Part shown: positions 1 to 64,000 of the stretch, in pieces | Layout: every line of letters starts with the position of its first letter | Numbering within the stretch: position 1 is the first letter of the stretch | Assembly: GCA_052246995.1 (NCBI GenBank) | Contig: JBQPWD010000001.1 | Span: 32,001-96,000 of the forward strand | Reading direction: 5' to 3' | Length of the DNA: 64,000 bases | From: Candidatus Bathyarchaeota archaeon | GTDB lineage: Archaea; Thermoproteota; Bathyarchaeia; Hecatellales; Hecatellaceae | Notes under the pieces: model-generated | The model's database searches: none | Seen by the model: only the letters and a program-made list of their open reading frames with translations | Told to the model about the DNA's origin: nothing | Translations under genes and position numbers: made by a program

Positions 1-251
1 CTGAGCAAGCGGAACATTCCTCGGCAGAATTAGGTTATATTGCTATAGGTGCAGGTATTGCTATAAGTATCCCTGGTTTTGCCGCTGCTTGGAGTCTTGG
101 TACGGCAACCTCTGCTATTGCTGCCGCTGGAGCTGAAAGACCTGAAATTATAGGTAGGTTCTTTATCTATGTTGTGTTTATTGAAGCTATTGCAATCTAT
201 GCGCTTATAGTTGCAATATTCATCATAACGATGCTTCCAGCGTATCTATAA
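1..251 (+). CDS. atpK: A/V-type ATP synthase proteolipid subunit K/c, 3' part (partial)
   Basis: Manual translation from nt 3: ...GYIAIGAGIAISIPGFAAAWSLG...AAAGAERPEIIGRFFIYVVFIEAIAIYALIVAIFII...; hairpin proteolipid with ERPE loop and ion-binding Glu; stop TAA at 249-251. Confidence 0.9.
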   Translation, partial: EQAEHSSAELGYIAIGAGIAISIPGFAAAWSLGTATSAIAAAGAERPEIIGRFFIYVVFIEAIAIYALIVAIFIITMLPAYL

Positions 252-292
252 TACAAGTTCAGGTTAAAAACTTACAAGTTTGGCTAAACTGG

Positions 293-499
293 TTAGTCTA
301 AAGGCCATGCCTTGAAAAAATCGCTTAAATTATACTCTAAAACCCTTTTTATATTTTTGTTTTCACTAAGCCTTAAACCACAACCAGGACATATATAGCT
401 TAAGGATAGTTTTACGATGAAAAATCTATTCATGTTAGGACAGTAGAGTAAGGCTTCTGCGTCAGAGATGTTTGAAATCTTTAGTAAATGCTTTTTCAA
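293..499 (-). CDS. Small hypothetical protein with Cys motifs (YCP...CPGCG), possible zinc ribbon
   Basis: 68-aa ORF filling an intergenic gap; CxxC motif. Confidence 0.5.
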   Translation of the reverse strand: MKKHLLKISNISDAEALLYCPNMNRFFIVKLSLSYICPGCGLRLSENKNIKRVLEYNLSDFFKAWPLD

Positions 500-646
500 A
501 TAAGTCGCCTAGGTATAACATTAAAATTTATTAATTTTTATTAAGTTAAATTTATCTTGACAAACCTAAGAGGTTTTAGTCTTGGTGATAGGAGGTTATG
601 CGGATTTTTTTCCTTTTATGTTTTTTATCTCTAGGTGTTTTAGAGT

Positions 647-940
647 ATGAACATGGAAGTTAAAAAATGTTTTCCTAAATGTGAGTTTTTCAGATGTGGA
701 CAAAAGGCTCTTCAACTCAAGTTTGGAAAACAGTACTGTAAACTTGTAGATGATGTTTGTGAAGGGTATAAGTGTAGGTATGCTATTTGTATAAGGAATA
801 GGCTTTTACCCGACGGTATATGCAGTTTAACAATCAAGAGAGAGCAAAAGCAAGTTGAAATACCCCTAGAGGATGATGCTTTAAAGAAAATTAGGGTTAA
901 AGGCAAACTTCAAAAAAGACTTGGAAAAGAAATTTTTTAA
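647..940 (+). CDS. Cys-rich hypothetical protein, probably metal-binding
   Basis: 8 Cys in the N-terminal 60 aa; basic C-terminus; co-oriented with Brix and Pcc1. Confidence 0.75.
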   Translation: MNMEVKKCFPKCEFFRCGQKALQLKFGKQYCKLVDDVCEGYKCRYAICIRNRLLPDGICSLTIKREQKQVEIPLEDDALKKIRVKGKLQKRLGKEIF

Positions 941-952
941 TCTGGTAAGAGG

Positions 953-1537
953 TTGAAGAGCAGTATTAAACTCTTGATTACAAGTTCACATAGACCAACA
1001 AAACTTATAAGAAGTTTTATGAACGATTTAGCTTCGGTTATACCCAACTCCATTAGAGTTAACCGTGGAAAAATGAGTTTTATGGATGTGGCTAAAAAAG
1101 CTCTAGCCCTAAACATAAACTTGGTTTTAATTGTTAGTAGGTGGAAAGGTGGGCCTGGAAAGATTGAGTTTTATGGGTTTGAAGATAGAAAGATGAAGCT
1201 TTTACCTCCAATTATATACGTTAAAGGTGTGCGTTTACAAAGAACCCATAAAATCTTCTTTAGAAGATTTAAAGTTAAACCAAGAAGCTTATCAATAGTT
1301 AAGCCTTTAAACAACGATTCTGAAGTTCAAAAACTTGCTGAAACTTTAGCTGAAACCCTTAAAATTCCATTTGTAACCTCTACTGAAAACGTGGTATCCG
1401 ATGTTTTCATGAAAATTTATAGGAACAATGAGGGAAAACTTAAGATTACCTTTATTTCCGTCATGAATGACGGAATTGAAGTTGGACCTGAAATTTTTAT
1501 TAAGCATATTAGATGGGCGAGTGTTAAGCATGATTAA
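953..1537 (+). CDS. Brix/Imp4-domain ribosome biogenesis protein
   Basis: LITSSHRPT...RSFMNDL...RVNRGKMS...RWKGGPGKI and C-terminal GPEI motifs of archaeal Brix proteins; followed by Pcc1. Confidence 0.9.
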   Translation: MKSSIKLLITSSHRPTKLIRSFMNDLASVIPNSIRVNRGKMSFMDVAKKALALNINLVLIVSRWKGGPGKIEFYGFEDRKMKLLPPIIYVKGVRLQRTHKIFFRRFKVKPRSLSIVKPLNNDSEVQKLAETLAETLKIPFVTSTENVVSDVFMKIYRNNEGKLKITFISVMNDGIEVGPEIFIKHIRWASVKHD

Positions 1538-1778
1538 AGCAAAAATAACGTTTAAAACTTCAAAGAAAAAATGTAAAAAAATTGTTAAAGTGTTAAAGCC
1601 TGAAACAAGATTTACACCTACATCTAGAAGTAAAACTAAAATCAAAAATGGAGGTAACACGGTTGAGGTCACATTTTATGCTAAAGATTTTTCAGCATTA
1701 AGAGCATCAATAAACTCATTTTGCCGCTGGGTTAAAATGGTTGATGAGGTTTTAGATGTTGCTAAAGATTTAAGATGA
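1530..1778 (+). CDS. pcc1: KEOPS complex subunit Pcc1
   Basis: LKPE...SRS...AKDFSALRASINSFCRW motif; ATG at 1530 overlaps the Brix stop. Confidence 0.85.
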   Translation: MIKAKITFKTSKKKCKKIVKVLKPETRFTPTSRSKTKIKNGGNTVEVTFYAKDFSALRASINSFCRWVKMVDEVLDVAKDLR

Positions 1779-2030
1779 TACCCTTTTAAATTCATGAGTT
1801 TATGTAATAATGTTGTCCACTTTTTATGGGTTGGTAAGCTTCATACACTTTGGTTTAAGGTTGAATTAGTAAAAATAATCATTAATCTGTTATGTAAACT
1901 CTTCTGCGACTTCAAATAACGCTAACATGGAAAGCTTAAACAAGGCACTACTTGATGTTAATAATAACTTTACTTTTTAAGGCTAAAAACAACTAAGCTG
2001 AAAAATTCGATAAAACCTAAGGAACGTTAC

Positions 2031-2059
2031 ACTTAAAAGTTTTAGATACTTAAAAGTTT
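2031..2059 (+). promoter_or_regulatory. Direct repeat ACTTAAAAGTTT x2; the first copy is a likely TATA box for the C/D sRNA
   Basis: Copies at 2031-2042 and 2048-2059; first copy lies about 25-30 nt upstream of the C box. Confidence 0.45.
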
Positions 2060-2060
2060 A

Positions 2061-2121
2061 TAGGTGATGAAATCGCTACACCCTGAAAAATGTTAATGAT
2101 GAGGGTTCAAAGCTCTGAAGT
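2061..2121 (+). ncRNA. Box C/D methylation-guide sRNA
   Basis: C box GTGATGA 2064-2070, 12-nt guide AATCGCTACACC, D' CTGA 2083-2086, C' ATGATGA 2096-2102, 12-nt guide GGGTTCAAAGCT, D CTGA 2115-2118; all four boxes match consensus. Confidence 0.9.
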
Positions 2122-2129
2122 CTTAACTT

Positions 2130-2708
2130 TTAATTTACTTCCCCAGCATTGTTGTTGGCTATGATTATTGCTTTAAATTCTGTTTGTCTCCAAACTTCTA
2201 AAAGTTTTTCAGGTTTACATTTAAGATATGAACCTACAGCTGGGTCATGAATATACAAGTAATTCTCATCGTAACCTACAACAACAACCGTATGTAAATA
2301 CTCGTTGATTTGTATCCTTATGATAACAGGTTTTCCATTATCAATTTCACTTTTAAGTTGCTTCATGTTTAAGGATGCGTAGTAACACTTTCCAAGGTAG
2401 TTTGAAAGTAGAGGAAGCATGTTTTCAAATCTATCGTAACCCAAATAATTGATTTCATCTTGAGTTAAATTATATCCATAATATGCTAGGACCATGCTTG
2501 CAGATGCTTCTGAACAAAACCATGGTTTCTGGTAGAAGAATGGTACGTCTAATATTTTGATTTTAGTTAAGTTTTCCTCTTCAAGCTTGCCAGAATAAAT
2601 TTGGAGGTTTGTTTGTGGAGCTTTACTGATAAAGGTTAAACATAAAATAATTAGTGTAAGTGTAATAGTTAAGACTAAAATTTTGATGCATGTTTTTCCA
2701 TTTATCAT
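2130..2708 (-). CDS. Membrane-anchored or secreted C39-like cysteine peptidase
   Basis: N-terminal hydrophobic helix; VPFFYQ..WFCSEASASMVLAYYG, HTVVVVGYD, IHDP (Q-C-H-D). Confidence 0.85.
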   Translation of the reverse strand: MINGKTCIKILVLTITLTLIILCLTFISKAPQTNLQIYSGKLEEENLTKIKILDVPFFYQKPWFCSEASASMVLAYYGYNLTQDEINYLGYDRFENMLPLLSNYLGKCYYASLNMKQLKSEIDNGKPVIIRIQINEYLHTVVVVGYDENYLYIHDPAVGSYLKCKPEKLLEVWRQTEFKAIIIANNNAGEVN

Positions 2709-2753
2709 TACTTACCTAATTAGGTTAACTCAGCTTAAAGTTTTTCGAGCTTT

Positions 2754-3752
2754 CTAACTTGAAACAAACCTTTTTAAAAGAAGGTTTGCTGCTGAGTATG
2801 GATCTACTTCCCCTGATGTTACTTTGCTTAACACGTTTTTAAATTCACCATCTATGTTTGCTTTCTTTAAAACATGTTCATATATTTTTTGGGATAAAAT
2901 TTCTAAAACTTCTAACTTATTTTTTTCCATTTTAAGTTTTTCCATCATTCCTGACTCTACAAGGAAGTTTTTATGGTTATCAATTTCTTCAACAAGTTTG
3001 TCTATTCCATCACCCCTAACAGCAATAGTTTTAACAACTGGTTTTTTCCATATTTTATGGAAACCTCTTTCCTTGAGTTTCTCATAATCATATTCAACAT
3101 ACTCTTCAATTTCCCTGACAGTCTGGTCAGCATTATCTTGGTCAGCTTTATTAACAACAAATATGTCTCCAATTTCATAAATACCGGTTTTCATAGCTTG
3201 AATTTCATCTCCAAGCTTAGGCATAAGTACAAGAACAACCGTGTAAGCATACTTTATAACATCAATTTGAGTTTGCCCAGCTCCAACTGTTTCGATAATC
3301 ACTACATCTTTTCCAGATGCATCAAGAACCTTAACAGCATAACCAGTAGCCCTAGACAATCCTCCAAGCGACCCACGACTCCCCATGCTTCTAATAAAAA
3401 CACCACTATCCGTTGAATGTTCTTTCATTCTTATTCTATCACCAAGTAAAGCTCCTCCTGTAAATGGGCTTGTTGGGTCAACCGCCAAAACACCAACACT
3501 TAATCCCTTCTTCCTATATTCCCTGATAAGCCTATCAATAAGGCAGCTTTTACCTACTCCCGGTGGCCCTGTTACCCCTATAACATGCGCTTTTCCGGTG
3601 TAGGTATGAAGCTTTGCAAGGACATTCATAGCCTCACTGTTACCTTCCTCAATTAAAGTTATAAGTCTAGCAATTGCTCTAGTTTCACCATTTAAAACCT
3701 TCTTAACAAATTCGTCAACATCCTCATGTAGTATTCTGTTTAGTGTGGACAT
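2754..3752 (-). CDS. meaB: B12 mutase-associated GTPase chaperone MeaB/ArgK
   Basis: GVTGPPGVGKS, AVDPTSPFTGGALLGDRIRM, ETVGAGQ, VVNKAD. Confidence 0.97.
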   Translation of the reverse strand: MSTLNRILHEDVDEFVKKVLNGETRAIARLITLIEEGNSEAMNVLAKLHTYTGKAHVIGVTGPPGVGKSCLIDRLIREYRKKGLSVGVLAVDPTSPFTGGALLGDRIRMKEHSTDSGVFIRSMGSRGSLGGLSRATGYAVKVLDASGKDVVIIETVGAGQTQIDVIKYAYTVVLVLMPKLGDEIQAMKTGIYEIGDIFVVNKADQDNADQTVREIEEYVEYDYEKLKERGFHKIWKKPVVKTIAVRGDGIDKLVEEIDNHKNFLVESGMMEKLKMEKNKLEVLEILSQKIYEHVLKKANIDGEFKNVLSKVTSGEVDPYSAANLLLKRFVSS

Positions 3753-3814
3753 CCAAAACCTCCTACCTAGAACTTAAGTATTGAGAGCTTAATAGGAGTG
3801 TTTAAATTTTTCCA

Positions 3815-3834
3815 TGTTCTAATATTTTTGAACA
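3815..3834. promoter_or_regulatory. Putative operator TGTTC-N10-GAACA downstream of the mutase TATA box
   Basis: TGTTCTAATATTTTTGAACA; TTTAAAT at 3801-3807; similar site at 7654-7673. Confidence 0.55.
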
Positions 3835-3863
3835 TACACTTTTAACTGTATGGGTGTTAAGTT

Positions 3864-5528
<1,665 letters not shown>

Positions 5529-5540
5529 GAGGTTTTCCTT

Positions 5541-5960
5541 TTGTCTGACAGTAAGAAAATTAGGGTTTTGATTGCTAAGCCTGGTCTTGATGGGCATGAC
5601 CGTGGAGCTAAGGTTGTTGCTAGAGGTTTGGCTGATGCTGGAATGGAGGTTATTTACGCTGGCTTATGGAATTCTCCTGAGGAGATAGTAGATATAGCCA
5701 TTCAGGAGGATGTTGATGTAGTTGGGCTTAGCATTCTTTCAGGTGCACATGACGTTATTGTGCCAAAGGTTAGAAAGCTTCTTGACGAAAAAGGTGGAAA
5801 GGATATTATTCTCCTTGTAGGCGGTACAATACCTCTTGAAGACGTTGAGTATTTAAAAAGAGAATGCAGGGTAACTGAAGTTTTCCTTCCGGGCTCAAGT
5901 ATACAGTCAATAGTTAAATGTGTAGTGGAAAACGTTAAAAAGACTGGAAAAGACTGTTAA
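5541..5960 (+). CDS. Acyl-CoA mutase small (cobalamin-binding) subunit
   Basis: [12 protein letters not shown] (DxHxxG), [12 protein letters not shown] motifs. Confidence 0.96.
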
Positions 5961-6037
5961 ATTTTTCTTAAAACCATTTTTTTTAAATCATTTTTAAAAC
6001 AAAAAGTATAATTGTAGATTAAAAGCTAGGTAAAGTT

Positions 6038-7219
6038 ATGACTCGTAGGGTTGCCCTTGTTGGTTATGGATGCTTAAAAATCGGTAAGTATGGTGCTGAG
6101 CTATCTGAAAATGAGATGGCTGTTAAAGCTATAAAGCTTGCTTTGCAGGATGCTGGAATTTCTAAGAATGATGTTGAAGGATTTGTTACAACTCCAAACT
6201 ATCTTTTAACAATGGGTCTTCAACTATCAATAATTTCAGAATACTTAAGAATTTCGCCTAGAGTTGCGGCTGAAATTGCTTGTGGTGGTGTTGCTGGGGG
6301 TTTAGCACTTAAACATGCTATAAATGAAATTATGCTTGGCTATGCAGACATAGTGGTTTGTTATGGTTCTGTTAAAGAGTCTATACGTTTTAAAAACGTT
6401 GCATTAATTGAACCTGGTATGGGTATTGAAGTTTACGAGCCTACAACTCAACCGTATGCTGTTGCAGGTGTTATGTGGGCTTATGCATGTTCAGGTAGAA
6501 GGTATATGTATGAGTATGGGGCAACAGAGGAGCATTTTGCAATGGCTTGCGTAAGAGATAGGAAAGGTGCTATGCATAATCCTTGGGCGTCATTTACCAC
6601 ACCAATAACAGTTGAAGATGTTTTAAAATCACCTGTTTTATGTTCACCGTTAAAACTTTTAGACTGTTCCGCTGCAAGAGACGGTGCAGTTGCAATAGTT
6701 TTAGCTTCAGAGGAAAAGGCTAAAAAAATAACCGATATCCCCATTTACGTTACCGGTGTTGGGGAGTATCATGATAATTCAAGCATAATTCCAACAGATG
6801 GATGCGATAAACCTATAACCTCATTTATTGCCGCTAAAGAGGCTGCTCAACAAGCATTAAAGATGGCAAAAATTGATGTTAACGATGTTGATGTTGCTGA
6901 ACTTTACGCGCCTTTCAGTCCTCAAGAACTTATACTTCCAGAAGATATTGGGTGGTTTAAGAAGGGTGAAATGGTTAAGGCTATTATGGACGGCTCTACT
7001 GAGGTTGGTGGGAAAATTCCGATAAATACTGATGGGGGTCTCCTATCTAGGGGGCATCCGGCTATGGTTACTCCTCTATACGAAACCGTAAGCATTATAA
7101 GGCAGCTTAGAGGTGAAGCAGGGAAGGTTCAGGTTGCTGGTGCTGAGATAGGTTTAATGCATTGTGAGGGTGGAATGCTTAACAACTGTATGGTTTTCAT
7201 TTTTAAAAGAGGTGATTAA
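6038..7219 (+). CDS. Thiolase-superfamily protein (SCP2/Ltp-like clade)
   Basis: CGGVAGG, PLKLLDCS..DGA, INTDGGLLSRGHP, QLRGEAG..QV; adjacent to DUF35. Confidence 0.9.
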   Translation: MTRRVALVGYGCLKIGKYGAELSENEMAVKAIKLALQDAGISKNDVEGFVTTPNYLLTMGLQLSIISEYLRISPRVAAEIACGGVAGGLALKHAINEIMLGYADIVVCYGSVKESIRFKNVALIEPGMGIEVYEPTTQPYAVAGVMWAYACSGRRYMYEYGATEEHFAMACVRDRKGAMHNPWASFTTPITVEDVLKSPVLCSPLKLLDCSAARDGAVAIVLASEEKAKKITDIPIYVTGVGEYHDNSSIIPTDGCDKPITSFIAAKEAAQQALKMAKIDVNDVDVAELYAPFSPQELILPEDIGWFKKGEMVKAIMDGSTEVGGKIPINTDGGLLSRGHPAMVTPLYETVSIIRQLRGEAGKVQVAGAEIGLMHCEGGMLNNCMVFIFKRGD

Positions 7220-7625
7220 GCTGTCTTCTCCATCAGAAATAGTTCATCTCCAACCAAAAATTACAAGTTTGACTTTAAAGTTTTGGGAAGGATTAAGAAA
7301 CAGGAAACTTTTAGCACCTAAGTGTAAAGAGTGTGGTGAAACATTTTTCCCACCTAGAGGTTTTTGTCCAAAATGTTTTTCTGAGGATATTGGATGGATT
7401 GAGCTTAGCGGTAAGGGTAAGCTTTATAGTTGGACTGAAGTTCACTACTTAACCACTAAACCATACATTCTTGGTGTTATAGAGTTAGCTGAGCGTGTTG
7501 GTAGAATGATTTCTAGAGTTGAAGCCAAAGCTGAAGAGCTAGTAATAGATATGCCTGTAAAAATTGACTTTATAAAAGTTTCAGATAAGCTTACTATTTT
7601 TATCTGGAAACCTGATAAAAACTAA
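7212..7625 (+). CDS. DUF35 Zn-ribbon/OB-fold protein (thiolase partner)
   Basis: FWEGL...KCKECG..FFPPRGFCPKC...GKGKLYSWT; start probably GTG 7212 or CTG 7221 after GAGGTGA. Confidence 0.92.
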   Translation: MIKLSSPSEIVHLQPKITSLTLKFWEGLRNRKLLAPKCKECGETFFPPRGFCPKCFSEDIGWIELSGKGKLYSWTEVHYLTTKPYILGVIELAERVGRMISRVEAKAEELVIDMPVKIDFIKVSDKLTIFIWKPDKN

Positions 7626-7653
7626 GAAAACCTAAAAATTTATATCTTTTTTC

Positions 7654-7673
7654 TATTCCTATATTTAGGAATA
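7654..7673. promoter_or_regulatory. Putative operator TATTCCTA-N4-TAGGAATA downstream of the CoA-ligase TATA box
   Basis: Perfect 8-bp inverted repeat starting 15 nt after TTTATA (7639). Confidence 0.6.
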
Positions 7674-7722
7674 TAGTAGACTTTATGTAAAATTTAGTCT
7701 GCAAATTTTAGGTGAGATTTGT

Positions 7723-9210
7723 TTGTCTACTCGTCTTGAACGTTTAAAAATGATTAAAGGTTGGTGGCGTCCGGATAAAATCTCCCCCGAACTTGTTAAA
7801 AAATTTGTAGACATGTATCCAATTTACAGAAATGATGTCAACGACCCCAACTTTAAACCTCAAAAAGAAATTGTTGAAATTCAAAACAGAAATTTAAGAA
7901 GGCAGGTTGAGCTTTGTGCAAAATACAGTCCTTATTATAGGGAGTTGTTTAAAAAGCATAACATTGACCCATCATCCATTAAAACTGTAGATGACTTAGT
8001 GAAGATTCCTTTAACATTTAAAAGAGATTACATGGCCAACCCTGAAGCTTTTAGGCTTGCTATAGATAAGCCAACACTTTATGAACTTCCATGGGATGTA
8101 ACATTTACTACGGGAACAACCACGGGTGTACCTACTCCATTTTATAATACTGTTCATGACCTATATTCGATATCCCTGTTTCTTATGAGGAGTGCAAAAA
8201 TTTGCTGGGGGTCTCCTGACGGAGTAATCTTTAATGCGTTTCCTTATGGTCCTGTACCTCATATTGGCTATCTTAGGGCGATAACTTCAGCTTTAGCTAT
8301 AGGTGCTTCTGTTGTTTCAGGTCATACTGGTATACCTCATCCAGAGTTTCCTGTTCATAGAAGGATGGATGAGGCTATTAGAATGATTGAAAACCATAAG
8401 TGTAATACCATAATGGGTATTGCAAGCTATGTTAGAAGGATGATTATGAGAGCTGAAGAGCTTGGAGCTGACTTTTCATCGATAATGGTTATCCATGTTC
8501 TTGGTGAAGGTTGTCCTAAAGGTATGCGTGATGATTTAAGAAGAAGGTTGGAGAAGCTTGGTGCTGAAGATGTTTTTGTGCATAATGGTTATGGGTTTAC
8601 AGAGTGTCAAGGCTCTTTTAGTGAGTGTACTGAGCTTGTAGGCAACCATAACCCCTCCCCAGACCTATACTTTATTGAAGTTGTTGATGAAGAAACTGGT
8701 GAACGTAAAGCTGACGGTGAAACAGGGCTAATAGCTTTAACTCATCTAAACCGTAGAGGTACAGTGCTACTTAGATATGTTATAGGCGATATTGGTAGGA
8801 TAACCCATGAACCATGTTCATACTGTGGTAGAACTGGAGATAGGCTTTTAATTGTTGCTGGAAGTACTTATGCAACAAGAACAAAGGAGCTTGTAAAGTT
8901 AAAAGGTACATTAATCAATCCTGCAATTTTATCTCATGAAATTGAAAATATTCGTGGGGTTGCGGAATATCAGATAGTTTTCACGAAGGAGGATCCAAAC
9001 GACCCTTACTCCATGGATAAACTTGTGGTAAGGATAGCTCCTTCAGGTGAAGTTCCACTTGAAGAGTTAAAAGGGAAAATTATTGATGCTACGTTTAGAG
9101 CTGTAGAAATGAGACCCGAGGTTGAGTTTACAACTCCTGAGAAAATTTTTGATGCAACAGTTTCCTTAAAGGCTTCAAGAGTTGTTGACAAACGTCCACA
9201 GGTGGCTTAA
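7723..9210 (+). CDS. Phenylacetate-CoA ligase (PaaK)-family acyl/aryl-CoA ligase
   Basis: SPYYR, TTGTTTG P-loop, GYGFTE, LLRYVIGD, KLKGTLINP, RVVDKR. Confidence 0.88.
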   Translation: MSTRLERLKMIKGWWRPDKISPELVKKFVDMYPIYRNDVNDPNFKPQKEIVEIQNRNLRRQVELCAKYSPYYRELFKKHNIDPSSIKTVDDLVKIPLTFKRDYMANPEAFRLAIDKPTLYELPWDVTFTTGTTTGVPTPFYNTVHDLYSISLFLMRSAKICWGSPDGVIFNAFPYGPVPHIGYLRAITSALAIGASVVSGHTGIPHPEFPVHRRMDEAIRMIENHKCNTIMGIASYVRRMIMRAEELGADFSSIMVIHVLGEGCPKGMRDDLRRRLEKLGAEDVFVHNGYGFTECQGSFSECTELVGNHNPSPDLYFIEVVDEETGERKADGETGLIALTHLNRRGTVLLRYVIGDIGRITHEPCSYCGRTGDRLLIVAGSTYATRTKELVKLKGTLINPAILSHEIENIRGVAEYQIVFTKEDPNDPYSMDKLVVRIAPSGEVPLEELKGKIIDATFRAVEMRPEVEFTTPEKIFDATVSLKASRVVDKRPQVA

Positions 9211-9257
9211 GCACTGTCATCCTACAACTGGAGCTAGCAACTTATTTATATCCATTT

Positions 9258-9274
9258 AATGTATACTATACATT
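9258..9274. promoter_or_regulatory. Perfect palindrome AATGTATA-C-TATACATT after the ACAD TATA box
   Basis: 8-1-8 inverted repeat; TTTATA at 9245-9250. Confidence 0.5.
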
Positions 9275-9308
9275 TTAAACATCTTTAAAAATCAGGTTGG
9301 GTGTTTAG

Positions 9309-10841
9309 ATGGAACCTTTTCCTTGGTGGAGGGAGGAACACAAAAAGCTTGCTGAGGATGTTGAAAAGTTTGTTGAAGAGAATGGTTATATTGCTGCTGA
9401 AACTACATGGTTGAGAAAAGTTCCATGGGTCCTTATAAAAAAAATCGGTGAGAAAAGATGGTTTGGTGTTTCTGTTCCTAAGGAGTATGGTGGTTTAGGT
9501 TTAGGCATTACTGGTGCTTGTATTGTTGCTGAGGGGCTTGCAAAACTTGGAAACATCGCCCTTATTTACGATACAACAATGTTTGGTGGCGTTCATCAAA
9601 TATTGGAGTTTGGAAGTGAGGAGCAGAAGCGTAAGTGGCTTCCACGTATTGCTAGAGGTGAAATTCTAGGTGCAATAACTATAACTGAACCTTATGTTGG
9701 TTCTGATGTTGTTTCTATTGAAACTAAGGCTAAGCTTGTTGGAAATGAGTATATTGTTAATGGTAAGAAAAGGTTTATCAGTAACGCTGGAATAGCCGGA
9801 ATATATTTAGCTTATGTTAGAACAAGCGATAAGCCTGAAGATGTTGCCGCTTACAAACATCTTACAGCTTTAGTTATTGAGAAAGGTACACCTGGTTTTA
9901 CGATTGAAAAGATTAATGAGCTTTGCGGTTGGGATGGTGTGTACAACGGCTATTTAAGTTTTGATGATGCACGTGTACCTGTTGAAAACAGGCTTGGTAA
10001 CGAGGGTGATGGTTGGCAGGTTGCTGTTACAGGGTTAAACTTTGAAAGAACTTTGGGAGCTGCGTCTGCTCTTGCAGGTATAGCTGAGTGTTTAAGGTAT
10101 GCTGTTTTCCATTCTAGGAGGCGTGTACAGTTTGGTCAACCTACAAGCGAGTATCAAGCAAACCAGCTTAAAATTGCTGATATGATGATGAAGCTTAAAG
10201 CTGCAAGATTACTGGTATACTATACTGCATATCTTATTGATTCCGGACAATCTCCAATCATCGAGTCTACAGCTTCAAAGGTTCTTGTTTCGGAGATTTA
10301 TAAGGAGGTTTCTGACAATGCTATTCAAGTTATGGGTGGAGATGGTTGGACTAAGTTTTACCCTGTTGAATCTGTTTTTAGAAGCTCAAAAATCTTGGAG
10401 ATTGGTGCTGGAACAAATGAAATTCTTAGGTTGCTTGTTTACAGGCTTGGTTTAAGACTTATGGCTAACTACCTCAAACCCCCACGTAGAGTAATTCATG
10501 AGAAGCTTGGAATCCCTGTTCCTCCACAACTAGGTAAACCTAAAATACCCCGAGAACAGGTTAATGAGGATAGACTTTTAGAACTTTTAGCTGAAAACTA
10601 CAAAGTTAATCCTGGACTTTACATGGCAAGAGAGGATGTTAAGGAAGAGATGGATATAACTGATGAGCAGCTTGACATGATAACCATCTCCTTGGAGAAG
10701 AAAGGTTTAGTTAAAGTTTACAGGGATAGGCATGGTAACATTAGACTTATAAGGCCAACTTATGACGCCTTAAGAAAGACTAAACCAAGTGAATACTATA
10801 GGTGGTATCCTGAGTGGGTTGACATGAGCGAGCTCTTCTGA
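9309..10841 (+). CDS. Acyl-CoA dehydrogenase with C-terminal winged-helix-like extension
   Basis: ITEPYVGSD, NGKKRFISNA, RVQFG, QVMGGDG, EIGAGTNEI; extra ~125 aa including LEKKGLV. Confidence 0.92.
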   Translation: MEPFPWWREEHKKLAEDVEKFVEENGYIAAETTWLRKVPWVLIKKIGEKRWFGVSVPKEYGGLGLGITGACIVAEGLAKLGNIALIYDTTMFGGVHQILEFGSEEQKRKWLPRIARGEILGAITITEPYVGSDVVSIETKAKLVGNEYIVNGKKRFISNAGIAGIYLAYVRTSDKPEDVAAYKHLTALVIEKGTPGFTIEKINELCGWDGVYNGYLSFDDARVPVENRLGNEGDGWQVAVTGLNFERTLGAASALAGIAECLRYAVFHSRRRVQFGQPTSEYQANQLKIADMMMKLKAARLLVYYTAYLIDSGQSPIIESTASKVLVSEIYKEVSDNAIQVMGGDGWTKFYPVESVFRSSKILEIGAGTNEILRLLVYRLGLRLMANYLKPPRRVIHEKLGIPVPPQLGKPKIPREQVNEDRLLELLAENYKVNPGLYMAREDVKEEMDITDEQLDMITISLEKKGLVKVYRDRHGNIRLIRPTYDALRKTKPSEYYRWYPEWVDMSELF

Positions 10842-10843
10842 GG

Positions 10844-11812
10844 CTAAGCTTCACGTAGGTGAATGTCTCCAGCAACAACTCTAACAACTAAGCCATCCCT
10901 AACTTTTACAAGCAGAAATCCATCCTCATCAACATCTAAAGCTTCACCTACGAAGCTTTCTTCGTAAGATTCAACTTTAACCTTTTTACCTAACGTTTGT
11001 GATAACTTTCTCCATTCCTCAATTATTCTGGAGAATTCTCCATGCTTAAACTCTAAGTATAGTTTTTCAAATTCTTCCAAAAGTTTTACTGTAAGCTTAA
11101 CCATTGAGACTTCTTTTCCAAGTAGTTCTAGGATTGATGTTGCTGCAGTTGATAGTTCTCTTCTACCCGTAAACCTTACATTTATGTTTATTCCTATACC
11201 CACAATAACGTAGTTTACTTTATCAACATCCCCTGAAGCTTCAACAAGAATTCCACAAATTTTTTTACCTTCAATTAAAACGTCGTTAGGCCACTTTAAT
11301 TTTGCATTCAACTTGTAAAGTTTTTTTAAAGTTTTAGCAACGGCAACCCCTGCAAGCAAACTAAGCCTTTGAACTTTTGATGTTGGAATGTTTGGCTTTA
11401 ATATTATGGATAGCCATAATCCTCCTTTAGGTGAAAACCACTCACGTCCAACTCTTCCTCTTCCTCTAGTTTGTTTTTCAGCAATAACAACAGTTCCCTC
11501 CTCTAAACCAGCATCAACAAGAGTTTTAGCAACATTTTGGGTTGATTCAACCTCCTCAAAATAAAAAATCTTCTTACCAATTATTTTTGTTCTTATTTCT
11601 GATTTTATTTCTGCTGGTAATGGTTTGTTTGGTGTGCTTACAATCGTATAACCTATTTTTGGTGTACCTTGAATGTTGTATCCTTCTATTCTTAGATTTT
11701 TGATTTGCTTCCATACGGCTGCTCTTGAAAGTTTAAGTTTTTTACCTAATTCTTCTCCGGATATTTGTTTTTTTCTTTTTAGCATTTTTACTATTTTTTC
11801 TTTGATATCCAA
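10844..11812 (-). CDS. birA: Bifunctional biotin-protein ligase/repressor BirA
   Basis: N-terminal HTH (ISGEELGKKLKLSRAAVWKQI), QTRGRGRVGREW, KWPND, KICGILVE. Confidence 0.97.
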   Translation of the reverse strand: MDIKEKIVKMLKRKKQISGEELGKKLKLSRAAVWKQIKNLRIEGYNIQGTPKIGYTIVSTPNKPLPAEIKSEIRTKIIGKKIFYFEEVESTQNVAKTLVDAGLEEGTVVIAEKQTRGRGRVGREWFSPKGGLWLSIILKPNIPTSKVQRLSLLAGVAVAKTLKKLYKLNAKLKWPNDVLIEGKKICGILVEASGDVDKVNYVIVGIGININVRFTGRRELSTAATSILELLGKEVSMVKLTVKLLEEFEKLYLEFKHGEFSRIIEEWRKLSQTLGKKVKVESYEESFVGEALDVDEDGFLLVKVRDGLVVRVVAGDIHLREA

Positions 11813-11844
11813 TGTAAACCCTAAATAAATTTATAGTTGACGTT
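11811..11844. promoter_or_regulatory. BirA operator (BIO box)
   Basis: AATGTAAAC-N16-GTTGACGTT between divergent birA and bioY; fits the TGTAAAC-N14-16-GTTTACA consensus. Confidence 0.8.
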
Positions 11845-11870
11845 TGTTTAAAAGCATTAAGGGGCTTTTT

Positions 11871-12425
11871 ATGGTTTTTAAGGTGAATTCCTTAGATTTA
11901 GCTTTAGCTTCAACTTTTGCTGCTTTAACAGGTATGGGTGCATATATAATGATTCCCTTACCCTTTACACCTGTACCTGTTACGGCTCAAACATTTTTCA
12001 CCCTTTTATCAGGTGTTGTTCTTGGTGGGTTTAGAGGTTTTTTAAGTCAGATAATCTATGTTGGCTTGGGTTGTGTTGGTTTACCTGTTTTTGCTGGTGG
12101 TAAAGCTGGTTTGCCTGTTTTACTTGGACCGACTGGTGGATATCTTTTAGGTTTTATTGTTTCAGCCTACATTGTTGGTAGGCTTAACGAGCTTAGAGAA
12201 AATGTAAGTTTTGCATGGGTTTTTGCTTCAACAATCGTTGGAAACTTGGTAATCTACTTTTTTGGTCTTCTTCAACTTATGTTTTGGCTGGGGTTAACCT
12301 TTATTGAGGCGGTAGTTGTTGGTTTTTTACCATTTATTTTTGGAGATGTGGTTAAAGTTTTTCTTGCATCAGTTGTTGGTTTAAGAATTGTTAAAATTTT
12401 TCCTAACTTAGGAAAGAGAGGTTAG
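11871..12425 (+). CDS. bioY: Biotin transporter BioY
   Basis: PFTPVPVTAQT, GLPVFAGG, GPTGGYLLGF, PFIFGD; start probably ATG 11871. Confidence 0.96.
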   Translation: MVFKVNSLDLALASTFAALTGMGAYIMIPLPFTPVPVTAQTFFTLLSGVVLGGFRGFLSQIIYVGLGCVGLPVFAGGKAGLPVLLGPTGGYLLGFIVSAYIVGRLNELRENVSFAWVFASTIVGNLVIYFFGLLQLMFWLGLTFIEAVVVGFLPFIFGDVVKVFLASVVGLRIVKIFPNLGKRG

Positions 12426-12436
12426 TGTTTACCTAC

Positions 12437-12745
12437 CTAAGCTAAAATTTTACCTGTTTTTAATGCTTCCTTAACAATGCCTATTTCCTGGGATTTTCTT
12501 TTAAACTCCTCTACCGTATAGCATAGAATATCTAGTGGTTCTTTAACCCCCTCCCTGTACAATATCCTTAACACGTTAGCTGGTCTTTCAACAAATTCTA
12601 CATCCTTAAACCTGTTTGAGACAACTATAAGGTCTATATCTGAATCTGTTAAGTATTCTCCACTTACCCTAGAGCCAAAAAGCAGGATAAGCGCATCAGG
12701 GTAGTGTTTTTTGATGATTTTTGCAATTTCTTCGGGGGAGGTCAT
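12437..12745 (-). CDS. Minimal nucleotidyltransferase (MNT) antitoxin
   Basis: LFGSRVSG...SDIDLIVV; overlaps the HEPN gene. Confidence 0.92.
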   Translation of the reverse strand: MTSPEEIAKIIKKHYPDALILLFGSRVSGEYLTDSDIDLIVVSNRFKDVEFVERPANVLRILYREGVKEPLDILCYTVEEFKRKSQEIGIVKEALKTGKILA

Positions 12746-13140
12746 CTTTCTTCAAGCCTTCCCTTACAGTATTCAATTATGCGTAAAGCTTTCTCATATC
12801 TCTCCTTTGCTATTCTTTCGTTGTACATCTGGGCCGGAACACCGTTTGCCGCATCTGGATATCTTGAAACAACATATTCTGGGTTAAGCTCTATGGCTGC
12901 ATCTACTATTTCCTCGTTAACAATGTTTAAACCCTCTAAAATTTCTAGAAGGTTATGGGTTTTAGGGCTAATTTCTCTTTTTAGGTGGATGAAAACTGCT
13001 TTTAAAGCTTTTTCAGCAGCTTGATGGGAAAAAAAGGCTGAAGCATAATATCTGCGAGTTTCCAGCATTATCTTGGCTGTTTCCAGGTCTTCAAGGGCTT
13101 GAAGCCAAAGTCTACGAACTTCCTCTCTCATAAAAACCAC
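12742..13140 (-). CDS. HEPN-domain protein (HEPN-MNT toxin-antitoxin pair)
   Basis: QALEDLETA, HQAAEKALKA, KTHNL, SRYPD. Confidence 0.93.
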   Translation of the reverse strand: MVFMREEVRRLWLQALEDLETAKIMLETRRYYASAFFSHQAAEKALKAVFIHLKREISPKTHNLLEILEGLNIVNEEIVDAAIELNPEYVVSRYPDAANGVPAQMYNERIAKERYEKALRIIEYCKGRLEER

Positions 13141-13240
13141 GTAGGGTGGTGTTAATGTAAAACAATCAACCGTCTTTTATAAGTATCTTCCAGGTTTTAA
13201 GGTTAAAGTAAAATGGTTGTTTGCCTCATTGGGTGGGTAT

Positions 13241-13903
13241 TTATGTTTTTTGTATGATTTTTTGTGTTTCTCTTTTAATTGGTATTACCTTTTTTATTAT
13301 ATGCCCACAGCACATTCTTTTAGCATAAATTATGAAGCTTTTTCCATCTTCACTTATTTTCTCAACAATTTTTGATGGGCTTTCTCTGTCACATTTTGGG
13401 CATTTACTGTTGCATATTTTTGTCTTTTCTTTTAGTATCTTGTATCCTATGTTTAGGGCTAGGTCTGTTTCCCCTAAATCTATTCCACCCTCAAGTTGCC
13501 ATTGGCTTAAAATTTTTAACGCGTATTTTTTTGTTTGGTTTAGGTTTCTAATTTTATCGAGGGTTTTTAATGCTGAATCTACCGCCCTACATGAGCTTGC
13601 AATTAATGTAAATTTTGTGTTTTGAGGGTTTGAAACAACTTCAAAATCTTCTCCTTTAACAAGTTTTCTTTTTTCTAGGAGAATTGTTAGTGTGGATACT
13701 TCGAAAAGGTTTAAGTCGTCTATTATTGTAAAGTTTTGAGGGTTTGGTAAGTCTATTAAGACTAATTGATTTTTTGTTAAAGCTTTTCCAACATTTTCAA
13801 GCTTAGCTGGGTCTATTTTTAATGTTAAAAGCGTGAGAAACCTAAATCTTTTATCTACCTTTTTTTCTACGTCTTCATTAAGCATGCTTTTAACCTTCAA
13901 CAA
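13241..13903 (-). CDS. Hypothetical protein with C-terminal Cys cluster
   Basis: 220-aa ORF; CNSKCPKC...MCCGH. Confidence 0.7.
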   Translation of the reverse strand: MLKVKSMLNEDVEKKVDKRFRFLTLLTLKIDPAKLENVGKALTKNQLVLIDLPNPQNFTIIDDLNLFEVSTLTILLEKRKLVKGEDFEVVSNPQNTKFTLIASSCRAVDSALKTLDKIRNLNQTKKYALKILSQWQLEGGIDLGETDLALNIGYKILKEKTKICNSKCPKCDRESPSKIVEKISEDGKSFIIYAKRMCCGHIIKKVIPIKRETQKIIQKT

Positions 13904-13985
13904 AATAATGATGTTAAGGTTATTTTAGTTTTTCTTAGATGTTTATGGCTAATAAGCCATTAAGCCGATAAATTTTCCACTTGAT

Positions 13986-14109
13986 AAGGTAAACTTAGAT
14001 CATCTTAGGTTTGCGGTTTTGTTAATGTAACTTATTTCTCCTCGGAATATTTACCAAATCTTAACTTATCACGTACTTCTAAACCTAACTCAATGAGTAA
14101 GTTTACCTT
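13986..14109. repeat. Long imperfect inverted repeat / stem-loop
   Basis: AAGGTAAACTTA (13986-13997) / TAAGTTTACCTT (14098-14109), with inner TTAGGTTT / AAACCTAA. Confidence 0.55.
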
Positions 14110-14253
14110 TAAAGATTTCTTAATGAAACAACGAAATAGTGAAGGGAAAGGTCTATATGTATATTAAACACCACATAACTTACGTGGAAAATTTCCACAG
14201 CTCTCTACAAAGCTCAACTTTCAGAAGAATAAAGGTAAAGGCGAAAAAAATAA

Positions 14254-14895
14254 ATGCCGTATAAGTTTAATTTTGACCTAACAAAAGTTTCAAGCAAACT
14301 TTTTAGAGAGATGGTTAAAGTAGCATATGAAAAAGGGGCTCATAGAAGGATATCCTATTTAGCAAGGAACCTAATAAAAAAGCTTAAAATAGACCAGCTA
14401 ACAGGTCTTCAATTTTCAGAGGCGCTTCAGCTAGTAGAAGACTTGGTAGATATCTACCTTCTTAACGCAATCCAAAAAGAAAAATTTGAAAAAACAAGAA
14501 AAAGAGTACTATTCTTACCGCATTGTGCAAGAAAGTACATGGATGGTAGATGTAAATCAGTTTTTAAACCAGAAGTACCAACCTACATCTGCCAAAATTG
14601 CTCAGTAAACTGTCTAGTAAACCAAGCATTAAGCTACGCTCAAAAAATGGATTATGACACATACATCGTTGCAGGAGGCTCATGTATACCTCAAATCCTA
14701 AGAAAAAACAGATACGAAGGTGTTGTAGGTGTAGCATGCAGTGAAGAACTAAAATTAGCAGAAAACTACATAAAAACGTTTAACATACCTGGTCAAGCAG
14801 TACCCCTAATAAGAAACGGATGCTCAGAAACAAAATTCAGCTTGGAAGAGCTAATAGAAATCCTAAAAATGGGAAAACAGGACGTTACAATTTAA
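14254..14895 (+). CDS. DUF116-family protein
   Basis: LFLPHCAR...C...CQNCSVNC...VAGGS...VGVACSEEL...PLIRNGCSET. Confidence 0.88.
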   Translation: MPYKFNFDLTKVSSKLFREMVKVAYEKGAHRRISYLARNLIKKLKIDQLTGLQFSEALQLVEDLVDIYLLNAIQKEKFEKTRKRVLFLPHCARKYMDGRCKSVFKPEVPTYICQNCSVNCLVNQALSYAQKMDYDTYIVAGGSCIPQILRKNRYEGVVGVACSEELKLAENYIKTFNIPGQAVPLIRNGCSETKFSLEELIEILKMGKQDVTI

Positions 14896-15023
14896 GCTAA
14901 AATTTTAAAGTTTATTTTACATCATTAAATCTCCCTATTTTGCTCAATGTTATGTTTTAACATTCCAAAGCATTAAATTCGTGGAAAAACTTTTATACGT
15001 CAAGCCAGCTTGGGTGTGTAGCT

Positions 15024-16244
15024 TTGTCTGAAGGACTACCTTTTAAGTTTTTGGTATCTTATGAAGAGGCTTTAAAAATTATTCTGGATAACGTAACACC
15101 CGTTAAGGAAAAGGAGAAGGTTAGTATTGAAGAGCTAGCTGGTAGGGTCTTAGCTGAGGATGTAGAGGCTGACATTTCTATACCTCCCTTTAACAGAGCT
15201 GCAATGGATGGTTATGCTGTTAAGGCTGAAGATACCTACGGGGCAACCCAAACCAAACCTAGAAGATTAAGGCTTATAGGTGTTTTAACTGCTGGTAGCC
15301 GGGTAGATAAGGTTGTTGGAAAGGGTGAATGTGTTGAAATTACAACAGGCTCACCCATACCTGATGGTGCTGATGCTGTTGTTATGCTTGAATTTACAGA
15401 AAAAATTGGCGAGGAAGTTCATGTTTTTAAGCCTGTTTATCCTGGAGCAAACATTTCTTTTATGGGTGAAGATGTTAAAAAAGGTGAGCTTGTTTTAAGA
15501 GATGGTGAATTTTTAACACCTGCAAAGGTTGGGGTTTTAGCATCCCTTGGTAGAAAGGAGGCTTACGTTTACAGGAAACCTAAAGTAGCCATAGTTCCCA
15601 CCGGTGCGGAGGTTAAGGAGCCAGGTTCCAAGTTAAACGAGGGAGAAATCTACGATATAAACTCCTACACCTTAATCTCCACCCTCAGCCAGAATGGTGT
15701 TATACCTAAAAGGTTTCCACCCGCTCCAGATGTTTTTGATAAGCTAAGCAGGATTGTTAAAAGCTTAGCTGAAGAATATGATATGCTGGTTTTTTCCGGC
15801 GGAAGCTCTGTTGGTAAATATGACCTTCTAGCACAGGTTGTTGAAGAATTTGGAAAAATACTTTTTCATGGTGTTCAGATTAAACCTGGTAAGCCAACAT
15901 TGTTTGGGTTGGTAAACGGGAAACCTGTTTTCGGCATGCCAGGTTACCCAACATCTTGTCTTAGCAACGCATACCTGATGCTTATACCTGCTGTTCGGAA
16001 AATGGCAAGATTACCGCCTAAAACTAGGAAAACTGTTAAAGTAAAAATTTCTCAAAGAATTGTTTCAGGTTCTGGTCGTGCACAATTCCTTCCAGTTAAA
16101 ATTAAGGATGGTAAAGCTATTCCAGTTTTTAAGGAGTCAGGAGCCATTACAAGCATGGCTGACGCTGATGGTTATATTCTTCTACCAACAAACCTTGACG
16201 TTTTAGAAGCTGGAGAAGAAGTTGAAGTTACATTGTTAGATTAA
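15024..16244 (+). CDS. moeA: Molybdopterin molybdenumtransferase MoeA
   Basis: GRVLAED, PPFNRAAMDGYAV, GADAVVMLE, SGGSSVG, KPGKPT, GMPGYPTS. Confidence 0.96.
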   Translation: MSEGLPFKFLVSYEEALKIILDNVTPVKEKEKVSIEELAGRVLAEDVEADISIPPFNRAAMDGYAVKAEDTYGATQTKPRRLRLIGVLTAGSRVDKVVGKGECVEITTGSPIPDGADAVVMLEFTEKIGEEVHVFKPVYPGANISFMGEDVKKGELVLRDGEFLTPAKVGVLASLGRKEAYVYRKPKVAIVPTGAEVKEPGSKLNEGEIYDINSYTLISTLSQNGVIPKRFPPAPDVFDKLSRIVKSLAEEYDMLVFSGGSSVGKYDLLAQVVEEFGKILFHGVQIKPGKPTLFGLVNGKPVFGMPGYPTSCLSNAYLMLIPAVRKMARLPPKTRKTVKVKISQRIVSGSGRAQFLPVKIKDGKAIPVFKESGAITSMADADGYILLPTNLDVLEAGEEVEVTLLD

Positions 16245-16753
16245 GCATTAAGCTAGATAACAGTCCTACAAGAATAGACAAGCACTAAGCTTAATTTCCT
16301 TTTTCTAAACAGCTTATAATCCCAGCCATTTTACATAGTATTTAAATTTTTAAATCTAAAATTCAGTTTAGGCTTTCTCTGCAAACCTGTTAAAGTTGAA
16401 CGTGACAGATTAGGTTTGTTTATGTGAAGAATGTTTGAAGATTTTTGGTGTTAATTCCGTTAAACCTATCAACTTTCAACCAGCTAACCAAGAAAGTTAA
16501 AGACATAAAAACACGTTTTTAGCTGGGAAAAAGGGGAAAAGGGGAAAAAAAGCTTCGTTAAGAAAAAGCCACAATACTTGAGGAGTTTAGCAAAAAAAGC
16601 TTAAACCTCTATTTAACTTTTTCAACTTAACTCTTACAGCAATGTTTAAAATTTCCAATCATAAAACTAAAACTCTAGATTAGAGCCAAAAGCAACTAAA
16701 ATTAATATACTCTAAGCTAATACTAGTTAGACGCGATTTTAAGGTTTTTCGGG

Positions 16754-19129
16754 GTGGTTAATTTCATGGAGATAAGAAAGGGCCCTGTTAAGCTTCAAGT
16801 TAAAGACCTAAGAACAGGCACAATTCAGGCAAAAGACCTTGAAGTGATGATAGGTAAGCTTGCAATGGAAGAAGAATGGGAACCTCAGGGACCAACACCA
16901 TTTCCAGGAATATACACACTTAGAAACTGGGATCATAAGCTTTTAACCCGTTACAAGCCATTCTATGCGCCTTTTTGTGACATGTGTTGTTTATGTACAT
17001 ATGGTAAATGTGATTTAACCGCTGGAAAACGTGGTGCATGTGGAATAGACATTAAAACCCAGCAAGCAAGGATAGTTTTACTTGCATGTTGTATAGGTGC
17101 TTCATGCCATACAGGACATGCCCGCCACATGGTGGAACATTTACTTAGAAAGTATGGTGAAGATTACCCAATAAATCTTGGAGGAGAAATCGAGTGTGAA
17201 ATGCCTCATGCAAGGCTTGTATGTGGAATAAAACCTAAAACAATAGGCGATTTAAGTTATATTTTAAACTACTGTGAGGAGCAGATTGTTCACTGTCTTT
17301 CTGCAACCCATACAGGTCAGGAGGGAAGCTACATAGATTTTGAATCAAAATCTCTTCATGTAGGTATGATTGACCATGTGGCCATGGAAGTTGCTGATGT
17401 AGCTCAAATAGTTACATTTAACTTTCCTAAAGGTGACCCTAACGCACCGCTTACAGAAGTTGGAGCTGGATGTGTAGATATAAATAAACCTCTAGTTTTA
17501 TGTATAGGTCATAATGTTGCATCAGGAGTAGAAATCATAGATTATATGCGTAAAAACAATCTGGGGCTTCCAGGACAAACATTGGAGGTTGCAGGTTTAT
17601 GTTGCACCGCTCATGATATAACAAGGTATTGTGAGGAAGCAAAAATTATTGGGCCTATGTCCCATGAGCTTAGATTTATCCGTAGCGGGATTGCTGATTG
17701 TATAGTTGTCGACGAACAATGCATTAGAACTGATGTTGTTGAGGAGGCTTGGCTTACAAAAACACCAGTTATTGCTTCAAACGATAAAGCTTTCTACGGC
17801 CTCCCAGACTTAACAGAAGAACCTGTAGAAGTTATAGTTAACAAGCTGGTTAACAGGGAGATTAAAGGTGCTTTAATATACGATCCGGAAAAAGTTGGTG
17901 CGGTTGCAACTTTAACAGCTTTAAGGATGCATCCAGTACGTAAAAAGTTTAAGGCTATTCCAGATTTAAACCAAATTAAGGATGTAGCCTCAAAATGCAC
18001 ACTCTGTGGTAGATGTCGTAGAAACTGTCCATGGGGTCTTTCAACAGATGAGGCTATAAATGCCGCTGCGCATGGTAATATAGAGCCTCTTGTCAAGCTT
18101 TACGATTACTGTGTTGGTTGTGGTAGATGTGAGGAAGCGTGTCCTCAACGCATCCCCGTTCACAGCCTGATTGTTGCTGCCGCTGACCGCAAATTTAAAA
18201 CTGAAAAATTCAAGATTAGGGTTGGACGTGGACCAATTTTAGATACCGAGATCAGGGAAGTCGGCTCCCCAATTGTCCTTGGAGAGATTCCTGGTGTTGT
18301 TGCCTATGTTGGCTGTGCAAACTGGCCTTCCCCAATGCAGGATGTTGGAAGAATGGCTTATGAGTTTGCGCGTAGAGGGTACATCGTTACAGCTAGTGGA
18401 TGTTCAGCCATGGCAATGGCATTCTATAAAGATGAAGAAGGACGTTCACCCTACGAAGCCTTCCCAGGAGAATTTAATCGTGGTGGTATTGTAAATGTTG
18501 GCTCATGCGTGGCCAACTCCCACATTACTGGCGCAGCAATAAAGATTGCAAACATTTTTGCTAGAAGAAGGCTTAGAGGAAATTATGAGGAAATAGCTGA
18601 TTACGTACTTCATAGGGTTGGTGCTTGTGGTGTTGCATGGGGTGCTATGAGCCAGAAGGCAGCATCCATAGCTACAGGATGTAATAGGCTTGGCATTCCA
18701 GTAATTATTGGTCCTCAAGGCTCAAAGTATAGGAGACTTTACCTTGGTAGAATTGAGGATAAAGAAAGTTTTAGCACGTTGGATGCACGTACAGGCCAGA
18801 AAGTATTTATTGGTCCAGCACCCGAACACCTAGTTTACATTGCTGAAACAATTGAAGAATGTATGGTTTGGACAGCAAAACTTTGTTTACGTCCAAACGA
18901 TACAACCAAGGGTAGAATGATTAAGCTAACCCATTATGTTGAACTTTACAAACGCTTTTACGGTAGACTTCCAAAAGACTTGCCCATGCTTGTTAGAACA
19001 GAAGCGGATATTCCAATAACCTTTAAGGATGAAGTTTTAGAATTTTTGAAGGCTGAAGGCTGGGAACCTCATCCTCAACCATCAATAGACCCAACACTGC
19101 TGGAGAGGCTTGTAAGGGTAAAGGTTTAG
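16754..19129 (+). CDS. cdhA: CODH/acetyl-CoA synthase complex alpha subunit
   Basis: CDMCCLCTYGKC, GLCCTAHD, two ferredoxin motifs, GSCVANSH, WGAMSQKA. Confidence 0.98.
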   Translation: MVNFMEIRKGPVKLQVKDLRTGTIQAKDLEVMIGKLAMEEEWEPQGPTPFPGIYTLRNWDHKLLTRYKPFYAPFCDMCCLCTYGKCDLTAGKRGACGIDIKTQQARIVLLACCIGASCHTGHARHMVEHLLRKYGEDYPINLGGEIECEMPHARLVCGIKPKTIGDLSYILNYCEEQIVHCLSATHTGQEGSYIDFESKSLHVGMIDHVAMEVADVAQIVTFNFPKGDPNAPLTEVGAGCVDINKPLVLCIGHNVASGVEIIDYMRKNNLGLPGQTLEVAGLCCTAHDITRYCEEAKIIGPMSHELRFIRSGIADCIVVDEQCIRTDVVEEAWLTKTPVIASNDKAFYGLPDLTEEPVEVIVNKLVNREIKGALIYDPEKVGAVATLTALRMHPVRKKFKAIPDLNQIKDVASKCTLCGRCRRNCPWGLSTDEAINAAAHGNIEPLVKLYDYCVGCGRCEEACPQRIPVHSLIVAAADRKFKTEKFKIRVGRGPILDTEIREVGSPIVLGEIPGVVAYVGCANWPSPMQDVGRMAYEFARRGYIVTASGCSAMAMAFYKDEEGRSPYEAFPGEFNRGGIVNVGSCVANSHITGAAIKIANIFARRRLRGNYEEIADYVLHRVGACGVAWGAMSQKAASIATGCNRLGIPVIIGPQGSKYRRLYLGRIEDKESFSTLDARTGQKVFIGPAPEHLVYIAETIEECMVWTAKLCLRPNDTTKGRMIKLTHYVELYKRFYGRLPKDLPMLVRTEADIPITFKDEVLEFLKAEGWEPHPQPSIDPTLLERLVRVKV

Positions 19130-19131
19130 AG

Positions 19132-19692
19132 GTGAAATTTATGTCTTCAATTCTACCCTCGAGAACATCTCCATATGAAACTGCCAACATTCCAGGTCCC
19201 CAGATGGCTTTATCCCCAGATAAAGCTCCAACAGTCTTTGCCGCCATGGTTAAAAGAGCTAAAAATCCACTTTTAATAGTTGGAAAATATGTTTTAGAGG
19301 TTGAACTAGAAGGTAAAAAGCTGATAGATTACGCTATAGAAATATCTAAGAAAAAGAATATACCTATTGTTGCAACAACCAACACCCTTAAAGGCTTTAT
19401 TGAAAAAAACTACCCGGTTGTTGAAATGAGTTTAGTTGACATAGTTAACAGACTTCAAGACCCAAAATTTACAGTAACCCCTGCGAAGACACCACCACAC
19501 GACCTAGTTCTATTCCTAGGAATAACCTACCAGTTTGCATCTCAAGGGCTTTCAACATTAAAACATTTTGCACCACATCTAAGAACAGTAACTCTATGTA
19601 AATGGTACCATCCAAACGCGCATTGGAGCTTCCCAAACATGGATGATAAGGAATGGAAAAAAATGCTTGAGGAATTTATTCAAGCATTGTAA
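19132..19692 (+). CDS. cdhB: CODH/ACS complex epsilon subunit
   Basis: KRAKNPLLIVG, DLVLFLG, LSTLKHFAP, YHPNAHWSFPN. Confidence 0.96.
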   Translation: MKFMSSILPSRTSPYETANIPGPQMALSPDKAPTVFAAMVKRAKNPLLIVGKYVLEVELEGKKLIDYAIEISKKKNIPIVATTNTLKGFIEKNYPVVEMSLVDIVNRLQDPKFTVTPAKTPPHDLVLFLGITYQFASQGLSTLKHFAPHLRTVTLCKWYHPNAHWSFPNMDDKEWKKMLEEFIQAL

Positions 19693-19770
19693 CAAAAAAT
19701 ATTAAAACATCAAAACCAATAAAAAGGATAAGTATTTTCTAGACAAAAATGCGGGAAGGAATGAGTTACC

Positions 19771-21183
19771 ATGTCTGAGGAGAAATTTCCTGTTGAAGTT
19801 AGTCCTGTATACGAGGGTGAAAGGATAAGAAAGGAGGACATGTTTGTTGAGCTTGGAGGTCCGAATGTTCAACATAAGTGTGAACTTGTTCAAGCAAGGT
19901 CAGCAGAGGAAGTTGAGGATGGAAAAATTAGCGTTGTAGGACCAGACCTAAACCAGCTTAAAGAGGGTGAATCCTACCCCTATGGAGTTTTAGTTGAGGT
20001 TGCGGGGGCTCAAGTTGAAAAGGACCTTGAATCGGTTATTGAACGTCGTATTCATGACTTCTCAAACTACATTGAAGGATACATGCACCTAAACCAACGA
20101 TATGATATATGGTGTAGACTTAGCAAAAGAGCTTACGCTAAAGGTTTAAACTCTTTTAAGTGGATTGGTAAAGCATTAATAAGGTTATTTAAAGCTGAAC
20201 TTCCATTCATAGAAAAGATGCAAATAACCTTTTACACCGACCCTGAAAAAGTAAAAGAGCTTTATGATTTTGCTATCAAAGTTTACGAGGCTAGGGATGC
20301 TAGAACAAGAGGTATAAGAGATGAGGATGTAGATGTATTTTACAGCTGTGTTTTATGTCAATCTTTCGCTCCACAACATGTATGTATAATCGCCCCAAAC
20401 AGGGTTTCTCTTTGTGGTGCGATAAACTGGTTTGATGCTAGAGCTGCTGCAAGAGTAGACCCAAAGGGTCCAGTAATCCCTGTACAAAAAGGAGAATGTG
20501 TAGACTCTATAAGAGGAGAATATACTGGTGTAAACGAAATTGTTGAAAAAAGGTCTCTTGGGGCAAACAAACGTTTCTACCTTTACAGCGCATTTGGCTA
20601 CCCGCATACATCATGCGGATGCTTTGAAACAATAGCATTTTACATTCCCGAAGTTGAGGGTTTTGGATGTGTTGATAGAGGATTTAAGGGTCCAACAGTT
20701 AACGGTTTACCCTTCTCAACCATGGCAACCCAGGTTGGTGGAGGTATTCAAAGTCCAGGCTTCCTAGGTTTAGGTATAGAGTACTATAGGTCTCCAAAGT
20801 TTTTCCAGGCTGATGGTGGGTGGGCTAGAATAGCATGGATGGCTTCAACATTAAAAGGAAGAGTTAAGGATGCAATACCCTCAGAACTTGTAGATAAAAT
20901 TCCAACAGAAAAAGAAGTATCCTCAATAGAGGACCTTAAAAAGTTTCTTGTTGAGAAAGGCCACCCATTAGCCGAAATCATTAAAGCTAAGGAGGCTAAA
21001 GAAGTAAAAGTTGAAGTTGCTGAAGTAGCTGAAGCTGTAGCACCTGAAATTGCACCTGGAATTTCTGTAACAGGCTTACCTACACTAGGTATACCTACCG
21101 CCGGTGTTGGCGGAGGATTCCGTGTTACATTTAAGGGTGCAAAAATTAAGATAGACAAACTGGTTATAAAAAAGAAAGAGTAG
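19771..21183 (+). CDS. cdhC: Acetyl-CoA synthase beta subunit
   Basis: YEGERIRK, FYSCVLCQSFAPQHVC, PHTSCGCFE. Confidence 0.98.
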   Translation: MSEEKFPVEVSPVYEGERIRKEDMFVELGGPNVQHKCELVQARSAEEVEDGKISVVGPDLNQLKEGESYPYGVLVEVAGAQVEKDLESVIERRIHDFSNYIEGYMHLNQRYDIWCRLSKRAYAKGLNSFKWIGKALIRLFKAELPFIEKMQITFYTDPEKVKELYDFAIKVYEARDARTRGIRDEDVDVFYSCVLCQSFAPQHVCIIAPNRVSLCGAINWFDARAAARVDPKGPVIPVQKGECVDSIRGEYTGVNEIVEKRSLGANKRFYLYSAFGYPHTSCGCFETIAFYIPEVEGFGCVDRGFKGPTVNGLPFSTMATQVGGGIQSPGFLGLGIEYYRSPKFFQADGGWARIAWMASTLKGRVKDAIPSELVDKIPTEKEVSSIEDLKKFLVEKGHPLAEIIKAKEAKEVKVEVAEVAEAVAPEIAPGISVTGLPTLGIPTAGVGGGFRVTFKGAKIKIDKLVIKKKE

Positions 21184-21188
21184 TTAAG

Positions 21189-22448
21189 GTGATGCTTATG
21201 TCCTCCATGGAAAAAAAGAAGAAGGAAGAAGAAGGCATCTCAAGTGTTAGGGGGATAGGTGTTCAGGAGCTTCTAGCTTTACTAGACAAGGCTAAAACTC
21301 TTGAACTTGAAAATGTTGAAATTGTTGCTGAGGAGCTTACATTTGAACTTTTACCATTAGTTCTTCAAGCAGTTACACCCCCACCCCCTCCAACACCCCC
21401 TCCACCTGTTGAAAAACCTCTTAAACTTGAAGAAGTCATGTTTGAACCGCCAATTTTCACCTACACCAGTCAAATTGCTGAAGTTCAAATCGGTGCAACT
21501 GCAAACGAGGGTGGTACAAGGAAGAAGGTTATAAAGATTGGCGGAGAAAAATCTCCTGCGTTTTACAGGTTTGAAAATCCAACACCAAATCGGCCTGTTG
21601 TTGCTTTAGACGTTTTTGACGAACTTCCCCCACTACCAAAAACTATCAAGGACTACTATAAGGATGTTTTTAAAGACCATATTGCATGGATAAATAAGTG
21701 TATTGAAGAGTATAAAGCTGACCTTGTAACAGTGCATCTTGTAAGCACCGATCCATCTGGTACAAATACTCCTGCACCAAAAGCAGCAGAATTTATAGAT
21801 AAATTGCTGGATACTGTAGATTACCCATTTATTGTTGGAGGTTCAGGTGACCCTGAAAAGGATTTAAAAGTTTTTAATGAAGTTGGTAAGGTTGCTAAAG
21901 GTGAAAGAATAGTTTTAGCATCTGTAACTCTTGACATGGATCTACAGCAATCTGCAAAAATAGTTTCCGAGAATGGTTTAAATGTGATTGCTTTAGCTTT
22001 TCTAGACATAAACCAAGTTAAAGAGTTAAACAGTAAACTTATGGATTATGGTGTAAGTAAAAACAACCTTATCACCGACCCCTCAACGGGTGGACTTGGC
22101 TACGGGTTAGAATACACCTTCAGCATGATGGAAAGAATGAGACTTGCAGGGCTTATGGGCGACCCATCTATGCAATCTCCAATATCATGCGCAGCCACAA
22201 ATGGCTGGGCTGCCAGGGAAGCTTGGCTTAAAGTTGATGAATGGGGTCCAAGAGAGTATAGAGGACCAATATGGGAAGCAGTAACAGGGCTTTTAGGTTT
22301 GTTTGCAGGTGCAGACCTTTTCATGATGATGCATCCTCTTGCAGCTCAAATAGTTAAAAATACTGCTGAAATTCTGTCAAAACATAAAATTAAAGAGGAT
22401 ATTAAAGAGATTCCATATGAAAACTGGGTTAAAATGAAGATTTGGTAA
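21189..22448 (+). CDS. cdhD: Corrinoid Fe-S protein small (delta) subunit
   Basis: GGSGDPEKD, DPSTGGLGYGLEY, WAAREAW, GADLFMMMHP. Confidence 0.97.
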   Translation: MMLMSSMEKKKKEEEGISSVRGIGVQELLALLDKAKTLELENVEIVAEELTFELLPLVLQAVTPPPPPTPPPPVEKPLKLEEVMFEPPIFTYTSQIAEVQIGATANEGGTRKKVIKIGGEKSPAFYRFENPTPNRPVVALDVFDELPPLPKTIKDYYKDVFKDHIAWINKCIEEYKADLVTVHLVSTDPSGTNTPAPKAAEFIDKLLDTVDYPFIVGGSGDPEKDLKVFNEVGKVAKGERIVLASVTLDMDLQQSAKIVSENGLNVIALAFLDINQVKELNSKLMDYGVSKNNLITDPSTGGLGYGLEYTFSMMERMRLAGLMGDPSMQSPISCAATNGWAAREAWLKVDEWGPREYRGPIWEAVTGLLGLFAGADLFMMMHPLAAQIVKNTAEILSKHKIKEDIKEIPYENWVKMKIW

Positions 22449-22469
22449 GCTTAAGGGGGTGTATACGTT

Positions 22470-23888
22470 ATGCCCAAAATTCTCCGTCCACTAGATGTTT
22501 ACAAGTATCTTCCAGGAACAAACTGTGGTGAATGCGGTGAAGTTAACTGTATGGCTTTTGCAGCGAAACTTATTGAACGCCAAGTTTCTATTGAGAAATG
22601 TACTCCACTATTTAAGGAGCCAAAGTTTAAAGATAAACTTGAAGGTTTACTTCAAGTTATAAGGCCACCAGTAAAAGAGGTTGTTATTGGTGTTGGAGAT
22701 AGAGCTGTAACCGTTGGTGGTAAAGTTTGTGTTTACAGGCATGAGTTAACATGGTATTATCCAACAGCAATAGCTGTGGATGTTCATGATGAAGCAGCTG
22801 AAGACGAGCTTGTTAAAAGGGTTAAACAAGTTGAAGGATACGTTATTGAAAGAATAGGTCAAAAGCTTATGCTTAACATGATTGCTGTTAGATGTGTTTC
22901 AGAGAATGGTGAAAAGTTTGCAAGGGCTGTTAACATTATTTGTAAAAATACCAACCTGCCCTTAATACTATGTAGCTATAATCCTGATATAATGGAGGAA
23001 GCTTTAATAGTTGCTGGAGAAAAAAGACCTTTAATATATGCTGCAAACGAGAAAAACTGGAAGGATTTTGCCAAGCTTGCCTCAAAGTATAAATGTCCAC
23101 TTACAGTTTCAGCGCCTGGAAATCCTTCAATGTTAAAATCTATCTGCAGGTCTCTGAGAAACTATGGTTTAGACGACCTTATACTTGACCCTGGAACCTT
23201 TACTAAGGGTGATAGTTTTAATGAAACAATAAATAATTTTACAATGCTTAGAAGGGCTGCAATAGAAAAGGATGCTAAAGATGTAGGATACCCCTTACTA
23301 GGTATACCTGCAACAGTCTGGCTCAACCCTGAGGATGATGAAGTTTCAACAAAAATAAAAGAATCTTACTTGGCATGCGCGTTAATGGTTAGATATGCCG
23401 ATATCATTATTTTACACAGCATAGACCCATGGGTTTTACTTCCAATACTTGTATGTAGACAAAACCTTTACACCGACCCAAGAATTCCTCTCTCAGTTAA
23501 GCCTGGGTTGTACCCCGTTAAGGAGCCAACGGAGAATTCACCTGTATTTGTTACATGCAACTCAGCCTTAACATACTTCCTTGTTAGAAACGATGTTGAA
23601 AATGCTGGTGGCGGCTGGCTAGTTTCTGTTGACACTGGTGGAATTAGTCTACAATCTTCTGTTGCTGGTAGAAGGTTTACAGCTGAGATGGTGGCTAACA
23701 CAATGAAAGAAACCAATATAATGGATAAGGTTAAACATAAAACTGTAGTTATTGGGGGTTATGCTGCCAGAATAAGCGGTGAACTTGAAGAGCTTCTCCA
23801 GGGTTGGCGTGTTTACGTAGGTCCAAGAGATTCATCAGCCATACCCGAGTTTATCAAGAATGTTTGGTTAAAAGAGGTTAAAGGGTAA
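22470..23888 (+). CDS. cdhE: Corrinoid Fe-S protein large (gamma) subunit
   Basis: LPGTNCGECGEVNCMAFA, YRHE, YTDPR, VGPRDSS. Confidence 0.98.
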   Translation: MPKILRPLDVYKYLPGTNCGECGEVNCMAFAAKLIERQVSIEKCTPLFKEPKFKDKLEGLLQVIRPPVKEVVIGVGDRAVTVGGKVCVYRHELTWYYPTAIAVDVHDEAAEDELVKRVKQVEGYVIERIGQKLMLNMIAVRCVSENGEKFARAVNIICKNTNLPLILCSYNPDIMEEALIVAGEKRPLIYAANEKNWKDFAKLASKYKCPLTVSAPGNPSMLKSICRSLRNYGLDDLILDPGTFTKGDSFNETINNFTMLRRAAIEKDAKDVGYPLLGIPATVWLNPEDDEVSTKIKESYLACALMVRYADIIILHSIDPWVLLPILVCRQNLYTDPRIPLSVKPGLYPVKEPTENSPVFVTCNSALTYFLVRNDVENAGGGWLVSVDTGGISLQSSVAGRRFTAEMVANTMKETNIMDKVKHKTVVIGGYAARISGELEELLQGWRVYVGPRDSSAIPEFIKNVWLKEVKG

Positions 23889-24068
23889 AAGTTAAGTTTC
23901 AACAACACTTTCTTTACCCTCTATTAAGTCAATCGGTGGCATTTAAGCTTAAGACTACCTAAAACATGTTTTCATATTATGAGTTTCCCGGTAACATCAT
24001 AAACTTTCCAAAGAAAATTTTTATTTTTAAACTTTCAGCTTTAAGTGTTCTTATAGTTTTCAACTTAG

Positions 24069-24497
24069 TTAAACTTTAATTAAAGATTTAACCTTAACCT
24101 TTTGTCTATCTCTTTCTCCTTTCTCAATAATGCAAACTAAGCCGGAAACGTGAATATTCATTCTTTTAAGGAAATTTAAATCCTCTATAAGATGAGTTTT
24201 TGAATAGTCTACTATGTCCGTTACAACCAGAACATTTTTTTTCTCAATTGTTGAAAATCCTTCAACAGGCAAAACTTTATCTTCCTTAACTACTCTTAAC
24301 ACTGAAAATGTTTTTCCTAATTCATCAGCAACAACCAGCGCTAAGGTTAATCCCATAAAGTCTAAACCTACAACAACTTCAAAATCTTCAAACTCGCCAC
24401 GTGAAACTCCTTCTTTTGCTAGGTCTGCTAAAGCCCACCCAATAAGGCTTACTCTTCTTGTGCTTGAAATTAAGCTTGAAAGGTCAATACTATCCAT
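24069..24497 (-). CDS. Degenerate phosphoribosyltransferase-fold protein (PyrE-like/GfcR effector domain)
   Basis: IDLSSLISS, VVVG...GLTLALVVADELG, NVLVVTDIV (degenerate PRPP motif); follows nob1. Confidence 0.65.
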   Translation of the reverse strand: MDSIDLSSLISSTRRVSLIGWALADLAKEGVSRGEFEDFEVVVGLDFMGLTLALVVADELGKTFSVLRVVKEDKVLPVEGFSTIEKKNVLVVTDIVDYSKTHLIEDLNFLKRMNIHVSGLVCIIEKGERDRQKVKVKSLIKV

Positions 24498-24556
24498 GAT
24501 TTTTCATTCCACCACCAAATCTGCTATCTTTTTAAGATAAAACGAGTTTTTAAACC

Positions 24557-25075
24557 TTACCGTTGAGTTTTAACAGCTTTTCTTTTAAGCTGGGTTCCAC
24601 AAATAGGGCAAGACTTTAAACCTTCCTTTGATGGAAATAAACTTCTACAGGCTGGGCAGTACCATGCCCATTTGATGTAAAACTTTATTTTATCATGAAT
24701 TACAGGAATGCACTCTATGTTTAAATGTTGTGCAACATTCTGAACCGAAAAGTCATCAGTTACTATTGCTGGATCAAACCCTCCAGCTTTTAACTCTAAT
24801 GCTAAGGCTAAAATTGATAAGTCTGCTTCTGAAAGCTTCTGCTTATCTCCTGTTTCTTTTGATGCCTCAAAAACCTTTTTTAAAAAACCTTCTTTAGGAA
24901 GAATTACTTTAAGCTTTTTAAGATCCAAAACTGTTAAACATTTAACCTTAACCCAAAAACTTTTAAGTTCTTTAATAATGTTTGGGGTTGTATAAAGCGG
25001 TAAACATATGTTTAAGAGGTTTAACCCTGTGATAAATGCTGGAGTATCCAAAACTAGAACTTTTTCTTTACACAT
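24557..25075 (-). CDS. nob1: Nob1 rRNA-processing endonuclease
   Basis: VLDTPAFI, TGD..KLSEADLSILALALEL, TDDFSVQNVA, CPAC..CPICG. Confidence 0.95.
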   Translation of the reverse strand: MCKEKVLVLDTPAFITGLNLLNICLPLYTTPNIIKELKSFWVKVKCLTVLDLKKLKVILPKEGFLKKVFEASKETGDKQKLSEADLSILALALELKAGGFDPAIVTDDFSVQNVAQHLNIECIPVIHDKIKFYIKWAWYCPACRSLFPSKEGLKSCPICGTQLKRKAVKTQR

Positions 25076-25170
25076 CTGATACCATCCTGCTATATACTCA
25101 AGCTTTAAGTAAAAGTTTTTGTTCTTACTCTATCATATTGCTGAGTGAGGTTATGACTTAGGGTTGGACG

Positions 25171-25995
25171 TTGTTTAAAAAAGTTGTTATTGCCGGGAGA
25201 AGCGATATTGAAGACTCCATCAAACTTGCTGAAAAAATAGCTAAGTTTCTCTTAGAAAGAGGTTTAAATGTTACCTTTGAAGATGGTGTTGCCTCTAAGC
25301 TTGGTTTTAAAGGCGAGCCTTTAAACGCGGTTGAAGGAGATTTTGTAATAGCTATTGGTGGAGATGGAACTGTTTTAAGAATTCTTCATCGTATGCATAA
25401 CAAAATGCCCATTTTTACCGTTAAAATGGGCAGGATTGGATTTTTTGCTGAAACCACTCCGGAAAACGTTTTTACTGACCTAGAAAAAGTTTTAAATGGC
25501 AACTTTTTTTACGAAGAACATTTTTTACTTAAAACAAGCTTAAATTTACCTGAAGCTTTAAATGAAGTTCGCATTGGAACCCTAATACCTCAGCAAATGG
25601 TTGAAGTAAATGTCCTTGTTGACGAGTTTCAGATTGCAAAAGACAGAGTTGACGCTATTATTATCTCAACACCAGTAGGCTCCACAGCCTATGCCTTAAG
25701 TACAGGTGCAAGCATTGTCTGTCCTGGTGTTGAAGCTATAGTTATAACTCCAGTATGCCCCTTATCACCAAACTTTAAACCTTATGTTGTTCCATCAAAA
25801 AGTGTTATCACGGTAACACTTGAAAACGAAATAGATTACCTAATTTTAATCGATGGTCAAATAAAAAAGGAGTTTTCCGGTAGAAAGAAAATAAAAGTTT
25901 GGAGGTCGGAAGAAAAGATTAGCTTTATAAGAGTTAGAAAAAGCTTCTATGAAAGGCTTAAGAGAAGACTTAAAGCTTCTAGTGTAAATTTTTAG
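25171..25995 (+). CDS. nadK: NAD(+) kinase
   Basis: GGDGTVL, GRIGF, ALNE, STPVGSTAYALSTG. Confidence 0.95.
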   Translation: MFKKVVIAGRSDIEDSIKLAEKIAKFLLERGLNVTFEDGVASKLGFKGEPLNAVEGDFVIAIGGDGTVLRILHRMHNKMPIFTVKMGRIGFFAETTPENVFTDLEKVLNGNFFYEEHFLLKTSLNLPEALNEVRIGTLIPQQMVEVNVLVDEFQIAKDRVDAIIISTPVGSTAYALSTGASIVCPGVEAIVITPVCPLSPNFKPYVVPSKSVITVTLENEIDYLILIDGQIKKEFSGRKKIKVWRSEEKISFIRVRKSFYERLKRRLKASSVNF

Positions 25996-26089
25996 CCAAA
26001 ACTTTTTACGTTAACTTATACTAGACTTTCTTAAACCTTAACCTTTATTTAAAGTTAGAAACCTAATTTTTAGTTGGAGGCTGGTACGT

Positions 26090-26485
26090 GTGAGCAAACC
26101 TGTAGATATAGGTTCAATTAAAGAGGGACAATACATTATAATTGATAATGAACCTTGTAGGGTTGTTGAATACGAAAAATCTAAACCTGGAAAACATGGT
26201 TCAGCTAAAGCTAGAATTGTTGCCATAGGCTTATTTGACAACGTAAAAAGAAGCATCGTCAGCCCTGTAGATTCTAAAATAGATGTTCCTATAATTGAGA
26301 AAAAGTCTGGCCAAATTGTTTCTGTTACCCCTTCATCCATCCAACTTATGGACCTTGAAACCTATGAAATTTTTGAGGCAGCCCCACCAGCTGAGGAGGA
26401 TTTAAAAAATAAGCTTAAAAGTGGAGTTGAAGTTGAATACTGGAAAATTCTTGGAAGAATAAAAGTTGTTAGGGTTAAAGGTTAA
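26090..26485 (+). CDS. eif5a: Translation factor aIF5A
   Basis: KSKPGKHGSAKAR hypusine loop. Confidence 0.98.
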   Translation: MSKPVDIGSIKEGQYIIIDNEPCRVVEYEKSKPGKHGSAKARIVAIGLFDNVKRSIVSPVDSKIDVPIIEKKSGQIVSVTPSSIQLMDLETYEIFEAAPPAEEDLKNKLKSGVEVEYWKILGRIKVVRVKG

Positions 26486-26487
26486 GC

Positions 26488-27426
26488 ATGAACAATGTTT
26501 TAAAAAAAGAAACTATTTACCAGATGAACATCAAGCCAAACATGACTGTTTTAGAACTTGTCAACTCTATGGATTTATGTGGTGTTTTAGGTGCTGGTAA
26601 GGTTGCAAAAGCATCAAAAATTTTATTGGAAATGTTTACTGATAAAGATTACACAATATTTTTAGCTTTAGCCGGACCTGCGGTTGCTGGAGGTTTAAGA
26701 AGTATAATCTCAAGTCTTATAAGGAATAAGTTTGTTAACGCTATTGTTACCAATGGTGCAAATTTAACACATGATCTTATAGAAGCTTTAGGTTTTAAAC
26801 ATCTACGTGGAGAAGAGAATCCAGATGATTCCCGGCTAAGCTTTAAAGGTTTAGGTCGTATAAGAGATATCTATGTTGAAGAAGAGGCTTTTAAAGGCTT
26901 AGAAAAAGGTACTTATGCTATACTTGATAAGGTTGTGGAGAAGAAAAGTTACCCTGTTTATGAACTTTTAGAAAAAATAGGTCATCATGTTGGTGATGAA
27001 AACTCGATTATAGCCTCAGCCTCAAAAAATGGTATACCAATTTTTTCCCCTGGAATTTATGATTCAATGCTTGGTTTACATTTATGGATGTACAGTAAGC
27101 TTAAAGGTTTAAGTTTAGATTTTAATAAAGACATGGATAAAATGTACGACATCGTTTTTTCATCTAAGAAGATAGGTGCTATCATTCTTGGTGGAGGTAT
27201 TCCTAAGCATTTTACGTTGGGTGCAAGCATGGTTAAAGGTGGAGTTGACATTGCTATTCAAATAACAATGGATAGAGCTGAAGCTGGAAGCCTTTCAGGT
27301 GCACCCCTAGAGGAGGCTATTTCATGGAAGAAAGCTAAGGTTAAAGGTAAACTTGTAACGGTTATAGGTGATTTCACCATAATTTTTCCATTAATTGTGG
27401 CTTCAGCTTTATCCAGCTTACATTAA
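26488..27426 (+). CDS. dys: Deoxyhypusine synthase
   Basis: TNGANLTHD, GGGIPKH, GSLSGAPLEEAISWKK; directly after aIF5A. Confidence 0.96.
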   Translation: MNNVLKKETIYQMNIKPNMTVLELVNSMDLCGVLGAGKVAKASKILLEMFTDKDYTIFLALAGPAVAGGLRSIISSLIRNKFVNAIVTNGANLTHDLIEALGFKHLRGEENPDDSRLSFKGLGRIRDIYVEEEAFKGLEKGTYAILDKVVEKKSYPVYELLEKIGHHVGDENSIIASASKNGIPIFSPGIYDSMLGLHLWMYSKLKGLSLDFNKDMDKMYDIVFSSKKIGAIILGGGIPKHFTLGASMVKGGVDIAIQITMDRAEAGSLSGAPLEEAISWKKAKVKGKLVTVIGDFTIIFPLIVASALSSLH

Positions 27427-27485
27427 AAAGCTAAAGTTATATGTAGTACCTAAGTGTTAATATTAGCTTACTTATGTGACCTTGA

Positions 27486-28820
27486 ATGGTTTTAGAAAGG
27501 ATAGGCTTAACAATTCAGAATTCTCTTAAAAAGCTTCTTAAACTTACCATTGTTGATGAAGCCGCTGTTAGGGAGCTTATAAGGGATGTTCAGAGAACAC
27601 TTTTACAGTCTGATGTTAATGTACGTCTGGTTTTTGAGCTATCCAAAAGGCTTGAGGAAAGAGCTTTACATGAAAAACTTCCTCCAGGTTTTTCTAGAAA
27701 GGAACATATAGTAAAAATTCTCTATGAAGAGTTTACAAGGTTTCTTGGAGAAAAACCCGCAAAAATTCCTGTTGAACCTGGAAAAAGAAACGTTATGATG
27801 CTTGTTGGGATTCAAGGTTCAGGTAAAACAACTACAACAATTAAGATTGCAAGGTTTCTAAGAAAAAGAGGAGTAAAAGTTGCTGTTGTTTGTGCTGATA
27901 CCTATAGACCTGGCGCTTTTTCTCAGCTTAAACAACTTGCATCCCAAGCCGGAATCCCTGTTTATGGTGATGAAAATGTTAAAGATACCGTTAAACTTGC
28001 ACTAGATGGTGTTAAAAAGTTTAGTGAAGAAGGTTATGAAGCTATACTTGTGGATACTGCTGGAAGACATAAAGATGAGAAAAGCTTAATGGAAGAAATG
28101 AAAACTTTAGCGGAAGTAATGAAACCAGACCATATAATCCTTGTGATTGATGGAACGATAGGTCAACAGGCCATGACCCAGGCTGAAGCGTTTAATAATG
28201 CAACAAAGATAGGGTCGATTGTTGTAACAAAACTTGACGGTTCAGCTCGTGGTGGAGGAGCGCTTTCAGCTGTTGTTGCGACAAAAGCTCCAATAACCTT
28301 TATCGGTACTGGTGAGAAAATTGAGGATATAGAGCTTTTTGACCCTCCAAGGTTTGTTGGAAGATTACTTGGTATGGGTGACCTTAAAAGTTTACTTGAA
28401 AAAGCTAGTGAAGCTGAGTTAGCTGTGCCTGAAAAAAAGGTTAAAAGTATTTTAGCTGGAAAATTTACCCTTGAAGATCTTTACAATGAAATTGAAAGAG
28501 TTAGAAAGATTGGACCTTTAGGAAAAATTCTTAAAATGATTCCTGGCTTAAGTTTCCAACTAGAAGATTCTGTTTTAAAGGTTACTGAGGATAAAATGGA
28601 AGCATGGAAAGCAATAATTCAATCTATGACAAAAGAGGAACGTGAAAACCCAAAAATCTTAAATGCATCAAGAATTAGAAGAATTGCAAGAGGATCTGGA
28701 AGAAACGAAGCCGAAGTTAAGGAACTTATTAAGCAGTTTGAAGTAGCAAAAAAGACTTTAAAATCGTTAAGAAGACAGCTTCCAATTAAAATGTTTAAAA
28801 AAGATTCCTTTAATTTTTGA
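27486..28820 (+). CDS. srp54: Signal recognition particle protein SRP54
   Basis: GIQGSGKTTT, DTAGRH, TKLDGSARGGGALS, RLLGMGD, SRIRRIARGSG. Confidence 0.98.
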   Translation: MVLERIGLTIQNSLKKLLKLTIVDEAAVRELIRDVQRTLLQSDVNVRLVFELSKRLEERALHEKLPPGFSRKEHIVKILYEEFTRFLGEKPAKIPVEPGKRNVMMLVGIQGSGKTTTTIKIARFLRKRGVKVAVVCADTYRPGAFSQLKQLASQAGIPVYGDENVKDTVKLALDGVKKFSEEGYEAILVDTAGRHKDEKSLMEEMKTLAEVMKPDHIILVIDGTIGQQAMTQAEAFNNATKIGSIVVTKLDGSARGGGALSAVVATKAPITFIGTGEKIEDIELFDPPRFVGRLLGMGDLKSLLEKASEAELAVPEKKVKSILAGKFTLEDLYNEIERVRKIGPLGKILKMIPGLSFQLEDSVLKVTEDKMEAWKAIIQSMTKEERENPKILNASRIRRIARGSGRNEAEVKELIKQFEVAKKTLKSLRRQLPIKMFKKDSFNF

Positions 28821-28834
28821 GGAAAAACTTTAAG

Positions 28835-29323
28835 TTAAAGCTTGTAACCAATCTTTCTAAGAAATTCTTTTCTCTCCTTGATTTCCTTTTCACCTTCAAT
28901 ACCTTTACTTTTAAATCCATCAACTACCCCAATAATTCCTCTTCCTTGGCTTGTTTCCGCTATTAAAACCTGAACAGGATTTGCAGTTGCACAGAATATG
29001 CTGCAAACTTCTGGGACCTCCTTTAACTTTCCCAGCACATTAATTGGATATGCATTTTTTATGAAAATAATGAAACAATGTCCTGCTCCAATTTCAAATG
29101 CAGTTTTTCTTGCTAATTCACGTAACTCTTCATCATTTCCTTCATGTCTTACTAGACACGGGCCTGAGCTTTCACAGAAAGCTAATCCAAACCTTATAGT
29201 TGGAACACTGTTAACAAGTGTCTCATAAATGTCTTCCACCGTTTTTATAAAATGAGCTTGACCAATAATTACATTAACATCCTTAGGTACATCCACTTTA
29301 ACCAGCTTTAATTCTAAACTCAT
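28835..29323 (-). CDS. Adenosine-specific kinase / DUF355 family protein
   Basis: [48 protein letters not shown]. Confidence 0.92.
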
Positions 29324-29618
29324 ATTTTACCACCATATTAGCAACTTAAAAGCTTTAACACATAATACTCTATATTTAAAAAACAGTAAATTGCTGTTAA
29401 ACTTAAATTTTTTAGGATAATTGTCATTTACTTTTTATCCTTTAATTGCATTCTAAGCTTATCTTAAAATATAGGTAGGCTCTAACCCCTAATTAAAGGG
29501 GTAACCCCGGTAGGTTAAGAATTCGAAAAATAAATTCTATAAACTTTGCCATATCACGGTGAAATATGCTTACTGACTATGGCAAATTTTTCACTGTATA
29601 CTGTATTTAGTTTAAAGT

Positions 29619-29897
29619 TTAACCATACTTCCAGCAAACCCCCGTCCCACCTTTGGGGTAATTAAACTCTATAGCATTAGAAGGGCAAACTATCCAGCAG
29701 CATCCACACTCAACACATTTTTCAGTATAATCTTCTAGTATGGAAACCTCCCTATCCTTCAAACTCCACAATCCCATAGGGCATACATTAACACATCTGC
29801 CGCATCTTGTGCAGCGATCTTTATTATGATGTATAAAATTTCCCGTACCCTTAACTCGCTCTACTAATGTTCTAACATCCTCCATTTTAAGCTTCAT
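29619..29897 (-). CDS. FixX-like 2x[4Fe-4S] ferredoxin
   Basis: CTRCGRCVNVCP, CVECGCCWIVCP, C-terminal YPKGGTGV..KYG. Confidence 0.9.
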   Translation of the reverse strand: MKLKMEDVRTLVERVKGTGNFIHHNKDRCTRCGRCVNVCPMGLWSLKDREVSILEDYTEKCVECGCCWIVCPSNAIEFNYPKGGTGVCWKYG

Positions 29898-31270
29898 TCT
29901 CCAATGCTGCCTTTCTTTTTCCTAGTTTTAAGCCACTTCCAACCAAAATTAAGAAACATCTTAAAAGGCGAAACACCTGACTTTCTGATAAGAGGTAGTA
30001 GATAACCTTTTACAATTTCTAAAATAAACTCATAGTTTTCAGAATAATACTTCAATTGTCTCCTAAGGCTTATTATATGTGGAGCAGACCAGTTACCCCA
30101 AAACATAATATTACTTGCAAGTGGGGTAATTTTTTCCCACATAGGTGGGTTAAAAAAGATAGCTGTCCAAAGTTCAGCCCACTCTTTTGCAGCAGAAAAC
30201 TCCTCTCCTATTTCTGACTTTATCCATCTTTCCTCATACATTTTAAGAAATGATGATGAGGTATCTCCTTTTGAAACTGCTTCTGCGGCTACTTCTCCAG
30301 CAATCTTACCTGAAAGCATTGCATAATATATCCCTTCTGCCTCTAAGGGGCAGGGAAACCCTGCCGCGTCTCCAACAAGCATTATTCCATTTCCATATGT
30401 TTTAGTTGGAAGTCTAGGCATCCACGGTAGTAGATGTGCATGAAACTCTCTTGGTTTAGCTTGAAGCAGCTCTATTAACCTTTTTACAGGCTTAGATTCC
30501 AGTATTGGCTTTAAGTACTCGTAGGATTTTGTTTTTGAGGATGCAAGACGCCCCACCCATTGACCAAATCCAATATGAAATCCTTCAGGCATCATTGCAA
30601 TGTAAGTAGCTGGGTAGAGAGGTGAAACATAAACATGATTACAATATTCATCACTGAGTATAGTATTCATCCTCTCTTTGGAAGCAGCAAAATCACAATC
30701 AATCACTAAAGTTATCTCATCAGTTTTCCATTTATCCCGTAAGCCAGCCTTGTAAGCAATAAGAGAAAGAGCCCCGTCAGCTGCTATTACTACACCAGCA
30801 TCAACTTTTTCACCCCTATCAGTTACAACTCCAATAACCTCACCTGTCGACTTTTTTAAAACATCAACTACAAGTGTTGAAGTTTTTAATTCAACACCAG
30901 CCTCAACAGCTATCTTAGCTAGATAACGGTCAAAATCACGGCGATAAACATCATACTGGAAGAATTCTTTTGCTTCAGGAAAATCTACCAAATCACTTGT
31001 AGACCACCATACCTCAAAACGTTCATTTAACTCCTTGTCAAGCAGATGAAGTGCTTGATGTTTTATCTTCACGCCAGGAATGTTCATTTCCTTAACAAAC
31101 CTAAAATCACGAAAAATTCTTGGGGAAAGACCGCATCCTGATGAAGATTTATCACCAGGCTGGGCGCCTCTCTCAAAAATCACGGTTTTTAATCCAGCCT
31201 CGGAGGCTGTTTTTGCAGCTAAAGATCCGCCTGGCCCTGCACCAATCACAACGACATCATACTTTTTCAA
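29894..31270 (-). CDS. FixC/geranylgeranyl-reductase-family flavoprotein
   Basis: GAGPGGS, ERG..PGDK, RRDFD, AADG, VGDAAGF, EGIYYAMLSG; coupled to the FixX-like gene. Confidence 0.88.
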   Translation of the reverse strand: MKKYDVVVIGAGPGGSLAAKTASEAGLKTVIFERGAQPGDKSSSGCGLSPRIFRDFRFVKEMNIPGVKIKHQALHLLDKELNERFEVWWSTSDLVDFPEAKEFFQYDVYRRDFDRYLAKIAVEAGVELKTSTLVVDVLKKSTGEVIGVVTDRGEKVDAGVVIAADGALSLIAYKAGLRDKWKTDEITLVIDCDFAASKERMNTILSDEYCNHVYVSPLYPATYIAMMPEGFHIGFGQWVGRLASSKTKSYEYLKPILESKPVKRLIELLQAKPREFHAHLLPWMPRLPTKTYGNGIMLVGDAAGFPCPLEAEGIYYAMLSGKIAGEVAAEAVSKGDTSSSFLKMYEERWIKSEIGEEFSAAKEWAELWTAIFFNPPMWEKITPLASNIMFWGNWSAPHIISLRRQLKYYSENYEFILEIVKGYLLPLIRKSGVSPFKMFLNFGWKWLKTRKKKGSIGE

Positions 31271-31420
31271 ACAATACTTCCTCCATTTTCTTTATAGTAA
31301 AAGCTTATGATGGAGAATTTACATGAAATTTACATTATATATTAATTATTGTATACTAGTAAAATATAAATGTAAATGTATTTTAAAATCGACTTCTCTA
31401 CTCTAAATGTTTGGTGATGC

Positions 31421-32899
31421 ATGTTGAGTAGTAACGTTTTCATTGACAAACTTATTGAAATTGTTGGCAAGAATAACGTTACATGCGAAAAAAGTTTTCT
31501 TGAAAACTACTCTAAAGACATTAGCTTTGTGCCGCCAATGTCTCCTCAATGTGTTGTATGGCCGATGAACAGAGAAGAAATAGTAAAGATTGTGAATACC
31601 GCAGTAAAGCATAATGTTCCACTAGTTCCAGTAAGCTCAGGTTCTCCTAGGCTTCGTGGTGACACCATTCCAGAAGTTGAGGGGACAGTAGTAGTACACT
31701 TAAGCAGAATGAATAGAATTTTGAGAATAGACAGGAAAAATAGAGTTGTCATGGTTGAGCCTGGAGTTACATTTAACGTGCTTGTGAAAGAAATGTATAA
31801 GCATGGTCTTAGATTGTTAGCACCTCTCTCCCCAAGGTCGTCCAAATCTGTTTTGGCAAGCTGCTTAGAAAGGGAGCCAGTCACTATACCCAAGTATCAC
31901 TGGGATGCGGCTGACCCCCTGCTTTGTACTGAAGTAGTTTTTGGTACAGGAGATGTTTTTAGAACTGGGGCTGCTGCAGGTCCAGGTGGTCTTGAAGAGC
32001 AATGGGCTTCTGGTCAAGCTCAAAAAAATCCTTTAGGTCCAACACAGTTTGACCCGTTTAGGCTTCTTCAAGGAGCTCAAGGCACCATGGGAATAGTTAC
32101 ATGGGCAACAGTTAAATGTGAGCTATTACCTGAAATTAGAAGACTTTTCTTTGTTCCGTCTGATAACCTTGAAGAACTTTTAGATTTTACCTACATAATT
32201 TTAAGACGTAGACTTGGTGATGAGCTTTTCATATTAAACCGTATGAATATGGCTGCACTACTATGTAAGAGTCAAGCTAATATCGAGAAATTAAGGAAAA
32301 AATTGCCTGAATGGATTTTGATTATCTGTTTATCAGGTCGTGGAAGATTAGCTAAAGATGAAATAGAATATCTAGAGGGGGATGTTAGCGATATTGCTTA
32401 CAAGACAGGAGTTAAACTAGTATCTGAAGTAGGTGGAATTTTAGATAAAGAGTTTTTAGTGGTTCTTGAAGTAGGTTGCGAAGACCCTTACTGGAAGTTG
32501 AGGTTTAAAGGGGGTGGTCAAGAAATTTTCTTCCTAACCACGCTTAATAAAACACCTGACTTCTTTAAGGCTTTTGTTGAGGTAGCTAAAGAAGAAAGAT
32601 ATCCTGAAGAGGATATTGGTGTTTACATCCAACCTTTAGTGCAGGGTTGTTATTGTCATTGCGAGTTTGACCTTTATTACGGGTTAACTAACCAGGCTGA
32701 GATAAGTAAGGTATACTACCTTTATATGAGAGGTGGAGAGGTCTTACTTAAGAAAGGAGGCTTTTTTAGTAGACCTTACGGACCATTTGCTAAGCTTGTT
32801 TATAAGTATTGCCCGTCTGAAACTGTTGAAGCTCTTAGAAAAGTTAAGAGGATTTTTGATCCTGAAAATTTGATGAATCCTGGAAAATTATGCTTTTGA
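31421..32899 (+). CDS. FAD-linked oxidoreductase (GlcD/VAO-PCMH family)
   Basis: VVHLSRMNRIL, VEPGVT, EVVFGTG, GAQGTMGIVT, FDPENLMNPGK. Confidence 0.9.
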   Translation: MLSSNVFIDKLIEIVGKNNVTCEKSFLENYSKDISFVPPMSPQCVVWPMNREEIVKIVNTAVKHNVPLVPVSSGSPRLRGDTIPEVEGTVVVHLSRMNRILRIDRKNRVVMVEPGVTFNVLVKEMYKHGLRLLAPLSPRSSKSVLASCLEREPVTIPKYHWDAADPLLCTEVVFGTGDVFRTGAAAGPGGLEEQWASGQAQKNPLGPTQFDPFRLLQGAQGTMGIVTWATVKCELLPEIRRLFFVPSDNLEELLDFTYIILRRRLGDELFILNRMNMAALLCKSQANIEKLRKKLPEWILIICLSGRGRLAKDEIEYLEGDVSDIAYKTGVKLVSEVGGILDKEFLVVLEVGCEDPYWKLRFKGGGQEIFFLTTLNKTPDFFKAFVEVAKEERYPEEDIGVYIQPLVQGCYCHCEFDLYYGLTNQAEISKVYYLYMRGGEVLLKKGGFFSRPYGPFAKLVYKYCPSETVEALRKVKRIFDPENLMNPGKLCF

Positions 32900-32910
32900 G
32901 GTGTTAAATT

Positions 32911-34185
32911 ATGCAAAGCTTGAAAGATTATGAAAAGATCGTAGCCAGCTGTGTTAGATGTTCTAATTGTAAATTTATTCCAGCACTCCAAGTCAAGAGT
33001 CAAAGGTTCTCAACAGTCTGTCCTGCTATTGACCGCTATAATTTTCATGCCTACTCTGGGGGTGGAAAAATGATTATAGCTTACTCCCTCCTTAAAGGAA
33101 GGATCAGCTATAGTGACGAGCTTATCAAGGTAATATATAGGTGCACCCTTTGTGGAGGTTGTGATATTTCATGTAAATACTTCTTTGACTTGGAACCTCT
33201 TGAAGTAATAAGCGAGTTAAGGTTTCATTGTGTTGAAAATGAAGCAGGTCCAATGCCACAGCATAAAAGATGGATTACAAGCATTAAACAAAACCATAAT
33301 CCATACGGGGAATCACATGAAAAAAGATTTTCATGGATGCCCAGCGGAGTTAAGCCACGTAGCACCTCCGAAACTGTTTACTTTGTAGGTTGTACACCTT
33401 CCTATAGGAGGAATGAAATAGCTAGGGCAACTATCAAAATACTTGATGTCCTCGATGTTAACTACATGATTCTTGAAGCGGATGAGTATTGTTGTGGTAG
33501 TCCTATGTTTAGAGTTGGAGCGAAAAAAGAAGCTTTAAAACTGATGTCCCGAAATGTGGAAACCCTAAAAAAATATGGTATTAAAAGAATTATAACCAGT
33601 TGTGCTGGCTGCTACAGCATGTTTAAGGTTGAATATCCCAAGTACCTTAACACAAATTTTGAAGCTCTTCATGTTTCTGAATTACTTGACTTTATGATTA
33701 AGAGCGGGGAGTTAAAGTTTGTCAGGGATGTACCATTGAAGGTTACTTATCATGATCCTTGCCATTTAGGAAGGAACTCAGAACCTTATACGCCATGGAA
33801 GGGTGAGCTAGTGAAGGTGGTTTCACGTGTGTATATACCTGTTCCCCCTAAACCTATCAGGAGGGGTACAAATGGAGTATACGAAGCTCCAAGAAACATT
33901 CTTAGAAATATACCTGGCTTAAAGTTGATTGAAATGGAAAGGATAAGAGAATATGCCTACTGTTGTGGGGCGGGGGGAGGAGTTAAATCCGCTTTTCCTG
34001 ATTTTGCCTTATGGGTTGCGGGTAAAAGAATAGAGGAGGCTAAAGCCACAGGTGCTGAAGCATTAGTCTCATGTTGTCCTTTTTGTGCCACAAACTTTAA
34101 AGATGCTTTAAAGGAGAGAAGTGAAAAGATGAATTACTATGATATAACGGAACTTGTCTTAATGGCTATAGGAGGTGATGCTTAA
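32911..34185 (+). CDS. Fe-S oxidoreductase with CCG domains (GlcF/HdrD-like)
   Basis: CVRCSNC...CP, CTLCGGCDISC, YCCG, CAGC, YHDPCHLGR, CCGAGGG, CPFC. Confidence 0.92.
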   Translation: MQSLKDYEKIVASCVRCSNCKFIPALQVKSQRFSTVCPAIDRYNFHAYSGGGKMIIAYSLLKGRISYSDELIKVIYRCTLCGGCDISCKYFFDLEPLEVISELRFHCVENEAGPMPQHKRWITSIKQNHNPYGESHEKRFSWMPSGVKPRSTSETVYFVGCTPSYRRNEIARATIKILDVLDVNYMILEADEYCCGSPMFRVGAKKEALKLMSRNVETLKKYGIKRIITSCAGCYSMFKVEYPKYLNTNFEALHVSELLDFMIKSGELKFVRDVPLKVTYHDPCHLGRNSEPYTPWKGELVKVVSRVYIPVPPKPIRRGTNGVYEAPRNILRNIPGLKLIEMERIREYAYCCGAGGGVKSAFPDFALWVAGKRIEEAKATGAEALVSCCPFCATNFKDALKERSEKMNYYDITELVLMAIGGDA

Positions 34186-35753
34186 TGTTAGAAAGAGAAG
34201 TTTATAAAGCCCTTGAGGAGATTGTTGGACCTGAAAATATAACAGATGAACCTGCCATCCTTGACACGTACGCTTACCAGTGGGGAATTGAGGTTGAAAG
34301 GGCGTTAAGAGGTGAAGAACCTTCACGCTTTGGCTATAGACCAGAAGCCGTTGTTCTTCCTTCATGCACCAGTGAAGTTCAAGCAGTTGTTAGGATTTGT
34401 AATAAGTTTGGTTTAAAATTTAAGGCCCACAGTACTGGTCTTGGGAATTGGGCGGCAGTATCTAGACAAGGTGTTATACTGCTTGACCTTAGAAGGATGA
34501 ATAGAATAATTAAAATAGATGAGAAAAACATGTATGCGGTAATAGAACCTTATGTAACAGGTGCTCAACTTCAAGCTGAGTTAATAAAAAGAGGTCTAAC
34601 TCATCATCTTCATGGAGCTGGTCCTCAAACATCTCCTTTAGCAAGTCATACTTCCATGTGTGGTCCAGGTTTTACCTCTGTAAGCACAGGGTTTAGTGGA
34701 AGAAACTTATTAGCCGTAGAATGGGTTCTTCCAACCGGGGATATTTTAAGGTTAGGGTCACTTAACCTTGGAGAGGAATGGTTCAGTGGGGATGGGCCTG
34801 GTCCAAGTCTTAGAGGGGTTATGAGAGGTTTTATGGGTACCCTCGGAGGACTTGGAGTGTTTACAAAGTGTGCCATCAAGGTTTATCCATGGCCTGGACC
34901 AAAAGAATGGGAGGTACGCGGAACCATTCCAAATTACGAGTTTGAGGTTCCACCTTACTGGGAAATGTACATAATAACCTACTCTGATTGGAGTAAACTA
35001 GAAGAAGCTTACTATAGGATTGGAGAAGCCGAAGTAGCTACAATAGCAAATTCAACCTCTCCTGAAGGAGTTGCAACAATGCTCTCCTCAACAAGGGATG
35101 AAGCCATAAGTAGAATTCTAGAGTATTCAGGTAAAATTCAGATGGCTATTGTGGTATTAGTAACAGCACATACTGAAAGAGAATTCAACTATAAAACTAG
35201 GGTAATGAGTGAAATAATAAAAGAAACAGGTGGAGTAGACCTTGTTGAGAAGGGAGAGGTAAAGATTAAGTCGATAAACTATGCTGAGGGTGTTAGAAAC
35301 ATGTGGGGAAGCGCAGCATTCCGTTTTACTTCATGTTTTCAAAGTACTCATGGAAGTATGGATACGACCGCTATGGCTTTAAAGATTGCTAAAGTAAACA
35401 AGGATATTAAGCTTAAGTACATTAGGAAGGAGCTCATAGGGGATGATAGAGGAGAAGGAATATGGACCACTATCTTTGAACATGGACACTTCCAACATTT
35501 AGAAGTTCCAACAATATATGATCCTACAGATCCGGAGTCATGTAGGGGGTTTGCAGAATACTTAAAAGAATGTAATGAAGCAGACGTAGAGCACAAACTC
35601 GGAGTTCCGTTCTTTATAATAGGAGATAATCTTCATAACTGGTTTGGTCCCTACTGTAATAACTACCAGATATGGCTTCGAAAAATTAAAAAAGAATTTG
35701 ACCCAAACAATACCTCTGACCCCGGACACTACGTATCCTCAGAGGAAAGCTAG
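34185..35753 (+). CDS. FAD-linked oxidoreductase (GlcD/VAO-PCMH family)
   Basis: PEAVVLP, LLDLRRMNRI, IEPYVT, VEWVLPTG, GGLGVFTK, FDPNN. Confidence 0.9.
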   Translation: MLEREVYKALEEIVGPENITDEPAILDTYAYQWGIEVERALRGEEPSRFGYRPEAVVLPSCTSEVQAVVRICNKFGLKFKAHSTGLGNWAAVSRQGVILLDLRRMNRIIKIDEKNMYAVIEPYVTGAQLQAELIKRGLTHHLHGAGPQTSPLASHTSMCGPGFTSVSTGFSGRNLLAVEWVLPTGDILRLGSLNLGEEWFSGDGPGPSLRGVMRGFMGTLGGLGVFTKCAIKVYPWPGPKEWEVRGTIPNYEFEVPPYWEMYIITYSDWSKLEEAYYRIGEAEVATIANSTSPEGVATMLSSTRDEAISRILEYSGKIQMAIVVLVTAHTEREFNYKTRVMSEIIKETGGVDLVEKGEVKIKSINYAEGVRNMWGSAAFRFTSCFQSTHGSMDTTAMALKIAKVNKDIKLKYIRKELIGDDRGEGIWTTIFEHGHFQHLEVPTIYDPTDPESCRGFAEYLKECNEADVEHKLGVPFFIIGDNLHNWFGPYCNNYQIWLRKIKKEFDPNNTSDPGHYVSSEES

Positions 35754-35963
35754 AAAGGTAAGGACAATACTACATTACCTGCCTGCATCATTAATACTCA
35801 AATTTTTACATAATCCGGTTTCTTAAACATCCTTCCATAATCGGCCCCGACCATGATTTTTGAGAGAGCCAAAATTTTTAGCTTTCAAGTTTAAATCTTT
35901 AAATAGATTGAAAATTTAATGGAATGAGGTCAACTTTTAAAGGCTTACTGTTAAGGTGGAAGT

Positions 35964-36638
35964 TTGAGAAAAAAGGTAAAGGTTAAGGCTGTACTTTTTG
36001 ATTTTGATGGTACAATAATGGATTCCATGGGCATATTATATGAAATATTTAATGCTGTTTTGAAGAAGTTTGGTTTACCGTCGATTACACCTCAACAGTT
36101 TTGTGAGAAAGCTGGTAGACCTGTTAGTGGCATTCTTAGAAAAACTGTTTTGAAAAATAGAAAAATTGATGATGCTTTTGTGAAAAGCTTTGAAAGCGAG
36201 TTTGTTAAAATGTATGTTGAGGAGGGTTTCAAAAATAGTAAACCTTTTCCCAATATATACAAAACATTAGATTTTTTGCGTCTTCACGGTATTAAAACTG
36301 CTGTTGTAACGGCAACGCCAAGAGCCTTTTTAGAAGACAACCTGAACAGGTTTAATTTAAAAAGATATTTTGATGTTGTTGTTGCAAGGGAGGATGTTAA
36401 AAATTTTAAGCCTGCTCCAGATGCTATTTTACAAGCTATTACACTTTTAAAGGTTAAACCTAATGAATGTGTAATCGTTGGAGATAGTCCTCTTGATATT
36501 AGAGCTGGAAAAAAAGCTAAGATTAAAACCATAGCGGTTTCTACTGGTTTATGCAGTAAAGAAAGGTTGCAAAAGGAAAAACCTACGTTGCTGATAGAAG
36601 ATATTTCAGAGCTTCTGGAAATTATCCAAAAAACGTAG
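35964..36638 (+). CDS. HAD-superfamily phosphatase (Gph-like)
   Basis: FDFDGTIMDS, KPAPD, VGDSPLD. Confidence 0.93.
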   Translation: MRKKVKVKAVLFDFDGTIMDSMGILYEIFNAVLKKFGLPSITPQQFCEKAGRPVSGILRKTVLKNRKIDDAFVKSFESEFVKMYVEEGFKNSKPFPNIYKTLDFLRLHGIKTAVVTATPRAFLEDNLNRFNLKRYFDVVVAREDVKNFKPAPDAILQAITLLKVKPNECVIVGDSPLDIRAGKKAKIKTIAVSTGLCSKERLQKEKPTLLIEDISELLEIIQKT

Positions 36639-36799
36639 AGTACAAATAAAGGCTATTTCTCTATCCACTTCTTAGCATTTAACTTTTTATATTCGACAAA
36701 TGAGCATTATCAAACAGAATGTTTGTACATTTATCTTTTTACAAAAATTTTTTGACTAAAAGTTTTTATATAACTTCAAACCATCAGTTTTGATATGAT

Positions 36800-38197
36800 G
36801 TGCAATTTTCCTGGCAGAAAGGTGAAAGGTTGGTGGCAAAATTAAATCCAAAAAACTTTGAAGCTATCCTTGAAAAGCTTGAAGAAAAAAGAATGCTGCA
36901 AATTAGTTTAATAAGAAGTTTAACAAGTAGAGAATTTAACCCTGAAATGTGGGAAAAGCTTAAAGAATCGTTATACTACTACAAGCCTCTTAATGTTAAC
37001 GTTATAGTTGATGATACAACCTTACGAGAAGGTCTTCAAATGGCTGAACTTATAAGTCCAAACCCTTATGACATGTGTAAAATTGCATGTTTACTTAGGG
37101 ATATTGGTGTTGAAAGAATTGAAGTTATAACTTATACAAAGTCCGACCAAGATGCAATTAAACTTATGCATGATGAAGGCTTAGGGGAAATGTTGGCTGG
37201 TTGGTGTAGAGCAAGTAAAGATGATGTAGATTTGGCATTAAAGCTTGATTTTAAGCAAATAGGTATTTCTCATCCTGTATCTTACATTCACTTTGAAAAG
37301 TGGAAAGGTGAAAGACTGGATAAAATTGTTGAGGGTATTGCTGAAAGTGTTGAATATGCTGTAGACCATGGTTTAAAAGTTTTTTTCCATGGTGAAGATT
37401 GTACAAGAGCTGACTGGGAATTTGAAAAATTTGTTGTAAACGTTGTCGCTGAAGCTGGGGCAATGGTTTACAGGATATGCGACACAGTTGGTATAGGAAA
37501 TTCGGATCCTGGTTTTCCCTTACCTTCAGGAATCCCAACAAAGGTTAAAAAGCTTAAAGAGGAAACAAAAATTCCCTACCTTGAAATTCATGCGCATGAT
37601 GACCTTGGAAATGCTGTTGAAAATACCATGGCCGCCATAAGAGCTGCTTCAGGATTATATGATAAGTTTTACGTTAGCACTACCTTTTTAGGTATTGGGG
37701 AGAGGTGTGGAAATGCTGAAACCGAAAAAATAATTATGAATTGTTACATGCATCACAACATTAAAAAATGGAACCTAGGTCTTCTAAGATATACTGCAAA
37801 CTATATTGCCACAGCCTTAAACTACTACTTACCATTAAATAAAGCCATTGTTGGAGATGCAGCTTTCCAACATGAATCAGGAATACACCTTCAAGGGATA
37901 AAGAATTTATCATTAACCTATGAACTCTATCCTCCAGAACTTGTAGGTCAAAAAAGAAGAATAATTATAGGTAAAAGGTCAGGTAAACATGGTATCCATA
38001 TGAAGGTTGAAGAAAAAATCGGTAAAGTTGTAGAGGAAGATGACCCAAGATTAGCACAACTTGTTCAAATAGTTAAGGATAAGTATTCAGCTGGGGATAG
38101 AAGGTTTGCTCTAAGCGAAGACGAATTTATGGAGCTTTTAAAACAAGTAGGCTTTGTACAAAATAACATCGAAAAAGACACAACTCTAAAAACCTAA
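36800..38197 (+). CDS. DRE-TIM acyltransferase (homocitrate/isopropylmalate/Re-citrate synthase family) lacking a LeuA regulatory domain
   Basis: DTTLREGLQ, GWCRA, EDCTRAD, HAHDDLG, GERCGNA, HESGIH; true start may be slightly downstream. Confidence 0.88.
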   Translation: MQFSWQKGERLVAKLNPKNFEAILEKLEEKRMLQISLIRSLTSREFNPEMWEKLKESLYYYKPLNVNVIVDDTTLREGLQMAELISPNPYDMCKIACLLRDIGVERIEVITYTKSDQDAIKLMHDEGLGEMLAGWCRASKDDVDLALKLDFKQIGISHPVSYIHFEKWKGERLDKIVEGIAESVEYAVDHGLKVFFHGEDCTRADWEFEKFVVNVVAEAGAMVYRICDTVGIGNSDPGFPLPSGIPTKVKKLKEETKIPYLEIHAHDDLGNAVENTMAAIRAASGLYDKFYVSTTFLGIGERCGNAETEKIIMNCYMHHNIKKWNLGLLRYTANYIATALNYYLPLNKAIVGDAAFQHESGIHLQGIKNLSLTYELYPPELVGQKRRIIIGKRSGKHGIHMKVEEKIGKVVEEDDPRLAQLVQIVKDKYSAGDRRFALSEDEFMELLKQVGFVQNNIEKDTTLKT

Positions 38198-38309
38198 ATG
38201 TCCTCTTTTAACACAAAAACTTCTGAAAATTTTCCCTCTTTTTTCTTGGAAAAGCTTTTCCTAACACTTATTAGAAAATTATCAGGTTTTAAATAGGTAG
38301 AACAAGTTT

Positions 38310-38804
38310 TTAGAGCTTTAAAGCCCATTCTACACCTTGTCCAGGTTTTTCTTCAATTATTACGGAAATGGTTTTGATATTTCCCATTTTAAATGCTCCA
38401 TCCATCTTAAGCTTGCTTATAAGCTTTAAGCAGAAATCCTTAGCTAAATTTTCACATGTAGAGTCTTCAACTTCAAGTTTAACAACATCTTCTAATGGGA
38501 AAACGTACCTTTTACCTTTAAATGTTTTAACTTCAACATAATCCTCATGTTCCTCTATTTTTAATAAAGGATTTAAAACTGGTAGTAAAAACTTATGGTC
38601 ATAATACTTACAAACGTTTAAAGCAGCCTTTTTTAGAGTTAAAAAGTTGATAATAACTCCTTGCAAAGGTTCACCATCAACATAAATCCTAACATGGTAA
38701 TTATGTCCATGCAAAGTTTCACAAAAATCTTTACCTGTTAAAAAGTGTGCTGAGGAAAAGTTTAAATTATCTCCTTCAATGATAAGTTTCAAGGTTTTCA
38801 CCAA
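38310..38804 (-). CDS. queD: 6-carboxytetrahydropterin synthase (QueD/PTPS family)
   Basis: FSSAHF, CETLHGHNY, DHKFL, STCENLA. Confidence 0.9.
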   Translation of the reverse strand: MVKTLKLIIEGDNLNFSSAHFLTGKDFCETLHGHNYHVRIYVDGEPLQGVIINFLTLKKAALNVCKYYDHKFLLPVLNPLLKIEEHEDYVEVKTFKGKRYVFPLEDVVKLEVEDSTCENLAKDFCLKLISKLKMDGAFKMGNIKTISVIIEEKPGQGVEWALKL

Positions 38805-38966
38805 AATCGCGCTTAAGGTTAAGTTAGGTCCTTAACTGGTGATATTGGTAAGTTTCAAATAGTTATACTTATTGTTTCCTTTTATATGAAGCCAAAAAAG
38901 CTTTAGTTACACTACAGAACATAATAACTTTACAAGAACGAGCTAAATGTTAAGTAGTGGTAAAAA

Positions 38967-40760
38967 TTGGTTGAAAAAATACTACCTGATACTTCAGTTA
39001 TAATTAACGGTATGATGTTTAACCTTCTTGAATCAGAAAAATTTGAAGATGTTGAAATACTTATACCAACAATAGTTGTTGAAGAACTTCAGTCACAAGC
39101 TTCCAAGGGAAGAGAATCTGGTTTTATTGGTTTAAAAGAGCTTAAAAAACTTAGAGAATTATGTGAGAAAAAGGGTTTTCACATAATTTTTATCGGAGAA
39201 AGACCTAGCCTAGACGATATAAGGCTTGCTAAAAGTGGGCGTCTAGATGCTCTTATAATGGATATCGCTAAAAAGCTAGGATGTACTCTTTACACCTCTG
39301 ACTATGTTCAAGCTTTAACTTCTGAAGCTTATGGTGTTAAAGTTAGATACATTGTTTTTGAGGGTAAATCTAGAAAGCTTAAATTTGAAGAGTTTTTTAC
39401 ACCTGACACTTTAAGCATTCATCTTAAGGAGGATGTACCACCCCTAGCAAAAAGAGGTTTTCCAGGGAATTTTAAGCTTGTTAAAATTGGAAGTAAAGTT
39501 TTAACGGTGAAGGATGTTGAAGAGGTTATAAGTGAAATTTTTGAGGCTATGCGTAGTGGTGAAGGTTTTTACGAGATTAGTAGAAGTGGTGCAATGATTA
39601 TTCAGCTTAGGGATTACCGTATAGCAATATCAAGACCACCGTTTTCAGATGGTTTAGAGGTTACAATAGTTAAACCTATAGTAAAGCTTAAACTTGAAGA
39701 TTACAAGTTAAGCGAAAAACTTATGGCAAGGCTTAAAGAAAAAGCTGAGGGAATACTTATTGCAGGCCCTCCAGGTTCTGGCAAAACAACTTTTGCATCG
39801 TCGTTAGCTGAATTTTATATGTCTCAAGGAAAAATTGTAAAAACGTTGGAAGCTCCAAGAGACCTTCAGGTTGGGCCTGAAATAACCCAGTATAGACCTT
39901 TAGAAGGCAGTTTTGAGAAGGCTTCTGAAATTCTTTTACTTGTAAGGCCTGACTATACTATTTTTGATGAGCTTAGAAAAACTGAAGATTTTAATGTTTT
40001 TGCGGATATGAGGCTTGCAGGTGTTGGTATGGTTGGCGTTGTTCATGCAAGCAATCCTATAGATGCTATTCAAAGGTTTATTGGTAGAGTTGAACTTGGA
40101 ATGATACCTCATATAGTTGATACTTTAATATTTGTCCGTTATGGTAAGATAGAAAAGGTTTACGAGTTAACTTTAAAAGTTAAAATCCCAACAGGTATGA
40201 CAAGTGAAGACTTAGCAAGACCTGTTATTGAGGTTAGAGATTTTGAGTCAGGTAAACTTGAATACGAAATTTATACCTTTGGGAACGAAAATGCGGTTAT
40301 CCCGGTGGTTGGGGTTGAAGAAAAAACTCTAACTCAAAAACTTGCTGAAGAAAGAATTTTAAGCGAAATTAGAAGGTTTGACCCTTATGCTGAAATTGAA
40401 ATTAAAAATAATACTGCAGTTGTTAAGGTTTCTAGAAGAGTGATACCAAAGCTTGTTGGTAAAGGTGGAAAAACAATTTTAAGCTTAGAAAGAAAACTTG
40501 GAATTAAACTTGAAGTTCAGCCAAGAGAAAAACTTGAGAATGAAGTTAAATTTAAAATTGAAGAAACCGAGAACACCATTGACCTAGTTTTTGATGAAAA
40601 TTGTATTGGAAAAACGGTTTGTATCTATGTTGGTGATGAACTTCTTTTTCCCGTAACAGTTGGCAAGAACGCTCAAGTAAAAATATCAAAAAGAAGCATT
40701 ACTGGAAAAAAGTTGGCTGAGGCTTTAAATCAAGGAAGAACGATAAGGGTTACCATCTAA
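38967..40760 (+). CDS. PIN-ATPase-KH protein (PINA, MJ1533-like)
   Basis: PDTSVIING PIN domain, GPPGSGKTT, RPDYTIFDE, LVGKGG KH motif. Confidence 0.93.
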   Translation: MVEKILPDTSVIINGMMFNLLESEKFEDVEILIPTIVVEELQSQASKGRESGFIGLKELKKLRELCEKKGFHIIFIGERPSLDDIRLAKSGRLDALIMDIAKKLGCTLYTSDYVQALTSEAYGVKVRYIVFEGKSRKLKFEEFFTPDTLSIHLKEDVPPLAKRGFPGNFKLVKIGSKVLTVKDVEEVISEIFEAMRSGEGFYEISRSGAMIIQLRDYRIAISRPPFSDGLEVTIVKPIVKLKLEDYKLSEKLMARLKEKAEGILIAGPPGSGKTTFASSLAEFYMSQGKIVKTLEAPRDLQVGPEITQYRPLEGSFEKASEILLLVRPDYTIFDELRKTEDFNVFADMRLAGVGMVGVVHASNPIDAIQRFIGRVELGMIPHIVDTLIFVRYGKIEKVYELTLKVKIPTGMTSEDLARPVIEVRDFESGKLEYEIYTFGNENAVIPVVGVEEKTLTQKLAEERILSEIRRFDPYAEIEIKNNTAVVKVSRRVIPKLVGKGGKTILSLERKLGIKLEVQPREKLENEVKFKIEETENTIDLVFDENCIGKTVCIYVGDELLFPVTVGKNAQVKISKRSITGKKLAEALNQGRTIRVTI

Positions 40761-40775
40761 ACTAAAAATTTATAT

Positions 40776-41255
40776 ATGGCATTCCAGGTAAAACCGATAA
40801 AATTGGTGGTTTCTTTGACAAGCGTCAAAGAAAAGAAAAGTTTAAAAATTTCTTCTATTCTGCTTGTGGTGTCTGCGCTTATCGCCATAATTTTTGGTTT
40901 AATATACTGTTTTACTCAAGACCTCATGTACTACCATCAGGATTATACAGGCCTTAAAATAGCTGACATAGCAAAATTTAACCCTAAATTTGCTTTCCTA
41001 ACAATGATTTTCCTAAGAGTTATTGGTGTTTACCTAATAGGTTACGGAATTTTGCTTACATTTATAGCGGTTAAGAGCTTTCTTAGAGCTGAAAAGTGGG
41101 CTTGGGGTGCTGTTCTAGTTGGAGGTTTAGCAACAAACATTCCAACATTAGTAATAACTTATACTGTTAAAGGTCCATGGATTGCTGCTCTTATAACCCT
41201 TATACTACTAGTGGTAGCATTAACCTTACCCGTGAAAGAGTTCTTTCGTAAGTAA
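40776..41255 (+). CDS. Four-helix membrane protein of unknown function
   Basis: Four hydrophobic segments; MYYHQDYTG loop. Confidence 0.75.
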   Translation: MAFQVKPIKLVVSLTSVKEKKSLKISSILLVVSALIAIIFGLIYCFTQDLMYYHQDYTGLKIADIAKFNPKFAFLTMIFLRVIGVYLIGYGILLTFIAVKSFLRAEKWAWGAVLVGGLATNIPTLVITYTVKGPWIAALITLILLVVALTLPVKEFFRK

Positions 41256-41395
41256 AAATGGGGATGTTTGTATCTAAAAGGCTTAAATTTTATCTATTTT
41301 TTTGAACGTCATGTTACCGATTAAAACCTTTTTTAACAGAAACAGATTTATTTTTCACCTAGGATAAGAAACCTCATAGGTGGTGGATAGCTAAA

Positions 41396-44068
41396 ATGCG
41401 TGTTTACCTTTTTGAGGAGGGTGGAGCTCATCTTAAAAACCTACTTGGAGGTAAAGGTGGAAATCTTGCTGAAATGGCTAGGATAGGTTTGCCAGTTCCA
41501 CCTGGAATAATAGTTACAACTGAAGCTTGCAGAGAATTTTTCGAGAAGAATGAAACTATGCCTGAAGGTTTAATGGAGGAAATTGTGGAAAAACTTAAAA
41601 TAGTTGAGAAGAAAGTTGGACAAAGATTTGGTGATCCCGAAAACCCTTTACTTGTTTCCGTCCGCTCAGGTGCGCCTGTTTCCATGCCTGGCATGATGGA
41701 AACGGTACTTAACCTTGGATTAAATGATGAAACAGTTAAAGGTTTGATTAAGAAGACTGGTGATGAGAGGTTTGCCTATGACTGCTATAGAAGATTTCTT
41801 CAAATGTTTGGTAGAGTTGTGCTTGGAATTAAAGGTGAGAAATTTGATGAAATTTTTGAGGATGTTAAAAGAAGGAAAGGAGTAAAATTTGATGTTGAGC
41901 TTGATGCAGAGGATCTTAAAGAAATAACTGAAAGGTTTAAGGAGCTTATTTTAAGGGAAACAGGCAAACCCATTCCCAGCAATCCTTGGGAACAGTTAAA
42001 ACTGGCTGTAATTGCTGTTTTTAAATCTTGGAATACTCCTAGAGCTATTGTGTATAGGAAGGCTAACAAAATTCCAGATAACCTTTACACCGCTGTAAAC
42101 ATTCAAGTAATGGTTTTTGGAAACCGAGGTTACCCCTCTGGTAGTGGTGTTGTTTTTACACGTAGCCCTGCTACAGGTGAAAAAGAACTTTATGGTGAAT
42201 ACTTGGATAATGCTCAAGGTGAGGATGTTGTTGCAGGAATAAGAACCCCTAAACCTATAAGTAAGCTTAAGAATGAGATGCCTTACCTTTACAATCAGCT
42301 TAAAGAGGTTGCTGAAAAACTTGAAAAACATTACAAGGATATGCAAGATGTTGAGTTTACAATTGAAGATGGTAAGCTTTACATTTTACAAACAAGAACA
42401 GGTAAACGTACGGCTTATGCTGCTGTAAAGATTGCTGTGGACATGGTTAATGAAGGTCTAATAAGTGTTGAAGATGCTTTAATGATGGTTGACCCTGCAC
42501 AATTAACCCAGCTTTTACATCCATCTTTAGATCCAAATGTTAAGGTTAAGCCTATTGCTAAAGGTCTCCCAGCATCTCCCGGTACAACATGTGGGAAGGT
42601 TATTTTCAATGTTGATGAAGCTGCTAAACTTGGAAGTGAAGGTGAAGATGTTATACTTGTTAGACCTGAAACAACACCTGAAGATATTCATGGTGTTATT
42701 GTTGCTAAAGGTATCCTGACAAGTCGCGGAGGTATGACAAGTCATGCCGCTGTTGTTGCTAGAGGGATGGGTAAACCTGCTATTGTTGGATGTGAATCTA
42801 TAAAAATTGATTTAGAGGCTGAAAAGTTTGTAGTGGGAGATGTTGAAGTTAGGAAGGGTGACATCATAACCATTGATGGAACATCAGGTTCTGTTATACT
42901 TGGAAAAGTTCCAATGGTTGAACCTCAAATATCAGGCGAACTGGAGAGACTTCTTAAATGGGCTGATGAAGTTAGAAGTTTAGGTGTACGTGCTAATGCT
43001 GATACCCCTGAAGCTGCAACTAAAGCTAGAATGTTTGGTGCAGAAGGTATTGGGTTGTGCAGAACTGAACGTATGTTCAATGCCCCTGATAGAATAGCAA
43101 TTGTTCAGGAAATGATTTTAGCAAGAACACGTGGGAAAGAGGAGATGAAAAAATATTTAGATAAACTTTTACCTATGCAAAAGGAAGATTTTAAGAGAAT
43201 ATTTAAGGCTATGGATGGTTACCCCGTGACAATTAGACTTCTAGACTTGCCACTTCACGAATTCCTACCCAAAATGGAGGAGCTTATCGAAGAAGTTACA
43301 AGGCTAAAAATAGAGGGTAGGGACTCCGAGAGGCTTAGTGAAAAGGAAAATATTCTTAAACATGTTTTACAGCTTGCTGAGCATAATCCTATGATGGGTC
43401 ATAGAGGTTGTAGGCTTGGTATAACCTACCCTGAGATATACGAAATGCAAACAAGAGCTATATTCGAGGCAGCAATTGAACTTTACAAGGAAGATGTTGA
43501 AGTTAAACCTGAAATAATGCTTCCACTTGTAGGTATGGGTGAAGAATTAGCAAGATTAAGGAAGGTTGTTGAAGAAACTGCGGAGAAAGTTATGACCGAG
43601 AGGGGTGTTAAAATAGAGTACCTCATTGGAACAATGGTTGAGGTTCCAAGAGCAGCTTTAACAGCTGATGAGATAGCTAAATACGCTGATTTCTTCTCGT
43701 TTGGAACTAATGACCTTACACAAACAGTTTTTGCTTTCAGTCGTGATGATGCGGAAGCAAAGTTTTTAAACGAATATCTTGAAAAGAAAATCTTAAAAGT
43801 TAACCCCTTTGAGGTCTTGGACAAAGAGGGTGTTGGAAAACTAATTGATATGGCTGTTAAACTTGGTAGAAGCACTAAGAAAGATTTAAAAATTGGTGTT
43901 TGTGGAGAGCATGGTGGAGAACCAGAATCTATAAACTTCTTCCATAGGGTTGGCGTTAACTATGTAAGCTGTTCTCCGTTTAGAATACCGGTAGCTAGGC
44001 TTGCAGCTGCCCAGGCTAAGCTTAAAGAGGGAAAAATTGTGGAGGAGAGGTGGAAAGCAACAGTTTAA
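41396..44068 (+). CDS. ppdK: Pyruvate, phosphate dikinase
   Basis: LGGKGGNL, VSVRSGA, GGMTSHAAVVAR, GLCRTE, FGTNDLTQ, CGEHGG. Confidence 0.98.
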   Translation: MRVYLFEEGGAHLKNLLGGKGGNLAEMARIGLPVPPGIIVTTEACREFFEKNETMPEGLMEEIVEKLKIVEKKVGQRFGDPENPLLVSVRSGAPVSMPGMMETVLNLGLNDETVKGLIKKTGDERFAYDCYRRFLQMFGRVVLGIKGEKFDEIFEDVKRRKGVKFDVELDAEDLKEITERFKELILRETGKPIPSNPWEQLKLAVIAVFKSWNTPRAIVYRKANKIPDNLYTAVNIQVMVFGNRGYPSGSGVVFTRSPATGEKELYGEYLDNAQGEDVVAGIRTPKPISKLKNEMPYLYNQLKEVAEKLEKHYKDMQDVEFTIEDGKLYILQTRTGKRTAYAAVKIAVDMVNEGLISVEDALMMVDPAQLTQLLHPSLDPNVKVKPIAKGLPASPGTTCGKVIFNVDEAAKLGSEGEDVILVRPETTPEDIHGVIVAKGILTSRGGMTSHAAVVARGMGKPAIVGCESIKIDLEAEKFVVGDVEVRKGDIITIDGTSGSVILGKVPMVEPQISGELERLLKWADEVRSLGVRANADTPEAATKARMFGAEGIGLCRTERMFNAPDRIAIVQEMILARTRGKEEMKKYLDKLLPMQKEDFKRIFKAMDGYPVTIRLLDLPLHEFLPKMEELIEEVTRLKIEGRDSERLSEKENILKHVLQLAEHNPMMGHRGCRLGITYPEIYEMQTRAIFEAAIELYKEDVEVKPEIMLPLVGMGEELARLRKVVEETAEKVMTERGVKIEYLIGTMVEVPRAALTADEIAKYADFFSFGTNDLTQTVFAFSRDDAEAKFLNEYLEKKILKVNPFEVLDKEGVGKLIDMAVKLGRSTKKDLKIGVCGEHGGEPESINFFHRVGVNYVSCSPFRIPVARLAAAQAKLKEGKIVEERWKATV

Positions 44069-44115
44069 TCTAAACTTTATTTTACTTTAATTTTTTTTAT
44101 TCTTGGAGCAGTAGA

Positions 44116-45126
44116 ATGAAGGTTAAACTTCTTTTTCCAGGATTATTCCAGATTAAACTACCTTTACCAAGTAATCCTTTAGGTTATGTAAACCTCTACC
44201 TTATAGAAGATGAAGGAAAACTTGCATTGATAGATGTAGGATTCAATAATAGGTGTGTGTTTAAGGAGTTATGTCTCCAGCTCAGCGAAGCAGGTTTTAG
44301 TATAAAAGATTTGGAGAAGGTTTTTGTTACACACTTTCACCCTGACCATTCAGGATTGCTGTTAAAGCTAAGAAGTATTCCAAACCTTAAGCTTATACTC
44401 CATACCGTGCAAATAAATGTCTTAAAAAGAAGACTTCTAGTTGGGAATGATTGGTATAGCAGTGGAAAATTTTTTATGGAGAACGGTTTTCCTAAAAAGC
44501 TTTTACTAAGTATGGGTTTAAAATTTAGGTTAGACCTGAAAAACGTTCTAGCTTATAAAAATCTTTTTAATCAACTAGCACATCCCCAGCTGACAATTAG
44601 AGATGACAATGTTAAAATTGGTAACTTTAAATTTAAAATTTTTTGGACACCTGGACATGCAAAAGAGCATGTATGTTTTTATGAAGCTGAAAAGCGGTTT
44701 ATAATTGTTGGAGACCATCTACTTCCAACCATAACTCCAAACATCTTTACATTTGCTAGAAATGAAAATCCGCTGTCTGACTATCTTAAAAGTCTAAGTC
44801 GCATTGAATTCTTCGACGTAGAACATGTTCTTCCTGGTCATGAAGAGGTTTTTAAAGCTTTTAAAGAAAGGATTCAGCAAACAAAAACACACTACATGCA
44901 AAGGTTAAATGAGGTTTTAAGCATTGTTAGTATGGGAAAATTTACCGCATACCATATCGCATCAGAAATTAGGTGGAATTTACCATATCTTTCATGGGAA
45001 AGTTATCCATTACTCCAAAAATTTCTAGCCATGGGTGAAACATTAGCCTACCTAAATTTTCTAAAAACTATGAACATGGTTGAGGAAGTAGTGGAAGGTG
45101 GTAAAATTTTCTATAAAGCCAAATAA
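44116..45126 (+). CDS. MBL-fold metallo-hydrolase with C-terminal winged helix
   Basis: THFHPDHSG, TPGH, GDHLLP, PGH. Confidence 0.9.
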   Translation: MKVKLLFPGLFQIKLPLPSNPLGYVNLYLIEDEGKLALIDVGFNNRCVFKELCLQLSEAGFSIKDLEKVFVTHFHPDHSGLLLKLRSIPNLKLILHTVQINVLKRRLLVGNDWYSSGKFFMENGFPKKLLLSMGLKFRLDLKNVLAYKNLFNQLAHPQLTIRDDNVKIGNFKFKIFWTPGHAKEHVCFYEAEKRFIIVGDHLLPTITPNIFTFARNENPLSDYLKSLSRIEFFDVEHVLPGHEEVFKAFKERIQQTKTHYMQRLNEVLSIVSMGKFTAYHIASEIRWNLPYLSWESYPLLQKFLAMGETLAYLNFLKTMNMVEEVVEGGKIFYKAK

Positions 45127-45270
45127 CGAAAGATTAAAGAAATTTTTACGGTAAGAAATAAGTACAAGAGCAGTGTTTATCTATATAGTATGTTGCAAGC
45201 AGAACACTTTTTGCTTCTTAATTTTTACTTAAGAAATAAAACTATACAGATTAGGTGTAGAAACCTAGTT

Positions 45271-45387
45271 AAAGCTGGGATTCTTAAACCCTACCTTGAA
45301 CATCCATGGTTAAAATTTCACCTCGGCAACATTCCCGCTAATGTTAAGATTCCTAGAAAAAATTTAATTAAATCTTTGAGAAAGTAG
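45271..45387 (+). pseudogene. Possible remnant of the N-terminus of a long-chain acyl-CoA ligase
   Basis: KPYLEHPWLKFHLGNIPANVKIPR resembles the PWLK.Y...VP..I..P N-terminus of FadD-type ligases; stops immediately after. Confidence 0.4.
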
Positions 45388-45410
45388 CTGAAATTATGGT
45401 GAAGTAAAGG

Positions 45411-46829
45411 TTGATGACGTTTTCAGGTAAAAGTTTAGATGTAGTTTTTTATCCAAAGTCTGTTGCACTTGTAGGGGCTTCGAGAGAAGTTGACTTTTAT
45501 ATAAATACCATTTCAGCCTCCAAGTTAAAGGAAAATTTTTTCCTTGTTAATCCCCGGTATAGTGAGGTTTTAGGGTTTAAATGTTATTCAAGCATTTTAG
45601 ACATCCCTAAACCTGTTGATTATGCTATTTTTGCAATTCCAGCCAGACTTATACCTAAAGTTTTGGAGGATTGCGGTAAAAAAGGTGTTAAGGTTGTTCA
45701 TATTTATTCTTCAGGTTTTAGTGAAACTGGACTTGAGGAGGGTAAAAGGCTTGAGGAAGAAATTTTAAACATAGCTAAAAGTTATGGAATTAGAATTATT
45801 GGCCCAAATTGTATGGGAGTTTACTGTCCAGAATCAGGTTTATTCTTTTCTCATGATTTACCTTCTGATGAGGGTTCTGTTGGATTTATATCTCAGAGTG
45901 GGGGTCAAGCTATTAGCTTCATATTTAAGGGAATGTTGAGAGGTTTTAGGTTTAGTAAAGTTATAAGCTATGGTAACGCTTTAGATATAGATTTTGTTGA
46001 ACTTATAGACTACCTAGCTGAGGACTCTAAGACAAGTGTTATTGGGGCGTATGTTGAAGGTTTAAGAAAAACTAAAGGCTTGCTTGAAACCTTAAAAAAA
46101 GCTTCAAAAATAAAACCTTTAGTTATTTTAAAGGGTGGGCAAACAGAAGATGGAGCTAGAGCCGCAGCCTCTCACACGGGTGTACTTGCAGGTTCAGCAA
46201 AAATCTGGGAGGGTTTCCTTAGACAAGTTAAAGCTATACAAGTTGAAAACTTTGATGAAATGGCTGACATTATTGTAGGTTTTCTTTACGCTTTCCCACC
46301 AAAAGGTAAAGGTGTAACTATTGTAACAACTTCAGGTGGTTCTGCCGTTATTCATACAGATTTATGTGTTAAGGTTGGATTAACTATTCCAAAGTTTTCT
46401 GAGGAAACCCAGAATAGGCTTAGAAAGTTTATTCCACTAGCTGGAACAAGCATAAAAAACCCTTTAGATGCTTGGCCAGCTTTTCAGTATGGAACATTAC
46501 CCGATGCTTTAAACGTTATATCCCAAGATGAAAATATTCATTCACTAATTATTGAGGTTCAACCTGAAGAGTTTAAAGCATACACAACCACCGACCCCAC
46601 CATTGTTGACAAGTTTACAGCGATAATAGGTAAAACATGTAAAACTATCATGAATGAACAAGGTAAACCTGTAATGATTGCTGTTACCAGAAGCATCTAC
46701 CCTGAGCTTGAAGCAAAAATTAAAACTCAACTTCAAAACATGAATCTTCCCGTTTACCATTCAGTTTATGATGCAGCAAAAACTCTCTCAGAGCTTTTTT
46801 CAAAGTTTACCTCAATCAACACTAGTTGA
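45411..46829 (+). CDS. ADP-forming acyl-CoA synthetase alpha subunit (CoA-binding protein)
   Basis: PKSVALVGAS, IIGPNCMG, SQSGG, SYGN, AASHTG, NPLD. Confidence 0.92.
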   Translation: MMTFSGKSLDVVFYPKSVALVGASREVDFYINTISASKLKENFFLVNPRYSEVLGFKCYSSILDIPKPVDYAIFAIPARLIPKVLEDCGKKGVKVVHIYSSGFSETGLEEGKRLEEEILNIAKSYGIRIIGPNCMGVYCPESGLFFSHDLPSDEGSVGFISQSGGQAISFIFKGMLRGFRFSKVISYGNALDIDFVELIDYLAEDSKTSVIGAYVEGLRKTKGLLETLKKASKIKPLVILKGGQTEDGARAAASHTGVLAGSAKIWEGFLRQVKAIQVENFDEMADIIVGFLYAFPPKGKGVTIVTTSGGSAVIHTDLCVKVGLTIPKFSEETQNRLRKFIPLAGTSIKNPLDAWPAFQYGTLPDALNVISQDENIHSLIIEVQPEEFKAYTTTDPTIVDKFTAIIGKTCKTIMNEQGKPVMIAVTRSIYPELEAKIKTQLQNMNLPVYHSVYDAAKTLSELFSKFTSINTS

Positions 46830-47088
46830 AAAGAAACTCAAATTCCAAGTATTAAAAACCGTTTAAGAAGATTTATGTTTCCGAAAAGCAAAATAAACAA
46901 ATTTGATGTATATCTGCCCTTATAGTTTTTAACTTCTTCTCTTGCACCCTGTTTATGACCGTCTCACATTAACTTTTAATTTTTCCGCTACAACTTCAAA
47001 ACCTGATTTTTCAGTAGTCCATTATGTAGACCTTTGGCCAGACCATATAGTTTACTTTCTTTCTAAAAAATATGAGAAGTGAATTGTT

Positions 47089-47166
47089 TGGTAGCGGGGC
47101 GTGGATTTGAACCACGGATCTCGGGGTTATGAGCCCCGCGGGTTAACCTGGCTACCCCACCCCGCT
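47089..47166 (-). tRNA. Initiator tRNA-Met (CAU)
   Basis: AGCGGGG...GGGCTCATAACCC...GGTTCAAATCC...CCCCGCTACCA; A1-U72 pair, three G-C pairs in the anticodon stem, CCA encoded, no intron. Confidence 0.98.
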
Positions 47167-47387
47167 TCTCTTGAGGCTTCTTTTTCTAAACCTTTTGTCA
47201 GTTAATTAACTAGACGACTGTTTTATAAATTTTACTTAGTGAGGTTTTTCAAAACAATTTATTTAAAAGTTATCTAAAATAGGGTTACTGTAAGGGGTAA
47301 GTTCTTAAGTGTAAGCAAGTAATTATGACATCAAAGAAGTGGTTGTTGAAGGACAGAGCTTTCACAGCTGTGGGAGGTTGTTTAGGC

Positions 47388-47681
47388 ATGGAGTATATGT
47401 GGTATGTAATAGGCTTCGCCGGAGCCTGTTTAACAATGTTTGGTTTTGTTCCACAGGTTGTTAGAATGTTTAAGACTAAATCAGTAAACGACGTGAGCTT
47501 TCTAACTTTGCTCCAGATAAGTGTAGGTGCATTACTTTGGATACTTTATGGTTTACATATACGTGATGTTGTCGTCGTAACTGCAAACATAGTTACTTTA
47601 ACTACGTTAATCATGACAATAACCCTTTATTTACGCTATAGAAAACCTTGTAAACATACAAAGAATTTTGAACGGAGTTAA
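47388..47681 (+). CDS. SemiSWEET/PQ-loop transporter
   Basis: GFVPQV..KTKSVNDVS...LWILYG...TAN; start probably ATG 47388. Confidence 0.92.
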   Translation: MEYMWYVIGFAGACLTMFGFVPQVVRMFKTKSVNDVSFLTLLQISVGALLWILYGLHIRDVVVVTANIVTLTTLIMTITLYLRYRKPCKHTKNFERS

Positions 47682-47751
47682 TTTTTTAAGTGAAACTCAA
47701 TTGGGTTGGTGAATAATTGGTGGGAGAATAGCGGAAACACTCTTTATTTTT

Positions 47752-48042
47752 TCAATATCTAATCTCAAAATCTTTAAACTCTCCTTTATACTCCTCCCAT
47801 GAAACTTTGATGTCTTTAACTTTTGCAAGGGGTGGGCCTTTACGGCAAAATTTTATCATTTCTTCAACATCTTCTTTTTCACCCTCAAAAACAGCTTCAA
47901 CCTCTCCGTTAGGTAAATTTCTAACCCAACCTTTAACCCCCCTTTTTAAAGCTTCTTTTTTGGTTTCATGCCGAAAAAATACGCCTTGAACTCTTCCACT
48001 TACAACAACATGAGCTCTAACTTTCAACTTGTTAGCCTCCAA
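47752..48042 (-). CDS. acyP: Acylphosphatase
   Basis: [15 protein letters not shown]. Confidence 0.96.
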
Positions 48043-48171
48043 ATTTTAGGTTCTCATGTTACTCTAACACATTAACTATCTTCCTTTTTTATTTTTAATT
48101 TTTAGAAGCTAAAAAAATAAATAACAGATGCTTACTATTTTGTAAGCGGATGGTTAAAGGGGGTTGAGTGG

Positions 48172-49185
48172 ATTCCCAGCTATAAGAAGATTAGGGCGGA
48201 TAGAGTTAAAGATTTTCTTGAAAGTTTAACTAACGAGTATAAGGTTTATGTTCCAGTAAATCGAGGAAACATTTACGTATTTGAAGAGTTTTCTAGTGGA
48301 AAAAAATTTGAGATTATATACCCAAAAACCATGGTTTCAGCTAAGAAACTTTTTTTACCTCCAGAAGAAGAAGTTCTAGAGTTTAAAGGGTTAAGAGTTA
48401 AAGAAAAAGTTGTAACCGAGAAAAGAGTTTTGTTTGGGGTTCATTCCTGCGATATCAATGCTTTACATATTCTTAATAAAGCATATAGTTTTAGGTATAA
48501 AGACTCTTATTACCTAGCTAGAAGAAAAAATACTTTAATTATTGGCGTAGAATGTCAACCATCTGAAACATGCTTCTGCAAGTCTATGGATGCATTCACT
48601 GTGAACAAAGGTTACGACTTGTTTTTAAGAAAGTTGAACGAGGAATATTACTGTGTTGATATAGCTTCAAAACTTGGTGAAAAGCTTACAGAATCACCTA
48701 TTTTTGAAGATGTAGATTCAGCATTAGCTAGAGAAGCTAAAAAACGCTTTTTTGAGAAAGTTAAAGAAAAAGTTCCAGTAAAAATTGAGGGTTTACCTGA
48801 AAAAATGGATATATGTTTCGCAGACGAAAAAATATGGAGTGATATTGCAAAAAGATGTCTTGGATGTGGAAATTGCACAATGGTTTGTCCTGTCTGTTGC
48901 TGCTTTAATTTTGTGGATACGGTTGACATTGATTTTAAAACTGGTAAACGTGTTAGGAAATGGGACGCTTGCGTTCTTCCAAACTTTTCAGTTGTTGCAG
49001 GAGGAATCAACTTTAGACCAACAATCCAGCATCGAATAAGAAACTGGTTTTATGACAAGTTTAAAGTATTTGTTGACCAAGTGGGAGTTCCTGGTTGTGT
49101 TGGTTGTGGTAGATGTGTAGCTTATTGTCCGGCAAAAATAGACCTAAGAGAGGAAATTAAAAAAATTTGGGAGAGGTTTCCATGA
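48172..49185 (+). CDS. hydB: Group 3b NiFe (sulf)hydrogenase beta subunit
   Basis: CLGCGNCTMVCPVCCC and CVGCGRCVAYCP; frame is open and HydB-like upstream of ATG 48331 back to ATT 48172. Confidence 0.9.
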   Translation: MPSYKKIRADRVKDFLESLTNEYKVYVPVNRGNIYVFEEFSSGKKFEIIYPKTMVSAKKLFLPPEEEVLEFKGLRVKEKVVTEKRVLFGVHSCDINALHILNKAYSFRYKDSYYLARRKNTLIIGVECQPSETCFCKSMDAFTVNKGYDLFLRKLNEEYYCVDIASKLGEKLTESPIFEDVDSALAREAKKRFFEKVKEKVPVKIEGLPEKMDICFADEKIWSDIAKRCLGCGNCTMVCPVCCCFNFVDTVDIDFKTGKRVRKWDACVLPNFSVVAGGINFRPTIQHRIRNWFYDKFKVFVDQVGVPGCVGCGRCVAYCPAKIDLREEIKKIWERFP

Positions 49186-50027
49186 ATAAAAATCCATATA
49201 TTCCCAATCCAGCGGTGATAGTGGACGTAGTTGATGAAGCTCCAAGGATTAAAACTTTTACCTTAAAATTTAAAAATAAAAAAGTGCAGGAAAAGTTTAT
49301 TTTTTCCCCTGGGCAGTTTGTTCAGCTTGCTATACCTGGTGTTGGAGAAGCACCAATAAGTTTATCTTCATCTCCAACAGAAAAAGAGCATTTTAAGCTT
49401 TGTGTCAGGGCTGTTGGAAATGTTACAAATGTCTTACATAAGCTGAATGTTGGCGATATTGTATGGATTAGAGGTCCTTATGGTAGAGGCTTTAACATGG
49501 ATGATTTTAGGGGAAAAAATCTTGTATTTGTTGCAGGAGGAATAGGTTTGGCACCTTTAAGGTCAGCTATAAACATGGTTGTAAACCTTAGAGAAAATTA
49601 TGGTGATGTTAAAATTCTTTATGGTGATAGGACACCACAACACCTCCTTTTCGCAAAAGAACGTGAATTGTGGCGTAAAACCTGCGAAGTATGCCTAACA
49701 GTTGACGTTCCAGATGAAAGTTGGAGTGGATGTGTTGGTGTTGTTACAAAACTTTTTGACATTGTAAAAGTAACTCCAAATAATAGTGTTGCTCTAGTTT
49801 GCGGCCCGGTTGTTATGTACAGGTTTGTTGTTAAAAAGCTTCTAGAATTAGGTTTTACTGAAGATTCAATTTATCTCTCACTTGAAAGACGTATGAAGTG
49901 TGGTGTTGGAAATTGCAGGCACTGTATGATTGGCTCAAAGTTTGTTTGTCTTGATGGACCTGTTTTCACGTTTAAAGAGCTTAAAAACATCCCTCTTGAA
50001 GAAGTTCCCGAGGCGAAGCTTCCATGA
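49182..50027 (+). CDS. hydG: Group 3b hydrogenase gamma (FAD/NAD(P)) subunit
   Basis: PGQF, GEAPIS, RGPYG, AGGIGLAP, ERRMKCGVGNCRHC..CLDGPVF. Confidence 0.95.
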   Translation: MNKNPYIPNPAVIVDVVDEAPRIKTFTLKFKNKKVQEKFIFSPGQFVQLAIPGVGEAPISLSSSPTEKEHFKLCVRAVGNVTNVLHKLNVGDIVWIRGPYGRGFNMDDFRGKNLVFVAGGIGLAPLRSAINMVVNLRENYGDVKILYGDRTPQHLLFAKERELWRKTCEVCLTVDVPDESWSGCVGVVTKLFDIVKVTPNNSVALVCGPVVMYRFVVKKLLELGFTEDSIYLSLERRMKCGVGNCRHCMIGSKFVCLDGPVFTFKELKNIPLEEVPEAKLP

Positions 50028-50803
50028 GTGGGAAAATTGGCTTTAAAAAAGTTAAACCTGTAGTCGGTATTTTTGACTTAACAGATTGTAATGGTTGTTT
50101 ATGGGCTTTTGCTAATCATCCTGAATCTTTAAGCATACTTAAAATGGTGAAAATTAAAAGTTTTAGGCTTGTATCAGATGGCAAGCTTCGTGGACGTTAC
50201 GATGTTTCTATTGTTGAAGGTTATCCTGGAGACGAAGAGGAAGTTGAGATTCTTAAAAGAATTAGAGAAAGTTCTGACATCCTTATTGCCTTAGGTGCAT
50301 GTGCATGTACTGGAGGTATACAAACCATACGTAACTTTTTAAATCTAGGCGAAGTTAAAAACTACGTTTATCCTGGTAACACCTCTATTAAGCTTGTTGA
50401 AGCAAAACCTGTGGATGCTTATGTTAAGGTAGACTTTTATATTCCAGGTTGTCCTGTAAATGGAGGAGAAGTTGTTGAAGCTTTAAAAGCTCTTATTTTA
50501 GGTAAAACTCCCGAAGTTCCAAACTATGCTGTTTGTGTTGAATGTAAAATGAGAGAAACTGAATGTATGCTTATTAAAGGTTCTCCCTGTCTTGGACCTG
50601 TAACTCGTGGCGGTTGCAACGCACCGTGTCCTGCCGCAGGCTATGTTTGTGATGGTTGTAGAGGACCTTTAAGCGAAGCTAATTTTGCATCTGAAGCTGA
50701 GATTTTAAAGCAAATTGTCAAGGAGAAAGATTTAACCCTTCTTTTTAGGAGATATGCTGGCTTAATGGAAGGTTTTAAAAAAATTGCTGAAGGTGGAATG
50801 TAA
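50024..50803 (+). CDS. hydD: Group 3b hydrogenase small (delta) subunit
   Basis: DCNGC, GACACTGG, IPGCP, CVEC..CLGPVT.GGC.A.CP..CDGCRG. Confidence 0.95.
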   Translation: MSGKIGFKKVKPVVGIFDLTDCNGCLWAFANHPESLSILKMVKIKSFRLVSDGKLRGRYDVSIVEGYPGDEEEVEILKRIRESSDILIALGACACTGGIQTIRNFLNLGEVKNYVYPGNTSIKLVEAKPVDAYVKVDFYIPGCPVNGGEVVEALKALILGKTPEVPNYAVCVECKMRETECMLIKGSPCLGPVTRGGCNAPCPAAGYVCDGCRGPLSEANFASEAEILKQIVKEKDLTLLFRRYAGLMEGFKKIAEGGM

Positions 50804-50806
50804 AAA

Positions 50807-52078
50807 ATGGGTAAAAGTAAGATAATAGAGTTTGGCTATCTTCCAAGAGTTGAAGGCCACATGTCGTACACTGTTAACTTTAAGACTGGCAACGTTCGTG
50901 TTGAAGTTTTAGAGGGTGTTAGACTTTTTGAGGGGTTTATTAGAGGCAGAAAATTTGATGAAGTAATATACTTTGTCTCCAGAATTTGCGGTATATGCCC
51001 ATCTTCACATAATTTGTGTTCAATTAAGGCTGTTGAAGATGCATTTGAAATTCAACCCTCGGAACAAACTATCAAATTAAGAAAGCTTATGCACTTCGGC
51101 GAAATCATTCAAAGCCACATAGGCCACTTATACTTTTTAGCTTTACCCGACCTTCTTGGTTTTAAAGATGTTTTCCAGCTATTAAAAAAATACTCTGAAG
51201 AGGTTAAAGCAGCTTTAAGGCTTAGAGAGGTAGCAAATAGCTTGGTCGATGTTGTTGGAGGTAGAGCGGTTCATCCTGTAAGCACTACAATAAATGGTTT
51301 TCGTAAGCTTCCATCAGAAACACAGCTTAAAATACTGCTGGGTAAGCTTAAAGAGGTAAGAAGTGATGTTGTTAAAACCGTTGAACTTTTTACAAAACTT
51401 AGTATACCTGACTTTGAGAGAAACACAGAGTATACTGCGCTGAAGAACGAGGTTGAATATGGGTTGTATGATGGTTATATTGTCTCAAGTACTGGTTTAA
51501 AAATTGAACCTAAAAACTATAAAGATACTCTTATGGAGGTTGTAAAGCCATATTCCACAGCAAAATTTAGCTTTAGAAATGGTAAACCATTCTGTGTAGG
51601 TGCTCTTGCAAGATTAAACATAAATAAAGGTCAACTCAATAATGAAGCTAAAAAGGTTGTGGATAATGCTGGAGTAAAGTTTCCAAGCCATAATCCCTAC
51701 CGTTATAACATAGCTCAGGCAGTAGAAGTTGTCCATTGTGTTGAAGAATCCATTAAAATCATCGAAGAACTTTTGAGTGTAGGTTTAAAGGATGAACGAA
51801 CAGATTTTAAGGTTAAAGCTGGAGTTGGTGCAAGTGTTATTGAAGCCCCAAGAGGAATCCTATACCATAGGTATAATATTGATAAAGATGGGTTTGTCAG
51901 GGAGGCAGACATTTTAACCCCAACAGCCCAAAATGTTGCAAACATGGAAGAGGATATAAGGGTAATGCTGCCTACGCTTGTAAACCTTCCAAGGAAGCAG
52001 GCAGTAGCGAGAATAGAATCACTTATAAGAGCGTATGATCCATGTATTTCATGTTCTGTTCATATTTTTGAAGGTTAA
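50807..52078 (+). CDS. hydA: Group 3b NiFe hydrogenase large (alpha) subunit
   Basis: RVEGH, RICGIC (L1), EAPRG, DPCISCSVH (L2) plus short C-terminal tail. Confidence 0.97.
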   Translation: MGKSKIIEFGYLPRVEGHMSYTVNFKTGNVRVEVLEGVRLFEGFIRGRKFDEVIYFVSRICGICPSSHNLCSIKAVEDAFEIQPSEQTIKLRKLMHFGEIIQSHIGHLYFLALPDLLGFKDVFQLLKKYSEEVKAALRLREVANSLVDVVGGRAVHPVSTTINGFRKLPSETQLKILLGKLKEVRSDVVKTVELFTKLSIPDFERNTEYTALKNEVEYGLYDGYIVSSTGLKIEPKNYKDTLMEVVKPYSTAKFSFRNGKPFCVGALARLNINKGQLNNEAKKVVDNAGVKFPSHNPYRYNIAQAVEVVHCVEESIKIIEELLSVGLKDERTDFKVKAGVGASVIEAPRGILYHRYNIDKDGFVREADILTPTAQNVANMEEDIRVMLPTLVNLPRKQAVARIESLIRAYDPCISCSVHIFEG

Positions 52079-52142
52079 ATAAGTTTTTAAGTAAAAAAGA
52101 TTAACATTTTTAACTTGTTTTTTCTTAATGCCTTGATGAGTA

Positions 52143-52661
52143 TTGTCATTGTTAACACCTATACAGCTTATACTTACATTCTTTTTTGCAGGAATCTCGT
52201 TAAAAATTGCGGATTATCTAGGTGAAAAAGGGTTAAAGTTAAAAGCTTATTCAGCTTCAGTAGTTTCAGCCTTTCTTTTCTGGATGCTTATAAAAAATGA
52301 TCCGCAAAGTTCAACAATAGTTTCTTCGATAATTTTTGGATGCTTATTGTCATTTAAAGTTGATAAGCCAAATCTTTTCTTAGGAGTACTCTTAATTTTT
52401 GCCTTATCTATTTTTTTAGGGTTTTCTACACCTATTTTTTGGCTTTTAGCTATACTTACATCTACAGCTATGCTAGATGAATTTATGCATGAAAAGTTTA
52501 CAGGAAAGGGAATGTTTAGCATATTTTTTAGATTTAGGTTTATTCTTAAAATAGGAGTTCTAACAGCGTTTTTTGCTAGCGTATTATCATTAATTCATTT
52601 AATAGGCTTTTTTCTTTTTGACCTATCCTATGACCTTTTAAGCCTATACCTTAAAGAATAA
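52143..52661 (+). CDS. Multi-pass membrane protein of unknown function
   Basis: Hydrophobic throughout; KIAD, KVD, LDE acidic motifs. Confidence 0.75.
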   Translation: MSLLTPIQLILTFFFAGISLKIADYLGEKGLKLKAYSASVVSAFLFWMLIKNDPQSSTIVSSIIFGCLLSFKVDKPNLFLGVLLIFALSIFLGFSTPIFWLLAILTSTAMLDEFMHEKFTGKGMFSIFFRFRFILKIGVLTAFFASVLSLIHLIGFFLFDLSYDLLSLYLKE

Positions 52662-52690
52662 ACAAAAACCAATAATTTTCCTTATTTTTG

Positions 52691-53158
52691 CTACATTCCA
52701 TTAACTTTTACTTTAAATAGTTCATTTTCAGGTTTTGCTAAAACCTTGTAGGCAAGTTTTTCCTCATCTTCGGTTGTTGAGGTTTTAATTGTAAATTCAT
52801 CCATAAACTTTAAAAAGTTTATAGGCCTAATTATCACAGTTGTACGCTTTTCTTCTTCAAGTTTAAATTTGAAATTGATGTTTCGACTTGAATTTCTTAT
52901 CTTCAACCTTTTATTTCCAATTGTACATGAAGTTGAGACTTGAATTCCGTCAAGAATACAGGATATTGGAGTTTTATATGGTAAACTTACACTTACACGA
53001 AGGTTAGGATCACCTTTTCTTTTTCCTAACTCCCTAAGACCAATCAACCCCACCCTTAAACCATACGCAAGAAATGGACCAAAATGGGAGTGAAGCTTTT
53101 TAGCGTCATCTACAAGATTTAACAGCTCCTGGGGAATGCTTTCCATCATCCTCACCAC
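52691..53158 (-). CDS. FmdE/FwdE-family protein
   Basis: LHSHFGPFLAYGLR, SCILDGIQVSTSCTIGN. Confidence 0.9.
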   Translation of the reverse strand: MVRMMESIPQELLNLVDDAKKLHSHFGPFLAYGLRVGLIGLRELGKRKGDPNLRVSVSLPYKTPISCILDGIQVSTSCTIGNKRLKIRNSSRNINFKFKLEEEKRTTVIIRPINFLKFMDEFTIKTSTTEDEEKLAYKVLAKPENELFKVKVNGM

Positions 53159-53406
53159 TAACTTATGTACACTCTTAAAGTCAGATAGATGGTATATTTA
53201 TTTTATGGAAAAATTCGGTAAGGTTCTGTTGAATCCATGGTATGCTTAATTTTTGATTAATGAAGTATTGCTAGAGGTGGCATTTTCACTCTAACGCGTA
53301 AAGCTTTCTCATAACATTTTTCCCTTCGTAAAGGCTTATATTTTGACGTAATAAATACTGATTGAGGACGAAGTATGGGTAGCAGAATGAAATCTAAAAG
53401 TGGGTA

Positions 53407-53502
53407 TTGGTGAATACGAATATGAATATGATAACCTTACTCGGATTGCTACTAATAGCCCTAGCAGTTGTAGACTCAATCGCGTATTGGAGGAGTGAGT
53501 GA
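53407..53502 (+). CDS. Putative single-pass membrane microprotein, or 3' remnant of a gene
   Basis: (LVNTN)MNMITLLGLLLIALAVVDSIAYWRSE; its TGA overlaps the next ATG (TGATG). Confidence 0.45.
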   Translation: MVNTNMNMITLLGLLLIALAVVDSIAYWRSE

Positions 53503-54038
53503 TGAACGAGAAAGAGAGGTTAGAAAGAATTCGTAAAGAAGCGGGGTTGCTTGAGAAAATCTTAAGCTACATTCCTGGGTATCGTGGATACAAGGAAAAG
53601 GAGCTACGTAGGGAGACTGATAGGCTTGTTAGAATGGAAATCGTTAATAGGCTTAGATTCGCTAAGGACAGTGTAAGAAAAAGTCTGACTAACCCGGTTG
53701 TAGCACAGAAAATTTCCAGCGAGGATGTTTGGAGGCTCGATACACTGTTATCTCGTCTAGATAGGATAACACAGCGCATAGATAAGGCTGTTGCTGGATA
53801 TGCAGGAATGTTTGATATCACTAAAGTTAGGGAGGATAAGCTTGATAGGGTTACTCAGCACGACTTAAGCTTACTGGAGAAGGCAGAAGCAATTAAGGCA
53901 AGCATTGAATCCCTAGCTAAAACAGATCCTGGAAAAGAGGAGTGGCGAAGAATAATAGATGTCTTAACATTAAAGACTGAAGAGTTAGAGGTGCTGGTTG
54001 ACAGGAGGGTTGAAATTCTTAGGGGGTTGGTGGATTAG
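53499..54038 (+). CDS. Conserved-looking all-helical hypothetical protein
   Basis: IPGYRGYKEKELRRETD motif, amphipathic helices; abuts the SPFH gene. Confidence 0.85.
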   Translation: MMNEKERLERIRKEAGLLEKILSYIPGYRGYKEKELRRETDRLVRMEIVNRLRFAKDSVRKSLTNPVVAQKISSEDVWRLDTLLSRLDRITQRIDKAVAGYAGMFDITKVREDKLDRVTQHDLSLLEKAEAIKASIESLAKTDPGKEEWRRIIDVLTLKTEELEVLVDRRVEILRGLVD

Positions 54039-55082
54039 ATGCCTAAGGTTATTGAATGGGTTGGTGCGAGAGAGGGCGACATAGTTTGGAGATATCCGAA
54101 TGAGGAGATCGTCTGGGGGGACAACCTAATAGTTCATGAGTATGAGGCCGCCGTCTTCTTTAGGGATGGTAAAGCATATGATGTCTTCAGAGCTGGAAGA
54201 CATGTACTAACAACAGCAAACCTGCCACTACTTACAAAGGTATTATCGGTAATGGCTGGATTCGATAAGGTTCCATTTAGAGCAACGATAATATTCGTTT
54301 CACTTAAGCAGTTCCAAGGAAGGTTTGGAGCTCAAAGCCAAACGAAGGAGCTTGCCCCAATAAAGTTCTTTGGAAGCTTCTGGTTTAGGGTTGAGGAGAT
54401 AAACCTTTTTGTAAATGAGGTTGTGGGAGGACAAAGTGTCTATACAACTGAGAGGCTACAAGAATTTCTAAGAGGATACCTTAGCGAGAGATTAATCGAC
54501 ACTCTAAGTCAATACTCACTTGTCGAGGTATATGGTAAGCTGGATGAAACCAGCTTCCTAGCTAAGAACGCCCTATACGATGCCTTTAAGAGAATAGGCT
54601 TAGAGCTGATTGATGTAAAGTTTGAAGGGATAGATACAACACCAGAGTGGAGAGATAGAATCTTTTATATAAGAACGGGGGTATTAGCCCCAGAAGTCTT
54701 GAGAATGGAAACTATTCAGAAGTCTGCTGAGAGCCTATCAAAAAGCCCTGGAGCGGCTGTAGGTGCCGGTGTAGCTATAATCCCGCCATTATTCCAGCAG
54801 CCAGCAGCCCAGACTGTTCCAGCTCAACCTATGGTGCTATGTCCAAAGTGTGGTCTCCAGAATCCGCAAACGGCAAAATTCTGTAGCAACTGTGGGACAC
54901 AATTACAAGCAACTGGCATAGCATGTCCGAGGTGTGGAACAACAAATCCAACCGGAGCGAAGTTCTGCATAAATTGTGGTACTCTACTGTCATCTTTAAT
55001 TAAATGTCCAAAGTGTGGAATTGATGTGCAACAAGGGTCAAAATTCTGTCCAAACTGCGGAGAGAAGCTAGTTTCTCAGTAA
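54039..55082 (+). CDS. SPFH/band-7 (YdjI-like) protein with three C-terminal zinc ribbons
   Basis: IVWRYP, LIVHEYEAAVFFRDGK, GRHVLTTANLP; 3 x CPxCG-x8-KFCxNCG. Confidence 0.92.
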   Translation: MPKVIEWVGAREGDIVWRYPNEEIVWGDNLIVHEYEAAVFFRDGKAYDVFRAGRHVLTTANLPLLTKVLSVMAGFDKVPFRATIIFVSLKQFQGRFGAQSQTKELAPIKFFGSFWFRVEEINLFVNEVVGGQSVYTTERLQEFLRGYLSERLIDTLSQYSLVEVYGKLDETSFLAKNALYDAFKRIGLELIDVKFEGIDTTPEWRDRIFYIRTGVLAPEVLRMETIQKSAESLSKSPGAAVGAGVAIIPPLFQQPAAQTVPAQPMVLCPKCGLQNPQTAKFCSNCGTQLQATGIACPRCGTTNPTGAKFCINCGTLLSSLIKCPKCGIDVQQGSKFCPNCGEKLVSQ

Positions 55083-55211
55083 AATCCCAATTTTACCTTT
55101 TATTCATTTAAAGATATTTCTCTTCCCCAGAATTTTTATATGGTTAATACATTGTTGCAACAAAAATGAAAAAATTGGTTAGAGTTTTAATAGAGGTCAA
55201 CTAACTATGAT

Positions 55212-55823
55212 TTAAGCCGTTCTCTTAGCTCCACAGTTTGGGCAAGCTGTCTCAGTTTGTGGGAATAACGTTCCACAGTACTTGCATGGAACCATCACTA
55301 CCTCTCGAATTATCTCCTTCTCCTTGACTATGGGTGTAGCCGCTGGCTGAGCGATTTGAATTTCCAGAGTTGGGCTTGTTGCATCCGGTCTGCCCTTAAC
55401 GGCTACAACCCCCTTAATCAACCACGTAACCTTCCTGTCAATTCCCTTATAGGTAGGCTTCATCGTGATTGGAATGTTTATACTGAATGGAAAACTTCCT
55501 GTGAAGCTTTTTGATATATGAGTTTGAGGGCTAATGGGAGGTTTAATGGAATATAGCGTTGCCGTTTCCCAAACCTCTCTTACAACCTCACGCTTTAAAT
55601 GCGAATCATAAAATCTTTTTTGAACCTTCGCTGACTCAATACATTGAAGTTCGCATCTTATCTCATCGGCATCAAACTCATCATTGGAAAACAGGGTTAA
55701 TTCACCCTCAATGTTCTCGCCAAGAAAATATGTATCTTTTTTAAGGTTTAATTTTAAGTTGACTTTTGGCGGTGTGGCTTTTTCGGCTAGCTTTTTTAAA
55801 AAAGACAAGCCATTACCCCTCAT
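55212..55823 (-). CDS. Arrestin-like/SpoOM-type beta-sandwich protein with C-terminal zinc ribbon
   Basis: LKKDTYFLGENIEGEL...FPFSINIP...PTY...VTWLIKG...GRPD; CKYCG..CPNCG. Confidence 0.75.
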   Translation of the reverse strand: MRGNGLSFLKKLAEKATPPKVNLKLNLKKDTYFLGENIEGELTLFSNDEFDADEIRCELQCIESAKVQKRFYDSHLKREVVREVWETATLYSIKPPISPQTHISKSFTGSFPFSINIPITMKPTYKGIDRKVTWLIKGVVAVKGRPDATSPTLEIQIAQPAATPIVKEKEIIREVVMVPCKYCGTLFPQTETACPNCGAKRTA

Positions 55824-56175
55824 GAGATATTAACGTTATGTCTAGCTATAGATATTAACTCTTCGGGGCTAATAATATATATTATTGTGGAAAAAACATG
55901 ATTGTCTTGAGCATTTTTTGCAAATGAAACACTTAAAAATTCCCTAAACTTTTTGGTTGAAAGCCGCCAACGTTATTTAAATCTATCCTCTAAACTTCAC
56001 AAGCATATACCTCCAACACCCTTAGACATGTTTTCCATACACAGTTTGTATGTTCAAAACTTGGAATAGGCTCTAAGCTAAGAATGACTAGGCCCCGCAG
56101 AACAGGAATAATGTTACCTGCTTTAATTTGGAAGCTAGCTTGGTGCTGTTTTAAACTTGGTATGGTGAAGCCTCT

Positions 56176-56202
56176 AGCTGAAAAACCGAGAATCTTTCAG
56201 CT
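56176..56202 (-). terminator. Hairpin directly after the tiaS stop
   Basis: AGCTGAAA-N11-TTTCAGCT. Confidence 0.35.
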
Positions 56203-57567
56203 TTAGTCGTAGGAAGCGTTAAAGTATCCTAAACCCCAAAAATTTTTTGGTTGGATTTTTTTGTTCTCTTTAAGAGTAGATGTTTTTTCTTGACCATACC
56301 TTTCATATGGCTTTGTTAGGTGTCTTTGGGATCTTGGAGGAGGAATGTAGAATGTTGGCTTAATGTTTCTTTCAACTTCAACTAAAACCTTTTTTGCCAT
56401 AGGGTTTCTGTAGCCACATTTTTCACATTTAAATCCCTTGTTCAAGCCGAGTGAAGTCATCCTTTTGTTACAGATAGGGCATGGTGGATTTTTCTCCTCA
56501 ACTTTTTTAGCTAAACTCAAAATCTCAATTTTTTCTAGGTTTACTGTTGTAGGTGTGGTTGGTGATGCTTTTCTAAGCCCACCATAAACCCTAACTTTAT
56601 CACCCACAATAAGACTTCTGACAACGTTTCTGAATTTTCCAGTAGGCTCGTAAGCAGCACAGTATATTTCACCTGTTTCATCTTTAAGTTTAAAGATAAC
56701 ATGACCTCCTACAACCGTCAAAGGTTGACTTGAAACATATCCCTCTAAAATAATGGTACTGTAAGGTTTAACTTCACAAATTTTACATACTTTTCTTAGA
56801 TGTGCATCTGTGCCCTGATTTGACCTAAATATGGTCCAACGTTCAACAGGTTCATAAACTTTGATAAGCCTCATAGCATATTTAACAATGCTAGAATTTT
56901 CCCCACGGACACCATATAAAACAGGGTCTCCTCCTCGAGGAGTTATAAGCACCCTTCCTGTTTCATAGTCAATGTTGTTAAACGTTAATGGCTTGGTTAG
57001 TTTATCCATTTCCCAAACAGAGTTTAAATCAATTCTTCTAGGTTTACCTCTATTCTCAATTCTCCTGTAGGTTAAAACTTCATAGGTATGGTCTTCATCA
57101 AGAGTTTCACCAATAGCAGCTAAAGCTCCAACAATACCTTTAACATCATTAAACCAGTAAACTTTACACTTAACACTTCTAGCAACTCTTAAAGCTTCAT
57201 CTATACTAATCATTCTCCATAAAGCTTCGGATGAAAAATTTTTAAGAGTTGTGGGTACTTCTCCCTCTAAAAAAGCAACTCCAGGGTTTGTTTCCTCATC
57301 CCTCTCAAAATTTTTTTCAACAAAATCTATGATAACATCTTCAACATTAGTATAATCATCTTTAGAGTTAATGTTTAACCTTAAGCATGTAGCGCCATTC
57401 CCCCTAGTTTTCCAAGTAATATTAGGGTTTAACCTGATAAGATTAGGAAAATCCAAAAAATCTGTATAACCTTTTTTATGCAAAACCTCAATTAAGCATG
57501 ATGTGATATAGGTTGTACATCCACTTTTAACCGAATCAGTATCATCTAACCCAACGTGAAGCTGCAA
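56203..57567 (-). CDS. tiaS: tRNA(Ile2) 2-agmatinylcytidine synthetase
   Basis: GLDDTDS..GCTT, LIRLNPN..WKTRGN, DPVLYGVRG, NQGTDAH, AAYEPT, RHLTKP. Confidence 0.97.
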   Translation of the reverse strand: MQLHVGLDDTDSVKSGCTTYITSCLIEVLHKKGYTDFLDFPNLIRLNPNITWKTRGNGATCLRLNINSKDDYTNVEDVIIDFVEKNFERDEETNPGVAFLEGEVPTTLKNFSSEALWRMISIDEALRVARSVKCKVYWFNDVKGIVGALAAIGETLDEDHTYEVLTYRRIENRGKPRRIDLNSVWEMDKLTKPLTFNNIDYETGRVLITPRGGDPVLYGVRGENSSIVKYAMRLIKVYEPVERWTIFRSNQGTDAHLRKVCKICEVKPYSTIILEGYVSSQPLTVVGGHVIFKLKDETGEIYCAAYEPTGKFRNVVRSLIVGDKVRVYGGLRKASPTTPTTVNLEKIEILSLAKKVEEKNPPCPICNKRMTSLGLNKGFKCEKCGYRNPMAKKVLVEVERNIKPTFYIPPPRSQRHLTKPYERYGQEKTSTLKENKKIQPKNFWGLGYFNASYD

Positions 57568-57579
57568 AGTTAAAGATAC

Positions 57580-57816
57580 CTAGGTTTCTTCAATAACAAT
57601 CATTGTAAGGGTTGAACGTACTTTATCCAGTTTCCTAATATTCCATGTAACACATTCTTTAAGCTTATCCAGCGATTCTGCTTGAACTTTGGCTATAATG
57701 TCATATGTTCCGTAAACAGTGTATGCTTCAATAACATTCTTTATTTTTCTAATCTCTTTAAGAACAACACTCTCCGCTCCAATTTCGGTATTAATTAATA
57801 CATAGGCTATTGGCAT
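57580..57816 (-). CDS. Stand-alone Lrp/AsnC ligand-binding (RAM) domain protein
   Basis: AYVLINTEIG, VYGTYDIIAKV, IRKLDKVRSTLTMIV. Confidence 0.93.
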   Translation of the reverse strand: MPIAYVLINTEIGAESVVLKEIRKIKNVIEAYTVYGTYDIIAKVQAESLDKLKECVTWNIRKLDKVRSTLTMIVIEET

Positions 57817-58032
57817 TTTTCTCCCCCAAATTTATATTAGTTTTTAAAGATATTAAATCTAACCTAAACTTTAGCGTGTAATGTTAAGGCCTTTATGATA
57901 ATCAGGGAAATTTTTTATTTTGAAGGATTTTAAATTTTTATTTTCGTTGGTATTCTGTATGACCATGATTATGTTTTTTTTTTAAAAAACGGAAAAATCT
58001 TATTTTCACTTTTACACATTTCATTTTTAAGA

Positions 58033-58341
58033 TTAGATGGTCAACTCCATGATTGGAATGTGTTGTTGTGCACCATAAACATCTGTTGTATAAACTTCAT
58101 CTGATGCTGTCTTCTTAATTATAGTTACCTTTATGCCCAAAACGTTGTCAACAAAAAATATTCCTTCAATATTTTCCTCTGGTACGCAGTAGACTTTTGC
58201 AATCTTCTTTTTTGTAAGTATTTTGGAGTTTTTAACAAGCATATACTTATCTTTGTTGTCAAAGAATAGGTCTATGGTAAGCTTAAATGGACTTGCGTTT
58301 TTACTTCTAACAATTTTAACAACATCCTTAAGTTTAACCAT
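58033..58341 (-). CDS. DUF4387-family protein
   Basis: KLKDV.KIVRSKNASPFKLTID, DVYGAQQH; start ATG 58341. Confidence 0.88.
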   Translation of the reverse strand: MVKLKDVVKIVRSKNASPFKLTIDLFFDNKDKYMLVKNSKILTKKKIAKVYCVPEENIEGIFFVDNVLGIKVTIIKKTASDEVYTTDVYGAQQHIPIMELTI

Positions 58342-58983
58342 AAACCTTTCCCACCATTTTATTTGGAAACTCAACAATTCTAATTTTGAACGGTTCGCAT
58401 GGATTTTCAAGCTTAATTTTATGCCAGACGCTAAAAATGTAAACCGGGCCTACAGGTATATCTGAAGGTGAAAATGGAAACGCCAGATTTCCTGCAGTTG
58501 TTTTTCTGCCTTCAAACCCAAAATGTAGAAGGCTTGACCTTAAAAAGGCACATACAGTACTGGCTAGGCTTTGCTCTTTAGCTACAACATCAATAATTAT
58601 GCATAATTCCTTGCTCTTCAAACTTTTCTTAGGCTCGTTTTCACCCATAACTCCATTCTTAACTTTAAATTTTCCTCGCTAGAAATTTCGTTAACAAGTT
58701 TAAGTACCCTTTCAACATGAACATCTGCTCCAGCACCACCAACAGAGCATATAAAAGGTATTCTTAAGCTTTTTGCTGAGGAAATAATTGGCTTTAAATC
58801 CCTTTTAACATTTGCATCATCAGTATAAGATGTACCTGAACCAAGATAAAATGGTCCGGGGTCTGTTGAGGTTCCCTGTGCAACAATCACATGAGGATTC
58901 CATTTTAAAGCTTGCTTTAAAGATTCTTTTGGAAAACCATAACCAACATGTGTTGTAGCATCATAAATACGGATTTCATCCAA
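58334..58983 (-). pseudogene. AtuA-like (DUF1446) gene with internal deletion and frameshift
   Basis: N-terminal GYGFP..GTSTDPGPFYLGSG in one frame joins C-terminal NGVMG..EP...TAGNLAFPFSPSD in another frame; middle missing. Confidence 0.8.
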
Positions 58984-59041
58984 AAATAAACCCCCAAAAC
59001 CAGTTTTTATTTTGTATTTTTAATACACTTCTACTTAAAAG

Positions 59042-59560
59042 TTAAACTGGAAAATATTCTTTCTCTAACCTTAAAATATCTTCTACGCTTTTAGCCGTAG
59101 AGTAGTCTTCTAACAATTCCTTGTTTAACGCTAAAAAAACTTCCCCCCACTTGTATATTGATACAACTTCCTCAGCATATTTCTTAAACCCTGAAATGTA
59201 GAGAGCTGCAGCCAAAGCTTCAAGTGAACTTAACTTTCCAACATGACCATAGTTTACCGGGTTTGCTGGAATAAGTAGCGGAAGACGTCGATTTAAACCT
59301 TTAAACCTCCAATGAAAAACCTCTTTAACTTTTTTCCATGAGCAGTCAATAGAAACTACACCAAACCTTGTAACATATTCTCTATCTAATGGTGTTAAAA
59401 CAACATCTACAAACGGATTAAGCAGGATAGCCTTACTAGGTACCTCAACTTTATACTTTATTACCCTAGCTAAACCAAAGTGTTGAAGTTTTCTCGCAGT
59501 ACACTTTTTAGGGTCATCTTGGTTAAGACAGTAAACGTAAAGGTTAGGTTTACTCCTCAT
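59042..59560 (-). CDS. tsr3: 16S rRNA aminocarboxypropyltransferase Tsr3
   Basis: QDDPKKCTARKL, DCSW, RRLPLLIPANPVNYG, LSSLEALAAAL, KWG..FLALN. Confidence 0.96.
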   Translation of the reverse strand: MRSKPNLYVYCLNQDDPKKCTARKLQHFGLARVIKYKVEVPSKAILLNPFVDVVLTPLDREYVTRFGVVSIDCSWKKVKEVFHWRFKGLNRRLPLLIPANPVNYGHVGKLSSLEALAAALYISGFKKYAEEVVSIYKWGEVFLALNKELLEDYSTAKSVEDILRLEKEYFPV

Positions 59561-59580
59561 GAAAGAGACAACTATAACTG

Positions 59581-60048
59581 TTAATTTCCCACGGTTGTCA
59601 TCTTACATAGTTTAATCCCGAAGTTTATAGCTTCATTTTTATCAATCCTATTTATGAACAAAAATTTTCCGCCAAAAACTTTATCCGCTGTAACCGAGAC
59701 CTTAACATAACTTTTTAGCTTTTTTAGGTATTCTTCACCTTTTGAAAGTCTTATACAAACTACAAATAGTACAATACTTTTAAGCTTTAAATTTTCCACT
59801 TCTTTTTCAAAAAAGTTTAAGATGCTTTCCATGGGTTTTCCACCGTATATTGGCGAACCTACAACAATCACATCTGCTTTGGTAACATCCTCAGAAGTAA
59901 CGTTTACAACACGTTTAATGCCTAGAATATTAACATTTTTACATGTTTCCATTAATCCTTCGCTAATCCATCTACAAATCTCACCTGTTACACTTTTTTT
60001 CCTCATAGAGTCGTAAACGAAAAGGTAATTCAAGATTGTATTGATCAC
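59581..60048 (-). CDS. Flavodoxin-domain protein
   Basis: YDS....TGEI, VVVGSPIYGG, LFVVC, FGG. Confidence 0.8.
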   Translation of the reverse strand: MINTILNYLFVYDSMRKKSVTGEICRWISEGLMETCKNVNILGIKRVVNVTSEDVTKADVIVVGSPIYGGKPMESILNFFEKEVENLKLKSIVLFVVCIRLSKGEEYLKKLKSYVKVSVTADKVFGGKFLFINRIDKNEAINFGIKLCKMTTVGN

Positions 60049-60095
60049 CTCAAAAAAGAGAGGTTTACTGGTTAAATTTTAACTTTTAAAAAATT

Positions 60096-60761
60096 TTAAA
60101 TTGTTGATTTAACAGCTTCTTGTTGAACTTCACCATAAAGCATAGTTATAGACCTAGCTACAAAAACTGCAAATAGCGGTGTAGCAAACATTAGAATTAT
60201 CCAGCCGATAAACGGTATACTCCCGATCGCAGAAACAGCAATTCCAATTATAAAAACTACAATCAGCCAAATAAGGTATTTACCCCACCCTATCCTACCT
60301 ATTACTCCTATAATTTCACTAACAGCAAATGCTTTGGAAAAATTGTCCGTTTTAACCATGTGAACGATTCCTATGCTCATAACTATTGAAAAGATAAAAG
60401 CCAATGCTAAGCCAACTAAAAATAAAACACTGCTGAAGATAAAGGAAAGTATAGATTGATAAACTGTAAATACCGTTGGTGTTAATCCCGCCACTACCAT
60501 AATTATTAATGGTATTATCATGTAGACTATACTTACAATTACAATCTTTAAACCGTCAATCCACATTTTTAAAAATCCTTCAAATTTAGGCGGGGTGTTG
60601 CTTGTCGGAGTCTGTCTTATAACGTTACATGCGTAACCTAAAACAACAAAATTTACTACTGGTATAATACTTAAAATTGCGAGAATAATAAGTCTACCAA
60701 CATCCTTACTAAAATCTCTGGTGTAGTTAAAAGCTTCGCTAAAAGTTTCTTCAATCCTCAA
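60096..60761 (-). CDS. DUF4013 membrane protein
   Basis: IIPVVNFVVLGY...PPKF...DGLK...VYMIIP. Confidence 0.88.
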   Translation of the reverse strand: MRIEETFSEAFNYTRDFSKDVGRLIILAILSIIPVVNFVVLGYACNVIRQTPTSNTPPKFEGFLKMWIDGLKIVIVSIVYMIIPLIIMVVAGLTPTVFTVYQSILSFIFSSVLFLVGLALAFIFSIVMSIGIVHMVKTDNFSKAFAVSEIIGVIGRIGWGKYLIWLIVVFIIGIAVSAIGSIPFIGWIILMFATPLFAVFVARSITMLYGEVQQEAVKSTI

Positions 60762-60763
60762 CT

Positions 60764-61513
60764 TTAACTCACCTCAACAGTTTTACCTCTCTTAGCTCTT
60801 CCAGTTCTTCTTGCAGCGATTAATCCGACCTTTTGTCCTGGTGGTGCGTGGCGTGAAACAGTTGAAGGTTTGCCTACATGCCTATGCCTGCCTCCGCCAA
60901 ATGGATGTGAGGCTGCAACCATAGCTACTCCTCTAACTCTTGGCCACTTTCTTCCTCGTGACCTCATAAGGTAATATTTCTCTCCAGCCTTCATGAATGG
61001 TTTATCAGTTCTACCTGAACCTGCAACAACACCTATTGTTGCTAAAGCATTGTTGTTAACTATGGCAGTTTTTCCGGATGTAAGCTTAATAGTAGTTCCG
61101 TAAGGCGTGTGAGCAATTATAATGGCGTAGCTACCTGAGGCTCTAGCAAATTTTCCACCATCCATCGGTAGTTTTTCAACATTACATACAATGGTTCCCT
61201 CGGGTATTTGTGATACTGGTAGAATGTTTCCAACCTCCAAACGGTCACCACCGATATAGATTTCCTGTCCTTCGTACATTCCCTCGCATGCAACATTGTA
61301 AAATACCCTGCCATCCTCACATCTAATCATTGCTAAAGGTGCTCCCCTACCAGGATCGTGAAGAAGTTTTTCAACAAAACCACGGATAGGCTGCTTGGTA
61401 GCTATGCTTAATAAAGCCGGAGGGTATTCTACAGAAGCAACCCTGTAGATGGTGTGAGCTCTAAATGTGAATGTTCCTCTTCCCCTACGTTGAACGAGAA
61501 TTTTTTTACCCAT
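60764..61513 (-). CDS. rpl2: 50S ribosomal protein L2
   Basis: MGKKILVQRRGRG, HDPGRGAP, WPRVRGVAM..HPFGGG, PPGQKVGLIAARRTG. Confidence 0.98.
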   Translation of the reverse strand: MGKKILVQRRGRGTFTFRAHTIYRVASVEYPPALLSIATKQPIRGFVEKLLHDPGRGAPLAMIRCEDGRVFYNVACEGMYEGQEIYIGGDRLEVGNILPVSQIPEGTIVCNVEKLPMDGGKFARASGSYAIIIAHTPYGTTIKLTSGKTAIVNNNALATIGVVAGSGRTDKPFMKAGEKYYLMRSRGRKWPRVRGVAMVAASHPFGGGRHRHVGKPSTVSRHAPPGQKVGLIAARRTGRAKRGKTVEVS

Positions 61514-61662
61514 TTTCTATAACCCAGGATTTCATTAAGGTAGTGTTCAACACCACTATAACCATTACGCGATTTAATAAGAGCAGATTGGGGTATAAAA
61601 GTTTAGCTATCAAATCAGAACATTTATTATCTAAAACTCTAAACAATATTGGTTGAAGTTTT

Positions 61663-62748
61663 ATGAGTAAGGCTACTTTGGAACTTTTAGATGTTAGAGA
61701 GGCACTTAAGAAACTTGCATTAACAAGGCATAAACTGATTGAACCTTTAAAACCTGTCTCCAACCTTCACCAACCAGTTTTCTGGAGTGAAAATGCCGCT
61801 CTTTACGAGTACTCTGCCTACTTAGCCTTATACTCTAGGGAGTTTAAAAAAGCCGGGGAATTCTTTTATAATGCTTACACATGTTACGCTTTGGCCACTC
61901 ATCTTGCTAAAGCAATGTGGAATCCAAAGCTGGCTTGGGATTTTTACCAAAAACTTGCTGAATGCTATAGTTTATATGTTGATGTTTGTAGGAAAATTGG
62001 TCTGCACAACATAGAAAAGGTTTACTTTAGTAGTGAAGGTTTAAAACTTACAGGATACCTTCATATTCCAACAACTGCCAGAAAAAACTATCCTGCTGTT
62101 ATTCTATGTCATGGTGCAGCAGGATGTAAAGATTCGCGTATAATTGAAAGTATTGCAAAGTTCTTAAATGAAAACAATATTGCCGCTTTCCGCATTGACA
62201 TTAGAGGTCACGGAGAAAGCGAAGGTGTTTTTAGCCTTAAAGGTTGGTTGGAAGATATTAACTCGGCTATCCTTTACTTAACCAAAAGAATTGAAATAGA
62301 TCCTGAGAGGATAGGTTTACTTGGTCATAGTCTTGGCGGAAGTTTGGGTCTGGTTAGTGCTGTAAAAAATCAAGCTATAAAGGCTTACGCAGGCTTAGCT
62401 CCAGCATCAAACCTTAAACCCATAATTCCATTTGTAATTGCAAGCTACAAACTAAAGGAATTTAAATTTTCCGATGACATCACACCAGAAAATGTTGAGA
62501 AGTTTGTTGAGGAAAATAATCCTATAAACCTTGTTAATAAACTTCAAAAACCCATCCTACTAACCTACGGAGACAATGACGAATTTCTACATGTTTTAAA
62601 AATCAATGAACTTTTTGAGAAAGCTAATGAACCTAAAGAATTAAAAGTTGTTAAGGATGCAGACCATGTTTTTCTAAACCCCGATAAGATGGAGGAGTGT
62701 TCACGTTTTATAGCTGAATGGTTTAAAAAAACCTTAAGTGTAAATTAG
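61663..62748 (+). CDS. Alpha/beta-fold serine hydrolase with N-terminal helical domain
   Basis: LCHG, DIRGHGESEG, GHSLGG nucleophile elbow, GDND, ADHVF. Confidence 0.92.
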   Translation: MSKATLELLDVREALKKLALTRHKLIEPLKPVSNLHQPVFWSENAALYEYSAYLALYSREFKKAGEFFYNAYTCYALATHLAKAMWNPKLAWDFYQKLAECYSLYVDVCRKIGLHNIEKVYFSSEGLKLTGYLHIPTTARKNYPAVILCHGAAGCKDSRIIESIAKFLNENNIAAFRIDIRGHGESEGVFSLKGWLEDINSAILYLTKRIEIDPERIGLLGHSLGGSLGLVSAVKNQAIKAYAGLAPASNLKPIIPFVIASYKLKEFKFSDDITPENVEKFVEENNPINLVNKLQKPILLTYGDNDEFLHVLKINELFEKANEPKELKVVKDADHVFLNPDKMEECSRFIAEWFKKTLSVN

Positions 62749-62758
62749 AGGAAAAGGT

Positions 62759-63040
62759 TTAAAGTATTCCCACCTTTATTGCTAACTCTGAAGCCTTATA
62801 ATCTGGCTTAAGCTTGATAAAAGCTTTTTTCTCGCCTTTAGGGGTTATCAGTATGTTAACCTTTTCAACCTTAACATTGTAAAGTTTTTCAAATACCTGC
62901 TTAATCTCTTTTTTAGAGGCTTTCTTATCAACTATAAAAATAAGCTTGTTTTCTGTTTCTATAAGGTTTATAGCATCTTCTGTTACAACAGGATAGAATA
63001 TTATTTTCCCGGCTTTTTCCAACTCAACAGTCTCGCTCAT
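62759..63040 (-). CDS. rpl23: 50S ribosomal protein L23
   Basis: PVVTE...ENKLIFIVD..KVEKVN..GEKKAFIKL. Confidence 0.97.
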   Translation of the reverse strand: MSETVELEKAGKIIFYPVVTEDAINLIETENKLIFIVDKKASKKEIKQVFEKLYNVKVEKVNILITPKGEKKAFIKLKPDYKASELAIKVGIL

Positions 63041-63054
63041 TAGCCAATCCTCCT

Positions 63055-63873
63055 TTAACTTAAGATTTCATCTAAAATCTTTATTGCAGGTTCACTCCAA
63101 ATAGTTAACCTTCCAACATGTGTTCCAGGTGCAAATAACTCTACATTAAGGCTTTTAACTAAAGCAACGTCTACACCAGAAATGTTTGCCGCAGCCTTAC
63201 TAATACCTTTATCCTCTTTAACAACTATTAGAGGCCCTTTAGCTTGTTTAATTCTTCTACCTCTCATTTTACCCTTACCCGCTCTAACTCTCCTACTATT
63301 CTTAACCCTTTCCAACTCTTCCTCAAGTTTTAAGTTTTTTAAAACTTCAAAAAGTCTTCCAGCATTTTTAATCTCCTCAATTTTACCATCAACAACAACC
63401 GGAAGGACAGGTATGCCGTCAACTTTATGTCCTCGCTTCAAAACTAAATCTTTTTTAGCTGTTGCTGCTATGGCTGACTTTAAAGCAAGCTTTTTTTCTT
63501 TCTTATTAATCTTTTTAATAATCCTTTTTTCAGGAGTTGGTGGATGGGCCAGTCTGCCGCCAACAGTTCCAGGTGCAAAAGCACCTTGACCTGCTTTAGG
63601 ATAACCTGAACCCTTAACTCTTGGGATTCTTGCTATCCCTAAACCAACCCCCCTAGATTCCGCTGTTGTTTTTTTACCAGCCATAGGGTCTCTACCTTTA
63701 GGTTGAAGTCTCATGGATTGAATAGAAAGAATTGCTTTCCTAACTAGGTCTGGTCTTACAGGTGTTTTAAAAATTGATGAAATCTTTACATTTCCAATAA
63801 TCTCTCCATTTAAACCATATACTGGTACCTCGCTTAACTCATTAAATTTTTCAGTTTCTTCACTGGTGCTCAT
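63055..63873 (-). CDS. rpl4: 50S ribosomal protein L4
   Basis: RPDLV, AESRGVGLGIARIPR, GGRLAHPP, RAGKGKMRGRR, APGTHVGRLTIWS. Confidence 0.98.
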   Translation of the reverse strand: MSTSEETEKFNELSEVPVYGLNGEIIGNVKISSIFKTPVRPDLVRKAILSIQSMRLQPKGRDPMAGKKTTAESRGVGLGIARIPRVKGSGYPKAGQGAFAPGTVGGRLAHPPTPEKRIIKKINKKEKKLALKSAIAATAKKDLVLKRGHKVDGIPVLPVVVDGKIEEIKNAGRLFEVLKNLKLEEELERVKNSRRVRAGKGKMRGRRIKQAKGPLIVVKEDKGISKAAANISGVDVALVKSLNVELFAPGTHVGRLTIWSEPAIKILDEILS

Positions 63874-63885
63874 TAAACTTTACAC

Positions 63886-64000
63886 CTAAACATGGACGTA
63901 GGTTAAATTTGGAGTTTTAGCCTCCATAGACTGTCTAATGGAGTATCTTAAAACTATTAAACGTTTAACGGATCCTGGAACACTTCCCTTAACAAGTAAA
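63886..64000 (-). CDS. rpl3: 50S ribosomal protein L3, 3' end (partial)
   Basis: Manual translation LLVKGSVPGSVKRLIVLRYSIR...YVHV*; lies upstream of rpl4. Confidence 0.92.
   Translation of the reverse strand, partial: LLVKGSVPGSVKRLIVLRYSIRQSMEAKTPNLTYVHV

Follow-up and report, generated by a model that had tools for sequence, protein, structure and literature searches.

At positions 2060-2122 of its plus strand, the analysed DNA (a stretch of 64,000 nucleotides, hereafter called the window) carries a sequence predicted to be transcribed into a box C/D sRNA, whose ends are approximate since the boxes and the position of the TATA element served to place them. Its C box GTGATGA (2064-2070), which fits RUGAUGA, is followed on the same strand by a 12-nt D' guide AATCGCTACACC (2071-2082), the D' box CTGA (2083-2086), a 9-nt D'-C' spacer AAAATGTTA (2087-2095), the C' box ATGATGA (2096-2102), a 12-nt D guide GGGTTCAAAGCT (2103-2114) and the D box CTGA (2115-2118). 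The original prediction had listed four consensus boxes and two 12-nt guides, and all of them read exactly so at 2064-2118. The terminal C (RUGAUGA) and D (CUGA) boxes, the internal D' and C' boxes and the guides of about 12 nt are the features that define archaeal C/D sRNAs, and all of them are present here. By their sequence, the C and D boxes can form a kink-turn with tandem G-A pairs and a U-U pair.

When we searched the 1,530,043-bp genome with a regular expression that strictly encodes this architecture, the perfect box pattern was found at a single locus (2064-2118) and at none in the reversed-genome control. With one box mismatch tolerated, the same pattern returned 5 loci in the whole genome and 0 in the reversed sequence, and with two box mismatches these numbers were 8 and 1. 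The 5-8 loci obtained with the relaxed patterns indicate that the organism has a small set of C/D sRNAs, and the window sRNA is the best-formed member of this set. In an E-value scan of Rfam, the family RF00095 (snoPyro_CD) aligned with the sRNA from end to end (model positions 1-58 of 58; 22.6 bits, E 0.012). This score is below the gathering threshold of 45 bits, and several further archaeal C/D families matched the sRNA more weakly. A scan of the whole window at the gathering thresholds of Rfam gave nothing at the sRNA locus.

The TATA-like element that had been announced upstream of the sRNA is present as CTTAAAAG at 2032-2039 (plus strand), some 28 nt ahead of the C box, and its position alone suggests a promoter role. 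In an alignment of six genomes, it lines up in all five relatives with A/T-rich elements of the TTTAAA type (CTTAAAAG, CTTTAAAT and GTTTAATT types). An exact 12-nt direct repeat ACTTAAAAGTTT occupies positions 2031-2042 and 2048-2059 just upstream of the C box. Its first copy corresponds to the TATA-like element, lies at TATA-box distance and is the only copy kept in a relative of the same genus. Downstream of the D box, a T-rich stretch CTTTTAATTT (2127-2136, plus strand) may act as an archaeal oligo-T terminator, and runs of five to six T are found 10-20 nt past the D box in the relatives. A scan for hairpin terminators of the bacterial type found none, and for an archaeon scans for bacterial-type promoters and terminators are uninformative.

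The sRNA is a free-standing gene, located 9 nt past the stop codon of a protein gene that runs toward it. The latter is a Peptidase_C39-like gene (2130-2708, minus strand), which ends 9 nt past the sRNA and beyond which a MeaB gene (2754-3752, minus strand) and a gene for methylmalonyl-CoA mutase (3864-5528, plus strand) are located. Upstream of the sRNA, a homologue of Pcc1 (KEOPS, t6A tRNA modification) is encoded at 1467-1778 on the plus strand; a Pcc1 gene beside the sRNA was not seen at the loci of the relatives. For the other flank, synteny extends to five of the five Bathyarchaeia relatives, in which the sRNA adjoins orthologues of the convergent Peptidase_C39-like and MeaB genes (about 60-80% protein identity).

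Aragorn called 44 tRNA genes in the genome (G000), among them a single tRNA-Gln(UUG) gene at G000:C3:88373-88448. As originally stated, this gene is absent from the window, where the only tRNA gene encodes a tRNA-Met. In the established mechanism of archaeal C/D sRNPs (reviewed in PMC7994747), a D guide directs fibrillarin to the ribose of the nucleotide at N+5. Here, we found that all 12 positions of the D guide pair with GGCUUUGGACCC (G30-C41) of tRNA-Gln(UUG), forming 10 Watson-Crick pairs and two G-U pairs (positions 1 and 8 of the duplex), and that A2110 is opposite U34 at N+5. This is the duplex that had been predicted for the D guide, with two G-U pairs and with U34 as the nucleotide to be methylated according to the D+5 rule. 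The D' guide forms 10 contiguous pairs (9 Watson-Crick and one G-U) with GGUGUAGCGG (G9-G19, position 17 being absent), with A2078 opposite U13 at N+5. The N+5 pair is a Watson-Crick pair for both guides (A-U34 for D, A-U13 for D').

The last two positions of the D' guide are opposite C20 and C20a and remain unpaired, so that the D-arm duplex comprises 10 bp rather than the 12 bp that had been claimed. The central claim that both guides fit tRNA-Gln(UUG) was confirmed, since the predicted GGCUUUGGACCC and the predicted D-arm start GGUGUAGCGG are both found in the genome's single gene. For the D arm itself, the prediction held with respect to this start and to U13 at N+5, but the real D-arm reads GGUGUAGCGGCC and not GGUGUAGCGGUY, and therefore only 10 of the 12 positions of the D' guide are paired. 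The gene for tRNA-Gln(CUG) shares the D-arm, so that the D' guide fits this tRNA too, and the D guide meets an A-C mismatch at C34 there. This second tRNA-Gln gene (G000:C2:139181-139274, minus strand) contains an intron and was miscalled 'Pyl(cta)' by aragorn. Taken together, the interpretation of the sRNA as a guide for wobble methylation of tRNA-Gln(UUG) is supported.

Complementarity to other stable RNAs was quantified with a target set of 43 tRNAs, 16S and 23S rRNA (8,703 nt in total). From this set, we excluded as dubious the 'tRNA-Val(gac)' called by aragorn at G000:C9:6293-7133, which measures 841 nt with a 741-nt intron and gave no strong guide match; it probably represents either a miscall or a highly unusual gene. 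Apart from tRNA-Gln(UUG), no tRNA or rRNA of the set offered the D guide 10 or more contiguous pairs. For the D' guide, the outcome was mixed, in that the fit to tRNA-Gln stood but positions 295-304 of the 23S rRNA fit equally well. Of 2,000 shuffled guide pairs compared with all stable RNAs, 14 reached the 12/12 match of the D guide and 98 reached the 10 or more contiguous pairs of the D' guide, and both shuffled guides came together on one RNA in 5 of the 2,000 shuffles. When shuffled guides were compared with tRNA-Gln(UUG) alone, the D match was reached 20 times and the D' match 227 times in 200,000 trials. In the genome as a whole, 9 sites match the D guide over 12/12 positions with at most two G-U pairs, namely its own antisense sequence, the tRNA and 7 others. 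These 7 matches lie outside the stable RNAs, and their number is about that expected by chance. The case therefore rests on the set of stable RNAs and on the fact that both guides meet in one molecule of 76 nt.

When 41 genomes (the organism's own and 40 relatives) were searched at the DNA level, the sRNA was detected in 6 of them, the organism's own included. Within the family, it was present in 5 of 13 other genomes, which belong to three genera and are by name Ca. Hecatellales or Bathyarchaeia. In the six-genome alignment, 40 of the 55 positions of 2064-2118 are invariant, as compared with 5 of 71 flank positions. The D' box and the C' box are identical in all six genomes, and the D'-C' spacer measures 6-12 nt in the relatives. 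In one relative (G011, L018), the C box is shifted 3 nt upstream and is accompanied by CUGA, which gives a C-D' spacing of 15 nt.

Position 5 of the C box and position 2 of the D box co-vary. They are U/U in G000 and G001 and A/A in G006, G007 and G009, where the boxes read GTGAAGA and CAGA. Thus, the U-U pair of the kink-turn beside the tandem G-A pairs becomes an A-A pair by changes on both strands. This co-variation was seen in two related genera (L019, L021, L022) and amounts to no more than one or two events in evolution.

For the guides, we paired by script the tRNA-Gln genes of the relatives with the guides of their own sRNAs, and five genomes (G000, G001, G006, G007 and G424) possess a tRNA-Gln(UUG) gene along with the sRNA. 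In all five, U13 and U34 are kept at N+5. At positions 1 and 2 of the D' guide, C-to-U changes in G001 and G007 lead to G-U pairs, and at position 10 the U-G pair of the window genome is a C-G pair in other genera. At position 11 of this guide, G000 and G001 have an A-C mismatch, G006, G007 and G009 an A opposite U20, and G424 a G opposite C20. With these changes, position 11 follows the tRNA and not the 23S site, where this genome has a G. In G007, the tRNA-Gln(UUG) gene (L013) carries an intron of about 30 nt at a non-canonical position in the D-arm region.

Beyond the close relatives, a contig scan with one genome per species, in which the pattern consisted of the C' box, the D guide and the D box, returned 8 loci. 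Five of them belong to MAGs titled Ca. Hecatellales or Bathyarchaeia, one to a Thermofilaceae MAG and two to Acidobacteriota. The two Acidobacteriota matches are GC-rich and have no upstream boxes, and we took them as chance matches. A pattern that left the anticodon stem free but retained the guide register was found in 4 of the 401 genomes of a phylum sample. A relaxed-box pattern was found in 6 of the 201 genomes of a class sample, all of them members of one family, and in none of the 187 genomes from 31 other families. The reversed-pattern controls gave 0 throughout these wider genome samples.

In the Thermofilaceae MAG (G424, L017:2770-2900, minus strand), the guides for U34 and U13 of tRNA-Gln are arranged in reverse order with the anticodon guide first. 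The internal C' box of this sRNA is degenerate, and the locus shares no synteny with the window. The U13 register is retained in spite of the swapped guide order, and the sRNA looks from its sequence like a circularly permuted version of the window sRNA. Circular permutation has been described in Pyrobaculum sRNA families (PMC6009581).

A second arrangement was found in G394, which belongs to another class of the same phylum. Its C/D sRNA (L028:1474-1522) joins a U34-type guide for tRNA-Gln(UUG) to a different D' guide, which forms 10 Watson-Crick base pairs with the 3' acceptor strand of the organism's own tRNA-Gln gene and has U72 at N+5. The tRNA-Gln gene of G394 (L030:1501-1622; 46-nt intron according to aragorn) has an exon anticodon arm with CUG. 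Its 'intron' contains a second, near-identical copy of the anticodon arm with UUG, and this copy is the stretch matched by the D guide of G394. A separate gene for tRNA-Gln(UUG) was not found in this MAG, which is 89% complete. Judged from its sequence, this one gene might yield both tRNA-Gln isoacceptors through alternative splicing.

The proteins of the C/D sRNP are encoded in the genome of the window. Fibrillarin (PF01269, 321 bits) and Nop5 (PF01798, 237 bits) are adjacent on C7, and L7Ae (PF01248) was detected with 111 bits. If the sRNA follows the C/D sRNP mechanism, L7Ae would bind the C/D and C'/D' kink-turns, and Nop5 and fibrillarin would then assemble. The D guide would pair with the anticodon arm (G30-C41) of tRNA-Gln(UUG), and fibrillarin would 2'-O-methylate the nucleotide that faces guide position five, counted upstream from box D. 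This nucleotide is the wobble U34 (Um34). The D' guide would pair with G9-G19 of the same tRNA molecule and hold the D-arm open; either duplex would require the D-arm or the tRNA to be unfolded. In this complex, the D' guide would either direct a second methylation at U13 or aid the U34 reaction through binding of the same tRNA.

Four sequencing runs were compared with positions 1850-2450, and their outcome speaks neither for nor against transcription. The only RNA run with raw reads, of which about 12% was read and in which the presence of the organism is not established, gave 0 reads on 1850-2450. One 255-nt contig of an RNA library covers 2360-2450 only and none covers the sRNA, and contigs of two probable DNA libraries also lie on 1850-2450.

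The box anatomy, the complementarity to the organism's own tRNA, the statistical excess over shuffled guides, the conservation, the co-variation of guides and targets and the presence of the protein genes point in the same direction. We consider it likely that the region around 2060-2122 (plus strand) encodes an independently transcribed dual-guide box C/D sRNA of Bathyarchaeia (Ca. Hecatellales-like), which would direct formation of Um34 in tRNA-Gln(UUG) and the D' guide of which would act on the same tRNA. Within this reading, a real methylation of U13 has at best an even chance. The conserved N+5 register speaks in its favor, and two observations weigh against it. Among the literature matches listed, there was no report on a 2'-O-methylated U13 in tRNA (the titles dealt with mitochondrial RNA, rRNA or plant ribosomes), and position 13 of tRNA is a known pseudouridine site, as stated in PMC7668247 and PMC2651775.

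Chance or decay could in principle have left a cluster of motifs from which no functional sRNA is expressed, and the Rfam match below threshold and the fact that expression is deduced from the sequence would fit with it. We regard this explanation as very improbable, since perfect boxes occur at no other place in the genome, the locus shows strong conservation between flanks that cannot be aligned, the co-variation of the boxes preserves the kink-turn, and the dual match to one tRNA goes far beyond what shuffled guides achieve. A more specific alternative concerns the D' guide only, the physiological target of which might be U299 of the 23S rRNA (own 23S numbering; G000:C5:189395-189404), either alone or besides tRNA-Gln. 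Positions 295-304 (GGTGTAGCGG; stretch GGTGTAGCGGGG) offer this guide the same 10 contiguous pairs (9 Watson-Crick and one G-U) as the tRNA does, and rRNA is the target of most archaeal C/D guides according to PMC6009581 and PMC7994747. On the other hand, nowhere in the rRNAs does the D guide find 10 or more contiguous pairs, although dual rRNA guides usually address sites less than 100 nt apart (PMC7994747). Moreover, guide position 11 follows tRNA position 20, forming A-U pairs in G006, G007 and G009 and a G-C pair in G424, whereas the 23S rRNA has a G at this place that pairs with neither. When we looked for the 23S stretch around the rival site in the five sRNA-bearing relatives, it was found in 0 of 5, these being MAGs without assembled rRNA. 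On balance, we consider rRNA an unlikely target of the D' guide.

A third explanation accepts tRNA-Gln as the target of both guides and questions the catalytic role of only one of them. The D' guide would not direct methylation of U13 but would merely be a second binding arm, which holds the tRNA unfolded and raises the methylation of U34. Reportedly, Ziesche et al. found in 2004 that double guides are maximally active when both targets are located in cis. The missing report on Um13 among the literature matches listed is in line with a binding arm, and so is the finding that the partner of the U34 guide targets other sites of the same tRNA, which are U72 in G394 and G18 in S. acidocaldarius (PMC7668247). 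Such differing partner sites suggest that binding of the same tRNA matters more than the site. However, N+5 coincides exactly with U13, Watson-Crick paired to an A, in five of five genomes, and these include the Thermofilaceae sRNA with swapped order, in which the U13 guide precedes the terminal D box. In addition, the D' and C' boxes of the window sRNA have perfect consensus sequences, so that a catalytically competent half-RNP is to be expected. A role of the D' guide as a binding arm only is therefore somewhat unlikely in our opinion, and a U34 guide whose D' guide acts on the D-arm of the same tRNA remains our preferred reading.

Only about 5-8 C/D sRNAs appear to be recognizable in the genome, of which at least three point by complementarity to position 34 of tRNAs (Gln-UUG, Glu-UUC and Leu-CAA). 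Besides the window sRNA, there is a candidate at G000:C3:58349-58401 (minus strand), the D guide of which fits U34 of tRNA-Glu(UUC) with 11 contiguous pairs including two G-U, and another on G000:C2 near 194127 (minus strand), the D guide of which fits C34 of tRNA-Leu(CAA) with 12 pairs including one G-U. For a further candidate (G000:C5:129765-129812, plus strand), the D guide fits U11 of tRNA-Val, tRNA-Ser and tRNA-Glu, and some of the D' guides of these three candidates fit the 23S rRNA. Part of this list comes from a half-guide screen that is noisy, with 19 real matches and 7 matches in the reversed control. A second apparent tRNA-Gln 'guide' at G000:C3:54874 (minus strand) forms 12 pairs with N+5 in the anticodon stem, and we rejected it for having no credible C box or other upstream box. 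The small size of the guide set, together with the presence of at least three guides for position 34, suggests that anticodon methylation may be the function that was retained.

In different genomes, the U34 guide is combined with guides for different partner sites. The partner site is U13 in the Hecatellales-like Bathyarchaeia and in one Thermofilaceae MAG and U72 in G394, and for Sulfolobus it is G18 (PMC7668247). A broader scenario, to which we attach some plausibility while rating it clearly below even, is that the U34 guide represents an ancient and conserved module, which was coupled in various thermophilic archaeal lineages to varying second guides, always against the same tRNA. Two-point binding would then have been selected for, and Um13 would be real and present in both tRNA-Gln isoacceptors. 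A methylated U72 to which no guide is assigned has been reported for tRNA-Gln(UUG) of S. acidocaldarius (PMC7668247), and if the module scenario is true, the G394 guide would supply this missing type of guide. The comparison of the lineages represents a natural experiment on the dual-guide design, with the same U34 guide combined with different partner sites and in different orders. Two testable predictions arise from it, namely that Um13 occurs in the lineage studied here and that G394 has a guide for U72.

The closest known counterpart of the window sRNA is the sRNA for tRNA-Gln of Sulfolobus. In tRNA-Gln(UUG) of S. acidocaldarius, U34 and G18 were predicted to be C/D-guided and were observed to be methylated, and Um34 is present (PMC7668247). 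The Sulfolobales precedent for RNA-guided methylation of U34 in tRNA-Gln, on which the original prediction had drawn, was thereby verified. The sRNAs of S. acidocaldarius and S. solfataricus resemble the window sRNA in being dual guides that act with both guides on tRNA-Gln(UUG), one of them at U34 (Ziesche, Omer and Dennis 2004, as cited in PMC7668247). They differ in their second site, which is G18 of the D-loop in Sulfolobus and U13 of the D-stem here, where G18 is found at N+9 (position 9 of the D' guide). They differ also in their host, which belongs to the Thermoproteia in the case of Sulfolobus and to the Bathyarchaeia in our case.

For Pyrobaculum, sR27 has been predicted as guide for U34 of tRNA-Gln with this single tRNA target (Lui et al., 2018, PMC6009581). 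Dual guides for two sites of one tRNA are rare according to the same text, which names only sR46, sR61, sR123 and sR126. Since sR27 is absent from the dual guides named there, it is evidently not dual on one tRNA. The window sRNA thus shares with sR27 the guidance of U34 in tRNA-Gln and differs from it in being dual on one tRNA, and sR27 gave no match in the Rfam E-value scan of our sRNA. It should be noted that both the Sulfolobus sRNA and sR27 were likened to the window sRNA by description and not by sequence. RF00095 (snoPyro_CD) of Pyrococcus has the same box order and spacing, but its guides are unrelated, and the resemblance is one of architecture only.

Guides for wobble positions of other tRNAs are described in PMC7994747. 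A C/D guide encoded in the intron of archaeal pre-tRNA-Trp addresses C34 and U39, and Pyrococcus sRNAs address position 34 of tRNA-Leu, tRNA-Met and tRNA-Trp. They have RNA-guided 2'-O-methylation at the wobble position in common with the window sRNA, and in the tRNA-Trp case there are also two sites in one tRNA. Unlike the window sRNA, they act on other tRNAs, and the Trp guide resides in the tRNA's own intron, whereas the window sRNA is free-standing. In the library searched, no paper pairs Bathyarchaeia with box C/D sRNAs, and the one paper that names this group along with fibrillarin and tRNA is unrelated. Since Sulfolobus already provides a known case of C/D-guided formation of Um34 in tRNA-Gln(UUG) and such a case has been predicted for Pyrobaculum, the window sRNA is another example and not a new mechanism. 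It differs from these cases in the class of the host, in the register of its second guide on U13 of the D-stem and not on G18, and in that the evidence points to an exchangeable partner guide. The window sRNA extends RNA-guided wobble methylation of tRNA-Gln from the Sulfolobales and Pyrobaculum to the Bathyarchaeia.

Follow-up and report, generated by a model that had tools for sequence, protein, structure and literature searches.

A split B12-dependent acyl-CoA mutase with isobutyryl-CoA mutase-type active-site residues and its gene neighborhood in a Bathyarchaeia-type archaeon

We analyzed a 64,000-nucleotide stretch of archaeal DNA (the window) and found that it encodes a two-subunit, B12-dependent acyl-CoA mutase which, judging from its sequence, is not a methylmalonyl-CoA mutase (MCM): it carries Phe, Ala and Gln at the three columns where MCM has Tyr, Ala and Arg. 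The protein is a further member of an already known, widespread enzyme type, and the result soundly corrects a database label. With somewhat better than even confidence, we consider its most likely function, together with the G-protein chaperone MeaB, to be that of an isobutyryl-CoA mutase (ICM)-like system, in which isomerization between isobutyryl-CoA and n-butyryl-CoA would feed beta-oxidation.

Open reading frames and profile searches confirmed the cluster content given in a preliminary description of this DNA (MeaB, mutase, B12 subunit, thiolase with DUF35, PaaK-type ligase and acyl-CoA dehydrogenase, with birA and bioY adjacent) and supplied the coordinates in Table 1. The MeaB translation contains the P-loop GPPGVGKS and NKAD, and its score above the TIGR00750 equivalog cut-off places it among the MeaB/MMAA G-protein chaperones. 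It is the only MeaB copy detected in the genome by tblastn and is encoded divergently from the mutase operon. No Rfam family matched the cluster, including the meaB/mutase intergenic region. The birA and bioY genes are divergent from each other and probably make up a unit independent of the mutase cluster; no link between the two was supported. Nor did support emerge for CODH/ACS or the ADP-forming synthetase as a specific acceptor of acetyl units from the cluster; both lie at least 6 kb away behind unrelated genes.

Table 1. Features of the mutase cluster and adjacent genes (positions within the window).
Feature	Position	Strand	Evidence and remarks
MeaB G-protein chaperone	2754..3752	-	PF03308 303 bits; TIGR00750 364.4 bits (cut-off 240.75)
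meaB/mutase divergent intergenic region	3753..3863	.	111 bp, AT-rich; presumed promoter region
Acyl-CoA mutase large (catalytic) subunit	3864..5528	+	PF01642 683 bits (cut-off 22.1); TIGR00641 729 bits (cut-off 303.8); Phe/Ala/Gln (ICM type)
B12-binding small subunit, 139 aa	5541..5960	+	PF02310 80.5 bits; TIGR00640 162.7 bits; DGHDRG
SCP-x/archaeal-type thiolase	6038..7219	+	PF22691 140 bits
DUF35 protein (zf-ChsH2 + OB_ChsH2_C; Zn-ribbon + OB), thiolase partner	7164..7625	+	PF12172 52.9 bits; PF01796 48.9 bits
PaaK-family AMP-forming acyl-CoA ligase	7723..9210	+	PF00501 50 bits
Acyl-CoA dehydrogenase (ACAD), 510 aa	9309..10841	+	Residues 9-379 match three ACAD Pfam domains
BirA (HTH + biotin-protein ligase)	10844..11812	-	PF03099, PF08279, PF02237; TIGR00121 231 bits
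BioY biotin transporter component	11844..12425	+	PF02632 146 bits; divergent from birA

Each of the six same-strand genes has matching contigs (identity of at least 99%) in one RNA-Seq run (X5), and one contig bridges the ligase-ACAD spacer; such contigs do not establish transcription, its strand or a shared transcript. Depth over meaB and birA was zero or near zero in this run, where an uncovered part is no evidence either way. A second run (X8) yielded short pieces only, some at 90-95% identity. Of the expected co-expression, then, the presence of the six genes in an RNA library was seen, while a common transcript and its strand are beyond what contigs can prove.

The mutase translation contains the motifs WTIRMFSGYG and KEFIAQKSYR. 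In HMMER alignments to solved structures (1req, 5req and human MCM), its Phe falls on the Tyr of RQYAG in the Propionibacterium shermanii and human MCMs, its Gln on the Arg of the MCM motif FMVRNTY, and the Ala of STAFDF on the Asp of STDFDM in HcmA. We take the specificity residues to be Tyr89 and the carboxylate-binding Arg207 in MCM (P. shermanii numbering) and Ile90 and Asp117 in HcmA, and Phe/Gln at the two MCM positions to denote an ICM. The residues are read directly from the sequence, so chance is not at issue. Phe/Ala/Gln is identical to the combination in two PGAP-named IcmF proteins, in line with the Phe/Gln signature proposed from RMFSG and EFIAQK, whereas HcmA has Ile/Asp/Gln and Xaut_5043, presumably a pivalyl-CoA mutase, has Leu/Leu/Asn. 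Phe and Gln without the Asp of HcmA thus give the signature of the ICM functional class, although the substrate reading depends on these two or three positions. The same triplet was present in 120 of 121 aligned sequences (the query and its 120 best matches). The YH, QT and NSxDEA motifs are unchanged. Both superfamily profiles scored above their cut-offs (Table 1), which places the large subunit in the B12-dependent acyl-CoA mutase superfamily, and the separate small subunit carries the DxHxxG motif of a base-off/His-on B12-binding domain.

In the tree, the mutase sits on a long branch (support 1.0) within a large Phe/Gln clade of uncultured anaerobes, archaea among them, whose members are usually labelled "methylmalonyl-CoA mutase" by the source databases. 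The long-branch subclade comprises the window protein and six relatives at 62-94% identity. Its 21 distinguishing substitutions fall at sites where 112 other Phe/Gln sequences, and mostly MCMs too, show 85-100% conservation; given these and the long branch, the specificity could have shifted. Support for the nodes that join the Phe/Gln clade to the MCMs ranged from 0.33 to 0.85 and varied with the taxon set. The patristic distance from the mutase was 2.29 to IcmF, represented by PGAP-named copies on plasmids of Ideonella dechloratans and Priestia megaterium, versus 1.14 to the genome's own MCM. The protein shares the three residues with IcmF but is distant from it in the tree and is not an IcmF. 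Two fused Phe/Gln proteins (P0154 and P0267) were tried as IcmF candidates and rejected, with the order mutase-B12-MeaB and scores of 413-415 against the NCBIfam cut-off of 1500, as was a Streptomyces parvulus plasmid copy considered as a possible IcmA, which has Tyr/Arg. By term counts, none of the papers listed for Bathyarchaeia or Bathyarchaeota with isobutyryl-CoA and mutase pairs a Bathyarchaeia term with isobutyryl-CoA, save one unrelated proteome paper.

Downstream of the mutase, an SCP-x-type thiolase followed by a Zn-ribbon/OB protein matches the archaeal thiolase/DUF35 arrangement. In an alignment with the archaeal acetyl-CoA acetyltransferase 7yvy, EIAC of the thiolase falls on AAC and GHP on GHP, and the Cys of HCEGG is present; taking these as the nucleophile, the His and the second Cys, the catalytic residues look intact as far as the sequence goes. 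A mevalonate-type trio of HMG-CoA synthase, thiolase and DUF35 is encoded on another contig and no HMG-CoA synthase adjoins the window pair, whose thiolase is a paralogue and not the mevalonate-pathway copy. The longest DUF35 reading frame shares 56 nt with the 3' end of the thiolase gene, as it does in a same-genus genome, and the true start may lie later. The ligase belongs, by sequence, to the PaaK family at family level but is not a PaaK equivalog: its best NCBIfam models all score below cut-off (FlxY 163/520, PaaK NF041878 130/700, TIGR02155 109/646), its PDB matches are PaaK 4r1l (100.6 bits) and 2-hydroxyisobutyryl-CoA synthetase 6hdw (45 bits), and its Atlas neighbors are named as phenylacetate-CoA ligase family.

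The ACAD has a Glu in LNFERTL, and its GAG aligns with YEG of 5lnx and 5ol2. This corresponds to the placement of the catalytic base in human isovaleryl-CoA dehydrogenase (IVD), where the Glu has moved to helix G and a Gly or Ala occupies the usual Glu376 position. Unlike the window's ACAD, all 122 other mutase-neighboring ACADs have the usual YEG arrangement. Bit scores do not single out IVD: PDB IVDs scored 201-224 bits and generic and butyryl-CoA dehydrogenases 227-239, the best being a generic ACAD at 239. The term "IVD-type" thus applies only to where the catalytic base is placed. In this ACAD family, each of the 121 members has the LNFERTL Glu, the GAG and a conserved stretch of some 125 aa added at the C-terminus. 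The tail gave a weak Rrf2-like Pfam hint (E 0.019) and, in an Atlas search, no usable match. In two other genomes the family is encoded away from any mutase, ligase or thiolase.

The host is a hot-spring archaeon of Bathyarchaeia type. Marker genes put its genome at 100% completeness, and a canonical MCM operon lies on a different contig, with a CobA/CobO adenosyltransferase, a B12 subunit, a Tyr/Ala/Arg mutase and a glyoxalase-type epimerase-like protein. With 8 crotonase, 4 3-hydroxyacyl-CoA dehydrogenase, 10 ACAD and 6 thiolase genes and one ETF pair, the genome can, on its predicted gene content, run beta-oxidation. No Biotin_carb_C match, and hence no biotin carboxylase, was found in it, and its sole carboxyltransferase lies within a Na+-decarboxylase cluster. 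The genome thus lacks the canonical step of 3-methylcrotonyl-CoA carboxylase, a point against canonical isovalerate breakdown. It yielded only one POR_N-type 2-oxoacid oxidoreductase, so that a dedicated valine route is not evident. It also has IlvD, and the normal valine route is probably present.

Among 160 related loci, a B12 subunit was found within 6 kb of the mutase in 125, an ACAD in 88, MeaB in 71, a thiolase in 24 and DUF35 in 15. When only the 53 loci flanked by 6 kb or more on either side are considered, the corresponding counts are 49, 36, 33, 11 and 8. Clade relatives often adjoin ACAD, thiolase/DUF35, crotonase, 3-hydroxyacyl-CoA dehydrogenase and ETF genes. For example, in the closest subclade one locus (68% identity) has an ACAD, crotonase, 3-hydroxyacyl-CoA dehydrogenase, DUF35, thiolase and ETF alpha subunit, and another (64%) the order thiolase-crotonase-ACAD-mutase. 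On the other hand, orthologues of the window thiolase, ligase and ACAD were found in the same-genus genome only. None was detected in two genomes of other genera (96% and 61% complete), although both retain the mutase, at 84-85% identity. Taken as a set of orthologues, the "system" is thus genus-specific, and of the co-occurrence expected in relatives it is the mutase type with beta-oxidation genes that recurs. Two further observations count against an ICM system, as does the unusual base placement of the window's ACAD: a PaaK-like ligase lies near the mutase in only 1 of the 160 loci, and the crotonase and 3-hydroxyacyl-CoA dehydrogenase genes are outside the window's mutase operon.

Beyond these gene identities, active-site residues and recurrent neighborhoods, we infer a substrate, a direction of flow and a role for each neighboring gene. 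The ligase would activate a short branched acid, of which isobutyrate, either imported or formed from valine, is the likeliest. The adenosylcobalamin-dependent mutase (3864-5960), its cofactor loaded and protected by MeaB, would then straighten isobutyryl-CoA to butyryl-CoA by a reversible radical 1,2-shift of the thioester carbon. An ACAD could oxidize butyryl-CoA to crotonyl-CoA, hydration and oxidation would fall to crotonases and 3-hydroxyacyl-CoA dehydrogenases whose genes lie at other places in the genome, and thiolase/DUF35 would cleave acetoacetyl-CoA into two acetyl-CoA.

A second methylmalonyl-CoA mutase, the reading suggested by database names at family level, is highly improbable. 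The source databases do call homologues "methylmalonyl-CoA mutase (family protein)", and identity with the genome's own MCM is 53-54% over the whole protein, but the Tyr and the carboxylate-binding Arg are absent, the protein scores 596.9 bits against the NF006944 MCM equivalog cut-off of 876 (a weak test, as this model describes a fused alpha chain), and a Tyr/Arg MCM with its epimerase-like gene is already encoded. The early warning that an MCM label would probably be wrong was thus well founded. Alternatively, the long-branch, Hecatellales-type subclade may have shifted to another non-carboxylated acyl-CoA (longer, 2-methyl-branched or aryl-substituted), matched to the genus-specific ligase and ACAD. 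The mutase would then act on a substrate unknown among characterized acyl-CoA mutases and be wired, in this genus, to its own ligase and an archaeal ACAD with a relocated base and winged-helix-like tail, as a route for a branched or unusual organic acid. The subclade-specific changes, the well-supported long branch and a PaaK-like ligase whose characterized relatives use aryl acids all point this way; yet the specificity residues and remaining motifs are unchanged and other subclade members adjoin ordinary short-chain beta-oxidation genes, and we regard such a shift as unlikely.

Flow could also run in reverse, with thiolase/DUF35 condensing acetyl-CoA toward butyryl-CoA and then isobutyryl-CoA, and isobutyrate serving as a fermentation product or in valine or branched-chain synthesis. 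The mutase reaction is reversible, CODH/ACS is encoded as a source of acetyl-CoA, and archaeal thiolase/DUF35 pairs condense in the mevalonate pathway (PDB 6esq/6et9 family). However, the operon includes an AMP-forming ligase, a family that points to acid activation and not release, IlvD indicates that a normal valine route is probably in place, and the mevalonate-type trio is a different locus, making reverse flow rather doubtful. Similarly improbable is a C5 system, with pivalate or isovalerate as the acid taken by the ligase, a mutase step between pivalyl-CoA and isovaleryl-CoA, and oxidation of isovaleryl-CoA by the ACAD. The IVD-like base placement of the ACAD and the adjoining birA/bioY would fit, but Xaut_5043, taken to be the dedicated pivalyl-CoA mutase, differs at all three columns, the carboxylase step is missing from a complete genome, and the ACAD family occurs elsewhere apart from any partner gene. 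IcmF, which shares the Phe/Gln site, also converts pivalyl-/isovaleryl-CoA according to PMC10481361, a further point in favor of C5 substrates. Overall, the proposed pathway for activating, rearranging and oxidizing a branched acid keeps isobutyrate, while pivalate and isovalerate are disfavored by the Leu/Leu/Asn of Xaut_5043 and the lack of a biotin carboxylase.

The locus reveals no new kind of system; it suggests that the host can use valine-derived or environmental isobutyrate by ordinary beta-oxidation. Its wider meaning lies in annotation: thousands of archaeal and bacterial Phe/Gln-clade genes are labelled as MCM, which distorts metabolic reconstructions, with propionate/succinate metabolism inferred where butyrate/isobutyrate isomerization is more likely. 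The clade is not known to include an assayed enzyme, so a single assay would give a firm footing to a very large body of annotations.

Several characterized or predicted systems resemble the window. IcmA/IcmB of Streptomyces cinnamonensis (EC 5.4.99.13) likewise has separate large and B12-binding small subunits, and the Tyr and Arg of MCM are Phe and Gln in IcmA; the likeness is by description and not by sequence, and the window protein falls in a clade of uncultured anaerobes and archaea. As of 2010, ICM was known from bacteria only, according to a review of that year (PMC2847961). IcmF (PDB 4xc6) shares Phe/Ala/Gln and the need for a MeaB-type G-protein, and named IcmF genes adjoin ACAD and 3-hydroxybutyryl-CoA dehydrogenase genes, but it is a single chain (B12 domain-MeaB-mutase), in contrast to the window's three genes, of which meaB runs on the other strand, and the window mutase scores 351 against the IcmF model NF045497 (cut-off 1500). 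In Syntrophothermus lipocalidus TGB-C1, an ICM cluster with MeaB (Slip_0757-0760) is predicted, in PMC5017805, to degrade isobutyrate by converting isobutyryl-CoA to butyryl-CoA for beta-oxidation. As described there, this anaerobe also has a split mutase and a MeaB-like protein; the cluster is bacterial and includes an adenosyltransferase, which in the window genome lies in the MCM operon. HcmA is the best solved-structure match of the window mutase (563 bits, versus 288 for IcmF), and the hcmB-hcl-meaH-hcmA cluster of Methylibium petroleiphilum PM1 and Xanthobacter autotrophicus Py2 (4r3u, 6hdw) shares a PaaK-type acid-CoA ligase, MeaB and a split mutase. The Ile/Asp of HcmA (4r3u, Mpe, Xaut_5021) stands against Phe/Ala, so the window protein lacks the 2-hydroxyisobutyryl-CoA mutase residues. 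Xaut_5043/5044 of X. autotrophicus Py2 similarly combines a split mutase, MeaB and a PaaK-like ligase, but has a rebuilt second motif besides its Leu/Leu/Asn and lies in a different region of the tree. The window ligase is 22-24% identical to the ligases of these two clusters, each of which, by uniting a PaaK-type ligase with MeaB and a mutase, provides a precedent for the ligase partner.

An ORF listing together with Pfam and NCBIfam scans bore out the genes and coordinates of the mutase cluster that the preliminary description had read as a branched-chain acyl-CoA catabolic system built around an isobutyryl-CoA-type B12 mutase. The window is G000:C1:32001-96000 of an archaeal genome (G000) of 1.53 Mb in 17 contigs, rated 100% complete, in which MeaB is single-copy; the stretch is also present in hot-spring and sediment sequencing runs. 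The six plus-strand genes, from the mutase to the acyl-CoA dehydrogenase (ACAD), lie no more than 98 bp apart and, given this spacing, could form a single operon. The meaB gene diverges from the mutase gene across an AT-rich spacer of 111 bp. A C39-like cysteine peptidase gene adjoins meaB, a position kept in the same-genus genome G001 and in the Candidatus Hecatellales record carrying the 85% mutase orthologue.

Features of the mutase cluster, matching RNA-library contigs and other loci (window coordinates unless a contig is named)
Feature	Position	Strand	Evidence or content
C39-like cysteine peptidase	2130-2708	-	
MeaB	2754-3752	-	Pfam/NCBIfam
Acyl-CoA mutase large subunit	3864-5528	+	Pfam/NCBIfam
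B12-binding small subunit	5541-5960	+	Pfam/NCBIfam
SCP-x/archaeal-type thiolase	6038-7219	+	Pfam/NCBIfam
DUF35 protein	7164-7625	+	Pfam/NCBIfam
PaaK-family AMP ligase	7723-9210	+	Pfam/NCBIfam
ACAD, 510 aa	9309-10841	+	Pfam/NCBIfam
BirA	10844-11812	-	Pfam/NCBIfam
BioY	11844-12425	+	Pfam/NCBIfam
X5 contigs on mutase	4016-5016, 5111-5391		
X5 contig on B12 subunit	5564-5894		
X5 contigs on thiolase	6031-6522, 6805-7080		
X5 contig on DUF35	7165-7434		
X5 contig on ligase through ACAD	8113-10676		2,567 nt, crosses spacer
Archaeal-type CODH/ACS set	16754-23888		five genes: Prismane/CO-dehydrogenase, CO_dh, CdhC, two CdhD-family
FAD/CCG cluster	31421-35753		FAD-binding, CCG-domain, FAD-binding genes
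NiFe-hydrogenase-type cluster	48331-52078		four genes: Fer4_22, NAD/FAD-binding, Oxidored_q6, NiFeSe_Hases
Arrestin_N protein, 203 aa	55212-55823	-	PF00339, E 2.2e-8; unusual for an archaeon
Na+-decarboxylase type cluster (L181)	G000:C1:178000-184400		biotin carrier, OAD_beta, carboxyltransferase, oxaloacetate-decarboxylase alpha-like gene, second biotin carrier

The translated mutase contains WTIRMFSGYG, GLSTAFDFPTL and KEFIAQKSYR. Three specificity columns were set by HMMER alignment to solved structures: its Phe aligns with the Tyr (RQYAG) and its Gln with the Arg (FMVRNTY) of the P. shermanii and human methylmalonyl-CoA mutases (MCM), and its Ala with the Asp (STDFDM) of the 2-hydroxyisobutyryl-CoA mutase HcmA, whose first motif has Ile (RQIAG). 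SGYH, HTQTAG and NSYDEA are kept in the large subunit, and the small subunit carries DGHDRG. The Phe/Gln signature previously likened to isobutyryl-CoA mutase (ICM) and IcmF was confirmed, as both PGAP-named IcmF proteins (plasmid copies from Ideonella dechloratans and Priestia megaterium) are Phe/Ala/Gln at the same columns. In contrast, HcmA of Methylibium and Xanthobacter reads Ile/Asp/Gln, and Xaut_5043, which we take to be the native pivalyl-CoA mutase, Leu/Leu/Asn. A Pfam search of G000 returned two mutase genes, the second of which, on contig C2, has RQYAG and YVARGTY and lies in an operon with a CobA/CobO adenosyltransferase, a B12 subunit and a glyoxalase-family epimerase-like protein. 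With this canonical-type MCM on C2, the window gene is a paralogue with a different pocket and not the organism's MCM; Phe/Gln in place of Tyr/Arg and the separate Tyr/Arg operon make an MCM label wrong, as anticipated. Judged by its residues, the window mutase is a predicted ICM-like enzyme, yet not IcmF, because its NF045497 score of 351 is below the cut-off of 1500, it is unfused whereas IcmF is fused, and the two lie apart in the tree. Its relabelling as ICM-type, accompanied by its own chaperone and by neighbouring beta-oxidation enzymes, is thus well founded.

Among the window mutase and its best 120 matches in a set of 5.8 billion proteins, 120 of the 121 sequences are Phe/Ala/Gln and one is Tyr/Ala/Arg; where the sources give names, these matches go under methylmalonyl-CoA mutase (family) or acyl-CoA mutase large subunit family protein. 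Their origins span Bathyarchaeia, Asgard groups, Thermoplasmatota, Desulfurococcales, Chloroflexota, Desulfobacterota and Bacillota. Among the matches listed, no more than six clusters stand above 62% identity (94, 83, 79, 77, 69 and 62%), one further cluster at 63% aside, and the nearest named relative is the 85% orthologue of a Candidatus Hecatellales archaeon. A tree was built with FastTree from 156 dereplicated mutase sequences and repeated with the two IcmF added. It placed the window mutase in a long-branched subclade of six leaves (support 1.0), itself nested in a clade whose 38 leaves are all Phe/Ala/Gln (0.985), with IcmF, HcmA and Xaut_5043 elsewhere; patristic distances were 2.29 to IcmF, 1.45 to HcmA and 1.14 to G000's own MCM. 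We claim no sister group, since the deeper nodes are weak (0.33-0.85). The subclade differs at 21 positions that are otherwise 85-100% conserved in 112 other Phe/Gln sequences; F158, H229, W251, Y333, Y335 and L338 are among these changes. Two cluster representatives with the Phe/Ala/Gln signature, P0154 (913 aa) and P0267 (887 aa), join mutase, B12 domain and MeaB in that order in a single chain. They were rejected as IcmF, from which their domain order differs and for which they score 413-415 against the NF045497 cut-off of 1500; they may represent a second, independent fusion of a putative ICM-type mutase with its chaperone. In many representatives of 50%-identity clusters within the acyl-CoA mutase family (P0126-P0275), the two specificity columns hold a pair other than Tyr/Arg or Phe/Gln, such as Val/Gly, Leu/Gly, Ile/Cys or Gln/Ser; together with Xaut_5043, these sequences make up a large and deeply branching section of the tree.

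We counted homologues within 6 kb of related mutases at 160 loci by BLAST with the window's proteins (E 1e-10); values for the 53 loci flanked by 6 kb or more on each side follow in brackets. The B12 subunit was near the mutase at 125 loci (49), an ACAD at 88 (36), MeaB at 71 (33), DUF35 at 15 (8) and a PaaK-like ligase at 1 (0); a thiolase was found at 24 (11), a count that misses classical thiolases because only the window's proteins served as queries at that threshold. Within the subclade, L014 (79%) brings an adenosyltransferase together with a PaaK-like ligase, MeaB, mutase and B12 subunit; at L020 (68%) there are genes for ACAD, crotonase, 3-hydroxyacyl-CoA dehydrogenase, DUF35, thiolase and ETF alpha subunit; and at L044 (64%) thiolase, crotonase, ACAD and mutase genes follow one another. 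Similarly, the PGAP-named IcmF genes have ACAD and 3-hydroxybutyryl-CoA dehydrogenase genes alongside. The HCM and Xaut_5043 clusters each contain a PaaK-type ligase, MeaB and mutase, but their ligases are only 22-24% identical to the window's. On Desulfobacterota/Syntrophaceae-type contigs (L041, L084, L085, L097, L108, L116, L122-L124 and L131) the order mutase, B12 subunit, thiolase, thiolase, DUF35, ACAD, MeaB recurs, mostly followed by a second mutase.

Synteny in relatives therefore divides the earlier expectation of co-occurrence: the association of these enzyme classes with the mutase is strong, but the cluster as a set of orthologues is genus-specific. G001 preserves the entire block, C39-like peptidase through BioY, at 79-95% identity. 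G007 (96% complete) and G011 (61%), which belong to the next genera, both retain the mutase at 84-85% identity; before the contigs run out, G007 also has the B12 subunit and G011 MeaB. Genome-wide searches of both returned no orthologue of the ligase (best match 29% identity) or the thiolase (34%), and no ACAD match at E 1e-100 or better. Of 121 genomes searched in the class, 4 yielded the long ACAD, and in the two outside the window's genus no cluster homologue adjoins it; these absences underlie the genus-specific reading. In a neighbouring genus, G009:C32 and G006:C69 each carry a PaaK-like ligase (29%) and a thiolase (38-39%) within ~2.5 kb; the listed mutase matches of these genomes are on other contigs, so this pairing may exist on its own.

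EIAC and GHP of the window thiolase align with AAC and GHP of an archaeal acetyl-CoA acetyltransferase (7yvy), and the Cys of HCEGG is present; we take these to be the nucleophile, His and second Cys. Because a mevalonate-type HMGCS-thiolase-DUF35 trio lies on contig C5, the window thiolase and DUF35 are an extra paralogue pair. The ACAD has a Glu in LNFERTL and GAG where aligned ACADs have YEG, presumably the catalytic-base placement of IVD, and in this respect the "IVD-type" assignment holds. YEG is found in 122/122 other ACADs near related mutases (>300 aligned residues), and the relocated base with a conserved C-terminal tail (~125 aa) in 121/121 members of the window ACAD's 508-519-aa family, which is archaeal (Bathyarchaeia, Freyarchaeota). 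For the tail, residues ~385-510, Pfam gave no firm match beyond a weak Rrf2/winged-helix hint (E 0.019), and an Atlas search was without match.

The predicted role is most likely isomerisation between isobutyryl-CoA and n-butyryl-CoA feeding beta-oxidation, with the substrate assigned from residues only. A route from isobutyryl-CoA through butyryl-CoA into beta-oxidation was put forward earlier for syntrophic bacteria (PMC5017805). The complement for C4 oxidation is present in G000: 8 crotonases, 4 3HCDH, one ETF pair, 10 ACADs and 6 thiolases. Pivalate or isovalerate, also suggested as substrates, are disfavoured. The canonical route onward from 3-methylcrotonyl-CoA requires a biotin carboxylase; Biotin_carb_C had no match in G000, in a search positive in 13/14 control genomes, and the sole carboxyltransferase sits in the L181 Na+-decarboxylase type cluster. 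With the long branch, the relocated ACAD base and a ligase confined to this genus, a shifted mutase specificity is conceivable.

Two further links to the cluster were not supported. BirA, which has an HTH at its N-terminus, forms with BioY a divergent pair of their own, with 31 bp between start codons, suggestive of a biotin uptake unit under its own regulation; the BirA targets are most likely the biotin carriers of L181, whose biotin BioY would supply. The window also encodes CODH/ACS and an ADP-forming CoA ligase alpha-type gene, once proposed to receive the acetyl units, but both are at least 6 kb off, beyond MoeA and DUF116 genes, and nothing specific ties them to the cluster.

Contigs from run X5, filed as metatranscriptomic RNA-Seq, match all six plus-strand genes with at least 99% identity (table); they denote presence in an RNA library, not strand, level or a single transcript, and such libraries can contain DNA. 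The ligase-ACAD contig carries a TA insertion at 9266, in the spacer, and 13 base differences from the window, which indicates a strain variant from a different study's sample.
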